NCBI GenBank assembly: GCA_012521335.1 | Contig: JAAYMM010000017.1 | Location: 1 to 60,862, forward strand | DNA length: 60,862 nt | Source: Bacillota bacterium | GTDB lineage: Bacteria > Bacillota > Limnochordia > Darwinibacteriales > Darwinibacteriaceae | Reading direction: 5' to 3' | In this document: one piece after another, positions 1-60,862 of the stretch | Layout: every line of letters starts with the position of its first letter | Position numbering within the stretch: the stretch's first letter is position 1 | Made by a program: the position numbers and the translations under genes | The notes under the pieces: generated by a model | Told to the model about the DNA's origin: nothing | Seen by the model: the letters and a program-made list of their open reading frames with translations, nothing else | The model's database searches: none

Positions 1-634
1 ACGAAGGTGGTCATGGCCGGCATGAACACCATGGTGATCCCTGAGATCACCCCAGGCAGGCTGAGGGGCAGAATCACTTTGATGAACACCTGGAAGGGAT
101 TGGCCCCCAAGTCTCCCGCTGCCTCCACGACTCCCTTGTCTATTTTGCTCAGAACCGAGTAAATCGGCAGCACCATAAAGGGCAGGAAGTTGTAGACCAT
201 GCCGAGAACCACGGCGGTGTTGCTGTACAGGATGTTCACCCGCGGCAGGTTAAAAAACGAAAGCACCGCATTGATAAAGCCGTTGCGTTCCAAGATGGTG
301 AGCCAGGCATAGGTTCTCAGCAGGAAGTTCATCCACATGGGTACCACAAAGAGCAGCATGATCACGTGTTTGCGCTTAAAGGCATTACCTGCCATAACCA
401 TGGCTGCTGGATAGCCCAGAAGCAGGCAGATAGCTGTACTGATCACTGCCAGGTACAGAGAGCGGAGGAAAACCCGCAGGTAAATGGGCTCAAAAAACCT
501 GGCGAAATTCTCCAACGACCAGGTGGCGCCGCCCTCGGTGGGGACAGTGAAAGCGTAGTACAGCACCAGCACCATGGGCACAACTGTGAACAGCACCATC
601 CAGACCAGATAAGGTATGAGCGTTGCCCGTTTCA

Positions 635-635
<1 letters not shown>
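1..635 (-). CDS. potB: Spermidine/putrescine ABC permease, partial (3' end beyond window)
   Basis: Not in the ORF track. Manual translation from GTG at 635 gives VKRATLIPYLVWMVLF...WMNFLLRTYAW...VVEAAGDLGANP (EAA loop). The start overlaps the potA stop (TAGTG). Confidence 0.92.
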
Positions 636-1684
<1,049 letters not shown>

Positions 1685-1703
1685 AGTTCCCCCTTTCTAC
1701 TCT

Positions 1704-2243
1704 CTAGAAGCTAGGTGGTGAAGCAACCCAGAGTACAACCGCAGGCCTCTTGCCCGCGTTAGAGATATAATGGCCGGCTTGCGCCGGGAAATAAAATGAC
1801 TCGCCTGTCCGCACTTTGACTACCGCCGAGCCAAAATGAAGCTGGATCTGCCCTTTGATCACATAACCAAACTCTTCCCCATCATGGGGATCATCGTAAG
1901 GCGTTTGGCCCCCGGGCTCCAGATGAACCACGATGGGCTCCATGACGTTTTTCTGGGCGTTGGGCACCAGCCAGCTGATCTCGCTTTTCAATTCGGGATC
2001 GCTTTTGACCGCCACATCGTTTTTGGTAAAGACCAGTTTCTCGGGCACGTCCTGGTTGAAAAAGTCCTGCAGGTTCGTTCCCAACGACTCTAGAATATCG
2101 ATGAGGGTTGCGATGGAGGGCGAGGTGAGTTCACGTTCCACTTGAGAAATAAAGCCTTTGGACAGTTCGCAGCGGTCTGCAAGTTCTTCCTGGGTTAGGT
2201 TGTGCTGAATGCGCAGACGCTTAATTTTCTCGCCGATCTTCAT
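1704..2243 (-). CDS. XRE-family HTH + cupin transcriptional regulator (PuuR-like)
   Basis: N-terminal HTH (LTQEELADRCELSKGFISQVER), C-terminal cupin (HDGEEFGYV...H); first gene of the pot operon. Confidence 0.9.
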   Translation of the reverse strand: MKIGEKIKRLRIQHNLTQEELADRCELSKGFISQVERELTSPSIATLIDILESLGTNLQDFFNQDVPEKLVFTKNDVAVKSDPELKSEISWLVPNAQKNVMEPIVVHLEPGGQTPYDDPHDGEEFGYVIKGQIQLHFGSAVVKVRTGESFYFPAQAGHYISNAGKRPAVVLWVASPPSF

Positions 2244-2272
2244 CCTTTCCCTCCTTTCCCGAGTTTCGTGAT

Positions 2273-2301
2273 ACTAAACTTGGGGTTTAGGAACACTAAA
2301 C
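2273..2301. promoter_or_regulatory. Candidate operator: three CTAAAC boxes phased 11 bp apart
   Basis: CTAAAC 2274-2279, GTTTAG 2285-2290, CTAAAC 2296-2301, just downstream of the -10. Confidence 0.5.
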
Positions 2302-2307
2302 AAGTGT

Positions 2308-2336
2308 ATTGTACCGACAGGGGGGGTGCCTGTCAA
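2308..2336 (-). promoter_or_regulatory. sigmaA promoter of the regulator-pot operon
   Basis: On the minus strand TTGACA (2336-2331), 17-nt spacer, TACAAT (2313-2308). Confidence 0.8.
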
Positions 2337-2431
2337 TACCCTGCAAACAAGAATTTTGCTGGGAAAATGAAATAATTGCCCACCTCCGGAAATAGGCATG
2401 TAGAGGGCGATTGCCGAGGGGAGGAAAGGCA

Positions 2432-3151
2432 ATGTGGCACTTGGCGAGAGTGGTGTACTTGGGCAGCATGGCGGGAATGCTGGGCACAGGGGCAGGTGGA
2501 CTCCTCCTTGCCCTGGGCCGCAGGCCAAAGGGCGCGGAGCTCAGTTTTCATCTGGCCCTATCCAGCGGGGTGATGCTGGCTGTAGTCTTTCAAGACCTGC
2601 TGCCTGAAGCGTTGGCCCTGAAGGGCTGGGAAGCCACCTTCCTCGGGCTGATGCTGGGTATAGGCGCGCTGCTTGTGCTCAAACCCATCTTCTCCCATGA
2701 GGGAGCCAAGGGCTTGATTCAAACCGGGCTCTTTCTAGGCCTGGGAATCGCCGCCCACAACTTCCCCGAGGGCCTGGCCATCGGCGCCGGTTACCTGGCT
2801 TCCGAAGAGCTGGGCTTAGGCCTGGCCTTGGCCCTCTGCCTGCACAACATTCCGGAAGGCATGGCCATGGCCGCGCCCCTCTTGGCCGGCGGTGCCGGGA
2901 AGAACTCCACCGTGCTCCTAACCCTGGCTGCGGGGCTGCCCATGGGGTTAGGCGCTCTAGCTGGCGGCCTTTTCGGCCAGCTGAGCCCCACAGCTTTAGC
3001 CGGCACCTTGGGTTTTGCCTCAGGCGCCATGCTCTTTTTGGTTTTCCATGAACTCCTGCCTGAAGCCAACCGCCTGGATTACCCCCTGATCACCACTCTG
3101 GGCGCTATTGCCGGCATCTGCCTGGGCCTGCTGCTTTTGGTTGTCTTCTAA
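2432..3151 (+). CDS. ZIP (ZupT/GufA) family divalent metal transporter
   Basis: Twin metal motifs AAHNFPEG and CLHNIPEG, multiple TM segments; ATG 2432 follows a GAGGAAAGG SD. Confidence 0.9.
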   Translation: MWHLARVVYLGSMAGMLGTGAGGLLLALGRRPKGAELSFHLALSSGVMLAVVFQDLLPEALALKGWEATFLGLMLGIGALLVLKPIFSHEGAKGLIQTGLFLGLGIAAHNFPEGLAIGAGYLASEELGLGLALALCLHNIPEGMAMAAPLLAGGAGKNSTVLLTLAAGLPMGLGALAGGLFGQLSPTALAGTLGFASGAMLFLVFHELLPEANRLDYPLITTLGAIAGICLGLLLLVVF

Positions 3152-3176
3152 AGAACGGAGCTTCTTAAACCGATAA
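3149..3176 (+). promoter_or_regulatory. Candidate sigma28/sigmaD promoter for flagellin
   Basis: TAAA (3149-3152), 16 nt, ACCGATAA (3169-3176); consensus is TAAA-N15-GCCGATAA/T. Confidence 0.6.
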
Positions 3177-3205
3177 TGAAGTGTGATGAGGAAGGGGGTG
3201 GCGCG

Positions 3206-4042
3206 GTGAATCATTTCTACATAGCCGGGCTGCGCGCGGTCAGCGCGTACCATGCGGCTGCCAAAGCCTACTCCACATCCCTGGAACGCATAGCCACCGG
3301 GAAGCGTATTAACCGCGCCGCAGACGACCCTGCCGGCCTGGCCATTTCCGAGCGCATGAAGGCCCAAATCCGCGGACTGCGCCAGGCTTCCCGCAACGCT
3401 CAGGATGCCATCTCCCTCTTGCATGTGGCTGATGGAGCTCTAGGTGAAATGCAGTCCATCCTCCACCGCCTGCGGGAGATTGCTGTATACTCGGCCACGG
3501 GCACTCTCACTGAATCGGAGCGGAGCGCCCTGCAGATGGAGTTCAACGAACTGGTTGAGGCCCTCAATGATATGGCTCGCAATACGAACTTTAACACCAT
3601 CCCCCTCCTGGACGGCAGCCACGATGAACAGAACCCGCTGCTGATCCACATCGGCGCCAATGCGGGGCAGAACATGGACATCGCCTTGGGAGACATGAGT
3701 GCAGAAGCCCTGGGGCTAGTGCGCGATGGCCAGATCGTATCGGTGTCCACTCAAGAAGATGCCGACGCAGCCATTGGCCTTGTGGACGACGCTTTGGCCA
3801 AGGTTTCGTCCCAGAGGTCGTACGTTGGAGCCAAAGTGAGGCGGCTGGAACACACCGTGAGCAACCTGGAAAATATGGCCCTCAACCTCACCGAGGCTGA
3901 GTCACGCATCAGCGACGCCGACATCGCTTTGGAAGTCTTGAACATGGTCTCGGCGCAGATCCGCATGCAGGCGGCCCTGGCCATGATCGCCCAGGCCAAT
4001 GCCGCGCAGCAGATGATCCTGCAGCTGCTCTGGCCCGCATAG
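3206..4042 (+). CDS. Flagellin-family protein (short, divergent termini)
   Basis: SLERIATGKRINRAADDPAGLAISERMKAQIRGL, NTNFNTIPLLDG, C-terminal SRISDADIA...AQAN; GTG start at 3206 after a GGGGG SD. Confidence 0.92.
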   Translation: MNHFYIAGLRAVSAYHAAAKAYSTSLERIATGKRINRAADDPAGLAISERMKAQIRGLRQASRNAQDAISLLHVADGALGEMQSILHRLREIAVYSATGTLTESERSALQMEFNELVEALNDMARNTNFNTIPLLDGSHDEQNPLLIHIGANAGQNMDIALGDMSAEALGLVRDGQIVSVSTQEDADAAIGLVDDALAKVSSQRSYVGAKVRRLEHTVSNLENMALNLTEAESRISDADIALEVLNMVSAQIRMQAALAMIAQANAAQQMILQLLWPA

Positions 4043-4063
4043 TAAATGAAGAAGAAGATGAAG

Positions 4064-4090
4064 AAAAGGCTGCCCCCAGCAGCCTTTTTT
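4064..4090 (+). terminator. Intrinsic terminator after flagellin
   Basis: AAAAGGCTGC-CCCCA-GCAGCCTTTTTT. Confidence 0.85.
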
Positions 4091-4139
4091 GCATGTATGA
4101 GGCTTAAGCCCTGTTTCTTAACACCCACTCCCAATAGCA

Positions 4140-4241
4140 TCAAAGCAAGCACAGCCACTGCCGCCAGTTAAGGTCAGGCGGGTCTTTTTTCTTGATGTGA
4201 ACCAGCACAACATCGACACCGGGGCGGGGATGAAAATCCTC
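4140..4241 (-). pseudogene. Possible fragment of an Erm/KsgA-like rRNA adenine methyltransferase
   Basis: Minus-strand frame EDFHPRPGVDVVLVHIKKKDPPD resembles the FHPxPxVDxxL segment of Erm-family enzymes; no start codon or rest of the gene. Confidence 0.4.
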
Positions 4242-4318
4242 CCAGGAAGTATTCAGCCCACCTCGAAAGGAAGCATGTTCCCCTGAAGCGAATACTACAG
4301 CAGCTTTAGCGAAAGGTA

Positions 4319-5767
4319 GTGACAGACGTGATCAAATTCGGAACTGGCGGCTGGCGTGCAGTAATCGGCGACGAGTTCACTTTCAGCAACGTGCGCCGTG
4401 TGGCCCAAGCGGCTGCCTTATACCTCAAAGAAATCAAGCAGGACCATAAGCCCGTGGTAGTGGGCCACGACCTGCGCTTCTTGTCGGGCCGGTTCTCCCG
4501 GGCTATCGCCGAAATTCTAGTGCACAACGATATTCCCGTCTGGTTCATTGAGCAGGTGGTGCCCACCCCCATGCTCATGTTTGCCGTAGAGCAGGAGCAG
4601 CTGGCCATGGGCCTCATGGTCACGGCCTCCCATAACCCCTCGGAATACAATGGGATCAAAGTGATTGTGGAAGGGGGCAAGGATGCTCCAATCCAGGTTA
4701 CGAACCGCCTAGAAGAGCTCTGCCGCTTGATTCCTCCCCTGCAGGCGCCGCCCCTGACCTTTTTCGATGCCCTAGAGCAGGGGAAAATCGTGCTCTATTC
4801 CAACAAGAACGCCTACATCGACTCCCTGCTGCAGCAGATCGATGCGCCCGCGGTGCAGGAACTCAACCTGAACGTGCTGTTCAACCCCATGTTCGGTGTG
4901 GCTAAGGATATCATGGCCATGTGCCTCGCTTCGCTGCGCTGTTCGGTGGATCTGATCAACGCCCAGAGGGACACCATGTTCGGGCAGAAGGCACCCTCCC
5001 CCTCCCGCGAGGCGCTGCAGGACATGGAATATCTTATGAAACAGGGCAAATACCATATTGGAATCGCCACCGATGGAGATTCAGACCGCATCGGCCTATA
5101 CGATGAAAAGGGCAACTACATCACAGCCAACGACATCCTCAAGCTCCTCTACTACTACCTGAAGCAGTACCGGGGCGAACGAGGCGGGTTGGTGCGCAAC
5201 ATTACCACAACCCACATTTTGGACCGCATCGCCCACTCCTTTGGGGAACCGGCCTATGAAGTGCCCGTGGGCTTCAAGCACATCTCCCAGAAGATGGATG
5301 AGGAGAATCTGCTCCTGGGCGGGGAAAGCAGCGGCGGCCTGAAGATCAGGGGCCATGTGAACGGCAAAGATGGCATTTTGGCCGCGCTTTTGGCCGTGGA
5401 AATGTTGGCCAAAACAAGAAAGAGCCTCAGCCAGCTCTTGGAGGAAATTAACGCGCGCTACGGCACACTGTACTTCGGCGAGATCAACCTGCGCTACCGC
5501 GCCGAGGACCGCAGCCGCCTGGAGAAAATCCTCCTGCAGGATCGCTATGTTCCTGCCTTCCCCTGGAAGATTGAAAAGGCATCTTACATCGACGGCGTCA
5601 AGTTTTACTTCCCCGAGGACAACTGGTTTTCCATCCGCTTCTCCGGTACGGAACCGGTTCTGCGCTTAGCCTGGGAAACCGCCGCGCCGGAGCAGGCCGA
5701 GGAACTAAAGCGGGTGATCATGGAGGACAGCACCCTCCAGCTGCCCTTCCACAGAGGGGATCTGTAG
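4319..5767 (+). CDS. Phosphoglucomutase/phosphomannomutase family protein
   Basis: KFGTGGWR, phosphoserine loop TASHNP, metal loop DGDSDR, sugar-binding GGESSGG. Confidence 0.93.
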   Translation: MTDVIKFGTGGWRAVIGDEFTFSNVRRVAQAAALYLKEIKQDHKPVVVGHDLRFLSGRFSRAIAEILVHNDIPVWFIEQVVPTPMLMFAVEQEQLAMGLMVTASHNPSEYNGIKVIVEGGKDAPIQVTNRLEELCRLIPPLQAPPLTFFDALEQGKIVLYSNKNAYIDSLLQQIDAPAVQELNLNVLFNPMFGVAKDIMAMCLASLRCSVDLINAQRDTMFGQKAPSPSREALQDMEYLMKQGKYHIGIATDGDSDRIGLYDEKGNYITANDILKLLYYYLKQYRGERGGLVRNITTTHILDRIAHSFGEPAYEVPVGFKHISQKMDEENLLLGGESSGGLKIRGHVNGKDGILAALLAVEMLAKTRKSLSQLLEEINARYGTLYFGEINLRYRAEDRSRLEKILLQDRYVPAFPWKIEKASYIDGVKFYFPEDNWFSIRFSGTEPVLRLAWETAAPEQAEELKRVIMEDSTLQLPFHRGDL

Positions 5768-6466
5768 ATGCGCGGCGTTATTCTAGCTGCGGGAAAAGGA
5801 ACCAGGCTGGGGGCCCTGGGGGCGGTTATGCCCAAAGCTCTGCTCCCTGTGGGCAAGATTCCGTGCCTGGAGCATATAATTCTAGGGATGAAAGAGGCAG
5901 GCGTACAGCGCTTTGCTGTGGTCATCGGCCACCTGGGGGAGATGATCCAAAGCCGCTACGGCGATGGAAGCTCCCTGGGGGTGGAAATAACCTATCTGCA
6001 GCAGGATTTGGCTAAATACGGGACGGGAGCCGCCGTGCTGCTGGCTGAAGAGTTCACCGGAGGAGAACCGTTCTTTGTCTCCTATGGGGATATCGCGCTC
6101 CATCCCGCGAACTACCCGGCCATGGCCGCGCTGTACAGGGAGCACCAGACCATGGTCAGCTCTGCCAATTGGGTGGCTGACCCAACCTTAGGCGCGGCCG
6201 TCTACCTGGACGAGCGGGGGTTTTTGGAGCGTCTGGTGGAAAAGCCCCCGCGGGGTACGTCCGCAACCAATTGGAATAATGCCGGAGTGTATATCCTCCT
6301 GCCCCAGGTCTTCGACTACCTAAAAAAACTCACCCCGTCGGCGCGGGGTGAGTACGAGCTTACTGCAGCAGTGGCCCAAATGGCCGCAGAGGGCGTGCCC
6401 ATCATGGTCCACCGGATCACCGGCTTTTGGCAGGACGTGGGCAACCCAGGAACCGAACAGATTTAG
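5768..6466 (+). CDS. Sugar-phosphate nucleotidyltransferase (NTP_transferase family)
   Basis: ILAAGKGTRL...PKALL, VSYGD, VEKP, RGEYELT, WQDVG; abuts the phosphomutase stop. Confidence 0.9.
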   Translation: MRGVILAAGKGTRLGALGAVMPKALLPVGKIPCLEHIILGMKEAGVQRFAVVIGHLGEMIQSRYGDGSSLGVEITYLQQDLAKYGTGAAVLLAEEFTGGEPFFVSYGDIALHPANYPAMAALYREHQTMVSSANWVADPTLGAAVYLDERGFLERLVEKPPRGTSATNWNNAGVYILLPQVFDYLKKLTPSARGEYELTAAVAQMAAEGVPIMVHRITGFWQDVGNPGTEQI

Positions 6467-6957
6467 CTCTGCTGGCGCGTTTTGCGCAGATACTTGAGGA
6501 CGGAGATGATGGTCTTGGCGTCGTTGATTTCGCCGCGATCGATCATGGCTTCCACTTCTTCCAAGGGTATCCAGCGCACGTCGATGTCCTCGCCCTCCTC
6601 CAGGCGCTGTTCACCCTTGGTGAGCCCACTTGCGCAGAAGAGATGCAGGACTTCGTTTGTGTAGCCTGGTGTGGGATAGATGTGCCCCAGCACCTCCCAG
6701 TTTTCCGCGCTGTAGCCGGTCTCCTCTTCCAGCTCCCTGCGGGCGCAGTCCAGAGGTGATTCACTGCGGTCGATGGTCCCCGCGGGAAGTTCCAGCATCT
6801 GGCGTCCGGCGGCGGGGCGGTACTGCTCCACCAAGAGCACCTTGCCGTCTTGGACGACCAGGACAGCTGCAGCACCCGGATGATCCACCATTTTAAACTG
6901 CCTTACTCTACTGCCAACCCATACATCTTTTGTTATGAACCTGAACAAAACTATCAC
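6463..6957 (-). CDS. NUDIX hydrolase, ADP-ribose pyrophosphatase-like
   Basis: Nudix box LELPAGTIDRSESPLDCARRELEEETG, HPGAAAVL, DAKTI; N-terminus short and exact start uncertain. Confidence 0.88.
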   Translation of the reverse strand: MIVLFRFITKDVWVGSRVRQFKMVDHPGAAAVLVVQDGKVLLVEQYRPAAGRQMLELPAGTIDRSESPLDCARRELEEETGYSAENWEVLGHIYPTPGYTNEVLHLFCASGLTKGEQRLEEGEDIDVRWIPLEEVEAMIDRGEINDAKTIISVLKYLRKTRQQS

Positions 6958-7091
6958 CTCACGTCTCTAATTCTGGCAAAACGGGTAGACTCCTGTTGCC
7001 CGCCGGCAGAGTGCCGCCTTTCTTTTCCACTTACAGTAATCTGGGAGGACAAGGTGGTTATACTATTCCCAATCACATGTGTTGGAAGGGA

Positions 7092-7562
7092 ATGGTGCTG
7101 GTGACTACCCAACTGCTGGTCTATCCCGTGTTAATCCTGCTGGTGGGCGCGTTGGTACTGCTTACCGTACCCCGGGAGCACCTGCGTACTCTCCTGCCCT
7201 ACGGAGCAGTGCTGGGTGGGTTGTTTGACTACCTGGAGAGCTTGGTCACAGGGACGCTTAAGCTCACCGCGTTCAAGAACCTGGGTATTCTCCAAGCCGG
7301 AGGCCATCCCCTCCTGGGCCACCTGGCCTGGGTGCCGATTATCGTCCTCTTCCTTTATTATTGGCCCCGGGGCAAGATGAGCTTAGGCTATCTCTACACG
7401 GCAGCCTGGGCCCTCTTGGCCACAGGGTTCAGCCAAGTGGTCAGGCAGGCTGGCATCTTTGAGTACGTATCCTGGTACTACCCGATACCCATGTTTCTCC
7501 TCTTTCTGGCCCGTTTTGCCTTAGCAGCCTGGGTGGCTCACCGCCAGGGCATTCTCGGCTAA
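7092..7562 (+). CDS. Hypothetical integral membrane protein
   Basis: Several hydrophobic helices; ATG 7092 after a GGAAGGG SD. Confidence 0.7.
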   Translation: MVLVTTQLLVYPVLILLVGALVLLTVPREHLRTLLPYGAVLGGLFDYLESLVTGTLKLTAFKNLGILQAGGHPLLGHLAWVPIIVLFLYYWPRGKMSLGYLYTAAWALLATGFSQVVRQAGIFEYVSWYYPIPMFLLFLARFALAAWVAHRQGILG

Positions 7563-7660
7563 GCCCCAGCAGTACAATTTGTTCCCTCCCGGAAGGAACC
7601 CCCTCTCACTTTGGAGAAGTGAGCACATGAAGCTAGTTACTTCCTCACGGGGTGGGACAC

Positions 7661-9598
7661 ATGAAAAGACGAAGCGCACCAGTGGTTCTTCTAGCACTAA
7701 TGCTCGTAGCCTCTACCGCTTTTGCCCAGAGCGGCAGCCTGCAGGACATCACTGCTCTAGAGGCTTTCTTAGACGGCGTGTTCGCCATCCAGCTGGCCCA
7801 AAACAACGTGCCCGGCGCCGAGGTTGTGGTGGTGGCCAACGGCGAGATTCTCCTTTCCAAAGGCTATGGGTTTGCCGATCTGGAGAAAGAAATGCCCATG
7901 ATTCCAGGAACCACGCTGCACCGCCCCGGTTCGGTTTCTAAGATCCTGGTGTGGCTGGCTGTGCTGCAGCTCGCGGAACAGGGCCAGTTAGACCTCTATG
8001 TCGATGTGAACACCTACCTGGATTTCACCCTTCCCACGCACACCACTGCCAGCAGAGACGTTCCCCCTATTACGCTTCACCATCTCCTTACCCATACAGC
8101 CGGCTTTGAAGATGAGGTGGCCGGGATGATTGTCTCCCAGCCTGAACTGCTCAAGCCCTTGGGGCAATATGTGAAGGAACATCTTCCTGAACGCGTGTTT
8201 ACACCCGGTTCGGTCATGGCCTACTCCAATTTCGGAACGGCGCTGGCTGCCTACATCGTGGAGCTGGTGAGCGGCCAGCCCTTTGCCGTCTACGTGCAGG
8301 AACACATCCTCGATCCGTTAGGCCTGACTTCCACCACCTATGCTCAGCAGCTCCCCAGCCCTTTGGCTCAAAGAGTGAGCCCGGGCTACCGCTACGCAGA
8401 GGGGCGCTTTATTCCAGGGGAGTTTGAACTTGTGCAGAACTACCCCGCGGGGGGCTTGACCACTAGCAGCCTTGACATGGCGCGGCTGATGCTGGCCCTG
8501 CTCAACCTAGGAGAACTACCGGCCGCATCGACCGATGAAGACGGCGAAGATGAGGCCCAAGAGGCGTCAGATGCCCCGCAGGGCCGCCTGTTGACTGAGG
8601 ACACCGCGAGGATCATGCAGAGCCGACAGTTTACGGCGCATCCTCAGCTTCCCGGGATGACCTATGGGCTGCTGGAGTGGGAATATAATGGCTATAGGAT
8701 TCTAGGCCATGTTGGTGACACTTTCCTGTTCAGCACCGGCTTTTACTTCCTGCCGGAGCAGAATGCAGGGCTGTACGTGGTGTACAACTCGCCTGTGGGC
8801 AGCGAGCTGCGCAGCGCTCTGCTGGAGGGATTTATGGATCGCTATTTCCCCAGCCAGAGCCCGCGGCTGGAGCCGAGGCCCATAACAGCAGGCACAGAAG
8901 CTAATTATCGGGGATATTATTATAACTCCCGGTCTAATTTTACGGGGATCGAATCTGTCCTGCGCCTGCTGCAGGCTCTCAAAGTAGATGTGGATTCCGA
9001 CGGTTTCCTCCTGCTGCAGGCCGGTGGCGAAATCCTGCGCTTTGGAGAAATCGCCCCGGGAGTGTTCCAAGAGCTGAACGGAGGCGCCAAGATCGCCTTT
9101 GCTTTCCAAGACGGCAAAGCTGAACGCATCCTGGTGCCTGGCCCCACTGCCTGGCTGCGCCTCCCCTGGTTCCAGACTCCTCCGTTCCTGTTAGGCGTAG
9201 TGGGCGGCGCTGTGCTGTTTATGCTGCTCACCTTGATCGCTTGGATCAAAGGCCTGTTTAGAAACCGGCCCAGGCAGAAACCGCCGGTTTTGCCCAAAGT
9301 CTTGGCTGTGCTGTTCATCGTCCTGCTGTTTACGGCTGCGGTTGTGGGAGGAGAGCTCATCGCCGCGATCCATCCTGCCTACAATGTACCTCTGGTAGTC
9401 TTAGAACCATCGTCGACCCTTAATGTCCTGCTGCTTCTCTCGAAAACTCTGATGGGACTGGGCATCCTGATTCTGATCACAGCCATCTATCTTGTGGCGG
9501 CCAGAAGGGGAACCCTCTGGCAGAGAGTCCACTACGCGCTGTTTACCCTGAGCGTGCTGGGTGTGAATGCGGTGTTGTGGCAGCTTAACCTCTGGTGA
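7661..9598 (+). CDS. Serine hydrolase (beta-lactamase class C-like) with signal peptide and C-terminal TM helices
   Basis: SxxK motif GSVSK, LLTHTAG, YSN, GHVGDT; about 3-4 C-terminal TM helices. Confidence 0.9.
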   Translation: MKRRSAPVVLLALMLVASTAFAQSGSLQDITALEAFLDGVFAIQLAQNNVPGAEVVVVANGEILLSKGYGFADLEKEMPMIPGTTLHRPGSVSKILVWLAVLQLAEQGQLDLYVDVNTYLDFTLPTHTTASRDVPPITLHHLLTHTAGFEDEVAGMIVSQPELLKPLGQYVKEHLPERVFTPGSVMAYSNFGTALAAYIVELVSGQPFAVYVQEHILDPLGLTSTTYAQQLPSPLAQRVSPGYRYAEGRFIPGEFELVQNYPAGGLTTSSLDMARLMLALLNLGELPAASTDEDGEDEAQEASDAPQGRLLTEDTARIMQSRQFTAHPQLPGMTYGLLEWEYNGYRILGHVGDTFLFSTGFYFLPEQNAGLYVVYNSPVGSELRSALLEGFMDRYFPSQSPRLEPRPITAGTEANYRGYYYNSRSNFTGIESVLRLLQALKVDVDSDGFLLLQAGGEILRFGEIAPGVFQELNGGAKIAFAFQDGKAERILVPGPTAWLRLPWFQTPPFLLGVVGGAVLFMLLTLIAWIKGLFRNRPRQKPPVLPKVLAVLFIVLLFTAAVVGGELIAAIHPAYNVPLVVLEPSSTLNVLLLLSKTLMGLGILILITAIYLVAARRGTLWQRVHYALFTLSVLGVNAVLWQLNLW

Positions 9599-9632
9599 CG
9601 GGAGGTTAAAATCTGACGGATAGGAGAGCGCC

Positions 9633-10910
9633 ATGGCTTTAATCAGAGAGTTCATCGAAGACTACAGGGGTAAGATCAGTCACTTTCAGCACCTCGCTGA
9701 AGTGTGCGCCTACCAATGTGAAAGTGCACTGAAAAGACAGGGCCTGAGGGTCCTGGTTACCTCTAGGGCCAAACGGCTGGATAGTCTCGCCTCGAAAGTT
9801 GAGGACAGGGCGCAGGAGAAGAACTACCAGAGTATAGAAGAGATCTATGAAGACATCGTTGACCTGGCCGGGGTACGCATTGCCCTATTCTTCCCCCAGG
9901 ATCAGCGGGAAGTGGATCAGTTCATTCGCTCCAACTTTACTGTGGAAAGCGTCAAGGACTTTCCCGAAGCACTGGGACATCCCGGGGCTTATCCTAAGCA
10001 GTTCTTAGGTTACGTGGGGCGCCATTACCGCCTCTACCTGAAACCGGAATCCCTGCCCCCTGAGGAACGGTATCTGGCCAATTACGTTATAGAAGTACAG
10101 GTGGGCACGGTTTTGATGCATGCCTGGGCTGAGGTGGAACATGATTTGGTGTACAAATCCACGGGAGGGTTTCTCTCCCAGGATGAGTATGCCATTTTAG
10201 ATGAGCTCAACGGGCTCATGTATGAGGGCGAGATGGCCCTGGAACGCCTGCAGACCGCGGTGAAAAAACGGGTCACCACCGAGCATCACCCCTTTTCTAA
10301 CCACTATGAGCTGGCCGCCTATCTCCATGAGCAAAAGCGCCGGCTCCTCCCCGGCCCCGACTGCCGGTTTTCCATCGGACGCACTGATGTCTTATTTCAG
10401 TTTTTGAAGATGATCGGCCTCAACTCAGTGCCGGCCTTGAGGCCCATTTTGCAATCCTGCAGCTTCAACCCCGAAGATGATCCGCTCTCCCAGCAGATCG
10501 TCAACCATCTGCTGCTCAGCGATCCCAACTTATACACCGAATACGATCAGGCCAGAACTATGGTTGGTGCCTATGACCCCTTCGGCACCCCCTACGAAAC
10601 AGTGTCTTTTTTCTCAGAAGAAGGCGGCCTTGGGCCTTTCATGCGCAGCTGGATCGCGGTTGAGCAGGCCCTAGGAGAATCTCTGCACCAAGCTCTCGCA
10701 GGCGAGCCCTCAGATCTGGTCTTGGCCCCCCATGTGTACGAGAGCCTCAAGCAGGCGCAGAACCTGCGCAATCAAATCCTGTTTGGCTGTAAGCCCCCCA
10801 GCGAGCAGGAGCTGGACCGGGGAGCAGACTTCCTCGGCGGTTTCCTGGATTTTCTCAGAACAGAGGAAGCTGAACCCGGTGTCCCCGCGGGAAAATCCCT
10901 CAAGGCATAA
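9633..10910 (+). CDS. RelA/SpoT nucleotidyltransferase-domain protein with C-terminal extension
   Basis: RAKRLDSLASK, DLAGVRI, GYVGRHY, EVQVGTVLMHAWAEVEHDLVYK. Confidence 0.85.
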   Translation: MALIREFIEDYRGKISHFQHLAEVCAYQCESALKRQGLRVLVTSRAKRLDSLASKVEDRAQEKNYQSIEEIYEDIVDLAGVRIALFFPQDQREVDQFIRSNFTVESVKDFPEALGHPGAYPKQFLGYVGRHYRLYLKPESLPPEERYLANYVIEVQVGTVLMHAWAEVEHDLVYKSTGGFLSQDEYAILDELNGLMYEGEMALERLQTAVKKRVTTEHHPFSNHYELAAYLHEQKRRLLPGPDCRFSIGRTDVLFQFLKMIGLNSVPALRPILQSCSFNPEDDPLSQQIVNHLLLSDPNLYTEYDQARTMVGAYDPFGTPYETVSFFSEEGGLGPFMRSWIAVEQALGESLHQALAGEPSDLVLAPHVYESLKQAQNLRNQILFGCKPPSEQELDRGADFLGGFLDFLRTEEAEPGVPAGKSLKA

Positions 10911-11011
10911 TATTTCACAGCAGAGGCAGAAAAAAGTAGGAACCAGGTACTCCTTGTGGAATGTACTTCGTGTTCACAAGCAAAAGATGCCAGACAAAAG
11001 GAGGAGACTTG

Positions 11012-12178
11012 ATGAACGTATATGCAAAAGCACTGGAAGAACACAAGAAGTGGCGCGGTAAGGTGGAAATCACCAGCAGGGCTCAGGTCAAAAACTCCGC
11101 TGAGCTCAGCCTAGCCTATTCTCCAGGCGTTGCAGAACCGTGCAGGCAGATCGCGGCCAACCCCGAACTAGTATGGGACTATACCTGGAAGGGCAACACC
11201 ATCGCTGTAGTATCTGATGGCTCCGCAGTCTTAGGCTTGGGCAACATTGGCCCCGCGGCAGCGCTGCCCGTTATGGAGGGTAAGGCCGTTCTGTTCAAAG
11301 AGTTTGCCAATGTCAATGCCATCCCGCTCTGCTTGAACACCCAGGATGTGGATGAAATCGTACGCATCGTTAAAGCCTTAGAGCCCACCATCGCTGGAGT
11401 CAACCTGGAGGACATTGCCTCGCCCCGCTGTTTCGAAATTGAGGAAAGGCTCAAAAAAGAGACGGATATGTTCATTTTCCACGATGATCAGCACGGCACC
11501 GCAGTGGTCACCCTGGCAGGCCTGATCAACGCTCTTAAGGTTGTGGGCAAGGGCAAGGACGTCACCATCGTTGTAAATGGGATTGGCGCCGCCGGAGCTG
11601 CCATCATCAGGATCCTGCTGGAAGATGGCTACACCAATATAAGAGCCTGCGGCCGCCACGGCAGGCTGGTCCCCGGAGATGAGCAGAACAATCCGGCCCA
11701 AGAGGGGATCGCCCAGATCACCAATCCGCAAGGACTCAGGCAGACCCTGGCCGAAGCCATGCAGGGGGCAGATGTGTTTATCGGTGTCTCTGCAGCCAAT
11801 GTGGTAACCCCCGAGATGGTAAAGAGCATGAACGATCAGCCCATCATTATGGCCCTGGCCAATCCCGAACCCGAGATTTCTGTGGAACTGGCTTTGGAAG
11901 CAGGCGCGGCCATTGTGGCCACCGGACGTTCAGACTATCCCAACCAGATCAACAACGTCCTGGGCTTCCCCGGCATTTTCCGCGGCGCTTTGGATGTACG
12001 CGCCAAGGACATCAACTATGCCATGAAAATCGCGGCCGCCAACGCCATTGCCAACCTGGTGGAGAACCCCACCCGCGAGTGCATTATCCCCTCGCCCTTT
12101 GATCCGCGGGTCGCTCCGGCTGTGGCCGATGCCGTTGCCCAAAAAGCAAAGGAAACCGGAGTAGCTCGGGAGGTGTAG
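11012..12178 (+). CDS. NAD(P)-dependent malic enzyme
   Basis: YSPGVAEPC, PVMEGKAVLFK, NLEDI, HDDQHGTA, ATGRSDYPNQINN; ATG 11012 after a GGAGGAG SD. Confidence 0.93.
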   Translation: MNVYAKALEEHKKWRGKVEITSRAQVKNSAELSLAYSPGVAEPCRQIAANPELVWDYTWKGNTIAVVSDGSAVLGLGNIGPAAALPVMEGKAVLFKEFANVNAIPLCLNTQDVDEIVRIVKALEPTIAGVNLEDIASPRCFEIEERLKKETDMFIFHDDQHGTAVVTLAGLINALKVVGKGKDVTIVVNGIGAAGAAIIRILLEDGYTNIRACGRHGRLVPGDEQNNPAQEGIAQITNPQGLRQTLAEAMQGADVFIGVSAANVVTPEMVKSMNDQPIIMALANPEPEISVELALEAGAAIVATGRSDYPNQINNVLGFPGIFRGALDVRAKDINYAMKIAAANAIANLVENPTRECIIPSPFDPRVAPAVADAVAQKAKETGVAREV

Positions 12179-12180
12179 GC

Positions 12181-13353
12181 ATGGGGTGCCCCTTTGACCA
12201 GGTGGTGGACCGCCGCAACACGGCATGCGTTAAATGGGACGGTGTCCTGGAGGCCTACGGATGCGCCGATCTGCTGCCCATGTGGGTGGCAGATATGGAC
12301 TTCCGTCCCCCGGAGACCGTCGTCCAAGCGGTAACAGAACGGGCTGCACACGGAATCTATGGTTACGAGTACCGTCCCGCCCGTTTCAGCCAGGCTGTCC
12401 TCAACTGGTACAAAACCCGCCAGAACTGGGAAATTCATCCTGACTGGCTCATCCACACTCCCGGTGTGGTGGTAGGCCTTACTTTAGCCGTACTGGCCCT
12501 CACTGAGCCAGGAGAGCGGGTGGTCATCCAGCCGCCTGTCTATCCCCCCTTCTTCAGGGTTCTGGAAGCCAACGCACGCACCGTGGTGCAGAACCCCCTA
12601 GTTGAGGTGGAGGGTAGATATGTGATGAACCTAGCCGAGCTGGAAGAGATCTTCCGGTCCGGCGTGAAAACTATGATCCTCTGCAGCCCCCACAACCCCG
12701 TGGGCAGGGTGTGGAGCAGGGCGGAATTAGAGAGCCTGGGCAAGCTGGTGGTGCAGTACGGTGTCACCGTGATCGCCGATGAAATCTGGTCTGATCTGAC
12801 TTTTCCCGGCGTAACGCACACCCCTTTCGCCAACTTGTCACCGGAGATCGCCCAGCAAACTGTAACCTTCAACGCCCCCACCAAGACTTTCAACATCGCG
12901 GGCCTGTACGTCTCCAACGGGATCATTCCCAACCCAGGCTACAGGGAAAAGGTGTGTCAGGTGATGGAGCGCCTGAGTATGGGCGCGGTGGGCTTTTTCG
13001 GGCTGATTGCCGGGGAGACGGCCTACAACACCGGTGCCGAGTGGCTGGATCGCCTTGTGGCCTATCTCGAGGAGAACGCGCGGTTCGTCCAGGCCGAGCT
13101 GGCCAAAAGGGCGCCTCAGCTTAGGGTCAACAAGCCTGAGGGCACCTACGTACTCTGGCTGGACTGCCGGGAACTCGGGATTCCCTATGAAGAGCTGAAC
13201 CAGTTTTTTGTGCGCGAAGCCGGCATCGCCTTTAACGAAGGCTCCGCCTTCGGCCCGGCAGGGCTGGGGTTCCAGCGCATGAACATCGGCTGTCCCCGGA
13301 GTTTGATCGCAGAGGCCCTGAACAGAATAGAAAAAGCGCTGGCTGCGCTGTAG
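12181..13353 (+). CDS. patB: MalY/PatB family PLP-dependent cystathionine beta-lyase
   Basis: LPMWVADMDF, LCSPHNPVGRVW, IADEIW, PLP lysine in APTKTFNIAGL. Confidence 0.9.
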   Translation: MGCPFDQVVDRRNTACVKWDGVLEAYGCADLLPMWVADMDFRPPETVVQAVTERAAHGIYGYEYRPARFSQAVLNWYKTRQNWEIHPDWLIHTPGVVVGLTLAVLALTEPGERVVIQPPVYPPFFRVLEANARTVVQNPLVEVEGRYVMNLAELEEIFRSGVKTMILCSPHNPVGRVWSRAELESLGKLVVQYGVTVIADEIWSDLTFPGVTHTPFANLSPEIAQQTVTFNAPTKTFNIAGLYVSNGIIPNPGYREKVCQVMERLSMGAVGFFGLIAGETAYNTGAEWLDRLVAYLEENARFVQAELAKRAPQLRVNKPEGTYVLWLDCRELGIPYEELNQFFVREAGIAFNEGSAFGPAGLGFQRMNIGCPRSLIAEALNRIEKALAAL

Positions 13354-13366
13354 GCTTAACGTTCAG

Positions 13367-13400
13367 AAAAGCGCCTGGAGGAGCTGCTCCAGGCGCTTTT
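13367..13400. terminator. Bidirectional intrinsic terminator between patB and aguA
   Basis: AAAAGCGCCTGGAG-GAGCTG-CTCCAGGCGCTTTT. Confidence 0.88.
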
Positions 13401-13407
13401 GTGTTTC

Positions 13408-15441
13408 TCAAGGGTATATTTTCCGTCCGTGGATATCGGGGATGTGGGTAAGGCGGTAGAAGTAGGTGTTGAGCACATCGCGCCACTCCTTGGCATCCAC
13501 CAGCTGGCCCTCCAGGCGCTCCAGCACGTGAAAGAAAGTCTCCGGGTTGATCTTCCCTTCGAGCCCCTTCCATTTCTCGATCATCTCTTCCACCTGCTCT
13601 ACTCCCAGGAAGTGAGTGTCGTAAATGTGCTGGATCAGAGTCTTCCCCGACTTGAGCACGTGCGTATAGGGAATGCGGTGGAAAAAGAGCAGCAGTTCTT
13701 CCGGGCAGGTCTCCACCGTTTCATACCGTCGAGCGTTTTCCGGCCGGTACTGCCCGGCGAAACCAGTACCGCTCCTCACGCTCCTGTCCACGCCGATAGC
13801 CGTGCGATCGGCCCGGTGGTAGGTGCCCCAGCGGGAATACTCATACCCTTCCGGGCTCGGCCCGTAGTGATGGCCGGGATTGCACATCCAACCGATTCCT
13901 AACGGTACGGTGTAGTTCTCGTAAACCTGCCAGGAACCCAAAAGCAGCTCGCTTACCGTTGCCACCACCTCTGGGTCGTGTCCGAAAGTGAGAACCACCC
14001 ATTCCCTGGTGATCTGCTCGGACGTCAGCTCAGGGTCCCAGGCCAGACGGCCGTAGCCGTAGAGATTTGCTTGGGCCAAAGTGTGGCCTGTCCAATTGGG
14101 ATCATCGCCTATATTAGCCACTGCTGCCAAGCCGCTCCAGCGCTGGGGAAAAACAGAGCCCGTGACGATCTTGGCCACTGTGGTTCCCGGCCCCTGCGCA
14201 TAGGTATCGAAAGCGAGGATCTCTTTCCACTGGGGAACTAAGTAACAGAGGTGCCGCTGCTGTCCGGTGTACTCCTGAGTAATCTGGAGTTCCAAGACTT
14301 GATTAGTGCGCTCCAAACCTCCGAACAGAGGGGAGACAGGTTCCCGTACCTGGAAATCCATGGGGCCGTTTTTGATCTGCAGGATGACGTTGTCCCTAAA
14401 CAGGCCATCGAGGGGCATGAAGTGATCGTAGGCCGCCCGGGCCCGGTCAGTCTTGGTATCGCGCCAATCCTGCGCGCAGTTGTAGACAAAGCAGCGCCAA
14501 ACCACAATTCCTCCGAAAGGCTCCAGAGCTTCGGCCAGCATATTGGCCCCCTCCGCATGGCTGCGGCCGTAGGTGAAAGGCCCCGGCCGGTTTTCCGAGT
14601 CGGCCTTGACCAGGAAACCGCCCAAATCGGGAATCACCGAGTAGATCTGGGCCGCCCTGTCCCTCCACCACTCCCGCACCTCGGAGTTCAGGGGATCCGC
14701 TGTATCCAGCCCGAACTCTAAAGGGGTGGCGAAGTTGATGCTGAGGAACAGCCGGATTCCGTACTCCCGGAAAATGGAACTGATCACCCTGACCAGCTCC
14801 AGCTTGGCCGCGATGAGCTGCGTCTCTTCCCGATGCACGTTTACGTTGTTCACCGCAACCCCGTTGATCCCCAAGGAAGCGAGCAGCCGAGCGTAATCGC
14901 GCACACGGTCCAGGTCTTCCACAAGATCGTTATCCCTGAAGAAGATGGATCGACCTGCGTACCCGCGCTCTATGCTGCCATCCAGGTTGTCCCAGTGGTT
15001 GAGCAGGCGCAGGGGCGTGCGCGGCCAGTCTTCCCGCTCTAGGCCGGCTGCAATTTCCCCCAGCTGCAGGGCACGTAAGAAGGCAAAGGTGCCGTAGAGC
15101 AGCCCCTGTTCACCCGGGCTGGCAATGACCACCCGCAGCGCGCCCTGTTCCTCGCGCACAGACAGGCGAAAGCCCTCTGGGTTCATGCTCTCCTCAGAGC
15201 GTTCCACCAAGCGTACTTCCACTGCGGCCTCGGCCGCTTGTTCCACCACTCGCGGCTCCTGCCCCAGTAAGCCCCTGAGGCCCCGCCTCAGCTCTGCAGT
15301 AATCGCTTGGGTCAGCGTCTCGGCACCCACAACGGCTGTGGTCTGCAGCTGGCCCGCGTACCTCGCCAGCAGTTCTGGCGGAAGCAGGTCGTAGTTCAGC
15401 CAACAGCCGTAATCCCTTAGTTCCTTGTAGTTTGCTGCCAT
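13408..15441 (-). CDS. aguA: GH67 xylan alpha-1,2-glucuronidase (no signal peptide)
   Basis: [40 protein letters not shown]; ATG 15441 after GGAGGG. Confidence 0.95.
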
Positions 15442-15479
15442 ATCCGGCCCTCCCAGTTCTTCAGCTTTCGAGAATACTA

Positions 15480-15488
15480 TGGTACAAT
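15480..15488 (+). promoter_or_regulatory. Extended -10 promoter candidate for the GH3 gene
   Basis: TG-G-TACAAT in the 86-bp divergent intergenic region. Confidence 0.45.
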
Positions 15489-15527
15489 TTAACAATAACC
15501 CATGTTCGGAAAGACGGTGATAACAAA

Positions 15528-17687
15528 ATGCTGTTCAAGCGCAGTGATCTGCCTTTAGAGGAACGCATCGCGGACCTAATTTCCCGCCTGACCCTGGAGG
15601 AAAAAGTGTCCCAGCTGGTTTATGATTCCGCTGCCATCCCCCGCCTGGGCATTCCCGAGTACAACTGGTGGAATGAGTGCCTGCACGGTGTGGCACGGGC
15701 CGGCACAGCCACCGTTTTCCCTCAAGCCATCGGTATGGCTGCCTCCTTCAATGCCCCGCTGCTGCACAAGGTGGCCCAAGTGATCGCCGCAGAAGCTAGG
15801 GCCAAGCATCACGAGGCCGCCCGCCGCGGGGATCGCGGCATCTATAAAGGCCTGACTTTTTGGACTCCCAACATCAACATCTTCCGCGATCCCCGCTGGG
15901 GCCGGGGCCAGGAAACGTACGGAGAAGACCCCTACCTCACCGCCACCCTGGGCATCGCCTTTGTGCGCGGCCTGCAGGGCGATCATCCAAGGTATTTGAA
16001 GGCAGCGGCCTGTGCCAAGCACTTCGCGGTGCACAGCGGCCCGGAGAGCCTCCGCCACAGCTTCGATGCCCGCTGCAGCCAGAAGGACCTCTATGAAACC
16101 TACCTGCCGGCGTTCCGCGCCCTGGTTACCGAAGCCCAGGTGGAAGCGGTGATGGGAGCTTACAACCGCACCAATGGCGAACCGTGCTGCGCCAGCCCAA
16201 CGCTGCTGCAGAAGATTCTCAGGGAGGACTGGTCGTTCCAGGGCCATGTGGTCTCCGACTGCGGAGCCATTTACGATCTCCACGCCCATCACCAAGTGAC
16301 AGACAGCCCTGAAGAATCTGCGGCCTCAGCCGTGAAACACGGCTGTGACCTCAACTGCGGGCGGGTGTACCCCGCCTTGGTAGAAGCTGTGGCCCAAGGG
16401 TTGATCTCTGAGGAGGAGATCGATCAGGCTCTGGCGCGCCTGCTGCGCACCAAGTTCAGATTAGGCCTGTTTGACCCAGAGGAAGAGGTACCCTACGCGC
16501 AGATCCCCTATGAAGTGGTGGCCTGCCCTGAACACCGCGCTCTCAGCAGGGAGATGGCTCGCCAGTCCATGGTTCTCCTGAAAAACGACAACAACCTGCT
16601 GCCCCTGGCCAAAGATCTGAACACGGTAGCCGTCATCGGCCCCAATGCCGATGCCCGTGGAATCCTCCTGGGCAACTACTACGGCACCTCCGCGCAGCTG
16701 GTTACGGCCTTAGAAGGCATCCGCCGCAAGTTAGAGCCCCATGCCAGAGTGCTCTATGCCCAGGGCTGCGATCTTTTCTCCACCAAACCCAGTTATTGGG
16801 GCAACAGCCCCAAGGCAGGATTTGCCGAAGCCCTGGCAGCAGCAGCCCGGGCCGATGCGGTGATCATGTGCCTGGGCATCTCACCTGAGCTGGAGGGAGA
16901 AGAAGGGGCGGCAGCCAACTCCGACGGCGGAGGGGACAGAACTTCTCTGGAGCTCCCGGGCATGCAGAACGAGCTGCTGAAAGAAGTGGCCGCCCTGGGC
17001 AAGCCACTGGTTCTGGTCCTCTTCAGCGGAAGCCCCCTCACCATCACTTGGGCTCAGGAGCATGTGCCCGCCATCATCCAAGCCTGGTATCCCGGGGAAG
17101 AAGGCGGGAATGCGCTGGCGGATCTCATCTTCGGCGACTACAACCCCGCAGGCCGCCTACCCGTCACCTTCGTTAAGTCGGTGGACCAGCTTCCTCCCTT
17201 CACAGACTACTCCATGGAGGGCCGAACTTACCGCTATCTCAAAGAGGAGCCCCTCTATCCCTTCGGCTACGGGCTGAGTTACACCACCTTCAGCTACAGC
17301 AGCCTCCAGGCCCCAGCTGAGCTGGCGGTCGGCCAGGAGCTTGTGGTGCAGGTAGAGGTGGAAAACACAGGTGCCCGGGCAGGCGATGAAGTGGTGCAGC
17401 TGTACATCAAACACCTGGACGCTGCCGTGCCCACTCCCCACTTCTCGCTGCAGGGCTTTGCCAGAATCCACCTGGAGCCGGGGGAAAGGCGCACTGTCAC
17501 CTTCCAGCTCACCCCCAGGCAGCTGGCGGTGTTCGCGGAAGACGGCCGCTGCCTGGTGGAACCTGGCTCTCTGCAGATCTTCGCGGGAGGCAGCCAGCCC
17601 GATGCCCGGAGTCAAGAGCTTACTGGGCAGAAACCCCTTTCTGCTCAAGTCAGGCTGATAGGAGAGGCTCTAGAACTCCCACGCTGA
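15528..17687 (+). CDS. GH3 beta-xylosidase-like glycoside hydrolase (cytoplasmic)
   Basis: [33 protein letters not shown], nucleophile in VVSDCGAI, FnIII-like C-terminus. Confidence 0.92.
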
Positions 17688-17693
17688 CATGGG

Positions 17694-18560
17694 CTACTCC
17701 CCGGCGATGCCGGATGTGCCCATGGTCTGGACAATCCTGGATTGGTTGATCACGAAGACCGTGATGGGCACGGTCATGAGCAGCACGGACACCGCGGCGG
17801 CGACCCCGGCGCGGCCGACGCCTCCGCCGATAATCTGCCCCAGCGCATAGGGCAAGGGCTTCAACTCTTCAGAGTAGATGAACAGCGCGCCTTGATCTCC
17901 CCAGAGCTGCTGAAAGTTTAGGATGATCAGGGTGAGCCAGGCGGGTTTCACGATGGGCATCACAATCTTCCAGTGGATGTACCATTCCGAAGCTCCATCA
18001 ATGCGCGCTGCTTCCAGCAGAGAATCATGCACCATATGGGTGATAAAATTGCGCATGAGGAACACTCCCAGGGTAGTCCCCCAAGCAGGGATAACCAAGG
18101 CCGCGTAGGTGTTGATCCAGCCTAGGTAGGAGATGATCAGATAGCGGGGGATGACCAGCACCGAGCCGGCAAACATGAGCGAGAACAGAATCAGGTTGTT
18201 GATCAGCTGCCTGCCCCTGAAGTCGTGTTTGGCGAGAGCATAGGCGCAGAGTGAACCCAGGATCACGTTGCCCGCGCTGCCCGCACCCACGATAAACAGG
18301 GAGTTAAACAGGTAGCGCGACACGGGAACCCAGGATTGCGCCATGAGCAGGAACAGATCGCTGAAGTTGCTCAGCGTAGGATGGCGCGGCAGGAACTGCG
18401 GCGGAAAGATGAACAGCTCGTTCAAGGGCTTAAATGCCTGGCAGATGGCATAGAACATGGGCAGCGCCATGTAAATGGCACCAAGGGCCAGCAGTGTTAA
18501 GATGGCCGCATCCCCTGCGGTGGAACGGGCTAGACGGCGGTTGCTGATTCGCAGACGCAT
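17694..18560 (-). CDS. Carbohydrate ABC permease (MalG-like)
   Basis: EAA motif LLEAARIDGAS, about 6 TM. Confidence 0.92.
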   Translation of the reverse strand: MRLRISNRRLARSTAGDAAILTLLALGAIYMALPMFYAICQAFKPLNELFIFPPQFLPRHPTLSNFSDLFLLMAQSWVPVSRYLFNSLFIVGAGSAGNVILGSLCAYALAKHDFRGRQLINNLILFSLMFAGSVLVIPRYLIISYLGWINTYAALVIPAWGTTLGVFLMRNFITHMVHDSLLEAARIDGASEWYIHWKIVMPIVKPAWLTLIILNFQQLWGDQGALFIYSEELKPLPYALGQIIGGGVGRAGVAAAVSVLLMTVPITVFVINQSRIVQTMGTSGIAGE

Positions 18561-18577
18561 TGCGTTTCCCTCCCCTG

Positions 18578-19468
18578 CTAAGCTATGCGGCGCAGAAGCC
18601 TCTGCACCAGGCGCTGCACCAACACCATGGTGATAAACAGGAGTACGGCCATGGCAGAGGCATAACCCATCTCATAGCGCACATAACCGTAATCGTTGAT
18701 GTGCTGCACGATAGTCCAAGTGGCCCAGTCCGTGGGGGCAGTGCCCGTGAGGGCCTGGATCTGGTCGGCAGCTGCGAAAGAGTTGGTAATACTGATAATG
18801 GCCCCGAACATCAAGTGGTGCTTCATCATGGGCAGGGTTATGTACCACAACTCCTGCCAGCGGTTGCGAATGCCGTCGATGGCTCCCGCTTCATAGTAGA
18901 TGGGGTCGATGCCCTGCAGGCCCGCGATAAAGGTTAAAAAGCTCACGCCCAGACTCATCCACAGGATCACCACGATCACAATGGGCATCATCCATCTAGG
19001 ATCGACGAGCCATTGGATGGGCTTGTCAATGATGCCCCAGTACAGCAGGATGCCGTTGATATACCCGTAGGCGTCGCCGCTGAACAGTACCGTCCAGATC
19101 ATGAAGGCATTGGCGGAAATGCTGGGCGCATAGAAGAGCAGCGTGAGTATGGCCCGAATCCTCGGTTTGAGCTCGTTGATCAGCCAGGCAAAGATGAAAC
19201 ACAGAGCATAGCTCAAGGGGCCCGTGATGGCTGCAAAGAGCAGGGTGTTCTTCACCGCGATGAGGAACACATCGTCTTCCAAGAACAGGGCCAGGTAGTT
19301 AGACCAACCCACCCAGCGGGGAGGCTCCACCATGTTGAAGTAGGTAAAGCTGAGCCCCATGGCAATAAGGATGGGCGCCAGCACGAAAACGGTGAACACC
19401 AGCAGGAACGGCGCCACAAACAGATATGAAACCCGCTTTTCCCTCAGTTCCAGCCAGAATGCCTTCAC
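18578..19468 (-). CDS. Carbohydrate ABC permease (MalF-like)
   Basis: YYEAGAIDGI motif; GTG 19468 overlaps the upstream TGA (GTGA). Confidence 0.92.
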   Translation of the reverse strand: MKAFWLELREKRVSYLFVAPFLLVFTVFVLAPILIAMGLSFTYFNMVEPPRWVGWSNYLALFLEDDVFLIAVKNTLLFAAITGPLSYALCFIFAWLINELKPRIRAILTLLFYAPSISANAFMIWTVLFSGDAYGYINGILLYWGIIDKPIQWLVDPRWMMPIVIVVILWMSLGVSFLTFIAGLQGIDPIYYEAGAIDGIRNRWQELWYITLPMMKHHLMFGAIISITNSFAAADQIQALTGTAPTDWATWTIVQHINDYGYVRYEMGYASAMAVLLFITMVLVQRLVQRLLRRIA

Positions 19469-22400
19469 GGCCCCTCTCCCCCTTCCACAAGCCCGTAACG
19501 CTCCAGGATGCCCCGATACTCTTCCCCCAGTTCCGGTGGATCCCAATCCAAGCGCCAGACATGGGTGTAGTGATCCCAAAACAGCTCCTTCCAGCGCTCA
19601 TCCAGCTCTTCCAGTTCAGTCTCGTAGCCAAACTCCGAGCGCTTACGGGCGATCTCTTTGTCGATCTCCCGGGCATAGTCCAGGACTGATTCCCGCACGG
19701 GAGCATTGTGCAGCACTACGGCCCTGAACAGCCAGTCAAACTGCCTGGTTACGTAGTACCCGCCCAGAACAGGCGGCACTCCTTCCACCCAATCCCACTG
19801 AGTGTTGAGCTGTTCCCGCTCCTCTACCCTCCAGGGCAGCTCCTGCATAGCCTCCACATTAGCTGTGGCATAACGGGCACTGGCGCCAATCAAGGCTTCC
19901 AGTTCCCGGCCGAAGCGGACCTGGGTCTCTTTGCTGGTCCACCACTTGAGGAACTCCCAAGCTTCCTGTTTGCGCTCGGATTTTTCCAAGATGATGGAAC
20001 CCGTTGTTCCGCTGGGCATGATCACCGCCCCCAGCTGATCGGTGCGGATCTGCAGGGCGTCCTGGGCCACGGGCACAGCCCGGTTAATGGTGCCATCAGG
20101 CTGCAGCGTCCCAGGGATGGGAGCCATACCCCACTGCCCCCTGAGTTCGGTGGCAAAAACCGAGAGGGTGTTGAACTCGGCGTAGTTGGCGATGGCCAGC
20201 GGCATCTCGCCCATGCGGAAACGGTTGATGAAGTTGTACTGCAGGGGCAGGCCCGATTGGGTAAAGAGATTGGTCATTTGGGCAAAAATGTCGATGGCGG
20301 CATGGGCTGTGAGGTTGGTTTGAATCACATCCTCTTTGTAGAGGCTGATCCCATTCTGGTACAGAAACTGCACAAAAGTGTACATACTTGGCCAGATGCC
20401 GAACTCCAGGTGATGATTCTGCAGCTCGGGCAGAATGCGCAGAACATCATCCCAGGTCTGGGGAATCTCCAGACCCAGTTCGTCAAGAATATCCTTGCGG
20501 TAGAACAGAATGGGGAAGCTCTGCACTTCCGGCAGGGCGAACACCTTGTCCCGGAAGCGGAACGCCAGCAGGGCCGATTTCTTAAAGCGTTGAGCCACTT
20601 CGGGGAAGTCGGGAAACTGGGTCAGATCAGCCACAGCGCCGCGGAAAGCCAGGTCCATATTGGCCGCCCCGATGGCCACATCAGGCTGGTTGCCGGCAAT
20701 GGTAGCCGGGACCAGCAGTTGATCCATATACGTAATCAGCTCCAGATCAACGTGGATGCCTGTCGCGGGCGTGAAGCTGTCCTCGATCATCTGCTTGAGG
20801 ATCTGGGCCTGGTCCCGGCCGAGCCCGATCCACACCTTAATCCGCTTGGCGGGTTCTGCGCTCGCCGCGTCCCCGCTGATATCATGGATGGTGGTGTAAT
20901 CGCGGACAAAGGAAGATAGAAAAGAGCGGACTTCGTGCACCACCACTTCCCAGAAGGTTGGTTGGGCCCTGGGCATCTCCTGCTCGGGAGAAGCCACCAC
21001 CAAAAAGTCGATCTGCAGGGGCTGGCGCCGGGAGGTCATGATCCAGGTGCCCAGCTGTCCGATGGCATCACGGTATTCCTGGAGCAGATTGGGGATGGCA
21101 TCAGGCTTCTCATACATGCGCTCCAGCATGCGGGCAAAGTCCAGCAGAGCCGCGGAGTGGCCCAGATGCTGAGTGATCCGCTGGACTTCCCCAGCTAGCA
21201 AACGCAGATCATCGGCCCCCGCCTTGATCCGCTCCAAGAGCTGCGGCACGCGCTGTTCCAGCTGGTAGCTGCGCATGGGGTCTGGTGTGGGCGAGGTGAT
21301 CATGATTATGCTGCGGTAGATACCGTTGAGCCCATAGAGCAGCTCTTCGGCAAACTCAATCAGGGGGCCCAGCTCACCCAGGACCGCTTCGAGGCGGATT
21401 TCGTGCCGCCCTTTGGTGAGGTAAAACAGGTAGGGCTCGCCCTGCTCCTCTTCTCCCAGCTGCTTCATCTCATAGCGCGAGGAAAAGCGGAAGGGGATCG
21501 CGGCCACCTCGGCAAAGGGCACTTCTCCATCGATAAGCAGCCTGCGGTGGCTCACATCACCCCTGTTGATGTTCTGCTTGGCCTTAATGGCGATCTTGTA
21601 GTAGCCGTCCTGGGGAATATCCACCTGCCAGGCGATCCAGTCGCCCACCTCCGTCCAGCGGTGGCCGCCTATGGAATTGAGCCTCGTTTCTGCGTGGTGA
21701 TAGGGCACTACGGTGGGATCTCCTGGATCGGCCACGGCAAACAAGGAGGGGCTGGAGCGGTAGCTGGACGCTTCCCCTTCGATCTGCAGGAAAATGCCCC
21801 GTACGTCCGCAGCCTCGGGCTGCTGAACCCGCACCTGGGCGTAGGGCTGAGGAACCGGCGCCTGACACAGCCGTAGGTGCCCAATAATCATGGGCTCCGC
21901 TCGGGAATGGAGGCGGATGGTGTTCCAACCCCGCTGGAAGTAAAAGAAGAAGGGATTCTGCTCATAGCCCTCGGCATCGCTGAGAAAAACCGTCTGCCAC
22001 ATGGGCTGTTCTACCTGGCGCGGCCGAATCTCATTGCCCGCGGCGTCAAAGCGGGAGGGGCCTGCATCGCCGAACACCCGCCGAAAAACTAGGTACTCCG
22101 CGCTGGCGAAGGGCAGCTGCCCGTTCACTTCTATGCTGCGTTCAATGGCCGTGCTGCGCCCGGGAGCGGGATAATAGCAGAGTTCAATATTGTACAACCC
22201 TGCTTCCTCCACCCAGACGTTCCATTCGATCATGCCCTGTTCATCGACCCAAACGGCCAGCCCGGGATAGCCCTCATACTGCGGCAGCACTTCCGTGCGG
22301 GCGGTGGCCCGGCGAAAGGAAACTGCCGAGATGGGCACGGCGTGTTCAGGGAAAACCGGCTCAGGGACAGCGGCCAGATACTCACGATAGGTGGGCGCTG

Positions 22401-22503
22401 TCTGGGCAGCTCTAGCTTGCTCCCCACAGCCTACCAGGGCAGCTAGGAACAGCAGGCCGCCGAGGATGAGAATGAACTCTGGTCGCAGGCGCCTGGCGAG
22501 CAT
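19465..22503 (-). CDS. Giant (1012 aa) extracellular solute-binding protein with N-terminal CBM-like beta-sandwich domains
   Basis: Lipobox-like LVGC; beta-rich repeats (WNVWVEEAGLYNIELCY, IAWQVDIPQDGYYKIAIK); C-terminal sugar SBP (WIGLGRDQAQIL, LFYRKDILDELG, AWEFLKWWTS). Confidence 0.85.
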   Translation of the reverse strand: MLARRLRPEFILILGGLLFLAALVGCGEQARAAQTAPTYREYLAAVPEPVFPEHAVPISAVSFRRATARTEVLPQYEGYPGLAVWVDEQGMIEWNVWVEEAGLYNIELCYYPAPGRSTAIERSIEVNGQLPFASAEYLVFRRVFGDAGPSRFDAAGNEIRPRQVEQPMWQTVFLSDAEGYEQNPFFFYFQRGWNTIRLHSRAEPMIIGHLRLCQAPVPQPYAQVRVQQPEAADVRGIFLQIEGEASSYRSSPSLFAVADPGDPTVVPYHHAETRLNSIGGHRWTEVGDWIAWQVDIPQDGYYKIAIKAKQNINRGDVSHRRLLIDGEVPFAEVAAIPFRFSSRYEMKQLGEEEQGEPYLFYLTKGRHEIRLEAVLGELGPLIEFAEELLYGLNGIYRSIIMITSPTPDPMRSYQLEQRVPQLLERIKAGADDLRLLAGEVQRITQHLGHSAALLDFARMLERMYEKPDAIPNLLQEYRDAIGQLGTWIMTSRRQPLQIDFLVVASPEQEMPRAQPTFWEVVVHEVRSFLSSFVRDYTTIHDISGDAASAEPAKRIKVWIGLGRDQAQILKQMIEDSFTPATGIHVDLELITYMDQLLVPATIAGNQPDVAIGAANMDLAFRGAVADLTQFPDFPEVAQRFKKSALLAFRFRDKVFALPEVQSFPILFYRKDILDELGLEIPQTWDDVLRILPELQNHHLEFGIWPSMYTFVQFLYQNGISLYKEDVIQTNLTAHAAIDIFAQMTNLFTQSGLPLQYNFINRFRMGEMPLAIANYAEFNTLSVFATELRGQWGMAPIPGTLQPDGTINRAVPVAQDALQIRTDQLGAVIMPSGTTGSIILEKSERKQEAWEFLKWWTSKETQVRFGRELEALIGASARYATANVEAMQELPWRVEEREQLNTQWDWVEGVPPVLGGYYVTRQFDWLFRAVVLHNAPVRESVLDYAREIDKEIARKRSEFGYETELEELDERWKELFWDHYTHVWRLDWDPPELGEEYRGILERYGLVEGGEGP

Positions 22504-22516
22504 GTTGCTTTCCCCC

Positions 22517-23644
22517 TTAGTCTTCCTGTGCAGTGCTGTACTGCCCTTGGTTCTCCTTCCAAGGTGTGGACGGATCCACTATGGCCCAGAAACTGGGCTT
22601 AGGATTGCCCTGCCGGTCAAAAAGCAGCGGATAATCAGGGCGGTTGGGGACCGGGAAGTGGTTCTTCCAGCTGTGGTTGTCCTTCACACCCCAGAAAGTC
22701 ACCCGTTCGATCACGTGAGAATAGTCCTTAAACAGCCTGAAGAGAGCGGCATAGCGGTTGGCCTGCTGCTCCTGCACAGCCTCTGGCAGACCGTTGGGAT
22801 AGCGGTTGCTGCGATCATTCCAAGTGTAGACGCTCACGTCCAGCTCGGTGATGTGCACCTTTACTCCCAGGGAGGAGTAAAGCTCAATGGCTTCACGGAT
22901 AGCCTCAATGCTGGGATGCTGGAGATCCCAGTGCCCCTGCATGCCGATGCCATCAACACGAATTCCCTTGTCCAAAAGCCCCTTGACCAAGGCGTAGATG
23001 GCATCCCGTTTGGGAGCGTCTGCAGCGTTATAATCGTTGTAATAGAGCTCCGCATCGGGATCCGCTTCCTGAGCAAACCGGAAGGCGTGTTCAATATAGT
23101 CATCGCCGATAATCCGCCGCCAGGGCGTATCCCGCAGCTCCCACTTCCCTGTGGCCGCATTGTATTCGATAGCCTCGTTAACCACATCCCAGCCCTTGAC
23201 CCTGCCTTTGAAGCGGCCCATTACGGTCTTGATGTGCTCCTCCATCCGGGCCAGCAGGGCCTCACGGCTCACTTCCCTGCCGTTCTCATCTTTGAACACC
23301 CAGTCTGGAGTCTGGTTGTGCCAGATCAGGGTATGCCCGATCACCTGCATGCCGTGTTCTTCAGCGTAGCGGATGAGGTTCTCGGCTTGGACAAAGCGGA
23401 ACTCGCCCGGCCTGGGCTGCAGCGCCTCCCACTTCATCATGTTCTCCGCTGTGACGGCATTGAAATGGTCCAGCAGCGGTTCGTCCAGCCAGTAGTCGGA
23501 CCGGGCCGCAAAACCGATCAGGAAATCATTGGCGTAAATCTCTTTCAGCATAGGTATCCCTCCAACTTCTGCCCTTGCCGGGCTGTAGAATGCACAAAGC
23601 ATCAGCAGCAGCAGCAAACTCCACACAGAAAACCTGGCCTTCAT
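22517..23644 (-). CDS. GH10 endo-1,4-beta-xylanase with Sec signal peptide
   Basis: TAENMMKW, GHTLIWH, acid/base WDVVNEA, nucleophile ITELDV, PLLFD. Confidence 0.96.
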   Translation of the reverse strand: MKARFSVWSLLLLLMLCAFYSPARAEVGGIPMLKEIYANDFLIGFAARSDYWLDEPLLDHFNAVTAENMMKWEALQPRPGEFRFVQAENLIRYAEEHGMQVIGHTLIWHNQTPDWVFKDENGREVSREALLARMEEHIKTVMGRFKGRVKGWDVVNEAIEYNAATGKWELRDTPWRRIIGDDYIEHAFRFAQEADPDAELYYNDYNAADAPKRDAIYALVKGLLDKGIRVDGIGMQGHWDLQHPSIEAIREAIELYSSLGVKVHITELDVSVYTWNDRSNRYPNGLPEAVQEQQANRYAALFRLFKDYSHVIERVTFWGVKDNHSWKNHFPVPNRPDYPLLFDRQGNPKPSFWAIVDPSTPWKENQGQYSTAQED

Positions 23645-23661
23645 CACACACCTCCCGTGTA

Positions 23662-24606
23662 TTACCCCACAATTCCCGTACGCTCCACGCTCTCCACGAA
23701 GTAGCGCTGCAGGAAGACGTAGAGGATCAAAAGGGGCAGGATCACCAAAAGCATTCCGGCATTGTTGATCAGAGAATAGAAGTGATCGTCGAGGAAACCG
23801 CTGGTTGACGCCAGCGCATCGGCCTCGTCGATGGCTTTGGCCACGCGCGAGGCCGCGCCTTCCAGGGCTTGGGGCAGGAAATTGCGCCCGGCCATAAAGG
23901 TGGTTACATACAGGTAGTCATTCCACTGCCAGACAAAGGAGAAGAGAAATGTGGTGATCAAGCCCGGGACAGCACCGGGAATCATCACCCTCCAAAAAGC
24001 GGCGAAGGGGCCCGCCCCATCGATGTAAGCCGCTTCTTCCAGCTCTTTGGGCATGCCACGGAAGAACTGGCGCATGATGAAGATGTACAAACCGCAGCGG
24101 AAACCCGTACCGGTTAAGCTCATGAGGATGAAAGGCCAGTAGGTGCCGATCAGGTTGAGCGAGCGGCCCTTGAGCAGACCCAAAAAGTCAAAGAAGCGGA
24201 AACTGAGATAGGTTGGGGTCATGATCAGCTGAGGCGGGATGATCAAGGTAAAGATGGCCAGGCCAAAGATGAGTTTGCTTCCGGGAAACCGAAAACGGGC
24301 CAGGCCGTAGCCCACCATGGAACAGGTAATCAGCTGCAGAGCGCTGGTTAAGGCCGTCAAAAACAGCGACCTCATGAAAGCACGGGGGTATTCCATATGC
24401 TCCCACACCAGCCTGAAGTTGCGCAGAGTTGGATTCCTGGGTATCCAGCGCACGGACTGATCATACAAGTCTTCGATGCTCATGAGCGCCGTGGACAGCC
24501 GATAGATCAGGGGCAGCAGGATCACGTAAGCGATGCCGATCAACAACACCGTGCGCAGCAGGGCCACCACGCGTTTTCTCCACTTTTCCTTGGCTGCTAG
24601 GCTCAT
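23662..24606 (-). CDS. Carbohydrate ABC permease (MalG-like)
   Basis: ELEEAAYIDGAG motif; ATG 24606 has the best SD spacing. Confidence 0.92.
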   Translation of the reverse strand: MSLAAKEKWRKRVVALLRTVLLIGIAYVILLPLIYRLSTALMSIEDLYDQSVRWIPRNPTLRNFRLVWEHMEYPRAFMRSLFLTALTSALQLITCSMVGYGLARFRFPGSKLIFGLAIFTLIIPPQLIMTPTYLSFRFFDFLGLLKGRSLNLIGTYWPFILMSLTGTGFRCGLYIFIMRQFFRGMPKELEEAAYIDGAGPFAAFWRVMIPGAVPGLITTFLFSFVWQWNDYLYVTTFMAGRNFLPQALEGAASRVAKAIDEADALASTSGFLDDHFYSLINNAGMLLVILPLLILYVFLQRYFVESVERTGIVG

Positions 24607-24621
24607 ACTCATACCTCCCTG

Positions 24622-25521
24622 CTAGACGTGATAAAACCCCCGGCGCGAGAGCAGGCCAAACACCGCGAGCAGCACCAGGCCGATGGCGGCAAAATAGATC
24701 ATGGCCATGGCCATGCTGACCCCGTAACCGGCACCGCGCAGCATGGTCTCCCGGATGAGATCCACCAACTTGTTGTTCATGGCTGTGAAAGAGTCGATGA
24801 TCGTGTAGATGATGTTCACTAGAATCAAGGGGCCCATCATGGGGAAGGTGATCAGCCAGAAACGCTCCCAGCCCGTGGCCCCCTCCACGCTGGCTGCTTC
24901 GTACACTTCCCTGGGGATGGACTGCAGCCCCGCGAGGAAGATCAAAATCTGCACGCCGGACGCCCGGATCACTGTGGGCAGGGCTTGGATGGCATCGGCG
25001 ACGTAATCCACCATGCCCGCGGGAAAGCGCGCCGCATCGAAAAAGCTCTGCACGGCAGCCCCGCCGAAAAAGGGAGCACTCTGCTGCAGATGGGTAACCA
25101 TGATCTGGGCGTAGTCTTTCATCTCCATCTTCAGCACCACACCGGCGCTGAGGATGACCGGCAGGAAAAACAGGGTCCTGACGAAAGTGCGCCCCCTAAA
25201 GTCGCTGTTGAGGATGGTAGCGGCAAAGAAGCTGAAACCGATGATCATGGGCAGCTCCGTTGCCAGTTTCACCAGCACTTCAGTGAACGTCTTGGAAAAC
25301 TCCGGATGCACCTGCAGGGCATAGCCATAATTTGCCCACCCTTTCCACTGGAGCTCAAAGGTTTCTGGTGTGAGCACTAGGTCGCTGAAGCTGATCACCA
25401 CTGCTTGATAGAAGGGGACGGCAAACAGGAAGATAAAGCCCACCAGGAAGGGGACGGTAAACAGAAACCCAACCAGCTTCTGCCGGTGCGCGAAGGCCAT
25501 GGGCCGTCTTTTCCTCTTCAT
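24622..25521 (-). CDS. Carbohydrate ABC permease (MalF-like)
   Basis: VYEAASVEGATGW motif. Confidence 0.92.
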   Translation of the reverse strand: MKRKRRPMAFAHRQKLVGFLFTVPFLVGFIFLFAVPFYQAVVISFSDLVLTPETFELQWKGWANYGYALQVHPEFSKTFTEVLVKLATELPMIIGFSFFAATILNSDFRGRTFVRTLFFLPVILSAGVVLKMEMKDYAQIMVTHLQQSAPFFGGAAVQSFFDAARFPAGMVDYVADAIQALPTVIRASGVQILIFLAGLQSIPREVYEAASVEGATGWERFWLITFPMMGPLILVNIIYTIIDSFTAMNNKLVDLIRETMLRGAGYGVSMAMAMIYFAAIGLVLLAVFGLLSRRGFYHV

Positions 25522-25522
25522 C

Positions 25523-28264
25523 TTACTTCCCCCCTTGCACAACCACGAAGCCCACTCCCGGAACCGCAACGTCCGCAGAGAGCTGATAGGGCTGCGCGGT
25601 GTAGTTCACCACTAGCTGAAGGCCGTTGTGGTAAGTCGTAGCACACACATTGGGGGCCAGCACCTGGTGATCGGTGATCACCAGGGGCCATTGGCTGCCC
25701 AAGACATCCCGCACCTGGTTGTAGACGGCGAGCAGTTCCCCCTTGATCTCCCGGAACTGCGTGGAGAGGAGGTAGTCGAAATCTGTGTTTTTGGTGGCAG
25801 ATGACGGTTCCCAGGAAAGGGCGAAATAAGGAATGGCTCCCGTCTCCAGCAGCTTGAGCAGGTAGAAAGCTCCCCTGTGGTCAGATAGGTTGAAAGGTTC
25901 TCCCGCATACTCCACCAACCCGCTCACCACGAGGGCATAGAACGGTACAGTCTGATGGAGAATGGCCTCGCCGCGGGCAAACAGGGGCGCTTCCACCAAC
26001 ACCTCGGCGTAGGGCAGCAGATAGGCGTTGCTGCCTGCGATCATGAGCCCTCTGTCCGCGGACAGCCTGCTCACTTCCTGAGCAATGATTTCTGCGGCCA
26101 TCACCCGGTCTACCAAGGTGGCGGGGTTAAGGCGGTAGTCGCCGTAGAGCAGCAGCCCCAAATCGCCCAGGGCCAGCCTGGAAAGGCCGTAGGAGTTGTA
26201 CTCCTTGAGGAACGCGTCGATCACCCCGGATAGCCGGGCCGGAGATAACAAGGGTATCTGCCGCTGGTCAATGGGCTGGTAGGTGGCAATGTGGAATGTG
26301 TTGAGCACAGCGGCACTGCGATCCAAGCCCCTGGGAGCATGGATAAATTGAACATAAAGGTCCAAAAGGTTGTTGCGGTGCACGCGCAGGAAGTCTACGC
26401 TGGGGTATAAGGCTACACCAAGCTCCTCCAGGGACCTGCTCAATTGCTGCCAGGTGCGCTGAGTGCCGGCGGCCTTCTCCAGAAGCGCTCCCCGGGGGTA
26501 AACATGGCGGATGCCGCCGCGCAGCCAACCCAGGTAGCGCACTTTGAGCTCGTCGACTCCCGCAGCCAGCAGATCATCCACGATCAGCCGCACCTGTTCG
26601 TGAGTGGTGAGCGGCTCCACCACGTTGGTGGGTATGCCCAATACGGGCTTGATCTGGTCAAACGATCCCAAAACATCCACCAGCAGAGGCAGCCCAGATC
26701 TGGATGGCAGCAGCGTTAAGCCGTGCTTCTCCATGAGATAATGCCGATAGGCTCTGGCCATGCCTGCATAACTGGTGTCTTCTTCTGGGAGGAACACGTA
26801 ACGCAGGACAATATCATTCTTGTTCAGACGGGCCTGGTACATCAGGATGGACAGCCGCCTCAGGTGGATGAGCTCACCCTCGGCCTCCATGTTCACCCGG
26901 GCTGAAGAACGGACCTCAAAGGATGCCCAGACTCTGTTGTAGGAATCGCGCATGCCGGGCAGCATGGCTTCAATCCGGGCCGAGGCATCACCCTCTTCAA
27001 TGATGGCCAGAAAGGCCTGTCCGTTGTTCACCATCCCGAAGACGGGAAGATAAATCTGCTCTTTGAGCATCGCGGAATATTCCCTCAGGGGCACAGCCGC
27101 GTAATCCTGACCGTACACCCTGCGGCTGTAAGGTTCCGCCAGCGGCGTGGGGCGGTTGAAGTAGATCAGTGCCCCCGAACCATCAGGGACAAACATGTAG
27201 CCTGCATCCTCTGCGCCGCCGGCGCCAAAATAGGGCAGCACACTGAGGGTGGTCAGGGGATAAGATACCTCCCGCTCATTCTTGGCATCCCACACCCGAT
27301 CAGGAAAAGTGATTTCCTCCGCAGGGATCCGCACAAGCAGGTCTCCTCCATCCAGGAGGTATTCCACCACAACTGTAAACTGGCGGAGATCGGGATAGGG
27401 CGGAGCGACATTGTAGTACTCATGATCGAAGGCCACGTCTTCCGGCGTGTAGCCAGCTGCCTTGACCAGTTGGATAGCATCCTCTATGTCCCACTGCATC
27501 ACATTCCATTTCAAAAGCAGGGTGGGAGTATTGCGCAGGGCCACGATCTCTTCCGGCTTTACATCCCCCAACGAAGCGTACTGCTTGTGATCCCTGATCA
27601 ACACCAGGTACTCTTGGAACAGACGCCTTTTGTCTGCGGTGCGGAACCGGGGCTCATCGACCTTGATGCCCCAACCGTCCAAAAGGCGGTCGAAGTCCAC
27701 GCCCATAATGCTCAAGTCTTCACCGCTGTCATAGCCCTCTTCTAAACTAAAGAGGCCGTACATGTCGCGCAGAAAGGCGCGATCCTTTTCCTTGGCGATG
27801 TTGGCCAGGATCAGCTCGTTGAACCGCTCTTCGGAAATGATGGTAGGCAGGTAATCCCGATCCTGCCAAGTCTTGCCGAACTTGTATTCTACCCGCAGCC
27901 CTTGCTCCAAGGGGATGATCGTGTACTGCCCGTGGGCCACGCTGTCGTTGAAGCTGTCCATCTGCTGCTGTTGGTTGGCCGCGTAGTAGGTAATCACCAG
28001 CTGCGAGCTCAACCGCGCCTTAGCGGCGCCCCTGGCCAGCGTCTCCTGCTGATCTCTCCCGGGAGGATTGGAGAACCAGAGCGCACCCGTCTCCTTGTGC
28101 AGCAGGGCGATCTCAGCGGTATCCGGCTTGAAGTACAGCTCCAGGAACTCGTTTTCTGCTCCCTTTTGGAAACCGGGAGGCAGATCGGCAGCGCCTGCTG
28201 TGGCTGTCCAGGCGGCCAGGGCCACCAGGAGCGCAGCCAACAGGACAAGCAGTCTCGCACGCAT
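25523..28264 (-). CDS. Large secreted uncharacterised protein, DUF5696-like (913 aa)
   Basis: Signal peptide; segments YMFVPDGSGALIYFN, VYGQD, LPVFG, RYLGWLRGG recalled as typical of proteins in this conserved ABC neighbourhood. Confidence 0.7.
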   Translation of the reverse strand: MRARLLVLLAALLVALAAWTATAGAADLPPGFQKGAENEFLELYFKPDTAEIALLHKETGALWFSNPPGRDQQETLARGAAKARLSSQLVITYYAANQQQQMDSFNDSVAHGQYTIIPLEQGLRVEYKFGKTWQDRDYLPTIISEERFNELILANIAKEKDRAFLRDMYGLFSLEEGYDSGEDLSIMGVDFDRLLDGWGIKVDEPRFRTADKRRLFQEYLVLIRDHKQYASLGDVKPEEIVALRNTPTLLLKWNVMQWDIEDAIQLVKAAGYTPEDVAFDHEYYNVAPPYPDLRQFTVVVEYLLDGGDLLVRIPAEEITFPDRVWDAKNEREVSYPLTTLSVLPYFGAGGAEDAGYMFVPDGSGALIYFNRPTPLAEPYSRRVYGQDYAAVPLREYSAMLKEQIYLPVFGMVNNGQAFLAIIEEGDASARIEAMLPGMRDSYNRVWASFEVRSSARVNMEAEGELIHLRRLSILMYQARLNKNDIVLRYVFLPEEDTSYAGMARAYRHYLMEKHGLTLLPSRSGLPLLVDVLGSFDQIKPVLGIPTNVVEPLTTHEQVRLIVDDLLAAGVDELKVRYLGWLRGGIRHVYPRGALLEKAAGTQRTWQQLSRSLEELGVALYPSVDFLRVHRNNLLDLYVQFIHAPRGLDRSAAVLNTFHIATYQPIDQRQIPLLSPARLSGVIDAFLKEYNSYGLSRLALGDLGLLLYGDYRLNPATLVDRVMAAEIIAQEVSRLSADRGLMIAGSNAYLLPYAEVLVEAPLFARGEAILHQTVPFYALVVSGLVEYAGEPFNLSDHRGAFYLLKLLETGAIPYFALSWEPSSATKNTDFDYLLSTQFREIKGELLAVYNQVRDVLGSQWPLVITDHQVLAPNVCATTYHNGLQLVVNYTAQPYQLSADVAVPGVGFVVVQGGK

Positions 28265-28295
28265 ATGCTTTCAGCCCCTCTCAGAACGCTTCCAG

Positions 28296-30455
28296 CTAAG
28301 TACGATGGATGGCCTCAGTGATCAACTGGCGGACGAACAGAACCACCTGTTCGGTCAGGGCGATAAACAACAACCCCAAAAAGAGGGCGAAGGCCATGCC
28401 CAACAGGGTAGAAATGCAGGTGAAGATGGTCTTGCTAAAGTCATACTCATGGGTGACCATGGTGGCGCCTACTACCAAAAGCACAACGGCCCAGCCCAAC
28501 CCCAAGGACATGAGCATGTAATAGAAAGCTCCTTCTTCGGCGATGAGGAAGTTGCTGATCATGGTCAAGGGCACAACGGTCAGGATGACAGGAATGAGGG
28601 CAAAGGCACTGGCGATGTAGACATCCCGCAGCGTTCCCTTGCCTTCCATCAAGGTGGTCAGAGCCCAGTTGACAAAGGTCCAGAGCAGGAAGGGCAGCAC
28701 AACACTGCCGATCTCCACCAAGAGATTGATCTTACTCAGATCTGCCCTGTTGAAGATGAAGCCCGTGTACTGGCGAGCAAAGACAAAGGTAAGCACAACC
28801 AGGGCTAAGATAATGGTGGCGGCCAAGGGTGTCCCCCTCTGTTCTTTCTTCAACCTTTCGAAACCGTCAAAGGGATGGAAGATGATGTATAACCCGAAGC
28901 GCAGGCTGTTTAGCGTCTTTCGGCCAAACCGGGCCCACTTCGCCTGGGCTGCGGCTGCCTCCTGCGCCGCGGGCAGGCTGGGCCTGCCAGGCCTGAACCT
29001 GCGGAAGAGGAAAAACGCGGCGAGCAAAACCGCGCCTGAGGCGAAGGCTTGGGGGAAGTGGGCATAGACCAGTTCTTTTCGATACAGCTCGAACGCCTCA
29101 GAATACTCAGCACGGTTGTTGCCCAGCCTGAAGTTTTCCATAGCCTGGGCGTATTCGCCCCTTCTAAGCAGCGCCCGGCCGATGCCAGTGTAGGCCACAT
29201 CGAAGTTGGAGTTGAGCACCAGAAGCTGGCCCCAGATTCTTTCAGCCAGGTGGTAGTCGCCCCGCTCGTAAGCATCCAGGGCAGCCCAGATGAGGAGCGC
29301 ATAGTCGGTGGGCTCGAAAACCACGATACCTCCACGCTGGGCATCCAGGACAAGCATCGTTTTGCCCAGATGGTCCAGGGCCACGGGACTGGCCACCTGG
29401 CCGTGCCCTGAACCCCAGTAGCCAAAATCGTAAAGAAGGTTGCCGTTGTTGTCGTAGGTGAATACCCGCCCCCGATTGCCGTCGAGCACGCTATACACTC
29501 CGTAGGGTTGTACCGTGATATCCACCAACATGGAGGATGTGCGCCGGGTGGCTGTGGACCAGCGGTCGGGGAACTCCACATCACCCATGGGATCGGCAAA
29601 GCCCAATCGCCTCAGCAAGTCTTGGCCCTTGGCGTTAATTTTACGGACCTTGATGGCGATTCCGCCTTGATCTTCTTCCTTATCCTCAGCATGGCTGGTG
29701 GCGTAGATGAAACCCTCCGAGTCCAAATCGAAGTTGGTATACTCTGTGGGCAGAAAAGCCCGGATCCTCTGGCGCTGTTCCTTGGTGGCGAAGCGGCTCC
29801 ACAGGTATTCGGCCAAACTGGGCGTAACGCGGGGCGCGCCCAAAAAGCCGCGAAACTGACCGTCGGCACTAAAGCTGATGAATCCTTCGTATAAGTCTTG
29901 GGCGATCACATAAATCCGGCCGTGCTGATCCACGCCCACCTTCAGGGGCCGGTAGTTGAAATTGGCGGGAAGGATCCCCTCAAACTGTGCCTGGGGAGCA
30001 GGCACGATCCGGTTGAGAGTCCCGTCTGGATTGAGGTGTACAATGCGGCCGTTGCCCGTATCGGCAACGTAAATGTGGCCCTCGGGAGTGACAAAAAGGC
30101 CCATGGGAGAGTTGAAGCTGTCGTCATCGCCAAAACTGGAGATCACGCGCACCAGCTGGAAACTGCCATCGGCCACAACCAGGCGGTTGTTGCCCGTATC
30201 GGCGATATAAATCTCGCCCTGCGCGCTGACAAACAGGTCATTCGGATTCTTCAGCGGCCCCACCTGCAGATCGTCCCCCAGGATGATCCGAGACGGGAGA
30301 TAGGCCTGGGGGCTGGGTACCGCCTTCTGCCAGAAATCATACAAATAGCTGGTGTATGGAACAGTGAAGTTGGTAATTGAGGTGCCTTGGGCGTAAGCAG
30401 AGCAGCAAGCCGCCAGCACGGCCACCAGCACTGCACACACCTTGCGCCACATCAT
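28296..30455 (-). CDS. NHL-repeat / TPR / Yip1-domain membrane protein (719 aa)
   Basis: Signal peptide, repeated YIADTGNNR / YVADTGNGR (NHL), TPR-like helix pair (AYTGIGRALLRRGEYAQAM), C-terminal multi-TM Yip1-like domain (HPFDGFERLK...). Confidence 0.8.
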   Translation of the reverse strand: MMWRKVCAVLVAVLAACCSAYAQGTSITNFTVPYTSYLYDFWQKAVPSPQAYLPSRIILGDDLQVGPLKNPNDLFVSAQGEIYIADTGNNRLVVADGSFQLVRVISSFGDDDSFNSPMGLFVTPEGHIYVADTGNGRIVHLNPDGTLNRIVPAPQAQFEGILPANFNYRPLKVGVDQHGRIYVIAQDLYEGFISFSADGQFRGFLGAPRVTPSLAEYLWSRFATKEQRQRIRAFLPTEYTNFDLDSEGFIYATSHAEDKEEDQGGIAIKVRKINAKGQDLLRRLGFADPMGDVEFPDRWSTATRRTSSMLVDITVQPYGVYSVLDGNRGRVFTYDNNGNLLYDFGYWGSGHGQVASPVALDHLGKTMLVLDAQRGGIVVFEPTDYALLIWAALDAYERGDYHLAERIWGQLLVLNSNFDVAYTGIGRALLRRGEYAQAMENFRLGNNRAEYSEAFELYRKELVYAHFPQAFASGAVLLAAFFLFRRFRPGRPSLPAAQEAAAAQAKWARFGRKTLNSLRFGLYIIFHPFDGFERLKKEQRGTPLAATIILALVVLTFVFARQYTGFIFNRADLSKINLLVEIGSVVLPFLLWTFVNWALTTLMEGKGTLRDVYIASAFALIPVILTVVPLTMISNFLIAEEGAFYYMLMSLGLGWAVVLLVVGATMVTHEYDFSKTIFTCISTLLGMAFALFLGLLFIALTEQVVLFVRQLITEAIHRT

Positions 30456-30477
30456 CGCCCACCTCCCTGCTGTGAGA

Positions 30478-30507
30478 AGGTCTGTGAGCCTTGAGGCTCA
30501 CAGACCT
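30478..30507. other. Intercistronic 13-bp hairpin without U-tract
   Basis: AGGTCTGTGAGCC-TTGA-GGCTCACAGACCT. Confidence 0.75.
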
Positions 30508-30523
30508 AAACCGCTTCCCTGCT

Positions 30524-31831
30524 TTACTGCTTGAGGTACTCGTCGATCATGGCCTGGCCTTGCGGCTTGAACTCGTTGACGATGGTGGAAGCCACTCCGC
30601 CGCCCTTGATACCCTCGATCACGCCGCCATAGGGCGTCTGATTCTCGTACCAGGCACCAAGGAAGTTGTGGTAGTAGGCGGCGTCGCCGTTCACCTCGGC
30701 AAAGGCCCTCTGGAATACTTGATACGAGGTGCGGTCATAGGCACGATCGCGGATCATATCTTCCATGGCCTCGTAGTAGTCCTCCAGCGGGAAGAGGAAG
30801 TTGTCCAGAGCGATCAGGCCCAGGGGATAGGCGGCATTTCTGGGTATGAAGATGGCATCGGCCACCCCAGGTGCGAAGACATAGTCATCGACATCATCGC
30901 CCATGGGCAGGGGCAGGATTCCGTGCCTGAATTCGTACTAGCTGGGGTTAATCTGCCAGAACGGCATGATGCCGATGGCTGTGCGGCCGGTGATGAACTC
31001 CCTCATCTGCCAGTCACCGTAGGAAATGCCCAGCACGTTTTCCCACTCAGCCAGTTTGCGCAGGGCGTTGATGGCCTGAGGCTCATCCAATGCATAATAG
31101 ACTCTGCCGTCATCGCCCAGCCTGGTGATGGCGCCTCCGTTGCTGAAGATCATGAACATGGGATCGATGAAAGCGAGCGCCCACTGGTCCACAACCCCAT
31201 CACCATCTGTATCACGGGTGACCTGGCGGCCGATCTCCTCCACGATCTTCCAGTTCCATTCATTGTTCTCATAGAGTTCGTAAGGATCCGGCAGGCCTTC
31301 CCGCTCGAACAGGTCGAGATTGACCACAGCAAAAGGCGCATGGCCGAAGTCGTCGGGAACACCTACGGAGAAGTGGAAGACATGCCCGTCATAGGACAGG
31401 CGCTCATTCTTCTCGCGCGTAATTGGTGAGAGCTGTTCAAAGTACTCGGGAGGCAGAATCTCGTCCACTGGGTAGAACGCGCCGCGGGTAGCCAGGGTGA
31501 AGAAATCCCTGTGGGGCAGGCGCCAGATGTCATACTGCGAGTCGCCCGACAGATAGCGGTTGAGAGCCAGTTGTCCGACTTCATCCCAACCTGCCGTGAT
31601 CAGCTGGATGTCACCGATATTGAACAGCTTCTTAGCCTCTTCCAGCCGTCCCGCGCGTGCTCCGCCTTCGTAGAAAGCGGATAAGTTGTCGAAGTGTGCT
31701 ACATAGGTTACTGTTGCGCCTTGGAAGTCAATGGGTCCGAAGTCCATGCGGTCAGATTCATAAGCCAATACGACGGGCGATATTGCCGCTGCTACGAGCA
31801 GCACAGCAGTAAGCAATCCAATCTTTCTCAT
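30524..31831 (-). pseudogene. Sugar ABC solute-binding protein interrupted by one in-frame TAG (30938-30940)
   Basis: ORFs 30938..31831 and 30524..30904 share a frame: ...FWQINPS*YEFRHGILPLPMGDD...; joined length 435 codons; Sec signal peptide. Confidence 0.8.
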
Positions 31832-31912
31832 TGACTTATGTCCTCCTTTGCTTTTCCTTCCTTACTCCCATCCTCCGGTGCAAAAGCAATCTCTTCTAGG
31901 AGCCCCCTCCCT

Positions 31913-33139
31913 TCATTCCCCTGTGGTGTGATCTGCCCAGCGATCATTGGGCAGCAGCGGATACCAGCCTGGTCTTCTGGAATCTCGGTCGTATGGGTAG
32001 TTGCCCAGCTCTTTGTACAGCTCAGCATACTGCTGTACTTTATCCCGATCGAGCCTAACTCCCAACCCCGGTTTATCAGGCACTTGGATCTTGCCATCAA
32101 CGATCCGGAACTTGCCTCCTTGCACGATATCATCCCGCAGGTGGTGATAGTGGGCATCGATGGCAAAGGATAGACTGGGCAGCACGGCACCAAGGTGCAG
32201 CATGGTAGCTAACTGAATGCCCAGTTCACCTGAGGAGTGCACTGCCACGCCCAGCTGAAATGTCTCACATACATTGGCCGCTTTAATGCAGGCTCGAATT
32301 CCGCCCCAGAACGTGGTGTCCAGCAGGATCACATCAACGGCAGGATGGAGGACATTCTGCGCCAGCTGCTCGAAGTTGACCACAACGGTGTTGGTGGCCA
32401 GGGGTATGCGCGTGTTCTCCCGCACCCGCCGCATTCCGTTTAAGCCCCAGGTGGGGTCCTCTAGATAATCATTGCGCAGATCCTCAATTTGCCGGGCAAA
32501 CCAGATGCTCTCTTCCACACTCCAGCAGGCATTGGGGTCGATCCGGAAGGCATCCCCGGGAAACTCCGCTGCTAAGGCGCGGTAAGCTTCCAGCTCGTAT
32601 TCGGGCCTGAATACGCCCGCTTTCAGTTTGTGGGTACGGAAACCATAGCTCTCCTTGAGGTGCTGGGTGTGGGCGAGGAGTTGGTCTATGGTGCGCACCT
32701 CATCGTAAAGCCCATCTTCACTGCGGTAGCGGAAGAAAAGGTAGCTGGCTAGGGGGATCTCATCCCGCAGTTTGCCGCCTAAGAGCTTGTGCACAGGCAG
32801 CCCCAGTTTTTGGCCGATAATGTCTAGGCAGGCAAACTCAATGGCCGCCATGAGCTGGGTGCGGTTGTTGTACAAGCTGGCCGTGGGATTGCAGATTTTG
32901 AAGCGCAGTTCTTCCAAAGCAAAGGGATCGTGGCCCACCAAGTAGGGCTTGAGGCCCAGAAACTGCAGCTCTGCGCTCTCGCCGCCGCCTCCCATCTCGC
33001 CCAAGCCGATGATCCCTTCATCCGTTTCCACCTCAACGATGGTGCGGACAAATCGTCCCCAGTGTTCACCATTGCTGTGCCGCAGGGGTGCTTCGAGCGG
33101 TACTGTAACTGTGGTCGGCCGAATGTCCACGATTTTCAT
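31913..33139 (-). CDS. Enolase-superfamily acid-sugar dehydratase, glucarate-dehydratase-like subgroup
   Basis: HKLKAG (KxK), RIDPN, YLEDP, LATN, AVHS: the D/E/N metal-ligand pattern of the GlucD subgroup; ATGA overlap with the GntR stop. Confidence 0.88.
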
Positions 33140-33870
33140 AACGACCATCCTTTCGCTGTGCCGACGCGTGACGCTTGGACAAAATAGCCGGGATACTGGG
33201 CCAGCAGCTCATCCTCTTCCACCATGATCATGCGCAGGTGGTCGGTCATGATTTTTCTCGCCTCTTGGGCCTTTCCCTCTCTTAAGGCTTGGAAGACGGC
33301 TTGATGCTGCCTGAGAATCTGTTCCCAATTCGAGTCATGGGATAAACGGAGTACTCTCACTCGGTAAAAGTCTAGATTCAGCTGCTTAACCATGTCATAG
33401 GTCAGCTGCTTGCCGCAGGCGCGGAAAATAGCGGCGTGAAACTCGTCATCTAGGGCCAGCATGCGCAGGTAATCCTGGTTCTGGCAGCACTGCTCTTGCG
33501 CAGCCAGATTGTACTCCAGCTCCCGGATGTGATCGTCAGATAGACGCCCAGCCGCTTCCTCAACCACTGCCGTTTCCACAATCTCCCGTACCCAACGCCC
33601 TTCTTCCATCGACTCCAAGTTGATTAAAGACACATAGGTGCCGCGCTGAGGGTAGATCTCCACTAGACCATCTTGATGGAGGTGAACAAATACTTCGCGC
33701 ACGGGTGTGCGGCTCACTTTGAACTCCTCAGAAATCTCCTGCTCGGACATCTTCGTGCCCGGCTTCAAATGCAGATGAAGAATACTATGGCGCAGGGTGT
33801 TGTACACGAACTCCTTTGCCGACGCCCGCCTGCGCGGGGGGCGCCGCGCCGCAAATCTAGGTATGCTCAT
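33136..33870 (-). CDS. GntR-family regulator with FCD domain (RspR/YdfH-like)
   Basis: w[21 protein letters not shown]...YPQRGTYV; FCD motif DDEFH...H...H. Confidence 0.92.
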
Positions 33871-33885
33871 CGCCTCCCGAGGATA

Positions 33886-33940
33886 ATACTACCATGGTAG
33901 TATGCTTTAATATTAAATAACATTTTCCTAAAAGTCAACC
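33886..33940 (-). promoter_or_regulatory. sigmaA promoter + 18-bp palindromic operator for the GntR operon
   Basis: TTGACT-N17-TAATAT, 6 nt, then the perfect palindrome ATACTACCATGGTAGTAT (33886-33903). Confidence 0.85.
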
Positions 33941-33955
33941 TTGTTTTTACTCATT

Positions 33956-36900
33956 TCAATCTCCAGGCGGTTTGCTCGGAGCAACCGGCAGAAACTGCAG
34001 CCAGGCCAGATCGAACCGGGAGCCTGGCAGGAAGATCAGCCGCACCTGCGCCCTACCCTGAACAGGCTCAAGGTCAAACACCCGCTCCGTATAGTCCTCC
34101 GCGTAGGCAAACTCCACCTGCCGGCGGTCTTCCCTTTCATCCTGGATCAGGCTGAGCTGCACCGGGGCTATGGCCAAAGGGGTGCGTCCGCAGAGAACCA
34201 GCCCTGCCGCGCCTTCAGGCCCGAAGTCAAGTTCGCCAAAATCTATGGTGACGTTGTTGCCGATCCCTTCAAGGCAGTCTCCCTTAAAGGCAAACTGGTC
34301 GCCGTAGATGCGGCTGCAGTCGGCCGCGGGGATCCTGGCAAAGGCCCTCCGCTGCTGCACGAATCTGAAGCCTTTGATGTGCATCTTGTCCTGGGTGACC
34401 ATCCAGAGCGAAGTCACGCCCTTTAAGCGCTTAGCGAGCTGGTAAGTCTCACTCTGGTACACATTCCATCTTGTCGGCTTTTGGTAGACCGTGTCCAACA
34501 AAAGCACGCTGCCCTTTTCCCCGGGCCGTCCTTCCCACAGCTGCAGGGGATAGGGGCGACTGGTCAGGGCGAAAATTGGGATGGTGATGGTATCCGAACC
34601 ATCGGGGCCGAAATCCAGGGCGGTAAAGCCCACCTGCGTTTCCGCTCCCCTGGCCGTGGCCACCCCCCTCTCGTTGCCCGGGCCCACTTCCCCCACCACA
34701 GCATCATAAAGGCTTCCCGCTGTGAACTGGTAAGGATCTTTGCACAGCGTACCCAGGCCCACCGCCTCAAACTCCAGTTCAGCAAAGAGCCGGACAGCAG
34801 CAGTACCATTGGTGCTCAGGCAGCGCAGGCGAAACTGGCCGTCCCCGAGCGCCTGCAGGCGTACCCAATCCTCGCCGGCCTCCACGATCTTGGCCAGAGG
34901 TGAGTACGCTCCCCCAGGGTGCACCACCCGCCAGTCAAGGCTGCGGTAGGAGGTGTCCGGGGGATACAGCTTAGCCTGCACCGTAAGCTCCTTGCGGTCT
35001 GGCGTGAATACCCGGCTTCCCTCGGCCCGCAGCTCAATCTTGCGCAGGGGCACCTCTCCCAGGCGGCCCGTGTGGATTGGCCGCGGCTGGTTGCGCTCCT
35101 GGGCCGCGACTCCTTGGGGCGGCCCGCCAGCAGTGGGCCGGCTGAAGAAGTGCGCTTCCGCCTTGGGCAGGCTGGGGGAGACAACCTCCAGTTTGATTTC
35201 TCCCGGTTCCCGAATGGCGGCGATTATGGCGCGCAGCTTGCCGCTGAACAGCCTCCTGCTGATTCCCTTGAAGGAATCGTAATCGGTGCTGTCTCCGTTA
35301 TCCAGGCCCACCAGACGCCCAGCGCCGCTCACGAACACCTCCACCCGGTTTTGGGCGTTTTCCACCGGATTGCCTCGGGCATCTTCCATGGAGATTTCCA
35401 CGAAGATCAGGTCTGAGCCATCAGCCTGCAGGTCGGTTTTGTCAGCTTGGATCCTGATCCTGGCCGGATCCCCAAAGGAACGCCGCACCGCGCAGGCCAA
35501 AACGGTGCCGTCCTCATCTAGGGCTGTAGCCTTCAACTCGCCGGGTTCAAAGGGTACCTTCCAGCTGGTGACGTAGAGGTGCTCAGGCTCACGCAGGTTC
35601 CTCCATCCCACCTCCTTACCATTGAGCTCCAGCTTGACCAGGGGCGCGTTGGAGGCCACCCGCACATCGATGATCTGGCCGGGACTGAAATCCCAGTACG
35701 GGTAGAGGTGCACCATGGGGTGTGTCTTATAATCAGTCCACGCAGCTTGGTAGATATAGTAAGAATCCTTGGGAAAAGATGCAGTATCTAACTGGCCGAA
35801 GAACGAGTTCTTGCTGTGGTAAGGGGTGGGCTCGCCTAAGTAGTCAAAGCCCGTCCAGATGAACTGGCCCAGAGAATAGGCAGCCTTCCGCTCCACATCC
35901 AGGCAGGCTTGGGTGCTGGCGGCCCCCCAGCTTACGGGACTGTTGCCCAGGGCTGAGCACTGGCCATCATCCTCGCCCAGGATAGTCACCTCCAATGGGA
36001 AGTGGTAAATACCCCTGCTCTGCACCACTGAGCTGGTTTCGCTGCCGTAAAGAACCCAATTGGGGTGTTCTGCCCGGTGGCTGGCATACAGATGGGCTCC
36101 GTAATTGTAACCCACGGCATCCAGCAGCTCTGCGCAGCGCTGGGTGTTTTCCCACTGCAGGTAGTTGGAACCAAAGGTGAGCAAGCCGTTACCCCGCGGG
36201 TCGTGGCGGCGCACCAGGGAGATGAGCTGACGGGTCAGTTCCAGTCCCCGTTCACCCAATTGGGTGTCTAGAATCTCATTGCCGATACTCCACATCAGCA
36301 GGCTGGGATGATTGCGGTCTCGGCGGATCCAGCTGGCTACATCGCGCTCCACCCACTCTGGAAAGAAGCGGGCGTAATCGTAGGTGGTTTTGGGTAGTTC
36401 CCAAACGTCGAAGGCCTCACTGATCACCAGAAAGCCCAGCTCATCCGCGAGTTCCATAAACCCCTTCGCCGGCACGCTGTGCCCAGTACGGATGGCATTC
36501 ACTCCCATGGCCTTCAGCAATTGGAAGCGCTTTCTCAGGGCATTTTTGTTGAAGGCTGCGCCCAAAGCCCCCAGGTCATGGTGCTCGCAGACACCGTGGA
36601 GCTTGAGCCTGCTGCCGTTGAGGACCAATCCCTGATCCGGGCTTAAGGCCACTTCCTTGAAACCAATCTTCTGCAACGTGCTGTCCAGCACCTGTCCCGT
36701 CCGGGCATCAAGCAGCTCAGTAAGGAACGTGTACAGCTTGGGCCGCTGCGGGCTCCAGCGCTCCACTCCCTGCACAATCAGCTCCTGAGTGTTTGTCACT
36801 AGGCCCTCAGCGCCATCCAGCCGCGCTTGGGATTGGGCTTTCACCGTTTGCCCCTGGTAGATGGTGTGCACTACCGTCAGGGGCGTTCCTGAACCTGCCT

Positions 36901-37408
36901 GCACTTCACATTCCACGCTCACCTGCCAGGAGTCTGCCTGCCCCAAAGGTCGGCTGTGGACGTAAAGGCCATCCGTAACGAGATAATCCAAGCCTCTCAT
37001 CTTCAGCCATACGTTGCGGTAGATGCCTGCTCCAGAATACCAGCGGCTGTTGGGCGCTTGGTGCACCACCTTAACTAGGACTTCATTGCGGCCTGGCCTG
37101 AGGGCATGGGTGATTTCGTGTTCAAACGAGGTGTAGCCGTTTTTCCAGTCTCCGATCCAGGTACCGTTGACCAACAGGGAAGAGTCCATGTAAACGCCTT
37201 CGAAATAGAGGAAGATGCGCCCAGTCCCACTATAATCCACATGACGCCTGTACCAGCCGATGCCGTCTGCATAGAGGTTTTTGCAGTCGTAAATCAGCCA
37301 GTCATGGGGCAGATCGACGCTGCTAAACTCCAGCCCAGCAGGGCCGCTCTGATCTAGTGGCCCGAGGGCAAACTGCCAACCGTCATTGAGCAAAATGGTC
37401 TTCCCCAT
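33956..37408 (-). CDS. GH2 glycoside hydrolase (1150 aa) with C-terminal accessory domains
   Basis: GVCEHHDLGALG, NAIRTGH, RDRNHPS, acid/base WSIGNE, YGSET, WTGFDYLGEPTPY. Confidence 0.92.
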   Translation of the reverse strand: MGKTILLNDGWQFALGPLDQSGPAGLEFSSVDLPHDWLIYDCKNLYADGIGWYRRHVDYSGTGRIFLYFEGVYMDSSLLVNGTWIGDWKNGYTSFEHEITHALRPGRNEVLVKVVHQAPNSRWYSGAGIYRNVWLKMRGLDYLVTDGLYVHSRPLGQADSWQVSVECEVQAGSGTPLTVVHTIYQGQTVKAQSQARLDGAEGLVTNTQELIVQGVERWSPQRPKLYTFLTELLDARTGQVLDSTLQKIGFKEVALSPDQGLVLNGSRLKLHGVCEHHDLGALGAAFNKNALRKRFQLLKAMGVNAIRTGHSVPAKGFMELADELGFLVISEAFDVWELPKTTYDYARFFPEWVERDVASWIRRDRNHPSLLMWSIGNEILDTQLGERGLELTRQLISLVRRHDPRGNGLLTFGSNYLQWENTQRCAELLDAVGYNYGAHLYASHRAEHPNWVLYGSETSSVVQSRGIYHFPLEVTILGEDDGQCSALGNSPVSWGAASTQACLDVERKAAYSLGQFIWTGFDYLGEPTPYHSKNSFFGQLDTASFPKDSYYIYQAAWTDYKTHPMVHLYPYWDFSPGQIIDVRVASNAPLVKLELNGKEVGWRNLREPEHLYVTSWKVPFEPGELKATALDEDGTVLACAVRRSFGDPARIRIQADKTDLQADGSDLIFVEISMEDARGNPVENAQNRVEVFVSGAGRLVGLDNGDSTDYDSFKGISRRLFSGKLRAIIAAIREPGEIKLEVVSPSLPKAEAHFFSRPTAGGPPQGVAAQERNQPRPIHTGRLGEVPLRKIELRAEGSRVFTPDRKELTVQAKLYPPDTSYRSLDWRVVHPGGAYSPLAKIVEAGEDWVRLQALGDGQFRLRCLSTNGTAAVRLFAELEFEAVGLGTLCKDPYQFTAGSLYDAVVGEVGPGNERGVATARGAETQVGFTALDFGPDGSDTITIPIFALTSRPYPLQLWEGRPGEKGSVLLLDTVYQKPTRWNVYQSETYQLAKRLKGVTSLWMVTQDKMHIKGFRFVQQRRAFARIPAADCSRIYGDQFAFKGDCLEGIGNNVTIDFGELDFGPEGAAGLVLCGRTPLAIAPVQLSLIQDEREDRRQVEFAYAEDYTERVFDLEPVQGRAQVRLIFLPGSRFDLAWLQFLPVAPSKPPGD

Positions 37409-37424
37409 ACCCTGTTCTCCTCTC

Positions 37425-37442
37425 GTAAGCTGACCAGCTTAC
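37425..37442. promoter_or_regulatory. Second palindrome just upstream of the GH2 RBS
   Basis: GTAAGCTG-AC-CAGCTTAC. Confidence 0.4.
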
Positions 37443-37497
37443 TGTCCTGTTCCATTATTTTCATGGAGTTAAAACAAATAACCCGCCGTAAATTATG

Positions 37498-37553
37498 GGT
37501 TGACTTTTATCAAAATGTAAGATATTATCCAAGTATACTACCATGGTAGTATA
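37498..37553 (+). promoter_or_regulatory. sigmaA promoter + palindromic operator for the third ABC operon
   Basis: TTGACT (37500-37505), N17, TATTAT (37523-37528), then TATACTACCATGGTAGTATA (37534-37553). Confidence 0.88.
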
Positions 37554-37574
37554 AAGAGGGGCGGAGGGCAAGAG

Positions 37575-38513
37575 ATGAAAGGCAGATTGACGATCAACCG
37601 CAGACGAGTAATCAACTACCTGCGCAAGTACTGGTCCTTATATGTCATGCTGTCCATCCCCATCGCGTATTTCATTATTTTCCGATACATTCCCATGACC
37701 TATATCCAGATCGCCTTCAAACGCTACAGCATCGTGCAGAGCCCGTGGGAGATGCCCTGGGCCGGCGACAACGGTTTTGAGTATTTTATCAAGGCGTTCC
37801 GCAACCTGGATTTCCTCTATGCTCTGAGAAACACCCTCCTGCTGAACTTCCTCGATCTGATCATGGGCTTCCCCGCGCCGATCATCTTGGCTCTGCTCCT
37901 CAACGAACTGGCCTTTCCGCGGTTTAAGCGCCTGACGCAATCCGTGGCCTATCTGCCCCATTTCCTGTCCTGGATCATCATCGCCGGCTTGGCCAAGCAG
38001 CTTTTTGCCCCCACCTCCGGCTTGATCAACATTTTCCTGAACAGGCTGGGCTTTCAATCCATTCCGTTCTTGAACGATCCCACCCATTGGGTGTTTACGT
38101 ATGTGTTCCTAGGCATCTGGCGCAATGTGGGCTGGAACACCATTATCTACTTAGCGGCCCTCACCAATATCAACCCGGAACTCTACGAGGCTTCAGCCAT
38201 CGATGGAGCTAACCGCTGGCAGAACATCTGGTACATTACTCTGCCTGGGCTGCGCCCAACCATTTTTACCCTGCTCATCCTCAGCCTGGGCAACATCTTA
38301 AGCAGCGAGTTTGACCGCCCCTATGCTCTGAGCAACCCCTTGGTCAACAGCGTGTCCAACGTAATCTCCATCTTCGTGTACCGTTACGGTATCAGGGGCC
38401 TGCAGTTCTCACTCACCACGGCGGTGGGCCTGTTCCAGTCGGTGGTGTGCGTGATCTTCTTGGTTGCAGCTAATGCACTGGCCAAGAGGTTCGGAGAACG
38501 GGGTATTTGGTAA
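37575..38513 (+). CDS. ABC permease (LplB/YteP-like)
   Basis: LPHFLSWII, WNTIIYLAAL, ELYEASAIDGANRW. Confidence 0.92.
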   Translation: MKGRLTINRRRVINYLRKYWSLYVMLSIPIAYFIIFRYIPMTYIQIAFKRYSIVQSPWEMPWAGDNGFEYFIKAFRNLDFLYALRNTLLLNFLDLIMGFPAPIILALLLNELAFPRFKRLTQSVAYLPHFLSWIIIAGLAKQLFAPTSGLINIFLNRLGFQSIPFLNDPTHWVFTYVFLGIWRNVGWNTIIYLAALTNINPELYEASAIDGANRWQNIWYITLPGLRPTIFTLLILSLGNILSSEFDRPYALSNPLVNSVSNVISIFVYRYGIRGLQFSLTTAVGLFQSVVCVIFLVAANALAKRFGERGIW

Positions 38514-38532
38514 GAGAAAGCGGTGATGAACT

Positions 38533-39405
38533 GTGGTTAAGTCCAAACGGACCAAAGCAGGAGATCTGGCCATCGCCTTTGTCTGCGTACTGCTGATCCT
38601 TGTGTGCTTATTGCCCATGCTCAACGTTCTGGCCAGGTCTTTGAGCTCAACCGAATACATTATCCGCAATGAGGTCCTGCTCTGGCCGAAAGGCTGGAAC
38701 GTGGAGGCTTACCGCCTGGTGCTGTCTGACAGCAAGTACACCTGGTCCCTGGCCTGGACAGCCATCCTCACGGTGATCTGCGTGGCTGTGTCCATGACCA
38801 TGACCATTCTCTGCGCTTATCCCCTTATTTACCGGGATCTTAAGGGCAGGCGCTTCTTCAACACCATGATTCTCTTTACTATGTACTTCAGTGCGGGCAC
38901 CATCCCCCATTACCTGCTGTACAAAGACCTGGGGCTGCTCAACCATCCCTTGGTGCTGATCATCCCCAACAGCTTGTCCGTGTTTTACATGATCATCATG
39001 CGCACCTTCTTCTACTCTATCCCAGACAGCCTGCGGGAATCTGCAGAGATCGACGGGGCGGGCCCTGTGCGCATCCTGTTCTCCATCTACCTGCCGCTCT
39101 CCAAACCGGTTCTGGCCACTCTGTCGCTGTTTTACGCCGTGGGGCGCTGGAACGGATTCTCTGATGCCTTAATGTACATGAACGATCGCCGCTACCATCC
39201 CATCCAGCTTCTGCTCTACAACATCCTCAATGCGGTAACCAGCATCGAAATCCAAACCCAGGAGGGCTTTGCCAGCGCACCGGGCATCTCCGATACCATT
39301 CAGGCTGCCACAGTCATGTTCGCGACTGTGCCCATCCTAATCGTCTACCCCTGGCTCCAGAAGTACTTCATCAGCGGAGCCACCTTAGGGGCCCTTAAGG
39401 ACTAA
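38533..39405 (+). CDS. Carbohydrate ABC permease (LplC/YtcP-like)
   Basis: SLRESAEIDGAG, YAVGRWNGF, YPWLQKYF. Confidence 0.92.
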   Translation: MVKSKRTKAGDLAIAFVCVLLILVCLLPMLNVLARSLSSTEYIIRNEVLLWPKGWNVEAYRLVLSDSKYTWSLAWTAILTVICVAVSMTMTILCAYPLIYRDLKGRRFFNTMILFTMYFSAGTIPHYLLYKDLGLLNHPLVLIIPNSLSVFYMIIMRTFFYSIPDSLRESAEIDGAGPVRILFSIYLPLSKPVLATLSLFYAVGRWNGFSDALMYMNDRRYHPIQLLLYNILNAVTSIEIQTQEGFASAPGISDTIQAATVMFATVPILIVYPWLQKYFISGATLGALKD

Positions 39406-39475
39406 TTCCATTTAACGAGGCTGCAATGCACTTCGGTGCTGAAAAAAACAAGAGAAAAGGAAGGGATTACTGGCC

Positions 39476-41083
39476 ATGCGAAAGAGACTGTTTGTCGTGC
39501 TGTGCTTGTCCCTGCTGGTGTTAGCCAGCTCGGTCCTGGCGTTCGCGGCGGATCCAGGGTTTGTGAACGGACGTTTCACAACCACCCGCAAGATCACCGT
39601 GGAAGTCTATGACCGCAGCAACCCCGGCGGCTCCACCCCGGAAGACAACTTCTGGACCGACTTCATCAAGAAAGGCATGCTGGAGAAGTACAATGTGGAA
39701 GTAGAGTTCAAGCCGGTACCCCGCTGGACAGAGGTTGAAGTAATCAACAACCTCTTGGCTGCCGGCGATGCCCCCGATGTCTGCGTCACCTACAGCTATC
39801 CCACCATCCAGACCTATGCCAACATGGGCGGCGTCCTGGATCTGGCGCCCTATCTGGAAGAGTACAGGGAATACCTGCCCAACCTGTTCGACCTCCTGGG
39901 TGAAACCAACATTTACTGGAACCAGGATCCCAACACCGGCACCGTCTGGGCCATTGAAGCCCTGCTCTTCCAGAACAAGAAGATCAACACCTTTGTCCGG
40001 GAAGACTGGCTGAAGAAGCTCGGCCTGGAAGAACCCAGGACCATGGAAGAGTTTGAAAACATGCTGCGCGCCTTCCGCGACAACGCCGAGCTACTCCTGG
40101 GACCCGATGCTGACAAGATGATTCCCTTCTCCCTCAGCTTCGACGTGGGCTGGAGAGCAGACCATGTGATCATGTCCTATGTGCCCAACGACATGTCCGA
40201 TCGGGATATGTGGGTCTACGGCTTTGATGATCGCCATCTCTTGTGGCCCAACTACAAAGAAGGCGTGCGCAAGCTCAACCAGTGGTACAATGAAGGCTTG
40301 ATCTGGAAAGACTTCCCGCTCTACGGCGCTGGCGACCGCACCGAAGACAACCTGATCAAAGCCGGTTATGTCGGGTCCTTCATCCACAACTGGGACTATC
40401 CCTATCGTGATGGCCAGGAAGGCATCCACGCCCAGCTGAGAAACATGGTGGGCGAAGATGCGGCCTTCATCGCTGTGGAGTGCTTCCCCAACGATGCCGG
40501 CATCTACCGCAAGTACCTCAGCGCTCCCGTGGACAGGAAGGTCTTCTTCCCCGCCACCAACAAGGAACCGCTGGCTTCCCTGCTCTATCTCGACTTCATC
40601 TCCAGCCTGGAAGTCCGCCGCTTCCTGCAGATTGGTGAAGAGGGCGTGCACCATATCGTCCACGAAGATGGCGCCGTTGAAATGCTGCCCGTGGTGGGCG
40701 AGAAGATCATGAACTCGCCGGCGAACATTGACTACACCATCACCATCAACGGCCTTGACCTGGGTGATCCCGTCCTCACCGCCCGGTCCATTGCTCTCAA
40801 CTATGCCGGCGTGGAAGCCAAGTACATTGAACGGGCTTACCAGATCACCAGCAACGAAGCCCGCTACGGCATCAACGTCCAGGTTGGCGAGATCAAAGCT
40901 CAAGAGGGTATGGACACGGCTCTGGCGGAGAAACGGAACAACCTCTTGGCCCAGGCCATCGTAGCTAAACCCGAAGACTTCGATACAGTCTGGGATCGCG
41001 GTTTCAATGACTACCTCCGCTCCGGCGGCCAGGCCATCATTGATGAACGGGCCCAGAAGTACGATGCCATGTATGGCAACTAA
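39476..41083 (+). CDS. Extracellular solute-binding protein (LplA-like), Sec signal without lipobox
   Basis: Signal ...VLAFA-A, NLLAAGDAPD, FVREDWLKKLGL; follows the permease pair. Confidence 0.9.
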   Translation: MRKRLFVVLCLSLLVLASSVLAFAADPGFVNGRFTTTRKITVEVYDRSNPGGSTPEDNFWTDFIKKGMLEKYNVEVEFKPVPRWTEVEVINNLLAAGDAPDVCVTYSYPTIQTYANMGGVLDLAPYLEEYREYLPNLFDLLGETNIYWNQDPNTGTVWAIEALLFQNKKINTFVREDWLKKLGLEEPRTMEEFENMLRAFRDNAELLLGPDADKMIPFSLSFDVGWRADHVIMSYVPNDMSDRDMWVYGFDDRHLLWPNYKEGVRKLNQWYNEGLIWKDFPLYGAGDRTEDNLIKAGYVGSFIHNWDYPYRDGQEGIHAQLRNMVGEDAAFIAVECFPNDAGIYRKYLSAPVDRKVFFPATNKEPLASLLYLDFISSLEVRRFLQIGEEGVHHIVHEDGAVEMLPVVGEKIMNSPANIDYTITINGLDLGDPVLTARSIALNYAGVEAKYIERAYQITSNEARYGINVQVGEIKAQEGMDTALAEKRNNLLAQAIVAKPEDFDTVWDRGFNDYLRSGGQAIIDERAQKYDAMYGN

Positions 41084-41101
41084 AGCAGAATAGGCAAACT
41101 A

Positions 41102-41141
41102 AAGGGGCTGCACTTGATTTTGGTGCAGCCCCTTCTTTTTT
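41102..41141 (+). terminator. Intrinsic terminator
   Basis: AAGGGGCTGCAC-9 nt-GTGCAGCCCCTT followed by CTTTTTT. Confidence 0.85.
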
Positions 41142-41149
41142 GGTGCTGG

Positions 41150-43036
41150 TTACAGACTGGCCCTAAACGGCGAGGCAGGCAGGCCTTGGGCATTGTACAG
41201 GTTGGCTCCTTCGGGATTGTCGCGCCAGGCGTAGCGCACACCGCAGGGTTCAGGCACGGCAGTGCTCCACACCTTCACCGTCTCCCCATCAATCTGGGCC
41301 TGGGCCGGATGGAACACTCCGTCTGCGCCGCAGATCTCGAACCAGCGCAGTTCTCCGTCTTTGGCCACCAAGCCTCCCTCCGTGCCGGTAAAGTAGACCC
41401 GCAGGGCACCGTTATCCCGCTCCAGGCGTTCATAGAGGGGTCCCTGGAAAGGAACGGGCTCTCCAAAGATCATGTTGCGAGCGGCCCGGTGCAGCCGCAA
41501 GGCAATGTCCTTTTTGTTCTGGGGATGCAGATCGTTGGCTTCTCCCACATCAATGGTCACCGCCATGGCTGTGTTGGGAACAGTGAGTGTCTGCAGCTGG
41601 GCTTCCCTAACGAGAGCCCACCGCTCCGGATCATCATCTTCATAGGCAGACGTATCATAATTGGTCAGCTGCACGAAGAAGAAGGGCAGGTTGGGGTTTC
41701 CAAAGTGCTGGCGCCATTCTTCGATGAGCAGAGCAAAGCGCTGGTGGTAATGCTCTGGGTTGTGGGAGTTAGACTCGCCCTGGTACCACAGCACCCCGCG
41801 TACGGCACAGCCCCGCAAAGGAGCGATCATGGCGTTGAACATGCCGCTGGGTTTCTGATGCGGGCGCGTCATGTAGGGCAGAGCCTCCGCGGAGCAGCCG
41901 ATCTTGTACTTCCACTCCCCAGCAAGGTCAATGCACTTGTCGCCTATCTCCAAAACGTAACGCTTGCCAGGCACCAAGCCCCCTGTCTTCCTGACCACAA
42001 CCACGCGCACGGCAATGGTGTTAGTCCCCGGCCGCAGTACTCCCGCGGGCACGCGGTATTTGCGGGGCGGATATTTATAGCCTGTATTGCCCACAAGAAT
42101 ACCGTTGATGTAGGTGTCGTCGGCATCAAAGACGGCCCCTAGGCGCAGCAGAGCAGCGCGTCCGGCAAGCTCTGCGTCCAATTCCACCTCCCTGCGCAGC
42201 CAGACCACCCCGTGACAGTGCTCCAGTTCTGTACCTTTCCAGATCTGGGGCAGAGTGATCTTGGACCACTGGGAGTCATCCAGCTCGCAGCTGTACCAGG
42301 GAACTTCGCCCTGGCACCCTGGATCCCGGGCAGCCAGCTCCCGCAGCCACTGCTCGGCCTGTTCTTGTTCAGTCTGCAGAATACTCTCCATGTAACCAGG
42401 CTCTTTTAAGCGTGCCACTATGTCCTCAAAACCGCCCAGGGACTGGATGGTCTCTTCGCTGAGCCAGGCCTCCACGTGGCTGCCGCCCACAGCGGTGAGC
42501 ACCAGGCCTACGGGCACTCTGTACCTGGCGTAATGGGCTTGGGCGAAGAAATAGCCGAGGGCGCTGAACTCCAGAACTGTCTGGGGATTGACCTCCTGCC
42601 AAGTACCTCCGGGCAGGTCACGCTGCGGCCCTTGGAAGTTGTACGTGATGGGTACCCGAAATTGGCGGATCCAAGGATTTTCCACGGCCCGCACTTCTTC
42701 TCCGTACAGATCCAAGGTGCGGGCAATGGGCATCTCCATGTTGGACTGACCGCCCAAAAGGAACACATCACCGATGAGGATATCACGAATGACAAGCTTC
42801 CCGCTGGCCCCCTCGATCACAAGCTCAAAGGGCCCCCCCGCCTCTTGGGGCGGCAGTTCCAGCGTCCACGCGCCTTCAGCGTCGCTTTGACAGAAGTAGG
42901 CAGCACCTCTGAACCTCGCTTCTAGACGCTCGTTGGGACGGGCCTTGCCCCAGATGCGCAGGGGTACTTCGCGCTGCAGCACCATGCCGTCGGAAAAGAT
43001 GGGTGCCGCTTGCAGACTAAACTCCTCTTTGACCAA
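41150..43036 (-). CDS. Sialate O-acetylesterase-like SGNH carbohydrate esterase
   Basis: GGQSNM, WYQGESN, DLHPQNK; central beta-sandwich insertion. Confidence 0.88.
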   Translation of the reverse strand: MVKEEFSLQAAPIFSDGMVLQREVPLRIWGKARPNERLEARFRGAAYFCQSDAEGAWTLELPPQEAGGPFELVIEGASGKLVIRDILIGDVFLLGGQSNMEMPIARTLDLYGEEVRAVENPWIRQFRVPITYNFQGPQRDLPGGTWQEVNPQTVLEFSALGYFFAQAHYARYRVPVGLVLTAVGGSHVEAWLSEETIQSLGGFEDIVARLKEPGYMESILQTEQEQAEQWLRELAARDPGCQGEVPWYSCELDDSQWSKITLPQIWKGTELEHCHGVVWLRREVELDAELAGRAALLRLGAVFDADDTYINGILVGNTGYKYPPRKYRVPAGVLRPGTNTIAVRVVVVRKTGGLVPGKRYVLEIGDKCIDLAGEWKYKIGCSAEALPYMTRPHQKPSGMFNAMIAPLRGCAVRGVLWYQGESNSHNPEHYHQRFALLIEEWRQHFGNPNLPFFFVQLTNYDTSAYEDDDPERWALVREAQLQTLTVPNTAMAVTIDVGEANDLHPQNKKDIALRLHRAARNMIFGEPVPFQGPLYERLERDNGALRVYFTGTEGGLVAKDGELRWFEICGADGVFHPAQAQIDGETVKVWSTAVPEPCGVRYAWRDNPEGANLYNAQGLPASPFRASL

Positions 43037-43132
43037 TGCAACTCACCTTTCTTCGCCATGTTTGTCCCGGAGACAGAACGCCACCGGTTTCCTGGTGAAG
43101 AATTCCTCTCCCTTGAGGCTATTTCCTGCAGT

Positions 43133-43157
43133 AAAAAACCGCCCTGTTCCTGGGCGG
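43133..43157 (-). terminator. Intrinsic terminator after tlp
   Basis: Minus strand CCGCCC-7 nt-GGGCGG-TTTTTT. Confidence 0.75.
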
Positions 43158-43165
43158 CTTGCTCC

Positions 43166-43405
43166 TCACTCCTCCTGCCTCTGCTGGAAGGCATATTCAT
43201 CGCGGATTTCTTCCCGTTTGGCCTCTATAGCCTGCTCACGGCGGCGGTTTTTGGCTCGGATGGCCTCCTTCTGCTCTTCCGGCAGGTTCATCTGCAGAGT
43301 CTTGTGGGCTTCTTCCAGGTTTTCAATGGTGTTCACCACCTGCTCCCGGAGCTTCTCCACATTGTCACTGCGGTCGTCAGGTTTGGGCCCCTGTCGTTTG
43401 GTCAT
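43166..43405 (-). CDS. tlp: Small acid-soluble spore protein Tlp
   Basis: KPDDRSDNVEKL...NTIENLEEA...KNRRREQAIEAKREEIRDE; ATG 43405 after GAGAGGAG. Confidence 0.9.
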   Translation of the reverse strand: MTKRQGPKPDDRSDNVEKLREQVVNTIENLEEAHKTLQMNLPEEQKEAIRAKNRRREQAIEAKREEIRDEYAFQQRQEE

Positions 43406-43435
43406 GCTATCTCCTCTCTCCTTTTTGCTCCCTTC

Positions 43436-43465
43436 TAGCATGGCCTCGGCTCTCGATTTTTATCC
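43436..43465 (-). promoter_or_regulatory. sigmaG/sigmaF-type forespore promoter of tlp
   Basis: Minus strand GGATA-N18-CATGCTA. Confidence 0.7.
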
Positions 43466-43475
43466 GCTGTTCAGC

Positions 43476-43504
43476 TTGACAAAAGACCCCAAGACGCCTA
43501 CGCT
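43476..43504 (+). promoter_or_regulatory. Candidate sigmaA promoter for the patatin gene
   Basis: TTGACA-N17-TACGCT. Confidence 0.45.
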
Positions 43505-43578
43505 TTCACTATACGGTGCTCGCCAAAAAGAGCGCCCCAGATGCGAACTGATCTACTGCTGACATGTTCGCTTAGGAG

Positions 43579-45234
43579 TTGAGGTTGATGCATAGAAGAA
43601 AACTTGCCAGCGGCCTGCTTGTGGCAGTCCTGCTGCTGAGCTTGGCCTCCCCTGGCCTAGCCGCCGAGCAGACCAGGCCCACGGTCGCCCTGGTCCTGGG
43701 CGGAGGCGCCGCGCGGGGCTTCACCCACATAGGGCTGATCAAGGCCTTGGAAGAACACGGTATTCCCATCGACATGATCGTAGGCACCAGTATGGGCAGC
43801 ATCGTGGCTGGGCTCTACGCCGCCGGTTATTCCGTAAGCAACATGGAAGAGGTGGCTGTTCATCTGGATACCTCCAAGCTGTTTGACATCCCCTTCCCGC
43901 CCACCGGCGGCGTGGTCGACAGCACAGGCATTCAGCAGTTCCTGGATGTGCTCCTAGATGGGAAGACCTACGCGGAACTGCCCATCCCCTTCAAGTCGGT
44001 TGTAGTCAACCTGGGCACCGGCCGAGAACTGGCCTTGAGCGAAGGCAAGGTGAGTGTGGGAATCCAGGCCAGCATGTCCATTCCCGGTGTGTTTCCCCCG
44101 GTGCAGATCGGCGAGAACTACTACGTGGACGGAGGCCTGAAAAACCAAGTACCGGCCAACGTGGCCGCGGACATGGGAGCAGATGTGATCATCGCGGTAT
44201 CCCTGGAACCGGACTACGTGAACCCAGACTACAACAGGATAATGAACAACCTGCGCATGTCCTTAACCGCGATGATGGAAGGATACACCGAGATCAACAC
44301 GGCCATGGCCGACGTACTTATCGTGCCCGAGGTGGGGTTGGATTCCTCGTGGGAGTTCCAAAAAGCCGCCTATTTCATCCAACAAGGCTACCAGGCCGGC
44401 CTCAAGTACATGGAACAGATTAAGGCCGTGATCCTGGCCAAGGATCCCACCTTCCAGTTCCACCCCTATCGCCAGCCGGGCTTAAGTGCTGGTGAACTGA
44501 AGGCCATCGTGCAGAAGGCGGAGCGGCGCGTAGCTAACCTGCCCAAACGCTTCACCTTTAAGCCGGAACTCCAGTTCGACAGCGACTACAACTTCCCCAA
44601 AATCGGCTTCAAGTTCACCCACGGCCCCCTTTCCTGGTTTGGCATTGGTTACCGCTACGGTTTTGACCCGGACAACGGAGGCCACGAGCTGTTTGTGGAC
44701 TGGGGACGGGCCCAGTGGGGTTCCGTGGACCTTTTCCTGCGCAAAAGTGAAAACCGAGAACGGCCCACTTTCGGCGTATCGGTCACCGGTCCAAGATTTG
44801 ACAAGCTGATGCTGGAAGCAACCTGGGTCTCCCAGGGTGAACGGGCCTGGCAGGTAGCGGCCACCAACAGCAAACTGGTTGATTATTCCCGGGCTGTGGC
44901 AGGGCTTTCCCTCAAGGTGAGCGGCCTGCGGCGTGAAGAAGACCAACCCATTGAAGAGACGCTCCGCCTGGCCTTGGCTCCGCAGGTGCAGGTCTACCCC
45001 TGGGGCGATGAGCACTTCCCGGTGGGCTTTGCCCTGGTGCGTCCCTACCTGTTGGGCGGTGTAACGGTGGAAACCCCCGTTACGGAGCTGAACGTACAGC
45101 CCAGCCTGCGGGTGGGCATCGGCAGCGAACTGCACTTTTTCGGCCTCTACCCCACGGACATCTCCTTAGGGGTGGAGCTGGACAGCAGCGCCAAAGCTAC
45201 AGTGCACTTTGGCATCACCGGGCTTAAGTTCTGA
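43579..45234 (+). CDS. Patatin-like phospholipase with C-terminal beta-strand-rich domain
   Basis: Signal peptide, GGGAARG, GTSMG, DGG; C-terminal ~230 aa amphipathic strands ending in Phe. Alternative start ATG 43588. Confidence 0.88.
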   Translation: MRLMHRRKLASGLLVAVLLLSLASPGLAAEQTRPTVALVLGGGAARGFTHIGLIKALEEHGIPIDMIVGTSMGSIVAGLYAAGYSVSNMEEVAVHLDTSKLFDIPFPPTGGVVDSTGIQQFLDVLLDGKTYAELPIPFKSVVVNLGTGRELALSEGKVSVGIQASMSIPGVFPPVQIGENYYVDGGLKNQVPANVAADMGADVIIAVSLEPDYVNPDYNRIMNNLRMSLTAMMEGYTEINTAMADVLIVPEVGLDSSWEFQKAAYFIQQGYQAGLKYMEQIKAVILAKDPTFQFHPYRQPGLSAGELKAIVQKAERRVANLPKRFTFKPELQFDSDYNFPKIGFKFTHGPLSWFGIGYRYGFDPDNGGHELFVDWGRAQWGSVDLFLRKSENRERPTFGVSVTGPRFDKLMLEATWVSQGERAWQVAATNSKLVDYSRAVAGLSLKVSGLRREEDQPIEETLRLALAPQVQVYPWGDEHFPVGFALVRPYLLGGVTVETPVTELNVQPSLRVGIGSELHFFGLYPTDISLGVELDSSAKATVHFGITGLKF

Positions 45235-45266
45235 AAAGCACGGGCCTCAGTTGGCCCGTGCTTTTT
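45234..45266. terminator. Bidirectional terminator overlapping the eda stop
   Basis: AAAAGCACGGGCC-TCAGTT-GGCCCGTGCTTTT. Confidence 0.85.
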
Positions 45267-45894
45267 GCACTGCTTGCACGTATTGGCCGGCCAGCTCAGT
45301 GAGGGCTGGCCAGTCTTTTTTGGCCACAATGTCCTTGCTCACCAGGGCAGAACCAACGCCCACAAACACTGCTCCGGCCTTGAGGAAATCCCCCAGGTTG
45401 TCCAGGTTTACTCCGCCGGTGGGGGTGAGTTTCACCTGAGGCAGCGGGCCGCGCACATCTCGGAAGAACTCCGGCCCCAGTTTGGTGGCGGGGAAAACCT
45501 TAACAACATCGGCCCCGGCTTCCCAGGCTGTGAGTATTTCCGTGGGCGTGAACGCGCCAGGAATCACGATCTTGCCGTAGCGCTTGCACATGGCGATGAG
45601 TTCTTTGTTGAGAACCGGGGAGACGATGAAATCGGCCCCCGCCAGCATAGCCACCCGGGCCGTCTCGGGGTCTAATACCGAGCCGGCGCCGATGACCGCC
45701 TTACCTTTCAGCACCTGCGCAGCCCTGTAGATGGCTTCAGTGGCACCGGGGGAAGTCATGGTAATCTCCACCGCGATCACCCCGCCGGCCACCAAGGCTT
45801 CACAGATGGAGACCAGCTCATCTCCGCTCTGGGTGCGGATTACCGCCACGATTCCGCACTCTTCGATCCGCTTCAACTGCTCCTCCTTGGTCAT
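45247..45894 (-). CDS. eda: KDPG/KHG aldolase
   Basis: VAVIR, VEITMTSP, GAGSVLD, KVFPA, PTGGV; ATG 45894 has the best SD spacing. Confidence 0.93.
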   Translation of the reverse strand: MTKEEQLKRIEECGIVAVIRTQSGDELVSICEALVAGGVIAVEITMTSPGATEAIYRAAQVLKGKAVIGAGSVLDPETARVAMLAGADFIVSPVLNKELIAMCKRYGKIVIPGAFTPTEILTAWEAGADVVKVFPATKLGPEFFRDVRGPLPQVKLTPTGGVNLDNLGDFLKAGAVFVGVGSALVSKDIVAKKDWPALTELAGQYVQAVQKARAN

Positions 45895-46012
45895 GTGCAA
45901 AACCTCCCGTACTATGGCTTACAACACTCCGCTGTCTTCCTTAGGTTTTTCTCCACTGCTACCCGGCAAATCCTGCCCTGGCGGCAGCAGGTGGCATTTT
46001 TTCCCGAGAATG

Positions 46013-46047
46013 GGAAAGCCGGAAGTGGCGGCTTCTTCCGGCTTTCC
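46013..46047. other. 13-bp hairpin downstream of the MMPL operon
   Basis: GGAAAGCCGGAAG-9 nt-CTTCCGGCTTTCC, no U-tract. Confidence 0.6.
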
Positions 46048-46060
46048 TGAACACTTGCGG

Positions 46061-47335
46061 CTAGAACTGATACTTAAAGGCCAGCCTAGCCTGGGTGGGA
46101 ATATGCTTGAAACCTCCCTTGTCTCCGAAGGGCTGCAGCAGGCTCAGCTCCAGCTGGACGCCCTGCGCCAAGCGGTGGGTATAGGATGGGCGGATAATAC
46201 CCGCCTCTTCTTTGGTCCCATACAGGACTACCAAGGCGGCGCTGCTGTCGGGGTTGAAGTCATAGGACAAGCGCCCGTACAAGTAGTGGGCCCCCTCAAT
46301 ATCGCCCGCCTGCGGCGGTGCATCGGGCAGCAGTTTGGGTGCTGTATACGGGGCCAACAGCGCTCCCTGGCCTCTGTACACGTATTGGGCCTGCACCAAG
46401 AGCCCGTTGCCCACGTTAATGGTATAGTCTCCGCCCACAACGGCCTGGAAGTACTTTTCGTTTATGGACATGGGGATGCGGAGTTCCAGAGGATTGTCAG
46501 ACTCGGCAAACGGCTGCGGGCCTCCGTAGGCCGCCTCAGCCCAGAACCCGGCCTGCCCCAACGTACCGGCCAGAGCTAGTCCGAAGAGGTGCTGGCGGCG
46601 GTATGTGCCTTCAATCTTCGGGTTCGGCTGAGCGGTCAGATCCAATACCATCTCTAAGCCGGGCAGAGGTTCGTAGCCCCAGAAGTAGCTGGCCTGCAGG
46701 TCAAAGCCGGCGAGTTGGGTCTCCAATCGGAGAGCCACTTCGGGATTGCCCAAACCGGGCTTTTTGGTGTCTTTGATGGCCTGCAGCACCAGGGCTCCTT
46801 GAGGATCTGCTCCCAGCAGCATCTGCTCCATGAGCTCGTCGATTTCCTGGGGGGCAAACACGGGGATGAGCACCCCCGTGGCCGACCACGCAGGCGCGTA
46901 ATACTCCACCCTGCCGGCCCACACCGGGTCGCCGCTGAGTTCACCGCTGAACAGAGAACTGCTGCTCAAGCGGGCAAAGTAATTGGTGGGGTTAAAGCCA
47001 TCGGCGGTGCCCCAGCTGATCAGCTGGCGGCCAATTTGGTAGTCGAAGTCGCCGGAGTAGCCTTTCAGCCACACTTGGTCCACCGCGATGCTTGCATCCT
47101 TGAGCTTCCAGTCCAGCCAGCCCTTGGTGGAGAAATGCAGTTTGCCCAGCTTATCCAGCTCATCTTCCACCGCGACCCTAAAGCCGGTGCGGAAGGATGT
47201 GAGCTCTCCTGTTTTTTCATCACGGTCCCAGTCATAGCTGATACTGCCGTACAGCTCCCCCGTTGGCGTCACCGCCCAGGCCGGCAGAGCGCAGAACAGG
47301 ACAAGGATGGCTGTCAAAATGTACACGCGTTTCAC
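46061..47335 (-). CDS. Probable outer-membrane beta-barrel protein (uncharacterised)
   Basis: Sec signal, GRQLISWGTADGFNP (porin-like motif), alternating amphipathic strands, C-terminus RLAFKYQF. Confidence 0.65.
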   Translation of the reverse strand: MKRVYILTAILVLFCALPAWAVTPTGELYGSISYDWDRDEKTGELTSFRTGFRVAVEDELDKLGKLHFSTKGWLDWKLKDASIAVDQVWLKGYSGDFDYQIGRQLISWGTADGFNPTNYFARLSSSSLFSGELSGDPVWAGRVEYYAPAWSATGVLIPVFAPQEIDELMEQMLLGADPQGALVLQAIKDTKKPGLGNPEVALRLETQLAGFDLQASYFWGYEPLPGLEMVLDLTAQPNPKIEGTYRRQHLFGLALAGTLGQAGFWAEAAYGGPQPFAESDNPLELRIPMSINEKYFQAVVGGDYTINVGNGLLVQAQYVYRGQGALLAPYTAPKLLPDAPPQAGDIEGAHYLYGRLSYDFNPDSSAALVVLYGTKEEAGIIRPSYTHRLAQGVQLELSLLQPFGDKGGFKHIPTQARLAFKYQF

Positions 47336-47365
47336 AGTAGTCACCCTCCTCTATGGCTCTCCATG

Positions 47366-48136
47366 CTAACGGCGCAGATTACGCAGGGTAAAGATCTCGG
47401 CATCCACTTCTTCCTGGCTCACCGCTGCCAGTTCCAAGATAGTGCGCGTGCCTTGGGCGTTGTTAGCCATGATCACATGATGCGGTATGAGCTCACCGGC
47501 AACAGGTTTAAAATCGCTCAAAGTAAGGGTTTTGCTCAGCGCATCACCGGAAGTGTAGAACTCAATCTTCACCGGTACCATCTGTTCCTTCCAAACCCAC
47601 ATGCGCACCTTGTGGTAGGGAGCCTCGGAGCCCTTCGCGGTCAGTTCCAGCACGTAGCAGTCTACTCCCTGTTCCGCCTGGTCCTGGAGGCGCTGCACCG
47701 CATAGTTATCTTCGTAGTCGAAGTTGCCGCCGATCTCATCATAGGTGAAGTCTGTACCCATGAACGAATCGCCGGTCATGTGCGCTGCAATCCTCCGTTC
47801 CCTGCCCAAGGCGGGCATGTAGAGCCACATCTGGCTTTCGCCATCCTTGGGGTTCAGGGAGAGGAACTTGGTCCCCCGCACATCGGCGGGAGCTAAGTAC
47901 TCCAAGAACTGGGCATCTCCCTCATCATCCATTTTCACATAAACCCGCAGGGAGTAGCTGCGCTGCGCACCCTTCGCGTTTTCAGTGATCATAGTCAGTT
48001 CGGCACTGCCAGAACCACTTAAGATGGTGCGGAAGCTCAGCTCATCTAGAATTTCCTGGCCGGTCGGGCTCTGGGCGCAGACTGTTGAGCTTACGGCCAG
48101 CAGAAGCGTCAGAGCAAGCAAGAACACCCTTTTCAT
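47366..48136 (-). CDS. Outer-membrane lipoprotein-sorting (LolA-like) protein
   Basis: Signal peptide, PADVRGTKFL, WLYMPALGRERRI, FMGTDFTYDEI. Confidence 0.85.
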   Translation of the reverse strand: MKRVFLLALTLLLAVSSTVCAQSPTGQEILDELSFRTILSGSGSAELTMITENAKGAQRSYSLRVYVKMDDEGDAQFLEYLAPADVRGTKFLSLNPKDGESQMWLYMPALGRERRIAAHMTGDSFMGTDFTYDEIGGNFDYEDNYAVQRLQDQAEQGVDCYVLELTAKGSEAPYHKVRMWVWKEQMVPVKIEFYTSGDALSKTLTLSDFKPVAGELIPHHVIMANNAQGTRTILELAAVSQEEVDAEIFTLRNLRR

Positions 48137-48140
48137 CTCT

Positions 48141-50426
48141 TTACCCCTTTCTGAGTTGCCTTTGCGCAGAATAGTTCAATAAGAGCGGAATCACCAAAAG
48201 CGCCGCTAGGGAGCTGACGATCATGGCTGCGGAAATGAGCAGCCCGAACACCGCGATGGCGCGGAAGTGGGAGAACACCAAGACCAAGAACCCCACAACC
48301 AGTGCCAAGGCATTGTAGATGATCGCCCGGCCTGCTGATCTGCTGGTCAGGCGCAGCGCGACGGCACTGTCCTGTCCGCGTTCCAACTCCCAGCGATAGC
48401 GGCTGATATAGTGAACGGCATAATCCACACCGATGCCGATGGCCACACTGGAGATCATGCTGGTCACCGCATCGAGGGGCAGGCCCGCAAAACCCATGAT
48501 CCCAAAGTTGACCACAACGGTGAAGATCAGGGGGATCATGCTGAACAGCCCCAAGGACACAGACCTCATGAGGAGGCTCACGATCACGCCAACCATGATA
48601 CTGGAGCTTATCAGGCTGGAGACCTGAGTCTGCACATAGCGGTTCATCAGGCGCTGCATCACTTTCGGCGTACCGGAGAGATGCGCCTTCAGCTTGGAAC
48701 TGCCATTGTAGCGGGTGGCCAGGAAGTTTTCCACCTCACCGATCACATGAGCCATCTGCTCCGCATCCAGCGTCTTCATCTGGGCAGTAACGAGAGCCTT
48801 GCTGTAATCATAAGTCACCAGGGAATCGATGCCAGAACCGCCCTGCATAGTAAAGAGGAGCAGCTGCTGCGCTACGGCTTCCCTGCTGTCAGGAATGGTG
48901 TAAGCTTGCGGATCACCATCCCACAGCGCCTGGTTGAGCTCTCGGATCACGTCCGCTATAGATGTGGCGTGGTTGATGGTGTCCCAAGAGTCTAGGTATT
49001 CCTGGATGGCCACCAGCTCCTGGAGTACCTCAGGGTCTTTGACGCCATCCTCTTCACCTGTATCCAGCACCACTGAAATCTGCATGCTTCCGCCAAATAC
49101 TTCCTCGATGACCGTTGTGGCCTGGCGCACCGGGCTGGAAGCCCCAAAGTAGTTGACGATGTTGCTCTCCAGCGTAATCAACCCAGCGCCCAGAGCAAAC
49201 ACTACCAACAGAACCACAACCACGGCGGTGAGCTGTTTGGGGCGAGCCACGGCCCAGGTGACAAAAGCCTGGAGGAGGCAGCTGAGCGGCCCCTCCTTTT
49301 CTGGCGTATCCTCGGCGAGGCGCACTCGCGGCTCTCTAACCAGAATCAAAAGAGCGGGCACAAGGCTCAAAGACAGAGCCATGGCCAGCATCACGCCGAT
49401 GGCGGTGAGCACCCCGAATTCGCGGATGGGATGCACAAAAGCGGTGATCAGCGAAGCAAAGCCGGCTGCTGTAGTCAGGGCTGCCATGGCCACAGGGGAG
49501 GTAATGGCTGCAAAGGTTTCCTCCAGGGCTTCCCTTTTGGCCAGGCCCCGGGCCAGCCCTTCTTGATACTTGTTCAAAATGTGGATGCTGGAGGCGATGC
49601 CGATGGTGACAAGAATCACGGGCATCACCATGGAAATCATGGAAACGGGAATGCCCCGCCAGATCATGAGCCCCACGGTCCAGATCACGCTCATGCCCAC
49701 TGTGACCAAGGGTATGATGATGCCCAGCACCGAACGCAGAGTAGCGTAGAGCACAGCCCCAATAATCACCACTACGAAGGGCACCAGTTTGACCAGGTCT
49801 TCTTTCATGGCTTGTTCAGTGTAGTAGAGGATATAGGCATCGCCCACCACATGGATCTGTTCGGGCCCACGGTATCCTTCCACGATGGCTTCAACTTGCG
49901 CCATGAGCTCGTTGCGTTCCGGCCCCATTACCAGACTGTCCAGCTCTAGGAACAAGGCAGCACCCCGTCCGTCCAGAGTAACCAGACGGCCGGCATAGGG
50001 GCTGCCGAGAATGTCCGCCTTGAACTGGGCAATGGTCTCAGGGCTCTGGGGCAGTTCTGAGGTCATTGGCGCGATCTCGATGCCGAAAAAGCCGCTTTCC
50101 ACCTTTTGGGCGTTAAAGGGGCTCTGCACCTCCACCACACCTGGCAGCGCCGCCAACGCCGCTGCTAGATCATGAATCTTGCGCAGAGTAGCTGGGCTGA
50201 ACACATCCTCGCCCTGCACTGCGATGAGAAACAGGTCCTGGGTGCCGAAGTCTTCGACCACTTCCATCAGTTCCACCAGAACCGGGTCGTCTTCAGGGAT
50301 CATGGCATCGATACTGGCGTTGAAGGTGATGTGGGGCAGAAGGCTGCCGGAAATAACGGTGATCAGCACCGCAACAGCGATCACCGCCCAAGGATGATCC
50401 AAAACTAGCTTGAACCAGCGCTGCAA
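48141..50426 (-). CDS. MMPL/RND-family transporter
   Basis: Two-fold repeat of TM1 + large periplasmic loop + 5 TM; GIGVDYAVH in the second repeat. Confidence 0.9.
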   Translation of the reverse strand: MQRWFKLVLDHPWAVIAVAVLITVISGSLLPHITFNASIDAMIPEDDPVLVELMEVVEDFGTQDLFLIAVQGEDVFSPATLRKIHDLAAALAALPGVVEVQSPFNAQKVESGFFGIEIAPMTSELPQSPETIAQFKADILGSPYAGRLVTLDGRGAALFLELDSLVMGPERNELMAQVEAIVEGYRGPEQIHVVGDAYILYYTEQAMKEDLVKLVPFVVVIIGAVLYATLRSVLGIIIPLVTVGMSVIWTVGLMIWRGIPVSMISMVMPVILVTIGIASSIHILNKYQEGLARGLAKREALEETFAAITSPVAMAALTTAAGFASLITAFVHPIREFGVLTAIGVMLAMALSLSLVPALLILVREPRVRLAEDTPEKEGPLSCLLQAFVTWAVARPKQLTAVVVVLLVVFALGAGLITLESNIVNYFGASSPVRQATTVIEEVFGGSMQISVVLDTGEEDGVKDPEVLQELVAIQEYLDSWDTINHATSIADVIRELNQALWDGDPQAYTIPDSREAVAQQLLLFTMQGGSGIDSLVTYDYSKALVTAQMKTLDAEQMAHVIGEVENFLATRYNGSSKLKAHLSGTPKVMQRLMNRYVQTQVSSLISSSIMVGVIVSLLMRSVSLGLFSMIPLIFTVVVNFGIMGFAGLPLDAVTSMISSVAIGIGVDYAVHYISRYRWELERGQDSAVALRLTSRSAGRAIIYNALALVVGFLVLVFSHFRAIAVFGLLISAAMIVSSLAALLVIPLLLNYSAQRQLRKG

Positions 50427-50431
50427 TTAGT

Positions 50432-51007
50432 TCACCTCTTTCTGAGCCGAAAGACCATGTTCAGTGCTTCGAAGCTGAGATAGGCGGTTTCTTTGGGCTC
50501 GAGCAGAATCTGCACGGCAATGCCGAAGATGCCCCCTAAGAACAATCCCGATAAGACTTCTGGCGAATAGGTATAGCCCAGCTCTTCCAACAAATCCCCC
50601 GTGAAAACCTCGGTGGCAAATAAGTTGATGATCACCTGGAAAATCTCCCGCACCTGCTCCCGCAGGGGTTCCGAGCGCAGAGCCAGCCCCACCAGATCGT
50701 AAAGCACCCTAAAGAGTTCTGGCTCTTTGGTGAGGATCTCCTGGTAGAGCCTGAGGAAGCACTCACCTTTTTCCCAGGGGGTCATGTCAGGCTGCAGCTC
50801 CTGCACAAACTCAGAGTAGCGGTCGGCCACCCTGCGCCCTACAGCCAGCAGCAGCCCTTCTTTGTTCTGGAAATGATAGCTGATTTGGCTGAGGGCCACT
50901 TGGGCCTCTTCGGCGATCTGGCGCAACGACGTTTGAGCGTAGCCTTCCCGGGCGATCACGTTGTAGGCTGCATCGAGAATTTTTTCCTCCTGCGATTTTT
51001 CCAGCAC
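50432..51007 (-). CDS. TetR/AcrR-family regulator
   Basis: ILDAAYNVIAREGYAQTSLRQIAEEAQVALSQISYHFQNKEGL. Confidence 0.92.
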   Translation of the reverse strand: MLEKSQEEKILDAAYNVIAREGYAQTSLRQIAEEAQVALSQISYHFQNKEGLLLAVGRRVADRYSEFVQELQPDMTPWEKGECFLRLYQEILTKEPELFRVLYDLVGLALRSEPLREQVREIFQVIINLFATEVFTGDLLEELGYTYSPEVLSGLFLGGIFGIAVQILLEPKETAYLSFEALNMVFRLRKR

Positions 51008-51022
51008 TAGCTCACCCCTTCC

Positions 51023-51062
51023 TTCGATCGGACGACCGTTCGAAGAAACTAATCATATTATA
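51023..51062 (-). promoter_or_regulatory. -10 box and candidate TetR operator
   Basis: TATAAT on the minus strand (51062-51057); imperfect 22-bp palindrome TTCGATCGGACGACCGTTCGAA (51023-51044). Confidence 0.55.
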
Positions 51063-51147
51063 GCGCTTCTTGGCGCAAAATGCTACGGGTGCCAGAAAAA
51101 AGGATCAGCTCCCCGACAGAGCGAAACTAGGGGCAGGAGGTGAGTGT

Positions 51148-51654
51148 GTGTACGACTTCTTCATCGGCATCCGCCTGCCCAAGAAACTGGAGGAGACCTG
51201 TGAACACTACCGGCGGGCCTTTCGTGCTCCCCGCACCCCTGCCCATATTACCGTTATCGCTCCTTTCGCCTGGGAGCAGAGCACGGAAGAACTGCACGAA
51301 CTGCTGCGCAGGGCAGTGGAGCCTATTTCCCCCTTTCAGGTTCGCGGTACGGGCTTGGGTTCCTTTGGCACCAGGGTCCTGTTTGTGAACGTAACCCTCA
51401 GTGATGAGCTGCGCGAACTTCACCGCGCACTCGCAGACAGCCTCAGGCAGGCCGGCGTACAAGTGGAGCGACGGCCCTATCATCCCCACATTACCCTGGC
51501 GACTAGGCTGAGCCCGCCCCAATTTGCCCGGTACAAAAAAGAACTGGAAGGCTTCTCCCCCAGTTACGCTTTTCCCTGTGAAGCAATCAGCTTATTTGAG
51601 TTCACCGCGGAGAGGAGATGGCTGGAACAGACGGAATTTGCCCTCAGAGGCTGA
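51148..51654 (+). CDS. 2H phosphoesterase (2'-5' RNA ligase family)
   Basis: Two HxT motifs, PAHITV and PHITL; GTG 51148 after AGGAGG. Confidence 0.88.
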   Translation: MYDFFIGIRLPKKLEETCEHYRRAFRAPRTPAHITVIAPFAWEQSTEELHELLRRAVEPISPFQVRGTGLGSFGTRVLFVNVTLSDELRELHRALADSLRQAGVQVERRPYHPHITLATRLSPPQFARYKKELEGFSPSYAFPCEAISLFEFTAERRWLEQTEFALRG

Positions 51655-51664
51655 ATCCATAACC

Positions 51665-51693
51665 TTGTCTTTACATTGATCATCTGATATTAT
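51665..51693 (+). promoter_or_regulatory. Candidate sigmaA promoter for fprA
   Basis: TTGTCT-N17-TATTAT with TG extension. Confidence 0.5.
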
Positions 51694-51720
51694 CTCCCTA
51701 AAAGGAAAAGGGGTGTTTCT

Positions 51721-52914
51721 GTGAATACTGCGAAAAAGCTGACTGACAAAGTCACCTGGGTCGGCAAAGTAGATTGGGAACTGCAGACCTTTCACGGCCA
51801 TGAGTATTCCACCCGCAGGGGTTCTTCGTACAACTCTTACCTCATCCGCGATGAGAAAAATGTGCTGATCGACACGGTCTGGCTCCCTTACGACCGGGAG
51901 TTTGTGGAACATCTCCGCTCCGAAATAGATCTGCACGAAATCGACTACATTATCATCCAACACGCGGAAATCGACCACAGCGGCGCCCTGCTGGAGCTGA
52001 TGAGGGAGATCCCCGATACACCCATTTACTGCACCAAGAATGGGGAGCGCATCCTCAAGGGCCACTTCCACGAGGATTGGAACATCGTCACCGTCAAAAC
52101 CGGTGATACCCTAGACATTGGCCAGTCCAAACTCGTTTTCGTGGAAGCCCCTATGCTGCACTGGCCCGATACCATGTTCACTTACATGACCGGCGAGAAC
52201 ATCCTTTTCAGCAACGATGCCTTCGGGCAGCACTACGCCACCGAGTCGTTGTACAACGATGCCGCAGATCAGTGTGAACTGTTCGCGGAGGCCATGAAAT
52301 ACTACGCCAACATCCTCACCCCGTTCAGCGCTTTGGTGAAAAAGAAGATCAACGAGGTCCTGGCCATGGATCTGCAGGTTGATCTGATCTGCACCAGCCA
52401 CGGCGTGATCTGGAGGGACAACCCGGCCCAGATTATCCACAAGTACCTGGAGTGGGCCGACGACTACCAGGAGAACCAGATCACCATCGTCTACGACACC
52501 ATGTGGAACTCCACCAGGCTCATGGCTGAAGCGATCGCCACAGGCATTCAGGCCGCGGATCCGGAAGTAACCATCAAGGTGCTCAATGCGGCGAAGTACG
52601 ACAAAAACGACATTGTGACTGAGATTTTTAAGTCAAAAGCAATTTTGGCCGGCTCATCCACCGTGAACAACCGCTACCTGTCCGCCATGGGCGGGCTGCT
52701 GGAGATGGTCAAGGGCATGAAGTTCAAAAAGAAAAAAGCCGCAGCTTTCGGCAGCTACGGCTGGAGCGGCGAGGCGGTGAAGCTGCTCACGGAAGATCTC
52801 ACTACGGCCGGCTTCGAAGTCGTGAATGACGGCTGCAGAGTCCAGTGGGTGCCAGATGAGGCAGCCCTCCAGGCATGCCAGGAGTTCGGGCGCAGCTTCG
52901 CGCGCAGCATCTAG
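51721..52914 (+). CDS. fprA: Class A flavodiiron protein (O2/NO reductase)
   Basis: [23 protein letters not shown]; C-terminal flavodoxin ([17 protein letters not shown]). Confidence 0.93.
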
Positions 52915-52935
52915 ACGTTTCCGAACCCAGTGTAG

Positions 52936-52963
52936 AACCGCAGGCTCAGTGCCTGCGGTTTTT
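52936..52963. terminator. Intrinsic terminator between fprA and the MCP gene
   Basis: AACCGCAGGC-TCAGT-GCCTGCGGTTTTT. Confidence 0.82.
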
Positions 52964-54876
52964 CACATCTGAGGTTCCAATTCAAACCGGGCGGCCAGCG
53001 CCCTCAGTTCTTCCACCATCGTCTCTACTGAAGCGGAAACATCCACCACTTCTGCGATGGAACTCTTCTGGCGCTCCGTGGCCGCGGAGATCTCACCGCT
53101 GCCCCTGGCCAGTTCTTCCGTGGCCCGGGCCACATCCTCAAAGCTGGCCACCGTCTGGCGGATGGTGGCGGCGATGGAGTTGAAGGCCTGGCGCGTTTCG
53201 GCCAAGGCGTGCACACCTCGATTCACTTCCCGGTCGTTGGCGGCACTGGTCTGCACCGCATATTCCGCCTGCTGCATCACCAGGCTCATGGTAGCCCGTA
53301 CATCGCCTACCAGCGCCTGGGTCTGCTCTGCCAGCTTGCGCACCTCTTGGGCCACTACGGCAAAGCCTCGCCCTTCGTGTCCCGCCCGGGCCGCTTCAAT
53401 GGCCGCGTTCAAAGCCAGCAGATTGGTCTGCTCGGCAATATCCGCAATGGAATCGAGCATCTCCCCAATGCGGGCGGTTTCCTGCTTCAAGGCTTCGATA
53501 GCCTGTACCGCTTCTTTGGCTGTGGTGTTGATGCTGTTCATCACCTGCTCCATCAGGCCGATCTGCCCCATGCCCCGCTCTGTGAGGACCAATGACTCGC
53601 CGGCCTCCGCACTCATTTTGGTGGCGTGGGCACTGGACTGCTGAGCTGTAGTGGCAAACTGCACGGCCGTAGACGCCACCTGGGCCAGGGCGGTAGAGTT
53701 ATCCTCGGCGATGTTGGTTAGTGTCTGCACGTCCCGGGAGATGGCGGCAATGGCTCCATGCACTCCCCGCACCATCTCTTCCAGCGTGGCCAGCATGGCA
53801 TTGTAGCACTTGGCCATCTGCCCCAGCTCATCCCGGCGGGGCAGGTGCACAGGCTGGCCCAGCTTGCCTTGGGACACCAAGCTGAGCTGCGCGGCCATGA
53901 GTTTCACCGGCCGGGAGACACTGCCGGCCATATACGTGGCCACGACAAACACGGCCACCAGAAACAGGCCAAAGGCCAGCAGAGAGAAGTTCCTCAAGGC
54001 ATTGGCCCGGGCTAAGATAGCATCTAAAGGCAGGCTGATGGCCAGCGTCCAGGAAGAGGCGCCGGGAACGGGCTGGAAAAAGGCTAGGGTTGGCGTACCA
54101 TCGGGCCCGGTGATCCGAGCACTCCCTCCCTCACCCTGGGCTGCCCTTGCTCCCAGCTCGGCCAGCCCAGCATAGCCTGCCCCATCGCTGCGCACATTTA
54201 AGGCCAGCTCCAGATCACTTTGGGGATGGGCGATCACTAGTCCCGACTGGTCCACAAGCCAGCCGTAGCCCTGCTGGCCAACGGAAGAAGCCACGGCCAG
54301 TTCCCGCAGGGGGGCAAAGGGTACGGTCAGCCCTAAAAGCCCCACCTTTTCCCCTTTATCGTTGCGCACCTCATGGGCCACTTGGAAGACCACTTCTCCC
54401 TCGGGGTTCACAAAGGGTGCGCCCACGGCCGCCTTACGATCTGCCACCATGATGGCCTGGAAGAATTCACTGTCCTCGGCCTGCTCCATGGTCACCCCGT
54501 CACCCGCGTAGAGGGTGCCCATGGTGTCCACAAAGAAGACATTATGGAATCCAGCGCGCAAGCTGCGCTGGCGTGTCGCGATATCACTGCGCACGAGGCT
54601 CTGGTAATGGGTGAAGCGATTGGCGTCCAGAGTCTGCATATCAACCATGTACCCGCCGAAAAACTGCTTAGAGATGACTTCCGCCTCACGGATGTACTCC
54701 TGGAGGCGGGTATCAATCTGGACTGCCCTGTTGGAGACAACCTCCCCGATCATCTCCTCAGTCATGGGCAGGATGGTGTTTTGAATCCGGTTGGTGAACA
54801 CGTAAGCAAAAATCATCAGCAAAATGGCTACTGGGATGGAAAAGGCCAAGACCATTTTGGCTCTGAATGATTTCAC
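52963..54876 (-). CDS. Methyl-accepting chemotaxis protein (Cache sensor, HAMP)
   Basis: Two TMs, Cache-like region ([16 protein letters not shown]), HAMP (RRDELGQM), signalling hairpin [20 protein letters not shown]. Confidence 0.94.
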
Positions 54877-55117
54877 TGTCTGTCCCCCTCATGAATTGAG
54901 ATACCTTTTCTATTCGTCAATATTTTATTAAACCCTATATTTCTTTCAGCCTGCACAGAACTTCTGGGCAAAAAAATTAAGAAAGAACGCGGCATCTTTC
55001 TTTTGTTTCAGGTAAATGCTATTAATAACCCTTAGCATCACAGCAGGAAAACTATACCGCGTGCAGAAATGAGTGTTTTAATGGAATTTTACGGAATAAC
55101 ACGGCGGAGGACATTCC

Positions 55118-55930
55118 ATGCGCAGGATAAAGAACGCGGGGCTTTGCTTAGCCGCTATACTGATCATCTCTCTCTCAGCCATACACCCGACAGCAGCTGC
55201 CCAGTTCTACCTGAACGAACTGTTGGAAAGTTTTCCGCCCATCCAAGTGATCAAGGAAGGTCCGCTCATGCGCAATCTTGAACTGCACCTGGAAGAACCA
55301 GCCCCAGAACCTGAACCTGAACAGGAACCGGAACCTGAACTCACCCCGGCGCCCGCTCCCCTGCCCGCGCGGAAAATCGCGCTCACCTTTGACGACGGCC
55401 CCGACCGCATCAACACCCCTAAACTTTTGGACATTCTCCGGGACGAACAGGTCCCGGCCACGTTCTTCGTCCTCGGAGAAAAGGTGGAGCGTTACCCAGA
55501 GATGACCCGCCGCATCTTTGAGGAAGGGCATTTGATCGCCAACCACTCCCGCACCCACGTGGATCTGTCTGAGCTCACCAATGAAGACATTCTGGCCTTG
55601 GAGCTCGAGCCAACTTCGCAGGCGGTGGAAAGGCTCACCGGGTTTTACCCCACCATCATGCGCCCGCCCTACGGCTCGCTGCGCCAGGATTCAGTAATGT
55701 TCCTGCGGGAAAACGGCTGGCAGATTGTGCGCTGGTCCCTGGATACGTTCGACTGGGACAGCACGCGCAACTCACCGGAGGAGATCATTGAACGCATTCA
55801 GAAGGGGCATCACCACAAAGCCGTTGTGCTCATGCACTGCAACGGCCCCACAACCATCCAAGCCCTGCCGGAGATCATCGCCATCCTGCGCAGCCTGGGC
55901 TATGAGTTCGTCACCGTAAACCAGCTCTAG
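55118..55930 (+). CDS. Polysaccharide deacetylase (CE4/NodB) with signal peptide and PE-rich linker
   Basis: TFDDGP, HSRTH, RPPYG, DTFDW, VLMH. Confidence 0.92.
   Translation: MRRIKNAGLCLAAILIISLSAIHPTAAAQFYLNELLESFPPIQVIKEGPLMRNLELHLEEPAPEPEPEQEPEPELTPAPAPLPARKIALTFDDGPDRINTPKLLDILRDEQVPATFFVLGEKVERYPEMTRRIFEEGHLIANHSRTHVDLSELTNEDILALELEPTSQAVERLTGFYPTIMRPPYGSLRQDSVMFLRENGWQIVRWSLDTFDWDSTRNSPEEIIERIQKGHHHKAVVLMHCNGPTTIQALPEIIAILRSLGYEFVTVNQL
55307..55340 (+). repeat. Degenerate hexamer tandem repeat (GAACCN) encoding EPEPEQEPEPE
   Basis: GAACCT GAACCT GAACAG GAACCG GAACCT GAAC. Confidence 0.8.
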
Positions 55931-55936
55931 AAACAG

Positions 55937-55974
55937 ACCCACTGCCTTCTGACCAGAGGGACAGTGGGTGTTTT
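55937..55974 (+). terminator. Probable terminator after the deacetylase
   Basis: ACCCACTG...CAGTGGGT followed by GTTTT. Confidence 0.55.
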
Positions 55975-56725
55975 GCGTTTCCAACAGGGAAGAAGGAGTC
56001 AGGATGAAGCCTTGACCTTGACAGCGCTCCCCCGCAGGCTGGGTTACTCTGAGTTCCACACCACACGGAAGTTTAGGGAAATAGCGGGCATGCCCTTTCG
56101 GGACTATCTGCGCCGCAGAAGGCTGGCCTTTGCCTTGATCGAAGTGCGGGACAGCAGCAAGAGCATCCTGGAGATTGCGCTGGATCACGGTTTTTCGTCA
56201 CACGCAGCCTTTACGCGGGCTTTCAAAGAAACCTACGGAGTCACTCCCAGTGAGTACAGGAGGAACCCCAAACCTGTGGTCCTGCGCACCAAAATCAACC
56301 CGTTCGACCCCCACTTCTTAGGCTTAGGGGAGATTGGTATGATGGAGTCAAGCGGCGAGATCAAGATCTACTTCGTAACCATCCCTGCGCACAAGTTCCT
56401 GCACATCAGGAACTACGAGAGCGACGGCTACTGGGGTTTTTGGGCCAAGCAGGAACAGATTCTAGGTCAGGACTGCGACACCATCTGCGGCTTGCTGGAC
56501 AGCATCAAAGGCAAGCTGGACGACTCAGGGGTGGCGGATCCCAACAGCGGCAGCGGTCAGTGCATGGAAAACGAGGCTGTGTATAAGAAGCTGGAACAGG
56601 CCATGGCTGAGTTCGATTTTGCCGATACCGGCTACTGCTTCGACTATACCACCGGGCGGGCTGCCTACTTCTACCATGATCCCGAACGGTTCTGGAAGTA
56701 CATCAGGCCCGTGCGGAAAGCATAG
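55964..56725 (+). CDS. AraC-family regulator, apparently 5'-truncated and internally deleted (possible pseudogene)
   Basis: HTH region LGYSEFHTTRKF...IALDHGFSSHAAFTRAFKETYGVTPSEYR; the only start lies inside the upstream terminator and lacks an SD. Confidence 0.75.
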   Translation: MGVLRFQQGRRSQDEALTLTALPRRLGYSEFHTTRKFREIAGMPFRDYLRRRRLAFALIEVRDSSKSILEIALDHGFSSHAAFTRAFKETYGVTPSEYRRNPKPVVLRTKINPFDPHFLGLGEIGMMESSGEIKIYFVTIPAHKFLHIRNYESDGYWGFWAKQEQILGQDCDTICGLLDSIKGKLDDSGVADPNSGSGQCMENEAVYKKLEQAMAEFDFADTGYCFDYTTGRAAYFYHDPERFWKYIRPVRKA

Positions 56726-56872
56726 GCACCCCCAAAACCGCAACTCCTCTCTGCGCTAGCAAAGCCCCGCGCCGAGAGGAGTTGGCGCGCTGGTTTACTG
56801 AGTAGTACACAAGGGGTTTGCGGTTCTGTGGAGAACTCCAGGTTATCTGCAAGTGAAATGGAGGCTTGATTA

Positions 56873-58498
56873 GTGCTGCACGCTCCGGGAACCCTAACTG
56901 TTTTTCTCAATGCTCGCATCCTCACCCTGGATCCCCGCCGGCCCACTGCCGCAGCCATGGCGGTCCAGGACGGCCTTATCCTGGCGGTGGGCACCCAGGA
57001 AGAAATGCTCGCGCTGGCAGGCCCAGAAGCAGCCCTGGTAGACCTGCAGGGGCAGGTGGTGCTCCCTGGCTTTCACGACAGCCATATGCACCTGCTCAGC
57101 TGGGGTCTGACCATGGACGGAGTGCAGCTTACGGGCGTTCGCTCTATGCGGGAGCTCATTGCAGAGGGCCAAGCCTATATACGTGACAATCCCGGCCGGC
57201 AGTGGATCATAGGTAGGGGATTTAGCGATGAGGTTTTCACCCCCCGCCGGCTGCCCACAAGGGAAGATTTGGATCAGATCTCAACCGTGCACCCCATTAT
57301 CTTCACCAGAGTGTGCGGGCATATCTGCAGCGTGAACTCGCGGGCTCTGGAACTCGCTGGAATCAACGGGGAGACTGCCGATCCTGCCGGCGGCCGCATT
57401 GACCGGGATCCAGCCACAGGCCAACCCACGGGAGTACTGCGGGAAAACGCCATGGATCTGGTAACGAGGCTTCTGCCCTCCCCCACGGTGGAAGACTACA
57501 AGAGGGCAATCTGCAGGGCCGGCACGGAAGCAGCTGCCCTGGGGCTAACCACAGTGCAGACCAATGACCTCCACGGGGCTTCCGGTCTGCAGGACAGGCT
57601 GCAGGCCTACTTGGATCTTGATCAGGCAGGGCAGCTGCCTCTGCGCATCATCCTCCAGGCGTCCACTCCAACCCTGGAAGACCTCCGCGCCTACGCGGAG
57701 ATCTACCGCAGCTGCCAACCGGGCGCGCAGCTGAAACTCGGCCCCGTCAAGCTCTATGCCGACGGGTCGCTGGGCGGTAGAACCGCGGCCTTAAGCCTGC
57801 CTTATGCCGATGCTCCGGAGACCGATGGCGTACTCATCTACCAGCAGGCCGAACTAGACGCCTTGGTGTGCACCGCGGCCGAGTATGATCTCCAGGTTGC
57901 GGTCCATGCCATCGGCGATGCGGCCCTCGATCAAGTACTGAACAGCTGCGAGCGGGCCCGGGAACGCCACCCGAACTGGTCTTGGCGCCCCCGGGTGATC
58001 CACGCGCAGATCACCAGATACGATCAGCTGGAGCGCATGGCCCGCCTGGGTGTGGTCGCGGATATCCAGCCCATCTTCGTACCCACGGACCTGCACTTTG
58101 TAGAGCGGCGGGTAGGCGCCACACTGGCCCAATACGCCTATGCCTGGAAAACCATGCAACGCTTAGGCATCCGCACAGCGGGCGGTTCCGACTGCCCAGT
58201 GGAACCCTGCAACCCGCTCGCTGGCCTGCATGCCGCCCTAACCAGGCAGGATGGCACCGGGTATCCCCCGGGAGGCTGGCAGCCCCAGGAGCGTTTGACT
58301 ATCGAGGAAGCGCTGCAGCTGTTTTCTTCCGGCCCGGCTTATGCCGCGCATGAAGAGCACCTCAAAGGCACCCTCAGCCCCGGCAAGCTGGCGGACTTCG
58401 TGGTGCTGCCCGCAGATCCTGCGGCACTAGACCCCTGGGAGCTGCTGGACCTGAAGGTTTCCGCCGCCTATGTGGGCGGCCTGCAGATGAGCCCATAG
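56873..58498 (+). CDS. Amidohydrolase family 3 (YtcJ-like)
   Basis: PGFHDSHMH, KLYADGSLGGRTA, VHAIGD, IHAQ, GGSDCPV. Confidence 0.92.
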   Translation: MLHAPGTLTVFLNARILTLDPRRPTAAAMAVQDGLILAVGTQEEMLALAGPEAALVDLQGQVVLPGFHDSHMHLLSWGLTMDGVQLTGVRSMRELIAEGQAYIRDNPGRQWIIGRGFSDEVFTPRRLPTREDLDQISTVHPIIFTRVCGHICSVNSRALELAGINGETADPAGGRIDRDPATGQPTGVLRENAMDLVTRLLPSPTVEDYKRAICRAGTEAAALGLTTVQTNDLHGASGLQDRLQAYLDLDQAGQLPLRIILQASTPTLEDLRAYAEIYRSCQPGAQLKLGPVKLYADGSLGGRTAALSLPYADAPETDGVLIYQQAELDALVCTAAEYDLQVAVHAIGDAALDQVLNSCERARERHPNWSWRPRVIHAQITRYDQLERMARLGVVADIQPIFVPTDLHFVERRVGATLAQYAYAWKTMQRLGIRTAGGSDCPVEPCNPLAGLHAALTRQDGTGYPPGGWQPQERLTIEEALQLFSSGPAYAAHEEHLKGTLSPGKLADFVVLPADPAALDPWELLDLKVSAAYVGGLQMSP

Positions 58499-58524
58499 AA
58501 AACGCCCGGCGTGCAGCCGGGCGT
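58499..58524 (-). terminator. Terminator for the ltaE transcript
   Basis: ACGCCCGGC-5 nt-GCCGGGCGT with a U-tract on the minus strand. Confidence 0.75.
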
Positions 58525-58529
58525 CTGCA

Positions 58530-59564
58530 TCAGTGATTTCGCAGCAGCTCTGCACAGCGGGCGACAAACCTCTCCGCCACCTCTTCTGGAGTGGCCCAGG
58601 AGGTGACCAGCCGGACCACGGAGTGGTCTGCATCCACCTTCTGCCAGATCAGAAACGCATAGTCTTTCTGAAGCTCAGCAATGAGCCAGTTGGGAAAGAC
58701 GGGGAAGATCTGGTTGGTGGGGGAATCCAGCAGAAAACGGCACCCCAAAGCCCGCAGGGCTTCCTGGATCTTGGCCGCTAGGCGGTTCGCATGGTCAGCC
58801 AGCTGGAAGAAGAGATCATCCCTGAACAGCTCCCGGAACTGCAGGCCTAACAGCCGGCCTTTGGCCAAGAGCGCTCCCTTCTGCTTGATGTGAAAGCGGA
58901 AGTCTTCCTTGAGCTGATCGCTGCAGATCACCAAGGCCTCCCCGATGAGGGCCCCGTTTTTGGTGCCGCCGACGTAAAAGGCATCGGTTAGATCAGCCAA
59001 ATCCGCCAGGGTGAGATCATTTCCCGGTGCAGTGAGGGCGGACCCCAGGCGCGCCCCATCCATGTAGAGCAGCAAGTTGTGCTCCCTGCAGAACCGGCTC
59101 AGTGCGCTGAGCTCCTGTTTCGTGTAGATGGACCCCAGCTCTGTGGCGTTGGATATGTAAACCAGCCTGGGTTTGACCATATGCTCGTCCAGGTGGAAGT
59201 CCACAACGGCCTGCACATCCTCGGGCCTGAGCTTACCCTCTTTACCGGGGGCGGTGACCACCTTATGGCCCGTTGCTTCGATCGCCCCAGCCTCATGCAA
59301 CTCGATATGCCCTGTCACTGCAGATACAGCCGCTTCATGGGGGCGCAGAAAGGCAGAGATGGCGATCATGTTCGTTTGGGTGCCGCCGGGGATGAAGTGG
59401 ATATCCACTTCACTGCGGCCAATTCTTGCTCGGAGCAGATCTGCCGCCTCTTGACAGAAGGGATCCTGACCGTAGCCTGCAGTCTGCTCTAAATTGGTGT
59501 CCAGCATGGCCTGGAGGATTCTGGGATGGGCGCCTTCACTGTAGTCATTCATCAAGCTGTACAT
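58530..59564 (-). CDS. ltaE: Low-specificity L-threonine aldolase
   Basis: NDYSEGAHP, GGTQTN, YMDGARLG, PLP lysine in GGTKNG. Confidence 0.92.
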   Translation of the reverse strand: MYSLMNDYSEGAHPRILQAMLDTNLEQTAGYGQDPFCQEAADLLRARIGRSEVDIHFIPGGTQTNMIAISAFLRPHEAAVSAVTGHIELHEAGAIEATGHKVVTAPGKEGKLRPEDVQAVVDFHLDEHMVKPRLVYISNATELGSIYTKQELSALSRFCREHNLLLYMDGARLGSALTAPGNDLTLADLADLTDAFYVGGTKNGALIGEALVICSDQLKEDFRFHIKQKGALLAKGRLLGLQFRELFRDDLFFQLADHANRLAAKIQEALRALGCRFLLDSPTNQIFPVFPNWLIAELQKDYAFLIWQKVDADHSVVRLVTSWATPEEVAERFVARCAELLRNH

Positions 59565-59618
59565 CTTCCTATCCCCTTCACTGTAGATTGTTTAGTAACA
59601 GTAGAACCAGTCCGTCTA

Positions 59619-60005
59619 TCAACCTTGGGCTTTGGCTCCGCGCAGCAGGGATTTGCCCCCGGAGTAAAGCAGCACCGCCACAGCTGCGGAAGTGCCCAGG
59701 CGTCCCCCAATCCCCACCAAGATACCCTGGCCTGCGTAGATGATCACAGCACACAAAGCGCTGATGGTCAGGATCTCCTTGTAGCTGCAGCAGCGCTCCA
59801 GGCTGCACATGGCGGCATAGGACACGGCCGTGCAGGTGAGGGCAAAGAGACCACCGGAAGCAAACAGCCCGGGGAGCACCAGGCCAGCAGTTAGGGCCAA
59901 AAGAGCCGAGACTTCCACAACAGTGAGCTTAGTGTTCCTCCGCAGCCAAAAACCTGCTGCGCCCCACACCAAGGCAAGGAGTATATTGGCCAGCAAAGTC
60001 TGCAT
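59619..60005 (-). CDS. Hypothetical membrane protein (paralog of the upstream gene)
   Basis: ATG 60005 overlaps the upstream TAA (TAATG); hydrophobic; GIGGRLGTSAA. Confidence 0.75.
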   Translation of the reverse strand: MQTLLANILLALVWGAAGFWLRRNTKLTVVEVSALLALTAGLVLPGLFASGGLFALTCTAVSYAAMCSLERCCSYKEILTISALCAVIIYAGQGILVGIGGRLGTSAAVAVLLYSGGKSLLRGAKAQG

Positions 60006-60502
60006 TAGATCCCTCCCATCACCGAGAGCACCACCAGCACCGCGGCCGCGGCAATGGTGCCCAAACGTCCTCCCACTCCTACCCACAGCTCATCGGAGAG
60101 CTCAAACAGAGCCCCTCCCAAGAGCCCCGCGATCAGCAGCGGGCCTAAGGAAGGGAACCGCAGCGCGGAGCTCATGCCTACAAAGGCACCCAAGTACATC
60201 ACCAGCTGATCCCTGTCCTTGAGCACCTGGGCTCCCAGCAGCCCCACTAGACCGGAAGCCACCACTGCCCCCAGCTCCAGCCGGGTACTCAGCAAAAAGG
60301 TGACCAGCGCAGCGGCGCCGCTGATCGCCGCAGAGCGGACCAGCCGGGCCGTAACCCTAAAACCGGGACGATTCACCGCCGCCCAGAGCCCCACAAGCAA
60401 AACGGCCAGCACCACCAGCCGGCCCGGGGTTGTGGAAAGCAAACCAAACACATCTAGAGCCGCTGCCAACAGCGGCAGGAGAATCAGGATTTGGTACCGC
60501 AT
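60005..60502 (-). CDS. Hypothetical membrane protein
   Basis: ATG 60502 after a GGGGGG SD; hydrophobic; YLGAFVGMS and GVGGRLGTIAA. Confidence 0.78.
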   Translation of the reverse strand: MRYQILILLPLLAAALDVFGLLSTTPGRLVVLAVLLVGLWAAVNRPGFRVTARLVRSAAISGAAALVTFLLSTRLELGAVVASGLVGLLGAQVLKDRDQLVMYLGAFVGMSSALRFPSLGPLLIAGLLGGALFELSDELWVGVGGRLGTIAAAAVLVVLSVMGGI

Positions 60503-60525
60503 CTGTTCTATCCCCCCAGTTTTCT

Positions 60526-60645
60526 CTAAGAAGAATTGGCTGCAGCACCCGTGTTTACCTCCTGTCCTGACCTGGGACAGTGGGGCAGCGCAGAGCTCAC
60601 TCGACGAAAACAAGCAGTTGCTATCCGATATTCGTAAGTGATCAT
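60526..60645 (-). CDS. 39-aa small ORF resembling a degenerate FmdB-type zinc ribbon
   Basis: GGAGG SD 5 nt before the ATG; MITYEYRIATACFRRVSSALPHCPRSGQEVNTGAAANSS. Confidence 0.3.
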   Translation of the reverse strand: MITYEYRIATACFRRVSSALPHCPRSGQEVNTGAAANSS

Positions 60646-60727
60646 CTTAACCTCCAACAACCAGGCCGAGCAGATCCAGGGTCTAATCGTGATATGAAGG
60701 CATTTTTGCTCGCAATGCAGGTAACCG

Positions 60728-60756
60728 TTGACAATTACTGTAAGTTGGACTATGAT
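60728..60756 (+). promoter_or_regulatory. Near-consensus sigmaA promoter pointing out of the window
   Basis: TTGACA-N17-TATGAT. Confidence 0.75.
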
Positions 60757-60862
60757 AATTTTACAACTATCTTTTATCTCATCTCAAGTCAACTGGATGT
60801 GGTGAACACACCGAACACCTAGGACTGCACAACGTCAGACCAATATTTCCAGCCGCCCATTC

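Follow-up and report, generated by a model that had tools for sequence, protein, structure and literature searches.

A glucuronoxylan-associated gene cluster of a Bacillota bacterium as a probable copy of a conserved module for glycan capture, processing and import

A cluster of nine genes with flanking enzyme genes in a window of 60,862 nucleotides (the whole stretch of DNA analysed, contig JAAYMM010000017.1 of a Bacillota bacterium) is best explained as a glucuronoxylan-specialised copy of a conserved chassis for glycan capture, processing and import. The probability of this reading, for which we infer both the complex and the mechanism, is put at about 0.6. The region is the xylan version of a widespread and apparently undescribed module of plant-fibre-degrading Gram-positive bacteria. 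The first-pass annotation had singled it out as its best candidate for an undescribed system, and nothing on the module as a unit was found in the literature.

Open reading frames and Pfam matches gave nine minus-strand genes with the same coordinates and domains as annotated before (Table 1). The spacing between neighbouring genes ranges from −4 to 68 nt, with a GGAGG-type ribosome-binding site ahead of every start. The nine genes had been proposed to be co-transcribed, and the start of their unit probably lies upstream of them. Two further genes on the same strand, for a GntR/FCD regulator and a dehydratase-like enzyme, overlap each other by 13 nt, and 81 nt separate the latter from the small substrate-binding protein (SBP) gene. 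Given these gaps and a promoter-like site upstream, the transcription unit probably begins with the GntR/FCD gene. The promoter-like site contributes little to this assignment, because a scan of the real sequence gave no more sites than a scan of shuffled sequence.

Table 1. Features of the cluster and its flanks in window coordinates.
Feature	Coordinates	Strand	Basis and remarks
GH67 alpha-glucuronidase	13408..15495	-	N, M and C domains of GH67 by Pfam; start probably at 15441; no signal peptide
GH3 beta-xylosidase-like enzyme	15432..17687	+	Pfam; NCBIfam Xyl3A-like; no signal peptide; likely start 15528
Permease B2	17694..18560	-	BPD_transp_1 E=7e-13; last gene, convergent with GH3
Permease A2	18578..19468	-	BPD_transp_1 E=2e-12; longest ORF to 19579
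Giant SBP, 1012 aa	19465..22503	-	Pfam SBP_bac_1, residues 567-861 only
GH10 endo-xylanase, single-domain, Sec-type signal peptide	22517..23647	-	Pfam E=5e-104, 348 bits
Permease B1 (MalG/UgpE-like)	23662..24612	-	BPD_transp_1 E=2e-14; EAA loop EEAAYIDGA
Permease A1 (MalF/UgpA-like)	24622..25500	-	Pfam E=1e-3 (weak); NCBIfam UgpA/MalF-like; EAA loop EAASVEGA
DUF5696 protein, 913 aa	25523..28264	-	PF18952 E=2e-166
NHL + Yip1 protein, 719 aa	28296..30455	-	Pfam NHL E=2e-13; Yip1 50.9 bits, cut-off 28.6
Perfect 13-bp hairpin, 4-nt loop, no U tract, just 3' of the SBP stop codon	30478..30507	-	Folding
Small family-1 SBP, 435 codons	30524..31831	-	Pfam SBP_bac_1; broken by in-frame TAG at 30938-30940
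Acid-sugar dehydratase-like enzyme, enolase superfamily (MR_MLE)	31913..33148	-	Pfam MR_MLE_C E=5e-54
GntR/FCD-family regulator	33136..33870	-	Pfam GntR E=1e-18, FCD E=3e-25
Promoter-like TTGACT-17-TAATAT	33938-33910	-	Promoter scan

The SBP of 297 aa (30938-31831) previously taken as a whole gene is the front part of a 435-aa gene truncated by an in-frame TAG. The contig of sibling strain L082, which is 99.83% identical, has GAG (Glu) at this position and an intact 435-aa gene; homologues carry Glu or Asp there, and conservation runs on past the TAG. Being the least conserved component across modules (mean identity 0.28-0.30), the small SBP is presumably the variable, specificity-giving SBP of transporter 1. 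The 81-nt spacer containing the hairpin has a centroid energy of −25.1 kcal/mol (z=−2.4), and from this folding the hairpin is possibly an mRNA stabiliser or a partial attenuator.

BPD_transp_1 was found in all four permeases (one match weak), the best NCBIfam matches being UgpA, UgpE, MalF and MalG, and EAA-x3-G motifs are readable in all four translations. For A1, the longest ORF extends to 25569, and the 292-aa start was adopted from the L082 gene call. The true start of A2, the most conserved component (mean identity 0.63), is probably the GTG at 19468, with an overlap of 4 nt with the stop of the giant SBP. SBP_bac_1 was detected in both SBPs, the small one carrying the stop codon here. 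As noted before, no ATPase gene is present among the nine; nor was a MalK/MsmX-type ATPase found in the window, where the sole ABC ATPase (635-1684) is PotA-like. Within 10 kb on each side of 80 related loci, ORFs resembling an ABC ATPase numbered only three, and none had the size of MsmX.

In Firmicutes, ABC sugar importers of the CUT1 family (TC 3.A.1.1; for example MalEFG and AraNPQ) share an MsmX-type ATPase, usually supplied in trans, and the ATPase for both transporters of the module would be provided in the same way. The module and these importers have in common SBPs of family 1, permease pairs of the MalF/MalG type that carry EAA loops, and the lack of an operon ATPase gene. The module differs from the importers in having two permease pairs in one fixed unit, an SBP of 1000 aa that includes helical and CBM-like domains, and two obligate extra proteins, NHL-Yip1 and DUF5696. 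The terms Yip1, DUF and accessory protein are all absent from a 2026 review of glycoside transporters (PMC13543919).

NHL-Yip1 begins with a signal peptide and a lipobox-like LAAC. An extracytoplasmic NHL beta-propeller (~30-390), a short helical TPR-like stretch and a transmembrane (TM) helix (~468-487) follow, and then, by hydropathy and Pfam, a linker on the cytoplasmic side and a Yip1 domain of 5 TM segments (523-698). The propeller matches 6-bladed NHL propellers in the PDB by sequence, with E down to 4e-31. The Yip1 (PF04893) score exceeds the gathering threshold, and five hydrophobic segments occupy residues 542-698. A TPR domain, as annotated in the first pass, was not significant, the sole matches being to consensus-TPR entries of the PDB at E ~0.1. 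NHL and Yip1 are encoded by one fused gene in 34 loci and by two adjacent genes in 38, hence they should function together. Only the TM helix and linker are poorly conserved (identity 0.19). NHL-Yip1 is a candidate membrane scaffold. One bacterial protein with a Yip1 domain, YknW, is already known to act with an ABC transporter, as the fourth component of Bacillus YknWXYZ (PMC4887032). In contrast to the module, YknYZ, which has a membrane-fusion protein, is an exporter of the MacB type, an NHL propeller is missing from YknW, and the system is unconnected to glycans.

The neighbouring 913-aa protein had been termed "DUF5696-like". The relationship stands, but the qualifier does not, since the protein is a true DUF5696 member: it scored 555 bits against a gathering threshold of 25.6 and covered model positions 2-609 of 612. 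No other Pfam family matched at E<=5, and no paper naming DUF5696 was found. The AF2 model (pLDDT 90.5, pTM 0.87) predicts an N-terminal signal or anchor helix, a beta-sandwich with a helical insert, a (beta/alpha)8 barrel and a C-terminal beta-sandwich. Foldseek searches with this model retrieved DagB (5opq, E=3e-27, TM 0.69 on the target) and NagBb (5wzn, E=9e-23, TM 0.73 on the target), followed by GH101, GH36 and GH31. Thus, in place of the anonymous extracytoplasmic binding protein assumed at first, the protein is confidently predicted to have a GH129-like glycosidase fold.

The family profile matched solely the two GH129-type proteins in the PDB, with E=1e-7 and 3e-4, and by this comparison DUF5696 is a family related to GH129 but separate. 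Assignment to GH129 itself was rejected: the profile matches are remote, coverage is partial and identity is 10-13%. DUF5696 has in common with NagBb, a GH129 alpha-N-acetylgalactosaminidase, and with DagB, an alpha-1,3-(3,6-anhydro)-D-galactosidase (PMC5698469), the three-domain architecture and the motif R-Y-x-F-L...D-Y-x-G-M-A-x-x-Y. It differs from both in an extra helical insert of ~150 aa, a length greater by 250-300 aa, and a gene always located between NHL-Yip1 and ABC permeases.

Five acidic residues of DUF5696 (D361, D387, E423, D709 and E807) are near-invariant. These were compared with the nucleophiles (NagBb D435, DagB D486) and acid/base residues (NagBb E478, DagB E517/E531) of the GH129-type enzymes. 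The only candidate catalytic Asp that could be placed was D709 (Asp in 188/197 sequences), which falls within the expected nucleophile interval as positioned only by offsets from HMMER anchors. No conserved Glu was found among the 197 sequences in the acid/base interval, likewise set by offset, and column 770, the best candidate position for a second carboxylate, with Asp in 169 of the 197, is His in the clade of the window. Because of these two features, DUF5696 may be non-catalytic or may have a different chemistry.

The giant SBP starts with a signal peptide and lipobox LVGC. No lipobox is present in the majority of giant SBPs and of DUF5696 proteins. Two beta-sandwich domains (~55-215 and 238-375), weakly CBM35/Golvesin_C-like, are followed by a bundle of helices (378-492) and then by the fold of a family-1 SBP (496-960). 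In the AF2 model (pLDDT 82, pTM 0.77) the C-terminal part superposes on oligosaccharide SBPs (Foldseek, TM 0.65-0.78 on the target). Over 50 modules, 116 positions are at least 95% conserved. Together with A2/B2, the giant SBP is the most conserved part across modules with different carbohydrate-active enzymes (CAZymes), which makes these proteins an unlikely xylan-recognition element.

The GH10 enzyme is encoded mid-cluster, as described before, and is predicted to be secreted, its Sec-type signal peptide being judged by eye from the N-terminus; it is the only CAZyme of the locus with a signal peptide. The acid/base Glu motif WDVVNE and the nucleophile Glu motif ITELD are present in its translation. 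In relatives (P0134/P0136/P0138), a GH10 domain is fused to the giant SBP within a locus having the gene order of the window, and the GH10 domain of P0134 is 61% identical to the window enzyme. Through this natural fusion the xylanase is linked physically with the module.

Both flanking enzymes named earlier, GH67 and GH3, were confirmed by Pfam and are presumed from their N-termini to be cytoplasmic partners. The best NCBIfam matches of the dehydratase are glucarate/galactonate dehydratases, every one under its cut-off, and the enzyme fits uronate/aldonate catabolism. The secreted GH10, cytoplasmic GH67 and GH3, dehydratase and GntR regulator are consistent with the predicted substrate, xylan or glucuronoxylan. 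Aldouronate/xylan clusters of Paenibacillus and Geobacillus comprise GH10, GH67, a xylosidase and an ABC importer, and follow the same route of extracellular GH10 action, import and intracellular GH67 and xylosidase action. To our knowledge, these clusters have one SBP and two permeases, and lack NHL-Yip1, DUF5696 and a giant SBP.

The conserved parts of the module are not xylan-specific, since they recur beside different CAZymes. DUF5696 comprises 3937 clusters (50% identity) at E<=1e-30, and at least 570 stretches of species-representative genomes encode a relative. Hosts include rumen, human-gut, termite-gut, digester and soil bacteria, the chassis being found in Bacillota and a few Spirochaetota. 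Neighbourhoods were compared among the 80+80 best-scoring matches to the query (27-66% identity) of 6596 DUF5696 clusters, a sample outside which the more distant clusters lie. Among the best-scoring loci with enough flank, the gene immediately upstream of DUF5696 is NHL/Yip1 in 72/72, and the A1/B1 pair follows immediately downstream in 69/69. Of the 50 best-scoring loci flanked by 7.5 kb or more on each side, 41 contain the giant SBP and A2/B2. In the reciprocal scan from NHL-Yip1 (best-scoring matches in metagenomes), DUF5696 follows directly in 56/59; one exception has GH26 and CIA30 in between and two are unrelated NHL proteins. The NHL/Yip1 and DUF5696 genes are therefore obligate and conserved partners of the permeases in these loci, decisively contrary to the lack of conservation that had been named beforehand as a refuting outcome.

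Co-variation with CAZymes was likewise borne out, modules being found beside GH26, GH43, GH53, GH10, GH95, GH38 and beta-helix genes. The 130 adjacent co-directional genes include GH26 (12), GH43 (7), beta-helix (4) and GH53 (3) genes, as well as GH95, GH38, GH35, GH42, GH106, LacI and AraC. At least four sampled loci are present in each of the MAGs JAAYAB01 and DUVS01, as paralogous modules. The insertion point of the endo-glycanase differs: GH10 of the window lies between B1 and the giant SBP, and GH26 of locus L126 between Yip1 and DUF5696. The GH26 adjacent to Paenibacillus modules lacks a signal peptide, and an endo-enzyme at the surface is thus not found throughout.

These data bear on whether the parts belong together at all. 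Two ordinary CUT1 importers of a Gram-positive polysaccharide utilisation locus (gpPUL) could simply adjoin a separate surface glycosidase from a new GH129-related family and an unrelated membrane protein, forming no complex and having no special mechanism. Each part (SBP, permeases, GH-like fold) is ordinary when taken alone, and gpPULs routinely combine glycoside hydrolases, transporters and hypothetical genes (PMC5320581). This explanation is nevertheless considered unlikely, given the invariant order and mutual adjacency across distant taxa and in paralogues whose other neighbours are reshuffled, the alternation of fused and split NHL/Yip1, the GH10-giant-SBP fusion, and the finding of no DUF5696 without its partners among the sampled best-scoring loci.

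The conservation of the giant SBP and A2/B2, far greater than that of the small SBP irrespective of substrate, could also suggest a device for sensing or signalling in place of a nutrient path, in which these proteins and NHL-Yip1 would detect the polymer and gate or regulate the true importer (small SBP and A1/B1). NHL propellers are known as extracellular sensor domains, PknD being among the PDB matches. Such a device is quite improbable, as kinase, HTH and other output domains are all absent from the module, nearby regulators are of ordinary LacI, AraC and GntR types, A2/B2 retain EAA loops for ATPase coupling, and the giant SBP and second permease pair are absent within the flank in 9 of the 50 loci. 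Remodelling or recycling of the cell's own envelope or exopolysaccharide, with a secondary link to plant-glycan CAZymes, is the least credible proposal: conserved DUF5696 chemistry and a conserved giant SBP would suit an invariant ligand, and proteins without a lipobox need other surface retention, but hydrolases of plant polysaccharides and sugar regulators make up the overwhelming share of the neighbours, the top neighbour families include no envelope-synthesis genes, and type I BPD_transp_1 permeases are importers.

In the preferred reading of a conserved chassis specialised for glucuronoxylan, transporter 1 would consist of the variable small SBP with A1/B1, and transporter 2 of the giant SBP, with its two CBM-like beta-sandwiches and helical stalk, with A2/B2. 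The obligate accessories would be a surface NHL beta-propeller joined to the 5-TM Yip1 membrane domain, and a surface-exposed GH129-like DUF5696 protein, N-terminally anchored or secreted. The NHL-Yip1 scaffold would hold DUF5696 and the giant SBP at both permease pairs, and the secreted GH10, giant-SBP-fused in relatives, would cleave xylan at the cell surface. DUF5696 might then debranch or trim the fragments, or at least hold them, and the small SBP would pick locus-specific oligosaccharides for import. Cytoplasmic GH67, GH3 and the acid-sugar dehydratase would complete breakdown under GntR control. Several observations count against this reading: the conservation of the giant SBP and A2/B2 is hard to reconcile with binding of a locus-specific glycan, DUF5696 may be non-catalytic, the GH26 of Paenibacillus modules has no signal peptide, and the small SBP of this window itself carries a stop codon.

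A bolder form, possible but doubtful, is a single supramolecular surface machine in which NHL-Yip1 bridges two type-I ABC importers and docks the GH129-like enzyme. The giant SBP and A2/B2 would then be a generic polymer-handling unit holding the chain and attached endo-glycanases, possibly with ATP-driven feeding, and the small SBP and A1/B1 would import locus-specific products. If true, Gram-positive bacteria would have a machine equivalent in function to SusCDEFG but assembled from unrelated components.

The chassis reading shares with the Bacteroidota Sus systems a transport core that is conserved and recurs as many paralogues beside different CAZymes, binding or enzyme parts exposed at the surface, and an endo-glycanase located there. 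The likeness is functional only: the module would be energised by ABC ATPases, its components are unrelated, and no SusC (TonB-dependent transporter) or SusD domains were found in the module or flank proteins using Pfam and NCBIfam. A gpPUL is defined by at least one enzyme that degrades polysaccharides, a system for carbohydrate transport and a regulator of transcription (Sheridan et al. 2016; PMC5320581), and the locus contains all three in GH10, the ABC systems and GntR/FCD. Like gpPULs, the module occurs in several substrate-specific copies per genome; however, that definition is a loose operational one with no fixed core, whereas the module has a fixed core of 5-8 genes in invariant order.

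The module could be used to mark substrate-specific loci in genomes of Bacillota. DUF5696 is probably a new glycosidase family related to GH129, and the module offers a candidate for the first role of NHL-Yip1 proteins in bacterial nutrient uptake. How depolymerisation at the surface is coupled to uptake is understood much less well for Gram-positive fibre degraders than for the Sus systems of Bacteroidota. The module provides a route to asking whether Gram-positive bacteria, too, carry out capture-coupled ('selfish') glycan import.

ORF calls and Pfam searches agree on nine minus-strand genes at 17694-31831, as claimed by the first-pass annotation, which had proposed a xylan capture and import module without database searches. 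Two transporters are encoded, one consisting of a small SBP and the permease pair A1/B1 and the other of a giant SBP and the pair A2/B2, together with NHL-Yip1 (a propeller and Yip1 membrane protein), a DUF5696 protein and a GH10 xylanase. The nearest NCBIfam models of the permeases are UgpA/UgpE/MalF/MalG, and EAA loops could be read in all four translations. The TPR label given earlier to NHL-Yip1 was not retained, as the matches were non-significant. The GH67 and GH3 genes flank the cluster as described, and neither product has a signal peptide. Intergenic gaps range from -4 to 68 nt, and a GGAGG-type ribosome-binding site precedes every start. A scan for promoters and terminators gave no more sites than shuffled sequence; hence, the limits of the operon rest on spacing only. 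The transcription unit probably starts further upstream, where same-strand genes for a GntR/FCD regulator and an enolase-superfamily dehydratase fit uronate catabolism. Among named relatives, Limnochordia MAGs come closest.

The cluster lacks an ATPase gene, as had been noted, and the only ABC ATPase of the window was ruled out as the missing MsmX or sugar-transport ATPase, being of the PotA-like polyamine type. Three plus-strand ORFs (312-437 aa) were rejected as genes because they are antisense to the strongly supported giant SBP, GH10 and SBP genes; the 57-60% GC content most likely produced them as artefacts, and they were treated as non-coding.

Features of the module and its surroundings, with mean pairwise identity of components over 38 full modules
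Feature	Position (strand)	Description	Mean identity
Small SBP	30524-31831 (-)	435 codons; family-1 SBP (Pfam)	0.30
In-frame TAG of small SBP	30938-30940		
Hairpin	30478-30507	perfect, 13 bp, no U tract	
NHL-Yip1	28296-30455 (-)	NHL repeats and Yip1 domain (Pfam)	0.44
DUF5696	25523-28264 (-)	913 aa; full-length PF18952, E=2e-166	0.37
DUF5696 column 770	25955-25957	His codon	
A1	(-)	BPD_transp_1 (Pfam)	0.49
B1	(-)	BPD_transp_1 (Pfam)	0.49
GH10	(-)	Pfam E=5e-104	
Giant SBP	(-)	1012 aa; SBP_bac_1 covers residues 567-861 only (Pfam)	0.47
A2	(-)	BPD_transp_1 (Pfam)	0.63
B2	(-)	BPD_transp_1 (Pfam)	0.62
ABC ATPase	635-1684 (-)	PotA-like	
Rejected ORFs	19708-20919, 22391-23704, 30491-31429 (+)		
Second carbohydrate locus	33956-43036		
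Phospholipase	43579-45234	patatin-like	
Membrane protein	48141-50426	MMPL/RND-like	
Chemoreceptor	52963-54876	dCache-HAMP	

A DUF5696-alignment scan with one genome per species gave at least 570 confirmed relatives, and all ORFs of the best 80 of these loci were searched with the window proteins. The 80 are the best-scoring loci (27-66% identity to the query), and the far reaches of the family lie outside them. They belong to Paenibacillus, Cohnella, a Bacillus, Butyrivibrio and other Lachnospiraceae, Oscillospiraceae, Hungateiclostridiaceae, Mahella, Limnochordia, Treponema/Spirochaetaceae and many digester MAGs. Among these best 80 of at least 570 loci, NHL/Yip1 is directly upstream of DUF5696 in all 72 with enough upstream DNA, as one fused gene in 34 and two adjacent genes in 38, and A1 and B1 are directly downstream in 69/69. 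The giant SBP and A2/B2 are present in 41 of the 50 loci whose flanks reach 7.5 kb or more on each side. The commonest order is [small SBP]-giant SBP-A2-B2-NHL-Yip1-DUF5696-A1-B1-[small SBP], the giant SBP-A2-B2 block being downstream instead in the window clade and in two fetched loci, L008 and L081. Reciprocally, metagenome contigs were scanned with NHL-Yip1 as the anchor, and DUF5696 was the next gene downstream in 56/59 loci. One exception, L126, carries GH26 and CIA30-like (CBM-like, lipoprotein) genes at 9158-11087 between Yip1 and DUF5696, and no other sampled member of the NHL-Yip1 family breaks this junction; the remaining two exceptions match NHL repeats alone, and distantly. In the loci sampled, NHL-Yip1 and DUF5696 do stay next to the permeases, a condition on which the earlier proposal depended. 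The genes form a conserved module rather than being neighbours by chance, and a plain juxtaposition of parts is an unlikely explanation for it. At 50% identity, the DUF5696 family comprises 6596 clusters with E<=1e-3 and 3937 with E<=1e-30. One homologue (P0109), on a 4.8-kb contig, is labelled 'MAG: archaeon', probably a binning artefact.

Of the fetched loci, the MAGs JAAYAB01 and DUVS01 contributed at least four each. Two modules are in tandem in L039, the second, noted at 20919-22592, starting ~8 kb downstream of the first, and L009 and L046 are ~38 kb apart on contig DUVS01000045.1; therefore, paralogous modules cluster in the genome. The expectation that the conserved module co-varies with different CAZymes was examined in 130 directly adjacent, co-directional genes, and very diverse families were found: GH26 (12), GH43 (7), GH53 (3), beta-helix proteins (4), GH38, GH95, GH35, GH42, GH4, GH31, GH106 and a GH2 mannosidase, along with CBM35, CBM6, and LacI and AraC regulators. 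Among isolates, for example, GH26 is immediately 3' of B1 in P. amylolyticus, P. lautus and P. xanthanilyticus, and the module adjoins GH95 in Bacillus sp. FJAT-26390, GH38 in P. azoreducens and GH106 in Anaerotaenia torta. Adjacency to GH10 is restricted to L014, L017, L077, L081 and the window.

Conservation is spread evenly over the domains of the giant SBP, and 116 of its positions reach at least 95% in 50 modules. Together with the identity ranking, this indicates that the small SBP and, to some extent, DUF5696 change from locus to locus; by the same ranking, the giant SBP, A2/B2 and NHL-Yip1 are the constant core. In Paenibacillus modules the GH26 directly after B1 has no signal peptide (L071, 14328-15317; L076, 14386-15501; L052, 14360-15391), which points to the import of fairly long manno-oligosaccharides and their cleavage inside the cell. 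As this GH26 is cytoplasmic, a surface endo-enzyme is not universal.

NHL-Yip1 begins with a signal peptide and an NHL propeller (PDB NHL matches down to E=4e-31). Next come a short helical stretch and a TM helix with RRFRPGRP after it, and a linker of low conservation leads to the 5-TM Yip1 domain. With this layout, the propeller is predicted to face outward. The model of the giant SBP (pLDDT 82, pTM 0.77) has a pair of beta-sandwiches and a long helical bundle, and its SBP fold resembles oligosaccharide SBPs in Foldseek. The SBP domain dominated the search with the whole model, which was uninformative on the N-terminal beta-sandwiches; weak CBM35 and Golvesin_C sequence matches are the sole support for their CBM-like nature.

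In the AlphaFold2 model of DUF5696 (pLDDT 90.5, pTM 0.87), an N-terminal helix precedes a beta-sandwich that carries a helical insert, and a (beta/alpha)8 barrel is followed by a C-terminal beta-sandwich. The first Foldseek match in the PDB was DagB (5opq/8rzk, a GH129-like 3,6-anhydro-D-galactosidase; E=3e-27, TM 0.69 on target), followed by NagBb (GH129, 5wzn; E=9e-23, TM 0.73) and then GH101, GH36 and GH31. With the family profile, only DagB and NagBb were matched among all PDB sequences (E=1e-7 and 3e-4); therefore, DUF5696 is remotely homologous to GH129 but falls outside that family. A 135-aa DagB fragment taken from the HMMER alignment found no match when used as query for GH129 sequences, nor did a barrel-region sub-profile (A6) match GH129 in the PDB. 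By Pfam, the protein previously called DUF5696-like is a true full-length family member. Across taxa, the N-termini are signal-anchor- or signal-peptide-like, mostly without a lipobox.

In 197 sequences, D361, D387, E423, D709 and E807 are near-invariant. By offset arithmetic from HMMER anchors, not residue-level alignment, D709 falls in the interval where DagB Asp486 and NagBb Asp435 must align. No conserved Glu was found in the expected acid/base interval among the 197. Column 770 is Asp in 169/197, Asn in 13 and His in six, namely the window and its five closest relatives; in this xylan clade, a changed catalytic chemistry or lost activity is possible.

The only signal peptide among the window CAZymes is that of GH10, predicted to be secreted as proposed earlier; GH67, GH3 and GH2 have none. 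This is consistent with cutting outside the cell, then import and debranching in the cytoplasm. In three giant-SBP homologues (P0134, P0136 and P0138; ~1524 aa, 62-64% identical), GH10 and F5/8-type-C domains are fused N-terminally, as at 10001-14575 in L081, and the fused GH10 is 61% identical to the separate one of the window. The P0134 locus has the gene order of the window (GH3, GH10, SBP, NHL-Yip1, DUF5696, A1, B1, GH10-giant SBP, A2, B2, LacI, GntR), and its second, unfused GH10 has no signal peptide. As Rosetta-stone evidence, the fusion suggests that the surface xylanase acts on or at the giant SBP.

The 297-aa ORF of the small SBP makes up just the first part of a longer gene, which an in-frame TAG interrupts. 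Homologues have Glu or Asp at this position and conservation runs on past it, and the sibling contig L082, found via the giant SBP sequence and 99.83% identical over 15.5 kb, carries GAG there, and its gene is intact at 435 aa. The TAG is therefore read, from these comparisons, as a strain-level SNP or error; if real, the window strain would lack the specificity SBP of transporter 1. An exact-sequence look-up of the window NHL-Yip1 matched no record. The hairpin between the SBP and NHL-Yip1 genes may set the expression ratio of SBP to membrane components.

The second carbohydrate locus adjoins the module and encodes a GH2 of 1150 aa that lacks a signal peptide, a SASA-type carbohydrate esterase with a GH2_N-like domain and, on the plus strand, a divergent CUT1 system of two permeases and a 535-aa SBP. 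The phospholipase, MMPL/RND-like protein and chemoreceptor genes appear unrelated to the module.

The best reading of the module is a conserved chassis that captures, processes and imports glycan and that is specialised in this copy for glucuronoxylan (confidence about 0.6). NHL-Yip1 would be the membrane scaffold, DUF5696 a surface GH129-like protein that trims, debranches or holds glycan, the giant SBP a surface platform able to carry endo-glycanases, and the small SBP the specificity element, with energy supplied by an ATPase encoded elsewhere. Composition, folds, synteny, paralogy, CAZyme co-variation and the GH10 fusion were observed; we infer the contacts, ligands and activity of the proteins. 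Conservation of the giant SBP and A2/B2 independently of substrate, the cytoplasmic GH26 beside Paenibacillus modules, and His in place of the candidate second carboxylate of DUF5696 in the window clade weigh against a simple version of this chassis. A sensing device is improbable, and envelope glycan remodelling still more so.

The chassis transporters are of ordinary CUT1 type, and the locus satisfies the definition of a gpPUL (PMC5320581); it is not a Sus system because SusC/SusD are absent. The one precedent for a Yip1-family protein accompanying an ABC transporter is YknWXYZ (PMC4887032), which is an unrelated exporter. Literature searches found no paper in the library searched mentioning 'DUF5696' or 'PF18952' and nothing relevant on Yip1, NHL, ABC transporter, PUL and SBP in combination, and the terms Yip1, DUF and accessory protein are absent from a 2026 review of bacterial glycoside transporters (PMC13543919). 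The locus is rated here as a gpPUL built on ABC importers, with an accessory core that is fixed and apparently undescribed.

Follow-up and report, generated by a model that had tools for sequence, protein, structure and literature searches.

A DUF5696 protein with a predicted GH129-like fold in a twin ABC sugar-importer cassette

INTRODUCTION

Does the large exported protein encoded in the xylan locus of a Bacillota bacterium cleave a glycan, bind one, or serve the neighboring transporters in some other way? We addressed this question in a 60,862-nucleotide stretch of DNA (contig JAAYMM010000017.1), here called the window, in which an ATG-started open reading frame at 25523..28264 on the minus strand encodes 913 amino acids plus a stop codon. 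The initial annotation, made from the sequence alone, took the product for a secreted DUF5696-like protein with a glycoside hydrolase (GH)-like TIM barrel that acts on or binds xylan fragments and that could either found a new CAZy family or be a catalytically dead binder.

RESULTS

Family membership and export signal

The protein matched the Pfam family DUF5696 (PF18952) with an E value of 2.4e-166 and 555.3 bits against a cutoff of 25.6, which confirms the family assignment; residues 275 to 903 correspond to profile positions 2 to 609 of 612. A whole-genome family search recovered the same protein again. One search scored 535 homologues and another found 4569 representatives of clusters at 50% identity, which puts the gene far beyond chance. 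Its carriers are fiber-degrading bacteria of gut, soil, and digesters, and several genomes hold three or four copies. NCBIfam has no family for the protein, a single-sequence search against PDB chains gave no match, and the literature that we searched for the DUF5696/PF18952 family and its cassette yielded nothing relevant.

The first 25 amino acids, as read from the sequence, form a signal peptide (MRAR, a hydrophobic core, and AGA|AD; 28190..28264, minus strand). This N terminus, MRARLLVLLAALLVALAAWTATAGA|AD, combines a charged n-region with a hydrophobic core of 15 residues and an AxA site. Neither a lipobox cysteine nor an LPXTG motif is present in the 913-amino-acid sequence, and its C terminus lacks a hydrophobic segment, in agreement with the earlier description of a signal peptide without a C-terminal anchor. 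Across 146 family representatives, an N-terminal hydrophobic segment occurs in 140 (16 of them with a lipobox) and a C-terminal anchor in none. Since the source genome encodes Omp85/BamA, the protein is most likely kept in the periplasm.

A three-domain architecture resembling that of GH129

The AlphaFold model of the protein (pLDDT, 90.4; pTM, 0.85) consists of a β-sandwich, a (β/α)8 barrel, and a second β-sandwich, and its secondary structure agrees with the β-rich N-terminal part and the alternating strand/helix character of the C-terminal part noticed initially. The N-terminal β-sandwich, assigned from the secondary structure of the model (amino acids 30 to 132 and 293 to 497; 26774..28177, minus strand), is split by a variable helical insert of ∼160 amino acids (residues 133 to 292). 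The highest density of conserved positions in the family is found in this domain and not in the barrel: segment 293 to 497 has 26 positions conserved in at least 90% of sequences, compared to 1 in the helical insert. The domain carries the motif GY-x-F-V-P360-D361-G-S-G364 as well as the conserved residues D387 and E423. The barrel (amino acids 526 to 860; 25685..26689, minus strand) was delimited by secondary structure, column statistics, and Foldseek, and its strands lie at residues 526 to 532, 572 to 578, 618 to 623, 696 to 699, 739 to 743, 755 to 757, ∼785, and 813 to 817. All three aromatic motifs that had been singled out were located: YLGWLRGG (577 to 584), YPSVDF (620 to 625), and YGDY (707 to 710). 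The C-terminal β-sandwich (amino acids 861 to 913; 25526..25684, minus strand), defined by the model and column statistics, includes H866 (conserved in 97%), N887, and Y888.

Structure comparison bore out the proposed GH-like TIM barrel. The best PDB matches in Foldseek were the GH129 structures 5opq (E = 7.8e-28) and NagBb 5wzn (E = 2.6e-24), with TM scores on the target of 0.66 to 0.71, followed by GH101, GH31, and GH36; the GH101 matches had E values of about 1e-14 to 1e-12 and TM scores of 0.28 to 0.33 on the target. The order of domains in the model, N-terminal β-sandwich, (β/α)8 barrel, and C-terminal β-sandwich, is that of the GH129 fold. By sequence, the DUF5696 family profile also reaches the GH129 structures (5opq, E = 1.3e-7; 5wzn, E = 2.3e-5), profile-profile alignment of DUF5696 with GH129 gave probabilities of 62 to 72% (E = 3e-5 to 7e-5), and many members of the GH129 Pfam family PF11308 show a precomputed PF18952 cross-match. 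The PF11308 model itself gave no match to the protein even at an E value of 10.

The best match by both structure and sequence profile is DagB, or ZgGH129, the α-1,3-(3,6-anhydro)-d-galactosidase of Zobellia galactanivorans (5opq and 8rzg to 8rzk). The alignments cover the N terminus, a stretch that runs from the last part of the N-domain into barrel strands 1 and 2 (with a common H-x-Y-P motif), and the C-terminal β-sandwich. NagBb, the GH129 α-N-acetylgalactosaminidase of Bifidobacterium bifidum, shares the three-domain architecture at 13% identity, while the ∼160-amino-acid helical insert is an extra of DUF5696. GH101 enzymes, namely SpGH101 of S. pneumoniae (5a55 to 5a59) and EngBF of B. 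longum (2zxq), have a related barrel and flanking sandwiches, but their likeness to DUF5696 is much weaker than that of GH129, and they are larger, multidomain surface enzymes. The conserved Asp/Glu pair of SpGH101 is D764/E796.

The canonical GH129 catalytic pair is not conserved

To relate residue numbers across families, we used a profile of 36 GH129 sequences, in which D435 and E478 of NagBb align with D531 and E575. D435, like D486 of ZgGH129, is the nucleophile that follows barrel strand 4, and E478 is the acid/base that follows strand 5. Two independent profile alignments, both of moderate probability, place the acid/base E575 at Ala743 of the protein studied here. The nucleophile D531 falls on Ala698 or in a gap, leaving NagBb D435 with no apparent Asp counterpart at the level of these profile alignments, and the neighboring D533 falls on D701. 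D701, close to the nucleophile position, is present in this protein. Asp occupies position 701 in 39% of the 146 representatives, and Asp or Glu occupies position 743 in 44%; the two occur together in 28, compared to 27.6 expected by chance, and the positions vary independently of each other. Furthermore, the GH129 profile has eight invariant barrel carboxylates, of which DUF5696 keeps D541 (aligned with D709) but not the other seven. Judged from these alignments, the protein appears to lack the catalytic acid/base of the GH129 lineage, and the canonical pair does not seem to be conserved family-wide.

The N-domain was treated separately. Since GH129 carries its own insertion there, hhalign is unreliable within this domain, and it was not used for D361, D387, E423, or ZgGH129 D202. 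The latter residue matters for the comparison with DagB. ZgGH129 is periplasmic and has diverged from the NagBb catalytic pair, keeping only one of the two residues and recruiting an Asp from its N-domain (PMC5698469). Exo-glycosidase activity is established for DagB and depends on D486, E517, E531, and D202. We could match none of these to a carboxylate conserved across DUF5696, D202 lying in the unreliably aligned N-domain. GH129 itself was once a predicted family: Naumoff's GHL1 to GHL15 are TIM-barrel families defined in silico as predicted relatives of the GH101/GH27/GH31/GH36 superfamily (PMC5765458). GHL1 became GH129, and DUF5696 is likewise a predicted relative of this sort; the GHL families were proposed as enzymes, though, whereas DUF5696 is without the canonical pair. 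Between the two outcomes suggested by the initial annotation, a new CAZy family or a catalytically dead binder, the Ala at the acid/base position and the lack of conservation of the pair now better support the second.

A different set of polar residues is conserved

Across the 146 representatives, D361, D387, E423, D709, R720, N746, N792, E807, K825, and H866 are 88 to 99% conserved, with D361, D387, and E423 at 95% each. Conserved polar residues follow nearly all of the barrel strands (W580, H587, R645, D709, R720, N746, D770, N792, and K825). D770 is kept in most members, for example in the Paenibacillus protein of locus L001, but is His in the clade of the protein studied here; His770 is fixed in its four closest relatives and is therefore no sequencing error. 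By spacing, D709 and D770 are a candidate pair of the GH31/GH36 type: the distance of 61 residues is similar to that between nucleophile and acid/base in those two families. Around the predicted pocket, positions 700, 701, 743, 754, and 758 are variable. Conservation of this kind is usual for a genuine active site, and a different catalytic apparatus is possible.

A rival reading makes the protein an active enzyme that would found a CAZy family of its own and would trim a linkage before import with another apparatus (e.g., D709 plus D770/His770, or D361, D387, and E423). In its favor, nearly all barrel strands are followed by polar residues that, like three carboxylates of the N-domain, are strongly conserved, and the nearest structural relatives are all real enzymes. 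Rewired active sites are evidently tolerated in the lineage, as in ZgGH129, and there is precedent for His as a general acid in GH117 (PMC11574756). On the other hand, the best acid/base candidate, D770, is replaced in the very clade of this protein, the positions of the canonical pair drift without regard to each other, the family has not conserved seven of the eight barrel carboxylates that are invariant in PF11308, and one conserved site is hard to square with cassettes of xylan, mannan, α-galactoside, fucoside, apioside, and alginate type. We regard activity of this kind as a possibility to be taken seriously, albeit one that falls well short of our preferred reading.

The gene belongs to a twin-importer cassette

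In the window, the DUF5696 gene stands within a series of minus-strand genes for transport. Directly upstream is a gene for a 719-amino-acid NHL-TPR-Yip1 protein (28296..30455, minus strand; Pfam NHL and Yip1 and a transmembrane scan), with a signal peptide, an NHL β-propeller, a TPR-like region, and five transmembrane helices that constitute the Yip1 domain (amino acids 540 to 693). Between this gene and the ATG of DUF5696 lie 31 nucleotides, which include a Shine-Dalgarno-like sequence. Downstream, the first ABC permease pair (two BPD_transp_1 proteins by Pfam; 23662..25521, minus strand) follows at a junction where the first permease ATG, at 25521, lies one base past the TAA stop of DUF5696. 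The cassette continues with an exported GH10 xylanase (22517..23647, minus strand; Pfam Glyco_hydro_10, E = 5e-104), whose signal peptide ends in ...SPARA|EV, a giant lipoprotein solute-binding protein (SBP) of 1012 amino acids (19465..22503, minus strand; Pfam SBP_bac_1 and SBP_bac_8, lipobox LVGC), and a second ABC permease pair (17694..19579, minus strand; Pfam BPD_transp_1 twice). The model of the giant SBP (AlphaFold pLDDT, 86.9) has two β-sandwich domains, a helical bundle, and a MalE-like oligosaccharide-binding core; when the whole protein was used in Foldseek, only this core was matched (oligosaccharide SBPs; TM score, 0.7 to 0.8 on the target). There is also a small SBP gene of 435 codons (30524..31831, minus strand), which an in-frame stop codon (TAG, 30938-30940) interrupts. 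Its 437-amino-acid counterpart is intact in loci L002 and L003.

Our survey of this arrangement took in 83 DUF5696 loci, which belong to Bacillota and Spirochaetes. DUF5696 is preceded by an NHL gene in 76/76 of them, with Yip1 directly adjacent in 75/76, and the next genes downstream are an ABC permease pair in 72/72 (median gap, −4 nucleotides). This pair is translationally coupled to DUF5696, and the junctions in the window are just as tight. An SBP of ∼960 to 1030 amino acids followed by two permeases occurs in 55 of the 83 loci. The giant SBP and its permease pair are downstream of DUF5696 here, as in L002 and L015, but upstream in most loci, and relatives of the giant SBP include fusions to GH10, CBM32, or CBM35 domains. 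Together with the extra β-sandwich domains of the giant SBP, these fusions suggest that substrate capture may take place in a part of the cassette other than DUF5696.

With the gene order invariant and the protein coupled in translation to membrane subunits, one may ask whether it binds sugar at all. It could be a structural or assembly part, such as a periplasmic scaffold, a spacer, or a chaperone for the permease pairs and the giant SBP, with its fold as a relic. The dense conservation of the N-domain would fit a protein-protein interface, and the loss of the canonical pair points the same way. We consider this unlikely, as W580, H587, R645, D709, N746, N792, and K825 at the mouth of the barrel resemble a ligand pocket more than an interface, and 913 amino acids folded into three domains would be costly for a spacer.

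The xylan link is probably a property of the locus

The surroundings of the gene point to xylan, with the exported GH10, a GH67, a GH3, and an acetylesterase-like SASA protein. The initial annotation proposed an enzyme or binder for glucuronoxylan, arabinoxylan, or xylo-oligosaccharides, and the variable pocket positions could tune specificity per cassette. That part of the proposal was not supported. In a Pfam census of 90 flanking genes, we found 115 Pfam families, including GH26, GH95, GH36, GH38, GH43, and apiosidase-like enzymes; PL14, GH130, and GH36 mark further contexts. DUF5696 is a fixed part of the cassette beside all of these and is tied to it rather than to a substrate. We also looked for a xylan-specific signature among GH10-linked family members and rejected it: the copies in L021, L024, and L085 are 33% identical to this one, compared to 36 to 45% for copies from unrelated cassettes, and have neither A743 nor H770. 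Moreover, the close structural relatives all cleave α-linkages, according to their PDB titles, whereas the xylan backbone is β-linked. A role specific to xylan is accordingly the least probable of the explanations considered, and we think it very unlikely.

DISCUSSION

The reading that best accommodates the export signal, the fold, the cassette membership, the absence of the canonical pair, and the alternative polar constellation is that DUF5696 is a periplasmic, probably nonhydrolytic or noncanonical sugar-handling subunit of an importer, the copy in the window being linked to xylan. We give it a probability of roughly 50%. The protein would be exported by its Sec signal peptide and would most likely stay in the periplasm, where the NHL-Yip1 protein may hold it at the membrane. 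It would retain the architecture of the GH129/GH101 α-glycosidases while having lost the catalytic acid/base and, family-wide, the nucleophile; the loss of both makes a nonhydrolytic or noncanonical sugar-handling or docking subunit most likely, rather than a xylan-specific hydrolase. The conserved predicted pocket, made up of the N-domain loop and the mouth of the barrel, may then receive oligosaccharides, here from the coencoded exported GH10, and DUF5696 would hand them to the binding proteins and permeases, with the cytoplasmic GH67 and GH3 completing the breakdown. In this scheme, complex formation, sugar binding, and hand-over are the steps that we infer.

The cassette sets DUF5696 apart from its enzymatic relatives. 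NagBb is a stand-alone mucin glycosidase and DagB belongs to a carrageenan locus, whereas DUF5696 is always found within an ABC-importer cassette, in the window the twin-importer one. With CUT1-type importers, the MalEFG-like systems of Gram-positive polysaccharide utilization loci, the cassette shares BPD_transp_1 pairs and the MalE-like SBP core. Many CUT1 systems share an ATPase and have none in their own operon, and the cassette operon of the window likewise has no ATPase gene. It differs from CUT1 systems in having two permease pairs in one operon, an SBP of ∼1000 amino acids with extra domains, the NHL-TPR-Yip1 protein, and DUF5696, components that we did not find described for CUT1 systems in the literature searched. 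The DUF5696 cassette is a widespread and apparently undescribed twin ABC sugar-importer cassette.

More tentatively, DUF5696 and the NHL-TPR-Yip1 protein could form a hitherto unrecognized extracytoplasmic module through which two ABC importers and the giant SBP become one glycan-import machine. Such a machine would be common across Bacillota, with transfer to some Spirochaetes, and would be a functional counterpart, of Gram-positive type, to the SusCD systems of Bacteroidota. Its substrate receiver or gate would be either a pseudo-enzyme of GH129 descent or an enzyme whose catalytic apparatus is new. This broader picture is speculative, and we consider it slightly less probable than the active glycosidase discussed above.

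For the family, these results replace the label of unknown function with a choice that can be tested, between a new catalytic solution and a pseudo-enzyme recruited as a transporter subunit. At present, annotation passes over DUF5696 genes as hypothetical or might wrongly count them among the glycosidases. Both outcomes would alter the annotation of Gram-positive-type polysaccharide utilization loci and would bear on the route by which large oligosaccharides reach ABC importers.

Exported DUF5696 protein with a predicted GH129-like fold

The DUF5696 gene is real and well supported, being an ATG-started open reading frame on the minus strand (window positions 25523 to 28264) whose 913-aa product matches Pfam DUF5696 (PF18952) over residues 275 to 903 (E = 2.4e-166). 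One search scored 535 homologues, and a second returned 4,569 cluster representatives at 50% identity (2,603 with E ≤ 1e-30); the nearest named relatives are from Limnochordia MAGs, at ~50% identity. A further DUF5696 gene sits on a different contig of the source genome (G000:C70:2306-3082, locus L089; E = 1.2e-69), where the stretch retrieved stops inside its open frame.

The N terminus reads as a Sec-type signal peptide (MRAR, a 15-residue hydrophobic core, and AGA followed by AD), and the protein sequence has no lipobox, C-terminal anchor or sortase motif. The initial annotation had thus rightly described a signal peptide and no C-terminal anchor, and the motifs that it listed are all present (YLGWLRGG, 577 to 584; YPSVDF, 620 to 625; YGDY, 707 to 710). 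The source genome encodes an Omp85/BamA homologue (G000:C56:23492-24382, locus L090; E = 5.9e-55), and LpxC was not found in it, which points to a diderm envelope that lacks classical LPS. As the organism probably has an outer membrane, the "secreted" protein is most likely periplasmic.

An AlphaFold model predicted from a 67-sequence DUF5696 alignment was confident (pLDDT, 90.4; pTM, 0.85). It comprises an N-terminal beta-sandwich (residues 30 to 132 and 293 to 497) split by a variable helical insert (133 to 292), a (beta/alpha)8 barrel (526 to 860) and a C-terminal beta-sandwich (861 to 913). Using Foldseek against the PDB, the best matches were the GH129-like ZgGH129/DagB of Zobellia galactanivorans (5opq; E = 7.8e-28; TM on target, 0.66) and NagBb, the GH129 enzyme of Bifidobacterium bifidum (5wzn; E = 2.6e-24; TM, 0.71), followed by GH101 (E of about 1e-14; TM, 0.28 to 0.33) and by GH31 and GH36 (E = 1e-13 to 1e-12; TM of about 0.4 to 0.5). 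The alignment profile also finds the GH129 structures by sequence (5opq, E = 1.3e-7; 5wzn, E = 2.3e-5), and many bona fide GH129 (PF11308) proteins carry a precomputed PF18952 cross-hit. The earlier prediction of a TIM-barrel, glycoside hydrolase-like fold was therefore correct, and the model places its exact relatives in the GH129/GH101 lineage of alpha-glycosidases.

Apparent loss of the canonical GH129 catalytic pair

We built a GH129 alignment from three PF11308 genes taken from genomes, expanded it to 36 sequences and tied it to PDB numbering: NagBb D435, and E478, which we take to be the second catalytic residue, correspond to D531 and E575 of the first sequence, and both are invariant across the 36. 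NagBb D435 is one of two catalytic residues; its ZgGH129 counterpart D486, together with E517, E531 and D202, forms a catalytic set in which mutation of any member abolishes activity (PMC5698469). Two separate DUF5696 alignments were compared with the GH129 alignment by profile-profile alignment (probability, 62% and 72%; E = 7e-5 and 3e-5). At this moderate probability, both place E575 on Ala743 of the DUF5696 protein, D533 on D701, D541 on D709 and N578 on N746; D531 falls on Ala698 or a gap. The register is supported by local motifs (YDDY versus SDF/GDY, GGND versus GGNA, and P-Y-Y versus P-F-Y) and by spacing: 43 to 44 residues separate the end of strand 4 from that of strand 5 in both NagBb and the DUF5696 model.

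Asp occupies position 701 in 39% of 146 nonredundant DUF5696 representatives, and Asp or Glu occupies position 743 in 44%. The two occur together 28 times against 27.6 expected, so the positions vary independently. Only one of the eight invariant GH129 barrel carboxylates, D541 (D709), is kept. Ala743, this independent drift and the missing carboxylates argue that the canonical acid/base is absent from the protein and that selection does not maintain the canonical pair across the family.

Firmicute PF11308 lipoproteins keep the NagBb pair. These proteins, ~770 aa long, occur widely in Bacillus, Paenibacillus, Brevibacillus, Clostridioides, Listeria and Enterococcus (loci L005 to L007; proteins P0255 to P0376), have a large helical segment inserted after barrel strand 1, are too diverged for one sequence alone to find 5wzn, and appear uncharacterised.

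Despite the apparent loss of the canonical pair, the DUF5696 family is far from degenerate. Conservation of 88 to 99% is seen at D361, D387 and E423 in the N-domain and at D709, R720, N746, N792, E807, K825, H866 and N887; strong conservation extends to E/D530, W580, H587, R645 and D770. Conservation is densest in N-domain segment 293 to 497 (26 positions at 90% or more), and most of the conserved barrel residues are predicted to lie just after modeled strands 2 to 8, on what would be the active-site face of a TIM barrel. Our protein shares two lineage-specific changes, Ala743 and His770 (Asp770 in the family), with the three proteins nearest to it (at least 64% identity); being fixed in the clade, His770 is not an error. 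Histidine can be the general acid in some glycosidases, such as GH117 (PMC11574756), so His770 is no proof of inactivity. A divergent enzyme that relies on a new catalytic apparatus could accommodate both this polar set and the missing acid/base, and we consider it rather unlikely, though the foremost alternative.

Membership in a twin-importer cassette

The gene lies in a minus-strand operon that runs from a small solute-binding protein (SBP) gene (30524 to 31831), broken by an amber codon, through an NHL-TPR-Yip1 protein, DUF5696, two permeases, an exported GH10 and a 1,012-aa lipoprotein SBP (19465 to 22503) to two further permeases; genes for cytoplasmic GH3 and GH67 adjoin it. The NHL-Yip1 stop lies 31 nt from the DUF5696 ATG. 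A mechanical call of the first permease (24622 to 25569, minus strand) starts at TTG 25569 and overlaps DUF5696 by 47 nt; the true start is likely ATG 25521, which lies one base past the DUF5696 stop and follows a Shine-Dalgarno-like run, GGGGGAAG. In the small SBP gene (435 codons), the single in-frame TAG (codon 298; 30938 to 30940, minus strand; FWQINPS*YEFRHG) could reflect a nonsense mutation, an error in the MAG consensus or read-through; loci L002 and L003 encode an intact equivalent of 437 aa.

Using the proteins of the window as probes, we compared 83 loci from Paenibacillus, Cohnella, Lachnospiraceae, Oscillospiraceae, Mahella, Halanaerobiales, Limnochordia and Treponema/Spirochaetaceae, counting only loci with room to show each feature. 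An NHL gene lay upstream of DUF5696 in 76/76 loci, Yip1 directly upstream in 75/76, a permease pair directly downstream in 72/72 (median gap, −4 nt) and an SBP of ~960 to 1,030 aa in 55/83. A sugar-independent scaffold would suit such constant neighbors, less obviously the conserved polar barrel face, and seems improbable to us. Treponema and Spirochaetaceae MAGs (L066, L075 and L076) also contain the full cassette, from giant SBP and two permeases through NHL, Yip1 and DUF5696 to two permeases, which suggests horizontal transfer out of Bacillota. Two MAGs, AS02xzSISU_7 (L009/L012/L013/L025) and AS08sgBPME_46 (L016/L017/L032/L053), each hold four paralogous cassettes, resembling multiple polysaccharide utilisation loci in one genome.

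Outside the cassette core, genes were very diverse (115 Pfam families in 90 flanking genes), including GH26, GH95, GH36, GH38, GH43, apiosidase-like enzymes, LacI regulators and small SBPs; PL14, GH130 and GH36 contexts were found too. The DUF5696 proteins of three further cassettes linked to GH10 share only 33% identity with ours and lack the A743/H770 signature. These comparisons therefore tie the protein to the cassette, not to xylan, and the xylan-specific enzyme or binder initially proposed, which the GH10 neighbor would fit, is the least probable reading.

The giant SBP, which carries a lipobox, is built from two beta-sandwich domains, a helical bundle and an oligosaccharide-binding core of the MalE type. 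Some homologues (P0394 to P0396; ~1,525 aa) are fusions that include a GH10 catalytic domain together with F5/8-type-C (CBM32-like) domains, so xylanase and binding protein can be one polypeptide in related cassettes; others carry CBM35. Of the cassette's components, the giant SBP thus shows the clearest link to substrate capture.

Interpretation

The analysis shows the export signal, the fold, cassette membership, the apparent loss of the canonical pair and a conserved alternative polar set. The DUF5696 protein may be a periplasmic, noncanonical, probably nonhydrolytic subunit of the twin importer with a role in sugar handling or docking (probability of about 0.5). We infer complex formation, sugar binding and hand-over: with the NHL-Yip1 protein holding it, the protein would hand oligosaccharides generated by GH10 on to the SBPs and permeases. 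Our literature searches found no paper on DUF5696, PF18952 or the cassette. Naumoff's GHL1 to GHL15 are an earlier catalogue of hypothetical GH101/GH129 relatives, of which GHL1 became GH129 (PMC5765458). The DUF5696 family is a GH129/GH101-type fold whose active site has been rewired or lost and which has been recruited into an ABC-importer cassette.

Follow-up and report, generated by a model that had tools for sequence, protein, structure and literature searches.

A GlucD-subgroup enolase-superfamily protein encoded with a GntR regulator and xylan-utilization genes is a candidate dehydratase of bacterial glucuronate breakdown

The window analyzed here, a 60,862-nucleotide stretch of Bacillota DNA, harbors at 31913-33139 on the minus strand an open reading frame for a 408-residue protein (hereafter ENO), which Pfam domain assignment and alignment with Escherichia coli GudD identify as a real gene for a GlucD-subgroup acid-sugar dehydratase of the enolase superfamily. 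The frame opens with MKIVDI, and orthologues do not use the in-frame ATG upstream at 33148. As noted in the first-pass annotation, ENO is coupled to a gene encoding a GntR/FCD-family regulator (33136-33870, minus strand; Pfam GntR and FCD), whose stop codon overlaps the ENO start codon as ATGA at 33139-33136, in an arrangement indicative of translational coupling. The same annotation placed ENO first in the transcript; it is instead the second gene of a 16-kb run headed by gntR, with the promoter and putative operator lying upstream of the regulator gene. Twelve co-directional genes separated by short gaps follow ENO and end at 17694, among them genes for a solute-binding protein, permeases and a GH10 enzyme, and we infer that this gntR-ENO-transporter-GH10 run is co-transcribed. 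A terminator scan of the window recovered 19 structures against 14.6 expected, that is, at chance level, and so does not define transcript ends.

A sigma-70-like promoter (TTGACT-17-TAATAT; 33910-33938, minus strand), assigned by consensus match only, precedes gntR, and the perfect 18-bp palindrome ATACTACCATGGTAGTAT lies just downstream of its -10 box at 33886-33903. Palindrome and promoter scans revealed a second, identical copy at 37535-37552, following a plus-strand promoter (37500-37528) and preceding an ABC-transporter operon (37575-41083). This operon is divergent from the gene for a 1150-aa, GalB-like GH2 enzyme (33956-37408, minus strand) located upstream of the gntR-ENO run. The two exact copies in the window compare with 0 expected, and the palindrome is conserved at two further loci (L089 and L092), pointing to ATACTACCATGGTAGTAT as the probable operator of the GntR regulator. 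Acting at these sites, the co-translated FCD-GntR protein would regulate the gntR-ENO-transporter-GH10 run as well as the neighboring ABC-transporter operon, probably in response to some acid of the pathway served by ENO. The GntR-ENO pairing is found again in related loci.

Within the run, the solute-binding protein gene (30524-31831; Pfam SBP_bac_1) spans 435 codons and contains an in-frame TAG at 30938-30940, which aligns with GAG in the orthologue of L089; its stop codon is followed by a 13-bp perfect stem with a 4-nt loop and no U tract (30478-30507, minus strand), as read from the sequence. Also on the minus strand are genes for an NHL/SGL-repeat and Yip1 membrane protein (28296-30455; Pfam), a 913-aa DUF5696 protein (25523-28264; Pfam E 2e-166), two ABC permeases (23662-25569; one assigned by Pfam BPD_transp_1, the other clustering with permeases of related loci), a GH10 endoxylanase (22517-23647; Pfam E 5e-104) and, at the end of the run, a 1012-aa SBP-fusion protein and two permeases (17694-22503). 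A GH3 beta-xylosidase/glucosidase-like enzyme is encoded on the plus strand at 15432-17687 (Pfam). Pfam searches also recovered the two genes previously reported for the window, both on the minus strand: a GH67 alpha-glucuronidase (13408-15495; N, M and C domains, E 4e-153), the source of (4-O-methyl)glucuronate, and the KDPG/KHG aldolase Eda (45247-45900; E 3e-46), the last enzyme of the 2-keto-3-deoxy-D-gluconate (KDG) route, which is 41-48% identical to Eda proteins encoded next to ENO in other loci. The reported absence of uxaC, uxuA, uxuB and kdgK likewise held, since searches of the window returned no homologue of UxaC, UxuA, UxuB or a KdgK-like PfkB kinase, nor of KduI, a Bh0493-type isomerase or the short-chain dehydrogenase/reductase (SDR) that accompanies ENO elsewhere.

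The MR_MLE_N (1.6e-10) and MR_MLE_C (4.9e-54) Pfam domains assign ENO to the enolase superfamily (MR/MLE type). Its AlphaFold model, of moderate confidence (pTM 0.75, pLDDT 71) and free of ligand information, is of the capping domain plus (beta/alpha)7beta-barrel type and matches enolase-superfamily structures with a Foldseek TM of ~0.8 (about 0.83 for GudD, b2787; PDB 1ec7). The KxK, DPN, E, N and H pattern read in the first-pass annotation maps motif by motif onto GudD. The metal ligands D201, E227 and N250 (GudD D235, E260 and N289; barrel strands 3, 4 and 5) are invariant in nine aligned sequences, the DPN motif is D201-P202-N203 (GudD D235/N237), the KxK motif is K171/K173 on strand 2 (GudD K205/K207), and the His-Asp dyad is formed by H301 and D274 on strands 7 and 6 (GudD H339 and D313). 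Further matched residues are D328/H330 (D366/H368), Y133 (Y150) and H26 (H32). ENO thus carries KxK, an Asn third metal ligand and the His-Asp dyad, the features that define the GlucD subgroup, and because the pattern lies within an alignment of homologues (E 1e-43 against structures of GlucD), it is not due to chance. The catalytic set common to both proteins therefore suggests that ENO and GlucD probably share the stereochemical course at the reacting end.

The nearest structures to ENO, both in the PDB search, which listed 60 of its 168 matches, and by Foldseek, are all GlucD-subgroup members. The closest solved relatives among the matches listed are EFI orphans, headed by 4it1 (Pfl01_3283), 3vc5/4dhg (Tbis_1083) and 3vdg (MSMEG_6132) and including 3va8 and 4dye/2oqh (E 1e-77 to 1e-62, 33-41% identity, TM 0.80-0.85). 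Since ENO orthologues share >70% identity, these orphans are not orthologues of ENO. Our literature search found no paper on the ENO family, on these PDB relatives, to which no function has been assigned, or on the fate of the xylan methyl group.

ENO homologues with >70% identity are present in at least 593 species genomes spanning at least six phyla, and this degree of conservation suggests that the family is probably isofunctional. Paenibacillus alkalitolerans and Alicyclobacillus macrosporangiidus are among the species with an orthologue. Gene content was tallied over 83 ENO loci (numbered L0xx), with genes called by homology-weighted choice and the SDR of L004 taken from the public gene call. 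The association with GH67 loci on which the first-pass annotation had staked its proposal was borne out: 19 of the 83 loci, from Acidobacteriota, Gemmatimonadota and Bacillota, contain GH67, in every case no more than two genes away from ENO, and a CE15 glucuronoyl esterase is found in six loci. An SDR lies within 10 kb of ENO in 38 loci. A Bh0493-type uronate isomerase and an FAH hydrolase are present in 11 loci each, a zinc-dependent alcohol dehydrogenase (ZnADH) together with an SDR in seven, a PfkB kinase in six and Eda in four (KdgK and/or Eda in six). UxuA was detected in only two loci, and UxaC, UxuB, UxaA, KduI, GarD, GarK and GarR in none of the 83; the aldarate-gene search, which covered GarD, GarK, GarR and GarL, returned two weak GarL-like matches.

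Locus architecture varies. L031 and L035 present a ROK-TBDR-...-ENO-isomerase-SDR-ExuT-like MFS arrangement, to which L031, with isomerase, SDR and ENO at 8410-11943, adds a PfkB kinase further downstream. L022, L073 and similar loci show the order GH67-ENO-isomerase. The isomerase adjoining ENO is a close homologue of Bh0493 (E 1e-133), PDB entries for which are named 'uronate isomerase' and which is reported to act on glucuronate and galacturonate as such. L014 is laid out as PfkB kinase ... Ldh_2-TRAP-ZnADH-ENO-SDR-Eda; in L041, ENO, a PfkB kinase and a KDPG aldolase are direct neighbors; and the Bacillota module L002 combines GntR/FCD, SDR, an acid-sugar MFS transporter and ENO. Triplets of GH67-ENO-SDR or SDR-ENO-GH67 lack the isomerase (L004, L036, L037 and L045). 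About 20 loci of another type lack both an isomerase and a second reductase, with GH38-like/six-hairpin GH/BD-FAE/ENO/FAH/SDR or, in Kribbella, SDR-ENO-six-hairpin GH arrangements. A 741-aa neighbor gave no sequence match in Pfam, NCBIfam or PDB, and its homologues bear only MGH1-like/six-hairpin glycosidase names. Partner SDRs match gluconate 5-dehydrogenase, KduD, mannonate oxidoreductase and glucose 1-dehydrogenase with equal scores and fall into context-specific clades, so that the substrate of ENO cannot be read from them.

The first-pass annotation had proposed that ENO might eliminate water or methanol directly from the uronate or an oxidized derivative, as a candidate new route. No new route is required. 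The orthologues adjoin Bh0493-type isomerases, SDRs, hexuronate or acid-sugar transporters, PfkB kinases and KDPG aldolases, and nearly all of these loci lack canonical UxuA. The most economical interpretation is therefore that ENO converts D-mannonate to KDG within the ordinary isomerase pathway. We put the probability that ENO replaces UxuA in this way, acting on D-mannonate and possibly also on D-gluconate, at about one in two. Textbook glucuronate gene sets with ENO as the sole dehydratase are complete in L031/L035, L022/L073 and similar loci, and isomerase, SDR, kinase and Eda genes are all found near ENO, with full sets at L031 and L014. The composition of L014 is that of the proven L-gulonate pathway (TRAP, GulD, UxuB, UxuA, KdgK and KdgA; PMC5788505), with ENO where UxuA stands, and the GntR-MFS-SDR-ENO module of L002 mirrors E. 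coli uxuR-gntP-uxuA-uxuB, in which gntP encodes a fructuronate transporter. The adjacency of ENO to the kinase and aldolase in L041 is what would be expected if its product were KDG. In configuration, C2-C4 of D-mannonate correspond to C5-C3 of D-glucarate, the GlucD substrate.

We infer the substrate of ENO and the order of the steps as follows. Aldouronates would be imported and cleaved by GH67, and the glucuronate released would be isomerized to fructuronate and reduced to D-mannonate by enzymes encoded outside the window. ENO, as a Mg2+-dependent enzyme, would then abstract the proton alpha to the carboxylate through the His301-Asp274 dyad and/or Lys173 and eliminate the beta substituent to give a 2-keto-3-deoxy acid, most likely KDG from D-mannonate or possibly from its C2 epimer D-gluconate, and KdgK and Eda would complete the pathway. 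ENO would thereby share with UxuA its predicted reaction and place in the pathway and differ from it in fold, UxuA being xylose-isomerase-like; ENO lacks the UxuA domain PF03786. Reportedly, Wichelecki et al. described in 2014 D-mannonate/D-gluconate dehydratases of the ManD subgroup, also within the enolase superfamily. With these enzymes ENO shares the predicted reaction and a ZnADH, SDR and TRAP context resembling that of the L-gulonate/L-idonate pathways. ENO belongs to another subgroup with a different catalytic arrangement (KxK/His-Asp) and scores 91 bits against the ManD model NF043051 (cut-off 550), and any function common to ENO and UxuA or ManD would be a case of convergence, within the superfamily for ManD. 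Several observations weigh against the mannonate assignment. The window itself lacks the isomerase, SDR and kinase, and the pathway is pieced together from other genomes; L030 and L060 carry UxuA and ENO together; the assignment does not account for the source of a hexonate in the ~20 loci of the other type (six-hairpin GH and Kribbella); and gene content does not establish in which order the isomerase, the reductase and the dehydratase act.

The tight GH67-ENO adjacency (19/19 loci within two genes) equally fits an enzyme using the GH67 product directly, that is, a dehydratase or methanol-lyase taking D-glucuronate or 4-O-methyl-D-glucuronate as released, with abstraction of H5 and elimination of the C4-OH or C4-OMe to 4-deoxy-L-threo-5-hexosulose uronate (DKI). 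We consider this unlikely. It would require the Bh0493-like isomerase to perform a KduI-type aldose-ketose step, followed by reduction to KDG by a KduD-like SDR, whereas KduI is absent from the 83 loci and the adjoining isomerase resembles an enzyme named for uronate isomerization; the TRAP-ZnADH-ENO-SDR-Eda-kinase loci would be unexplained, and L041 would need two more enzymes. In its favor, CE15 accompanies ENO in six loci, the isomerase-free GH67/ENO/SDR triplets fit, the partner SDRs score like KduD or gluconate 5-dehydrogenase, and glucuronate matches the configuration of glucarate at all four stereocenters. Moreover, for the ENO-FAH-SDR loci to be self-sufficient, ENO would have to act on a uronate; there, SDR and FAH hydrolase would split a 2,4-diketo acid into pyruvate and tartronate semialdehyde. 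Direct dehydration as such has a precedent: PMC6353982, citing Groninger-Poe 2014, describes enolase-superfamily D-galacturonate dehydratases (Geobacillus, Microscilla) that convert the free uronate to 5-keto-4-deoxyuronate. These enzymes act on galacturonate, and the 60 entries listed out of 168 PDB matches to ENO include none of them. The glucuronate dehydratase of family GH154 known from the literature has a fold unrelated to that of ENO.

The same neighborhoods would also accommodate D-fructuronate or L-gulonate, pathway intermediates of identical proximal configuration, as the substrate of ENO, which we regard as improbable. Fructuronate would yield 2,5-diketo-3-deoxygluconate, reduced to KDG by a KduD-like SDR that would act on the same carbon in either order, and L-gulonate, the exact stereochemical analogue of glucarate, would yield 2-keto-3-deoxy-L-gulonate, re-routed by the ZnADH and SDR partners seen in seven loci. 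Both options are less parsimonious than the textbook order, sequence data do not separate them from the mannonate assignment, and we know of no precedent for either reaction. That ENO is simply a D-glucarate (or galactarate) dehydratase serving the oxidative uronate/aldarate pathway, as the conserved GlucD-subgroup catalytic residues and the name used by some annotation sources might imply, is very improbable, in line with the first-pass annotation. ENO scores 174.5 bits against TIGR03247 (cut-off 828.7) and its context is hexuronate/xylan rather than aldarate, with none of the GarD, GarK or GarR genes nearby, and on these two grounds GlucD identity was rejected. ENO is 34% identical to GudD, its 20s, 100s and 150s capping loops are shortened by three deletions, and it has Ser in place of N341. 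Nor does it conserve the distal-end positions T103 and R422, which we take to be distal-carboxylate ligands in GudD. A 1,1-proton-transfer epimerase acting next to the carboxylate (D-mannonate/D-gluconate or glucuronate/iduronate, for example) is similarly implausible. ENO retains the two-base site of KxK and His-Asp dyad, and GlucD itself epimerizes D-glucarate and L-idarate, but L031 and L014 would then be left without any dehydratase.

Because C4 of glucuronate becomes C3 of mannonate, the leaving group is the glucuronate C4 substituent in every order of steps, and the chemical core of the earlier proposal, loss of the C5 proton and of the C4 substituent, survives in all of them. ENO might, then, be the step at which glucuronic acid from xylan loses its 4-O-methyl ether, a possibility that we regard as doubtful. 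Either 4-O-methyl-glucuronate or its isomerized and reduced derivative, 3-O-methyl-D-mannonate, would lose methoxide rather than hydroxide, giving the normal 2-keto-3-deoxy acid and methanol. Expulsion of methoxide would explain why GH67 and CE15 are linked in several phyla to the ENO family rather than to UxuA, and it would let methylglucuronoxylan be demethylated by a route independent of oxygen and cofactors. It would also show how bacteria get rid of the 4-O-methyl group present on most hardwood-xylan glucuronic acid, and provide a simple enzyme for full methylglucuronoxylan conversion.

Assignment of this widespread family, which has no assigned function and is labeled 'glucarate dehydratase' by some sources, would correct many annotations, fill what looks like a 'missing UxuA' gap in the glucuronate breakdown of Acidobacteriota, Limnochordia and other groups, and make ENO a marker gene for glucuronoxylan use. 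The bacteria that carry ENO are soil, compost and sediment species.

The interval reported by the first-pass annotation holds a single open reading frame (33139..31913, minus strand), here termed ENO, encoding a 408-aa protein that begins MKIVDI; orthologues do not use the in-frame ATG upstream of this start (33148). Pfam searches identified the MR_MLE_N and MR_MLE_C domains (E 5e-54) of the enolase superfamily, and alignment with E. coli GudD (34% identity) revealed a complete GlucD-subgroup catalytic set (K171-x-K173, D201-P-N203, E227, N250, D274 and H301), with D328/H330, Y133 and H26 likewise retained. The KxK, DPN, E, N and H motifs first noted in the sequence were read correctly: all map on this homologous alignment and therefore do not constitute a chance pattern. 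The AlphaFold model is moderate in quality (pLDDT 71, pTM 0.75) and matches GlucD-subgroup structures with a TM of ~0.8.

Membership in the D-glucarate dehydratase family was rejected: ENO scores 174.5 bits with TIGR03247, whose cut-off is 828.7. In PDB searches, true GlucD structures matched ENO at just 1e-43, whereas six EFI structural-genomics proteins without assigned function (4it1, 3vc5, 3vdg, 3va8, 4dye and 2oqh) matched it better (1e-77 to 1e-62). Compared with GudD, three capping-domain loops are shorter in ENO, N341 is replaced by Ser, and T103 and R422, which we take to bind the distal carboxylate of glucarate, are not conserved. Proteins 88-89% identical to ENO occur in MAGs of the Limnochordia, to which the window probably belongs as well, and a remarkable 74-78% identity is seen in proteins from Alicyclobacillus, Paenibacillus, Ammoniphilus, Kribbella and Pyrinomonadaceae. 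With one genome scanned per species, at least 593 carriers were returned; the best 80 of these, all 70-76% identical to ENO and none of them informatively named, span the Acidobacteriota, Actinomycetota, Alphaproteobacteria, Bacillota, Gemmatimonadota and Chloroflexota. ENO represents a new, unassigned family of enolase-superfamily acid-sugar dehydratases, themselves a familiar class.

In the window, ENO is preceded in a co-directional run by a gntR/FCD gene (33870..33136, minus strand), whose stop overlaps the ENO start as ATGA; the coupling to GntR described in the first pass thus stands, but ENO is the second gene of the run and not its head. Twelve co-directional genes with short gaps follow ENO down to 17694, including those for a solute-binding protein (SBP), an NHL/Yip1 membrane protein, a DUF5696 protein, two permeases, a GH10 xylanase, a 1012-aa SBP fusion protein and two more permeases. 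Co-transcription of this run is inferred from gene spacing, since a terminator scan of the window gave results at chance level. GH3 and GH67 lie beyond the run, and Eda 12 kb away on the other side of ENO; UxaC, UxuA, UxuB, KduI, a Bh0493-type isomerase, a partner SDR and a KdgK-like kinase were searched for in the window and not found. A promoter-like TTGACT-17-TAATAT upstream of gntR is directly followed by the perfect 18-bp palindrome ATACTACCATGGTAGTAT (33886-33903), and an identical copy (37535-37552) follows the -10 box in the promoter of a neighboring lplABC-like ABC-transporter operon, which diverges from a GH2 gene. These two copies in the window compare with 0 expected by chance, and both are kept at the same positions in two related contigs (L089 and L092). 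The palindromes are probably the FCD-GntR operator, and the predicted sites would define a small regulon probably comprising the gntR-ENO-transporter-GH10 run and the lplABC-like transporter, and possibly the GH2 gene.

Several features of the run merit separate description. The SBP gene (31831..30524, minus strand) carries an in-frame TAG at codon 298 (30938-30940), where its 89% identical orthologue in L089, intact at 435 aa, has GAG (Glu); either the mutation is genuine, and the transporter has lost its binding protein to a premature stop, or the TAG reflects a sequencing error. Downstream of the SBP stop and ahead of the NHL/Yip1 gene, a perfect 13-bp stem with a 4-nt loop (30478-30507, minus strand) has no U tract; instead of being a terminator, it may act in mRNA processing or stability. 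A conserved gene pair in the sugar ABC-transporter operon (25523-30455, minus strand), in the same order in L089, encodes an NHL/SGL-repeat protein of 719 aa, with Yip1 as its C-terminal membrane domain, and a DUF5696 protein of 913 aa. The 1012-aa protein (19465-22503, minus strand) has an SBP_bac_1/8 solute-binding domain in its C-terminal half, and its N-terminal half (~550 aa) returned no family match.

We clustered the ORFs within ±10 kb of ENO in 83 loci and annotated recurrent clusters. An SDR is present in 38/83 loci (27 within two genes of ENO), a TonB-dependent receptor (TBDR) in 27, the esterase BD-FAE in 22 and an uncharacterised six-hairpin glycosidase in 20 (all within two genes), followed by GntR (17), GH3 (15), xylose isomerase (12), a Bh0493-type uronate isomerase (11; PDB 2q08, E 1e-133), an FAH-family hydrolase (11; nearest to L-2,4-diketo-3-deoxyrhamnonate hydrolase), Zn-ADH (7), CE15 glucuronoyl esterase (6), PfkB kinase (6) and KDPG aldolase (4). 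E. coli queries over the same ±10 kb detected canonical UxuA in only 2/83 loci, and UxaC, UxuB, UxaA, KduI, GarD, GarK and GarR in none. The association with GH67 on which the first-pass annotation had staked its proposal is present in 19/83 loci, always within two genes of ENO; because a genome is estimated to carry thousands of genes but only one or two for GH67, 19 such adjacencies in three phyla are far beyond chance.

Gene order varies around ENO: ROK-TBDR-BD-FAE-GH67-ENO-isomerase-GH3-GH10-XylA in Pyrinomonadaceae, AraC/GH67-ENO-SDR in Paenibacillus alkalitolerans, GntR-SDR-MFS-ENO in Alicyclobacillus, ZnADH-ENO-SDR-GH67 in L045, ENO-isomerase-SDR-ExuT-like MFS in L031, where a PfkB kinase lies farther downstream, kinase...Ldh_2-TRAP-ZnADH-ENO-SDR-Eda in L014 (Virgibacillus), six-hairpin GH-BD-FAE-ENO-kinase-aldolase in L041, and TBDR-GH38-like-six-hairpin GH-BD-FAE-ENO-(DUF4185)-FAH-SDR in 11 Acidobacteriota loci. 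Among close relatives of the window, L089 has the same architecture with the SBP intact, and L092 has GH2-SDR-...-GntR-ENO-GH43-GH3-GH67. The ENO-adjacent SDRs split into context-specific clades, in keeping with a central step that stays constant while its partners change.

Glucuronate, D-fructuronate, D-mannonate and L-gulonate have one and the same carboxylate, and at GlcA C5, C4 and C3 they do not differ in configuration, which matches that of the reacting end of D-glucarate. An isomerase, an SDR acting as reductase on the C2 (mannonate C5) carbonyl and the dehydratase ENO could act in three orders, the choice among which is beyond what sequence data can settle; in any of them ENO would remove the proton at GlcA C5 and the substituent at GlcA C4, with 2-keto-3-deoxy-D-gluconate as the final product. 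The most likely role of ENO is that of a UxuA substitute in the xylan-linked catabolism of glucuronate, and we assign a probability of about 0.5 to the textbook order, in which it would be a D-mannonate (perhaps also D-gluconate) dehydratase in place of UxuA. The D-mannonate reading is favored because the isomerase beside ENO is a close homolog of Bh0493 (named uronate isomerase in the PDB), because UxuA is nearly always missing from ENO loci, because ENO directly precedes the kinase and aldolase in L041, and because E. coli uxuR-gntP-uxuA-uxuB has a counterpart in the GntR-transporter-SDR-ENO module. L014 argues in the same direction: the experimentally established L-gulonate pathway (PMC5788505) has UxuA, whereas this locus places ENO in that position and otherwise reproduces the pathway's composition.

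The first-pass annotation rightly saw a GH67-linked enzyme other than glucarate dehydratase, but proposed that it dehydrates glucuronate or 4-O-methylglucuronate directly, a route that we consider unlikely and to which we prefer the D-mannonate order. Enolase-superfamily D-galacturonate dehydratases offer a precedent (cited in PMC6353982), and the tight pairing of GH67 with ENO, together with GH67-ENO-SDR triplets lacking an isomerase, speaks for direct dehydration, which nevertheless leaves the Zn-ADH/TRAP loci unexplained. With a uronate as substrate the ENO-FAH-SDR loci would be self-sufficient, but the L041 arrangement would require two further enzymes, and KduI is absent from all 83 loci.

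In either order, the leaving group of ENO is on the carbon bearing the methyl ether of 4-O-methylglucuronate; elimination of methanol from the methylated acid is therefore a chemically reasonable, if rather speculative, proposal. No paper dealing with what becomes of the xylan 4-O-methyl group turned up in a search of open-access text.

The six-hairpin (MGH1-like) glycosidase, of 670-750 aa, is found in Acidobacteriota and Actinomycetota (e.g. L074:11224-13359; also L009, L019, L024, L033, L034, L041, L046-L048, L051, L059, L061, L062, L064, L070, L079, L081 and others), usually with BD-FAE, a GH38-like protein and DUF4185, in what looks like a utilisation locus for some glycan feeding the same dehydratase. 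ENO is directly followed by the FAH-family hydrolase and an SDR in 11 loci (L051:11264-14258, L048:12621-13508 and 9 similar), and by PfkB kinase and KDPG aldolase in L041:11289-13252, suggesting non-phosphorylative and phosphorylative ends, respectively, for the same 2-keto-3-deoxy acid. Proteins of DUF2264 (Pfam PF10022), which presumably corresponds to GH154, share loci with ENO (L035:18169-20121, L031 and L036). Recent work has established GH154 members as beta-D-glucuronate dehydratases that act at the ends of oligosaccharides (PMC12269599). In the only two loci with canonical UxuA within 10 kb of ENO (L030:4730-5848 and L060:6188-7234), UxuA adjoins a second TRAP transporter, suggesting that different acid sugars are served by regulons acting in parallel.

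Follow-up and report, generated by a model that had tools for sequence, protein, structure and literature searches.

The window, that is, the whole stretch of 60,862 nucleotides that was analysed, comes from a Limnochordia MAG. Two short cassettes, R and T, enclose within it a gene for a GH2 glycoside hydrolase and point away from that gene, towards a GntR-family regulator gene and an ABC importer operon, respectively. The surrounding genes encode a GH67 alpha-glucuronidase, GH10 and GH3 enzymes, an acetylesterase-like protein, and an acid-sugar dehydratase. The features of the locus are listed below.

17694..31831, minus strand: co-directional genes downstream of the dehydratase gene (SBP with an amber codon, NHL-Yip1, DUF5696, two permease pairs, GH10 xylanase, giant SBP)
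31913..33148, minus strand: enolase-superfamily acid-sugar dehydratase (Pfam MR_MLE_C, 5e-54), with a 13-nt overlap with the end of the GntR gene
33136..33870, minus strand: GntR-family, FCD-subfamily transcription factor, 244 aa, first gene downstream of cassette R
33886..33903, minus strand: predicted operator R, ATACTACCATGGTAGTAT, 6 nt 3' of the -10 box of the putative GntR promoter
33904..33940, minus strand: putative promoter R (GG, -35 TTGACT at 33938-33933, 17-nt spacer, -10 TAATAT at 33915-33910, discriminator TAAAGC)
33956..37408, minus strand: GH2 glycoside hydrolase, 1150 aa, with Pfam GH2 domains, enclosed by both cassettes
37498..37534, plus strand: putative promoter T (GG, -35 TTGACT at 37500-37505, 17-nt spacer, -10 TATTAT at 37523-37528, discriminator CCAAGT)
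37535..37552, plus strand: predicted operator T, ATACTACCATGGTAGTAT, with the perm1 start codon 22 nt downstream
37575..41083, plus strand: ABC importer operon (perm1 37575-38513, perm2 38533-39405, SBP of 535 aa 39476-41083)
41102..41134, plus strand: intrinsic terminator closing the ABC operon (13-bp stem with 8 G-C pairs, then a T tract)

A repeat search of the window returned the two cassettes as an inverted pair, 33886-33940 on the minus strand and 37498-37552 on the plus strand, 55 nt in length and 84% complementary (46/55 positions), exactly as given in the preliminary description. The longest identical run between the arms is 18 nt. Both arms have the layout that had been reported for them, i.e., TTGACT, a 17-nt spacer, a -10 box, 6 nt, and ATACTACCATGGTAGTAT, which is a perfect 18-nt palindrome. 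With their hexamers 17 nt apart, both cassettes fit the sigma-70/sigma-A promoter pattern, and transcription would be expected to start from each of them. Promoter R matches the consensus at 9/12 positions, and no other promoter-like sequence was matched in intergenic DNA of the minus strand from 17000 to 34000; promoter T matches at 10/12 positions and is nearly invariant across the five species of the genus. Cassette R sits in the gap that separates the GntR start (33870) from the GH2 stop (33956), and cassette T is divergent from the GH2 start (37408).

The regulator combines an N-terminal GntR winged helix-turn-helix (PF00392, residues 19-80, 9.5e-19; score 67.3 bits, cut-off 27) with a C-terminal FCD domain, an all-helical domain for effector binding and oligomerisation (PF07729, residues 94-213, 2.9e-25; score 89.6 bits, cut-off 24.3). 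Every NCBIfam equivalog model stays below its cut-off with this protein; the one for UxuR gives 27.7 bits, its cut-off being 442. Its relatives in PDB are FCD regulators; the best of them, 7u5q (E = 1.5e-29, residues 14-230, spanning wHTH and FCD), is an uncharacterised GntR family protein that has no function, operator or effector to transfer to the regulator described here. PDB structure 7c7e, which we take to be DgoR, is also a detectable relative (E = 8e-11).

The dehydratase gene that follows the regulator gene is closest to the glucarate dehydratase family of NCBIfam, at 174.6 bits, far under the cut-off of 828.7. The genes beyond it, which vary in other genera, may be co-transcribed from promoter R, as suggested by co-direction and short gaps; no intergenic terminator or promoter match was found among the genes at 17694..31831. 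The preliminary description had placed a leftward operon of ~16 kb under this promoter: the GntR gene is the first one behind it, and a single transcript is a possible reading of co-direction, gap length and lack of terminators. The rightward operon encodes an ABC importer by Pfam (BPD_transp_1 twice and SBP_bac_1), and in relatives perm1-perm2-SBP always follows cassette T. The GH2 gene is co-directional with GntR and reads into cassette R, while being divergent from promoter T. No terminator was found between GH2 and cassette R, where the GH2 stop codon is only 17 nt away from the -35 box and the intervening stretch does not fold (-0.7 kcal/mol). CTTACA-18-CATAAT, the only match to a promoter for GH2 itself, is not conserved in the genus and was set aside.

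Within this genome, the palindrome is a feature of these two places alone. At up to 3 mismatches, ATACTACCATGGTAGTAT has 2 matches in the window, against 0.00 expected from shuffled sequences, and the same 2 matches are the only ones in the whole 1.72-Mb genome. A scan of the genome with a PWM built from 33 orthologous sites (see below) gave 36.2 bits for both copies and 9.8 bits for the next best site; no further operators were found in this genome by mismatch scans up to 5 or by the PWM. A 5-mismatch match at 15471, in the GH67/GH3 intergenic region, is an extended -10 promoter (TGGTACAAT) without a conserved counterpart in L047. A spacer motif shared by the cassettes and read by a global regulator was also considered and discarded, as the spacer pattern occurs at these two places only, even at up to 2 mismatches.

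We compared 95 genomes of the class, 19 of which carry an orthologue of the GntR/FCD gene and 76 of which do not. In all 19 carriers the GntR gene has the orthologous site upstream of it, and in 16 genomes perm1-perm2-SBP does. The invariant 14-mer core of the palindrome, ACTACCATGGTAGT, is found as an exact match in 17/95 genomes, and all 17 carry the orthologue (17/19 carriers vs 0/76 non-carriers; Fisher p = 6.7e-17); in the remaining 2 carriers, a degenerate copy of the site is in front of the GntR gene. Among the 40 nearest relatives there are 16 orthologues (49-75% identity), and each has the palindrome directly upstream, behind a TTGAC -35 and a -10 box. The sites always precede the GntR gene and the perm1-perm2-SBP operon, whether the two loci are neighbours (g1, g9, g10) or sit on separate contigs (g5, g6, g8), and the site at the GntR gene persists though its operon partners vary between enolase, GH67 and SBP modules. 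In G006 and G008, the GntR gene heads a GH67 operon; the enolase gene of G006, which is apart from GntR, has a third site of its own. The enolase-type dehydratase is a core member of the regulon, and regulator, transporter and dehydratase have been gained and lost together. The geometry of -35, 17-nt spacer, -10, 6 nt and 18-mer is kept in 32/33 cassettes, with spacers that vary between genera. Eight one-mismatch sites were seen in relatives: 7 are within coding sequence, have no promoter context and were taken as chance matches, and the remaining one (G041:C238), upstream of a GH3 gene, is plausible.

Of the positions in the palindrome, the central 14 hardly vary, if at all (32-33 of 33 sites agree), and compensatory changes are absent, as suits recognition of specific bases by a protein and not an RNA stem. 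Canonical operators of the FadR subfamily follow the pattern NyGT-Nx-ACNy, with TKGT and ACMA boxes and 2-3 nt from GT to AC (PMC4494728). Both TGGT and ACCA are present in the palindrome, everted and abutting (ACCA-TGGT), which is not the canonical order TKGT-N2-3-ACMA of that subfamily (PMC4494728). In 18/33 cassettes a canonical mini-box, AGTATACT, extends over the promoter-side edge, with no mirror on the other side. Conservation is likewise asymmetric, with AGT kept on the promoter side only; part of the conservation signal may thus belong to the promoter.

The palindrome is very probably the operator of the adjacent GntR/FCD protein, which would act as an autoregulated local repressor of both promoters; this was also the proposal of the preliminary description, and phylogenetic footprinting and phyletic co-occurrence lend it strong support. 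A local site directly before the gene of a regulator is the usual signature of autoregulation. The mechanism would rely on a GntR/FCD dimer, which would bind the palindrome and cover approximately positions +1 to +18 of the two sigma-A-type promoters, repressing rather than activating them. Bound in this way, the regulator would block RNA polymerase at its own operon, comprising GntR, the enolase-type dehydratase and, probably, the xylan-uptake genes further downstream, and likewise at the promoter of the perm1-perm2-SBP importer, until an effector releases it from the operators. From the genes at the locus, we infer that the effector is probably a xylan-derived sugar acid, for instance glucuronate, 4-O-methyl-glucuronate, or a product derived from one of them. 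Such a mechanism has no need of DNA looping from one operator to the other, since the sites are unlinked in five genomes.

Other roles of the palindrome can be considered. Another transcription factor, encoded elsewhere, could bind it, and the departure of the motif from the canonical box order of the FadR subfamily (PMC4494728) would suit such a factor; moreover, the module is inherited as a block, so that co-occurrence alone is not fully discriminating and would look the same for another factor travelling with it. However, one site is always directly before the GntR gene, despite the differing operon partners, and the module has no second regulator gene that is conserved across the genomes compared, which leaves a foreign factor improbable. 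It is still harder to credit that the palindrome acts mainly as RNA, forming a stem-loop at the 5' end of both transcripts with an effect on their stability or translation. If transcription starts ~7 nt past the -10 box, the palindrome would be the 5' end of the mRNA, and it can fold into a hairpin of 7-8 bp (-6.3 and -8.7 kcal/mol); but the energy of the R leader is no better than that of shuffled sequences (z = -0.06), the 33 sites keep the sequence itself invariant with no compensatory changes in the stem, and there is no Rfam match. The palindrome may still have a secondary role as RNA.

The likeness of the two cassettes raises the question of their origin. The palindrome would be just a copy, with no shared regulator behind it, if one promoter had been duplicated recently in this genome as part of a segment, and the 46/55 identity, which includes spacer positions, as well as the lack of the shared spacer pattern anywhere else in the genome, could be read in this way. 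This is highly unlikely, given that the two-site arrangement is found across 8 genera, in most of which the spacers are unrelated (3-12/23), that both cassettes are already in place in all five species of the genus, and that the likeness ends at functional edges. At spacer and other non-consensus positions, the two cassettes agree at 15-19/23 positions in this genus, compared with a mean of 8.4 (sd 1.8, max 13 of 23) in other genera; each of the five species, with GntR proteins 71-75% identical to that of the window, has both cassettes, differing at 6-9 positions. The genus-specific likeness of the spacers is best explained by transfer of one promoter sequence onto the other, through copying or gene conversion, and this event is old, since it is common to all five species; the two-operator regulon predates it. 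The earlier suggestion that the whole promoter was duplicated is thus supported in part, for this genus, where identity is far above the needs of a regulon, and has to be restricted to an old event with no counterpart in other genera.

The same description had raised the possibility of inversion of the GH2 segment. The cassettes would then be recombination substrates, and the 3.6-kb segment an invertible element or phase switch, redirecting GH2 read-through from GntR to the ABC operon. That one gene alone lies within an inverted repeat of 55 nt and 84% is suggestive of this, and genus g5 does have GH2 in the opposite orientation relative to perm1. In g5, however, the GntR cassette is on another contig and GH2, together with a D12 methyltransferase gene, sits within an unrelated operon, which indicates a different insertion and not a flip, and the orientation of GH2 is identical in 10/10 genomes that have a cassette on either side of it. 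This contig (C20) encodes no serine or tyrosine recombinase, the sole Resolvase-family gene being on C44 and Phage_integrase-family genes on C3 only. The contig also assembles straight through both arms, and their longest identical run, 18 nt, is short for RecA-dependent exchange. Inversion is thus very hard to sustain: the layout is inverted because both operons face outwards from GH2, and it is not a switch. The cassettes as terminal inverted repeats of a mobile element were rejected as well, as the outer edges show no target-site duplication, there is no transposase, and in g5 and g6 the two cassettes are at separate loci.

Operators of the hexuronate regulators UxuR/ExuR and of Bacillus subtilis GntR are located at the promoters of catabolic and transport genes. 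These proteins (UxuR/ExuR in Enterobacteria), all from the FadR subfamily, are local repressors that respond to sugar acids and bind palindromic operators, in which the GT and AC boxes are 2-3 nt apart and, unlike the boxes here, in canonical order (PMC4494728). A close parallel is DgoR of E. coli, a D-galactonate regulator of the GntR family, FadR/FCD subfamily, which has its gene at the head of the operon that it represses and binds inverted repeats overlapping the promoter; besides an acid-sugar dehydratase of the enolase superfamily, the dgo operon encodes a transporter, and a sugar acid serves as effector (PMC11705089). The regulator in the window resembles DgoR in heading its operon, together with an enolase-superfamily acid-sugar dehydratase, though its binding to DNA is predicted. 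The differences are several: DgoR has two adjacent repeats of the type TTGTAGTACAA at one promoter, whereas here each of two separate promoters has a single 18-bp palindrome with everted ACCA-TGGT boxes; transport is by an ABC system that has an operon of its own; and the dehydratase is not DgoD (107.7 bits vs a cut-off of 311). In the regulons reconstructed by Suvorova, Korostelev and Gelfand (2015; PMC4494728), factors are likewise autoregulated, with palindromic, A/T-flanked motifs and sites at fixed positions before the operon of the factor and the structural operons. Among the FadR-subfamily factors tabulated there, none comes from this class and just 1 from Clostridia (PMC4494728), and the motif described here would have failed their family-consensus filter. 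A text search for the palindrome motif in papers matched only unrelated primer sequences.

Limnochordia are anaerobic plant-fibre degraders, with almost no experimentally known regulation to our knowledge. What is seen here is ordinary local regulation, of the kind that would be expected, newly observed in uncultured members of the class, for which it provides a clean and testable pair of regulator and operator. The predicted regulon, with two operators, an FCD repressor, an acid-sugar dehydratase and an ABC importer, would be linked to one inducer; identification of the effector would also point to the substrate of the dehydratase and the transporter in the use of glucuronoxylan. The invariant 14-bp core and the compact promoter could serve as a portable inducible promoter part.

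A more elaborate scheme seems to us rather doubtful: concerted evolution of the cassettes at the level of the genus, by gene conversion across GH2, would be combined with an FCD regulator that reads everted ACCA-TGGT boxes, unlike FadR, and with operator R as a roadblock to read-through, coupling GH2 to induction. One spacer position co-varies between the two cassettes within species, being A/A in G000 and G/G in G004.

The window spans an entire contig of a Limnochordia MAG and holds a glucuronoxylan locus, with a GH67 alpha-glucuronidase, a GH3 xylosidase-like enzyme and a SASA-type esterase encoded near a GH2 gene that lies between two promoter cassettes, R and T. Its main features are as follows.

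33886-33940, minus strand: cassette R, between the GH2 stop and the GntR start; -10 hexamer TAATAT at 33915-33910
37498-37552, plus strand: cassette T, divergent from GH2, ahead of the ABC importer genes perm1, perm2 (permeases) and a 535-aa binding protein (SBP); -10 hexamer TATTAT at 37523-37528
33956-37408, minus strand: GH2 gene, 1150 aa
33136-33870, minus strand: GntR/FCD regulator, 244 aa, with GntR wHTH and FCD domains
31913-33148: enolase-superfamily dehydratase gene, overlapping the regulator gene
from the dehydratase to 17694: eleven more co-directional ORFs
41102-41134: strong terminator, ending the perm1-perm2-binding protein operon

A repeat search of 30-42 kb found the two cassettes to be the longest inverted repeat, with 55-nt arms that are 84% complementary (46/55 positions). 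This bears out the match in the preliminary description, whose arm sequences and coordinates proved exact, letter for letter, when both places were re-read. Each arm opens with GG and TTGACT, followed by a 17-nt spacer and the -10 hexamer; 6 nt further on comes ATACTACCATGGTAGTAT, a perfect palindrome of 18 nt. Two copies of it lie in the window, against none in shuffles, and a search allowing up to 3 mismatches found no others in the 1.72-Mb genome (93 contigs). The genome-wide motif scan proposed earlier, using a weight matrix trained on 33 orthologous sites, gave both copies 36.2 bits and the runner-up site 9.8 bits; the pair is far beyond chance.

Regulator orthologues were sought in the 40 nearest genomes, and all 16 of those found (49-75% identity) have the palindrome immediately upstream, preceded by -35 (TTGAC) and -10 boxes. 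A pattern search of the family with the invariant core of the palindrome, a 14-mer, typically found exactly two perfect copies in each regulator-bearing genome; in maps of 20 fetched regions, one site precedes GntR and the other perm1-perm2-SBP, without exception. GH2 lies between the two sites in genera g1, g9 and g10, where their separation is 3.6-5.2 kb; in g5, g6 and g8 they are on separate contigs. In the relative G006, the dehydratase gene has been relocated from GntR and has its own third site; in G006 and G008, GntR is the first gene of a GH67 operon. Among 95 genomes of the class, the exact 14-mer is found in 17, all with the regulator, and in none of the 76 without it (Fisher p = 6.7e-17); the remaining two regulator carriers have a degenerate copy ahead of the regulator gene. 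The geometry of -35 box, 17 nt, -10 box, 6 nt and 18-mer is kept in 32/33 cassettes, the sole exception being cassette R of G012 (region L010, around 2243), where the operator is 8 nt further downstream from the -10 box; the extra sequence there duplicates a portion of the left half-site (ATATACTACTATATAT). G008 (L011/L073) has retained the regulator (64% identity) and lacks the transporter and dehydratase; its operator ahead of the regulator gene has decayed to ACTGCCATACTAGT, with promoter geometry intact.

The 14 core positions are constant in 32-33 of the 33 sites, across which no compensatory changes are seen; the element has no Rfam match, its potential RNA hairpin is weak, and the R leader folds no better than shuffled sequence. 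All this argues that the palindrome is a DNA site recognised by a protein. Comparative evidence gives good support to the earlier proposal of a GntR operator at both promoters, with the palindrome as a predicted site of the GntR/FCD regulator.

We read the system as a putative local, autoregulated repressor acting at two operators. The palindrome, 6 nt past the -10 box, would span about +1 to +18, where a bound regulator dimer would block RNA polymerase. Blocking of polymerase by a dimer near the start is the mode of FadR-subfamily sugar-acid repressors. The arrangement resembles that of DgoR, whose gene comes first in its own operon and which binds inverted repeats overlapping the promoter (PMC11705089). 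The consensus of the FadR subfamily is TKGT-N2-3-ACMA (PMC4494728); TGGT and ACCA both occur here, yet everted and abutting, ACCA directly before TGGT. The promoter-side AGT persists in 27-31 of the 33 cassettes and its mirror positions are not conserved, an asymmetric pattern; this flank forms a canonical mini-box AGTATACT in 18/33 cassettes, but may instead be part of the start-site region.

No curated equivalog fits the regulator, and the entry for 7u5q, the nearest relative of solved structure, states no function. Carboxylates are typical ligands of FCD regulators (cf. PMC11705089). A uronic or aldaric acid from glucuronoxylan is the likely effector, judging by the acid-sugar dehydratase, the ABC importer, the presence of GH67 in some genera and a plausible site at a GH3 gene in G041. 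This is a well-known kind of local regulation, and the predicted operator pair is useful as a handle on the dehydratase and transporter.

A GGAGGCG block ahead of the GntR gene is conserved (window 33868-33879 and orthologous places in L040-L050). Of the codons that follow it, only those of the window and G013 are ATG, most relatives having ATT or ATA; in G001 and G003 the conserved N-terminus is preceded by no canonical start codon in frame. Translation of the regulator may begin at a weak non-canonical codon, just 2 nt past the Shine-Dalgarno core.

That the whole promoter was duplicated, as had been suggested, is partly borne out, at the level of the window's genus. Over 23 non-consensus positions (spacer and discriminator), R and T of one genome share 15-18 when that genome is from one of this genus's five species (15-19 across all R-T pairs inside the genus), and 3-12 in other genera, where all 100 R-by-T pairs average 8.4 (sd 1.8, maximum 13); the binomial probability of at least 15 is 5e-4. 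We rejected a global-regulator motif, since the shared spacer pattern is found nowhere else in the genome; the extended identity is thus real, and needs a common origin or gene conversion. Both cassettes are present in all five species (GntR proteins 71-75% identical to the window's), and similarity ends at the cassette edges, so the duplication or conversion is old, and the two-operator regulon predates it. At one spacer position the two cassettes vary together within species (A/A in G000, G/G in G004), a faint hint of continuing gene conversion.

The inverted pair could also be thought to mediate inversion of the GH2 segment. We consider this very improbable: GH2 has the same orientation in 10/10 genomes with both cassettes flanking it, the contig has no recombinase genes, and the arms are identical over no more than 18 nt at a stretch. 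In g5, GH2 is in tandem, upstream of cassette T, in an unrelated operon, with GntR on another contig; this arose by a separate insertion rather than by a flip. A D12-class N6-adenine DNA methyltransferase gene (Pfam 5e-44) lies there between GH2 and cassette T (L056:7608-8402, L058:9214-9999), and the stretch examined shows no obvious restriction partner.

Only 17 nt and no terminator separate the GH2 stop codon from the -35 box of promoter R, so GH2 transcripts must enter the R operator, where repressor, if bound, could form a roadblock to them. In L045, L048, L049 and L050 (g9, g10), GH2 is followed by a gene for a short-chain dehydrogenase that stops shortly ahead of cassette R; the loss of this gene in the window's genus left the GH2 stop at its present distance. 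The sole consensus match for a GH2 promoter is not conserved in this genus. Between cassette T and the GH2 start, g1 and g10 share ATTTTAC, 13-15 nt, (A/T)TTTAAC(C) (window 37440-37495, minus); it has no match to a sigma-70 promoter, and may be the real GH2 control region or another regulator's site.

From 33900 to 17694 there is no intergenic terminator or additional promoter-like match, and we only infer how far transcription from promoter R would reach. The eleven ORFs encode an SBP (two ORFs with an amber codon between), NHL-Yip1 and DUF5696 proteins, two permeases, a GH10 xylanase, a giant SBP and two further permeases; genes after the dehydratase differ in other genera. The lone in-frame TAG (30935-30937, minus) splits a 435-aa binding-protein gene (30524-31831) into 297- and 126-aa ORFs and is absent from 7 orthologues in relatives, hence an assembly-specific nonsense mutation or consensus error. 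A 342-aa plus-strand ORF (41114-42142), without Pfam match and wholly opposite the 628-aa SASA-type esterase gene with a GH2_N-like domain (41150-43036, minus), is probably not a gene. The true starts of GH67 (minus) and GH3 (plus) appear to be ATG at 15441 and 15529, longer TTG ORFs being disfavoured; the 87-nt divergent region between them (15442-15528) contains an extended -10 promoter, TGGTACAAT, for GH3.
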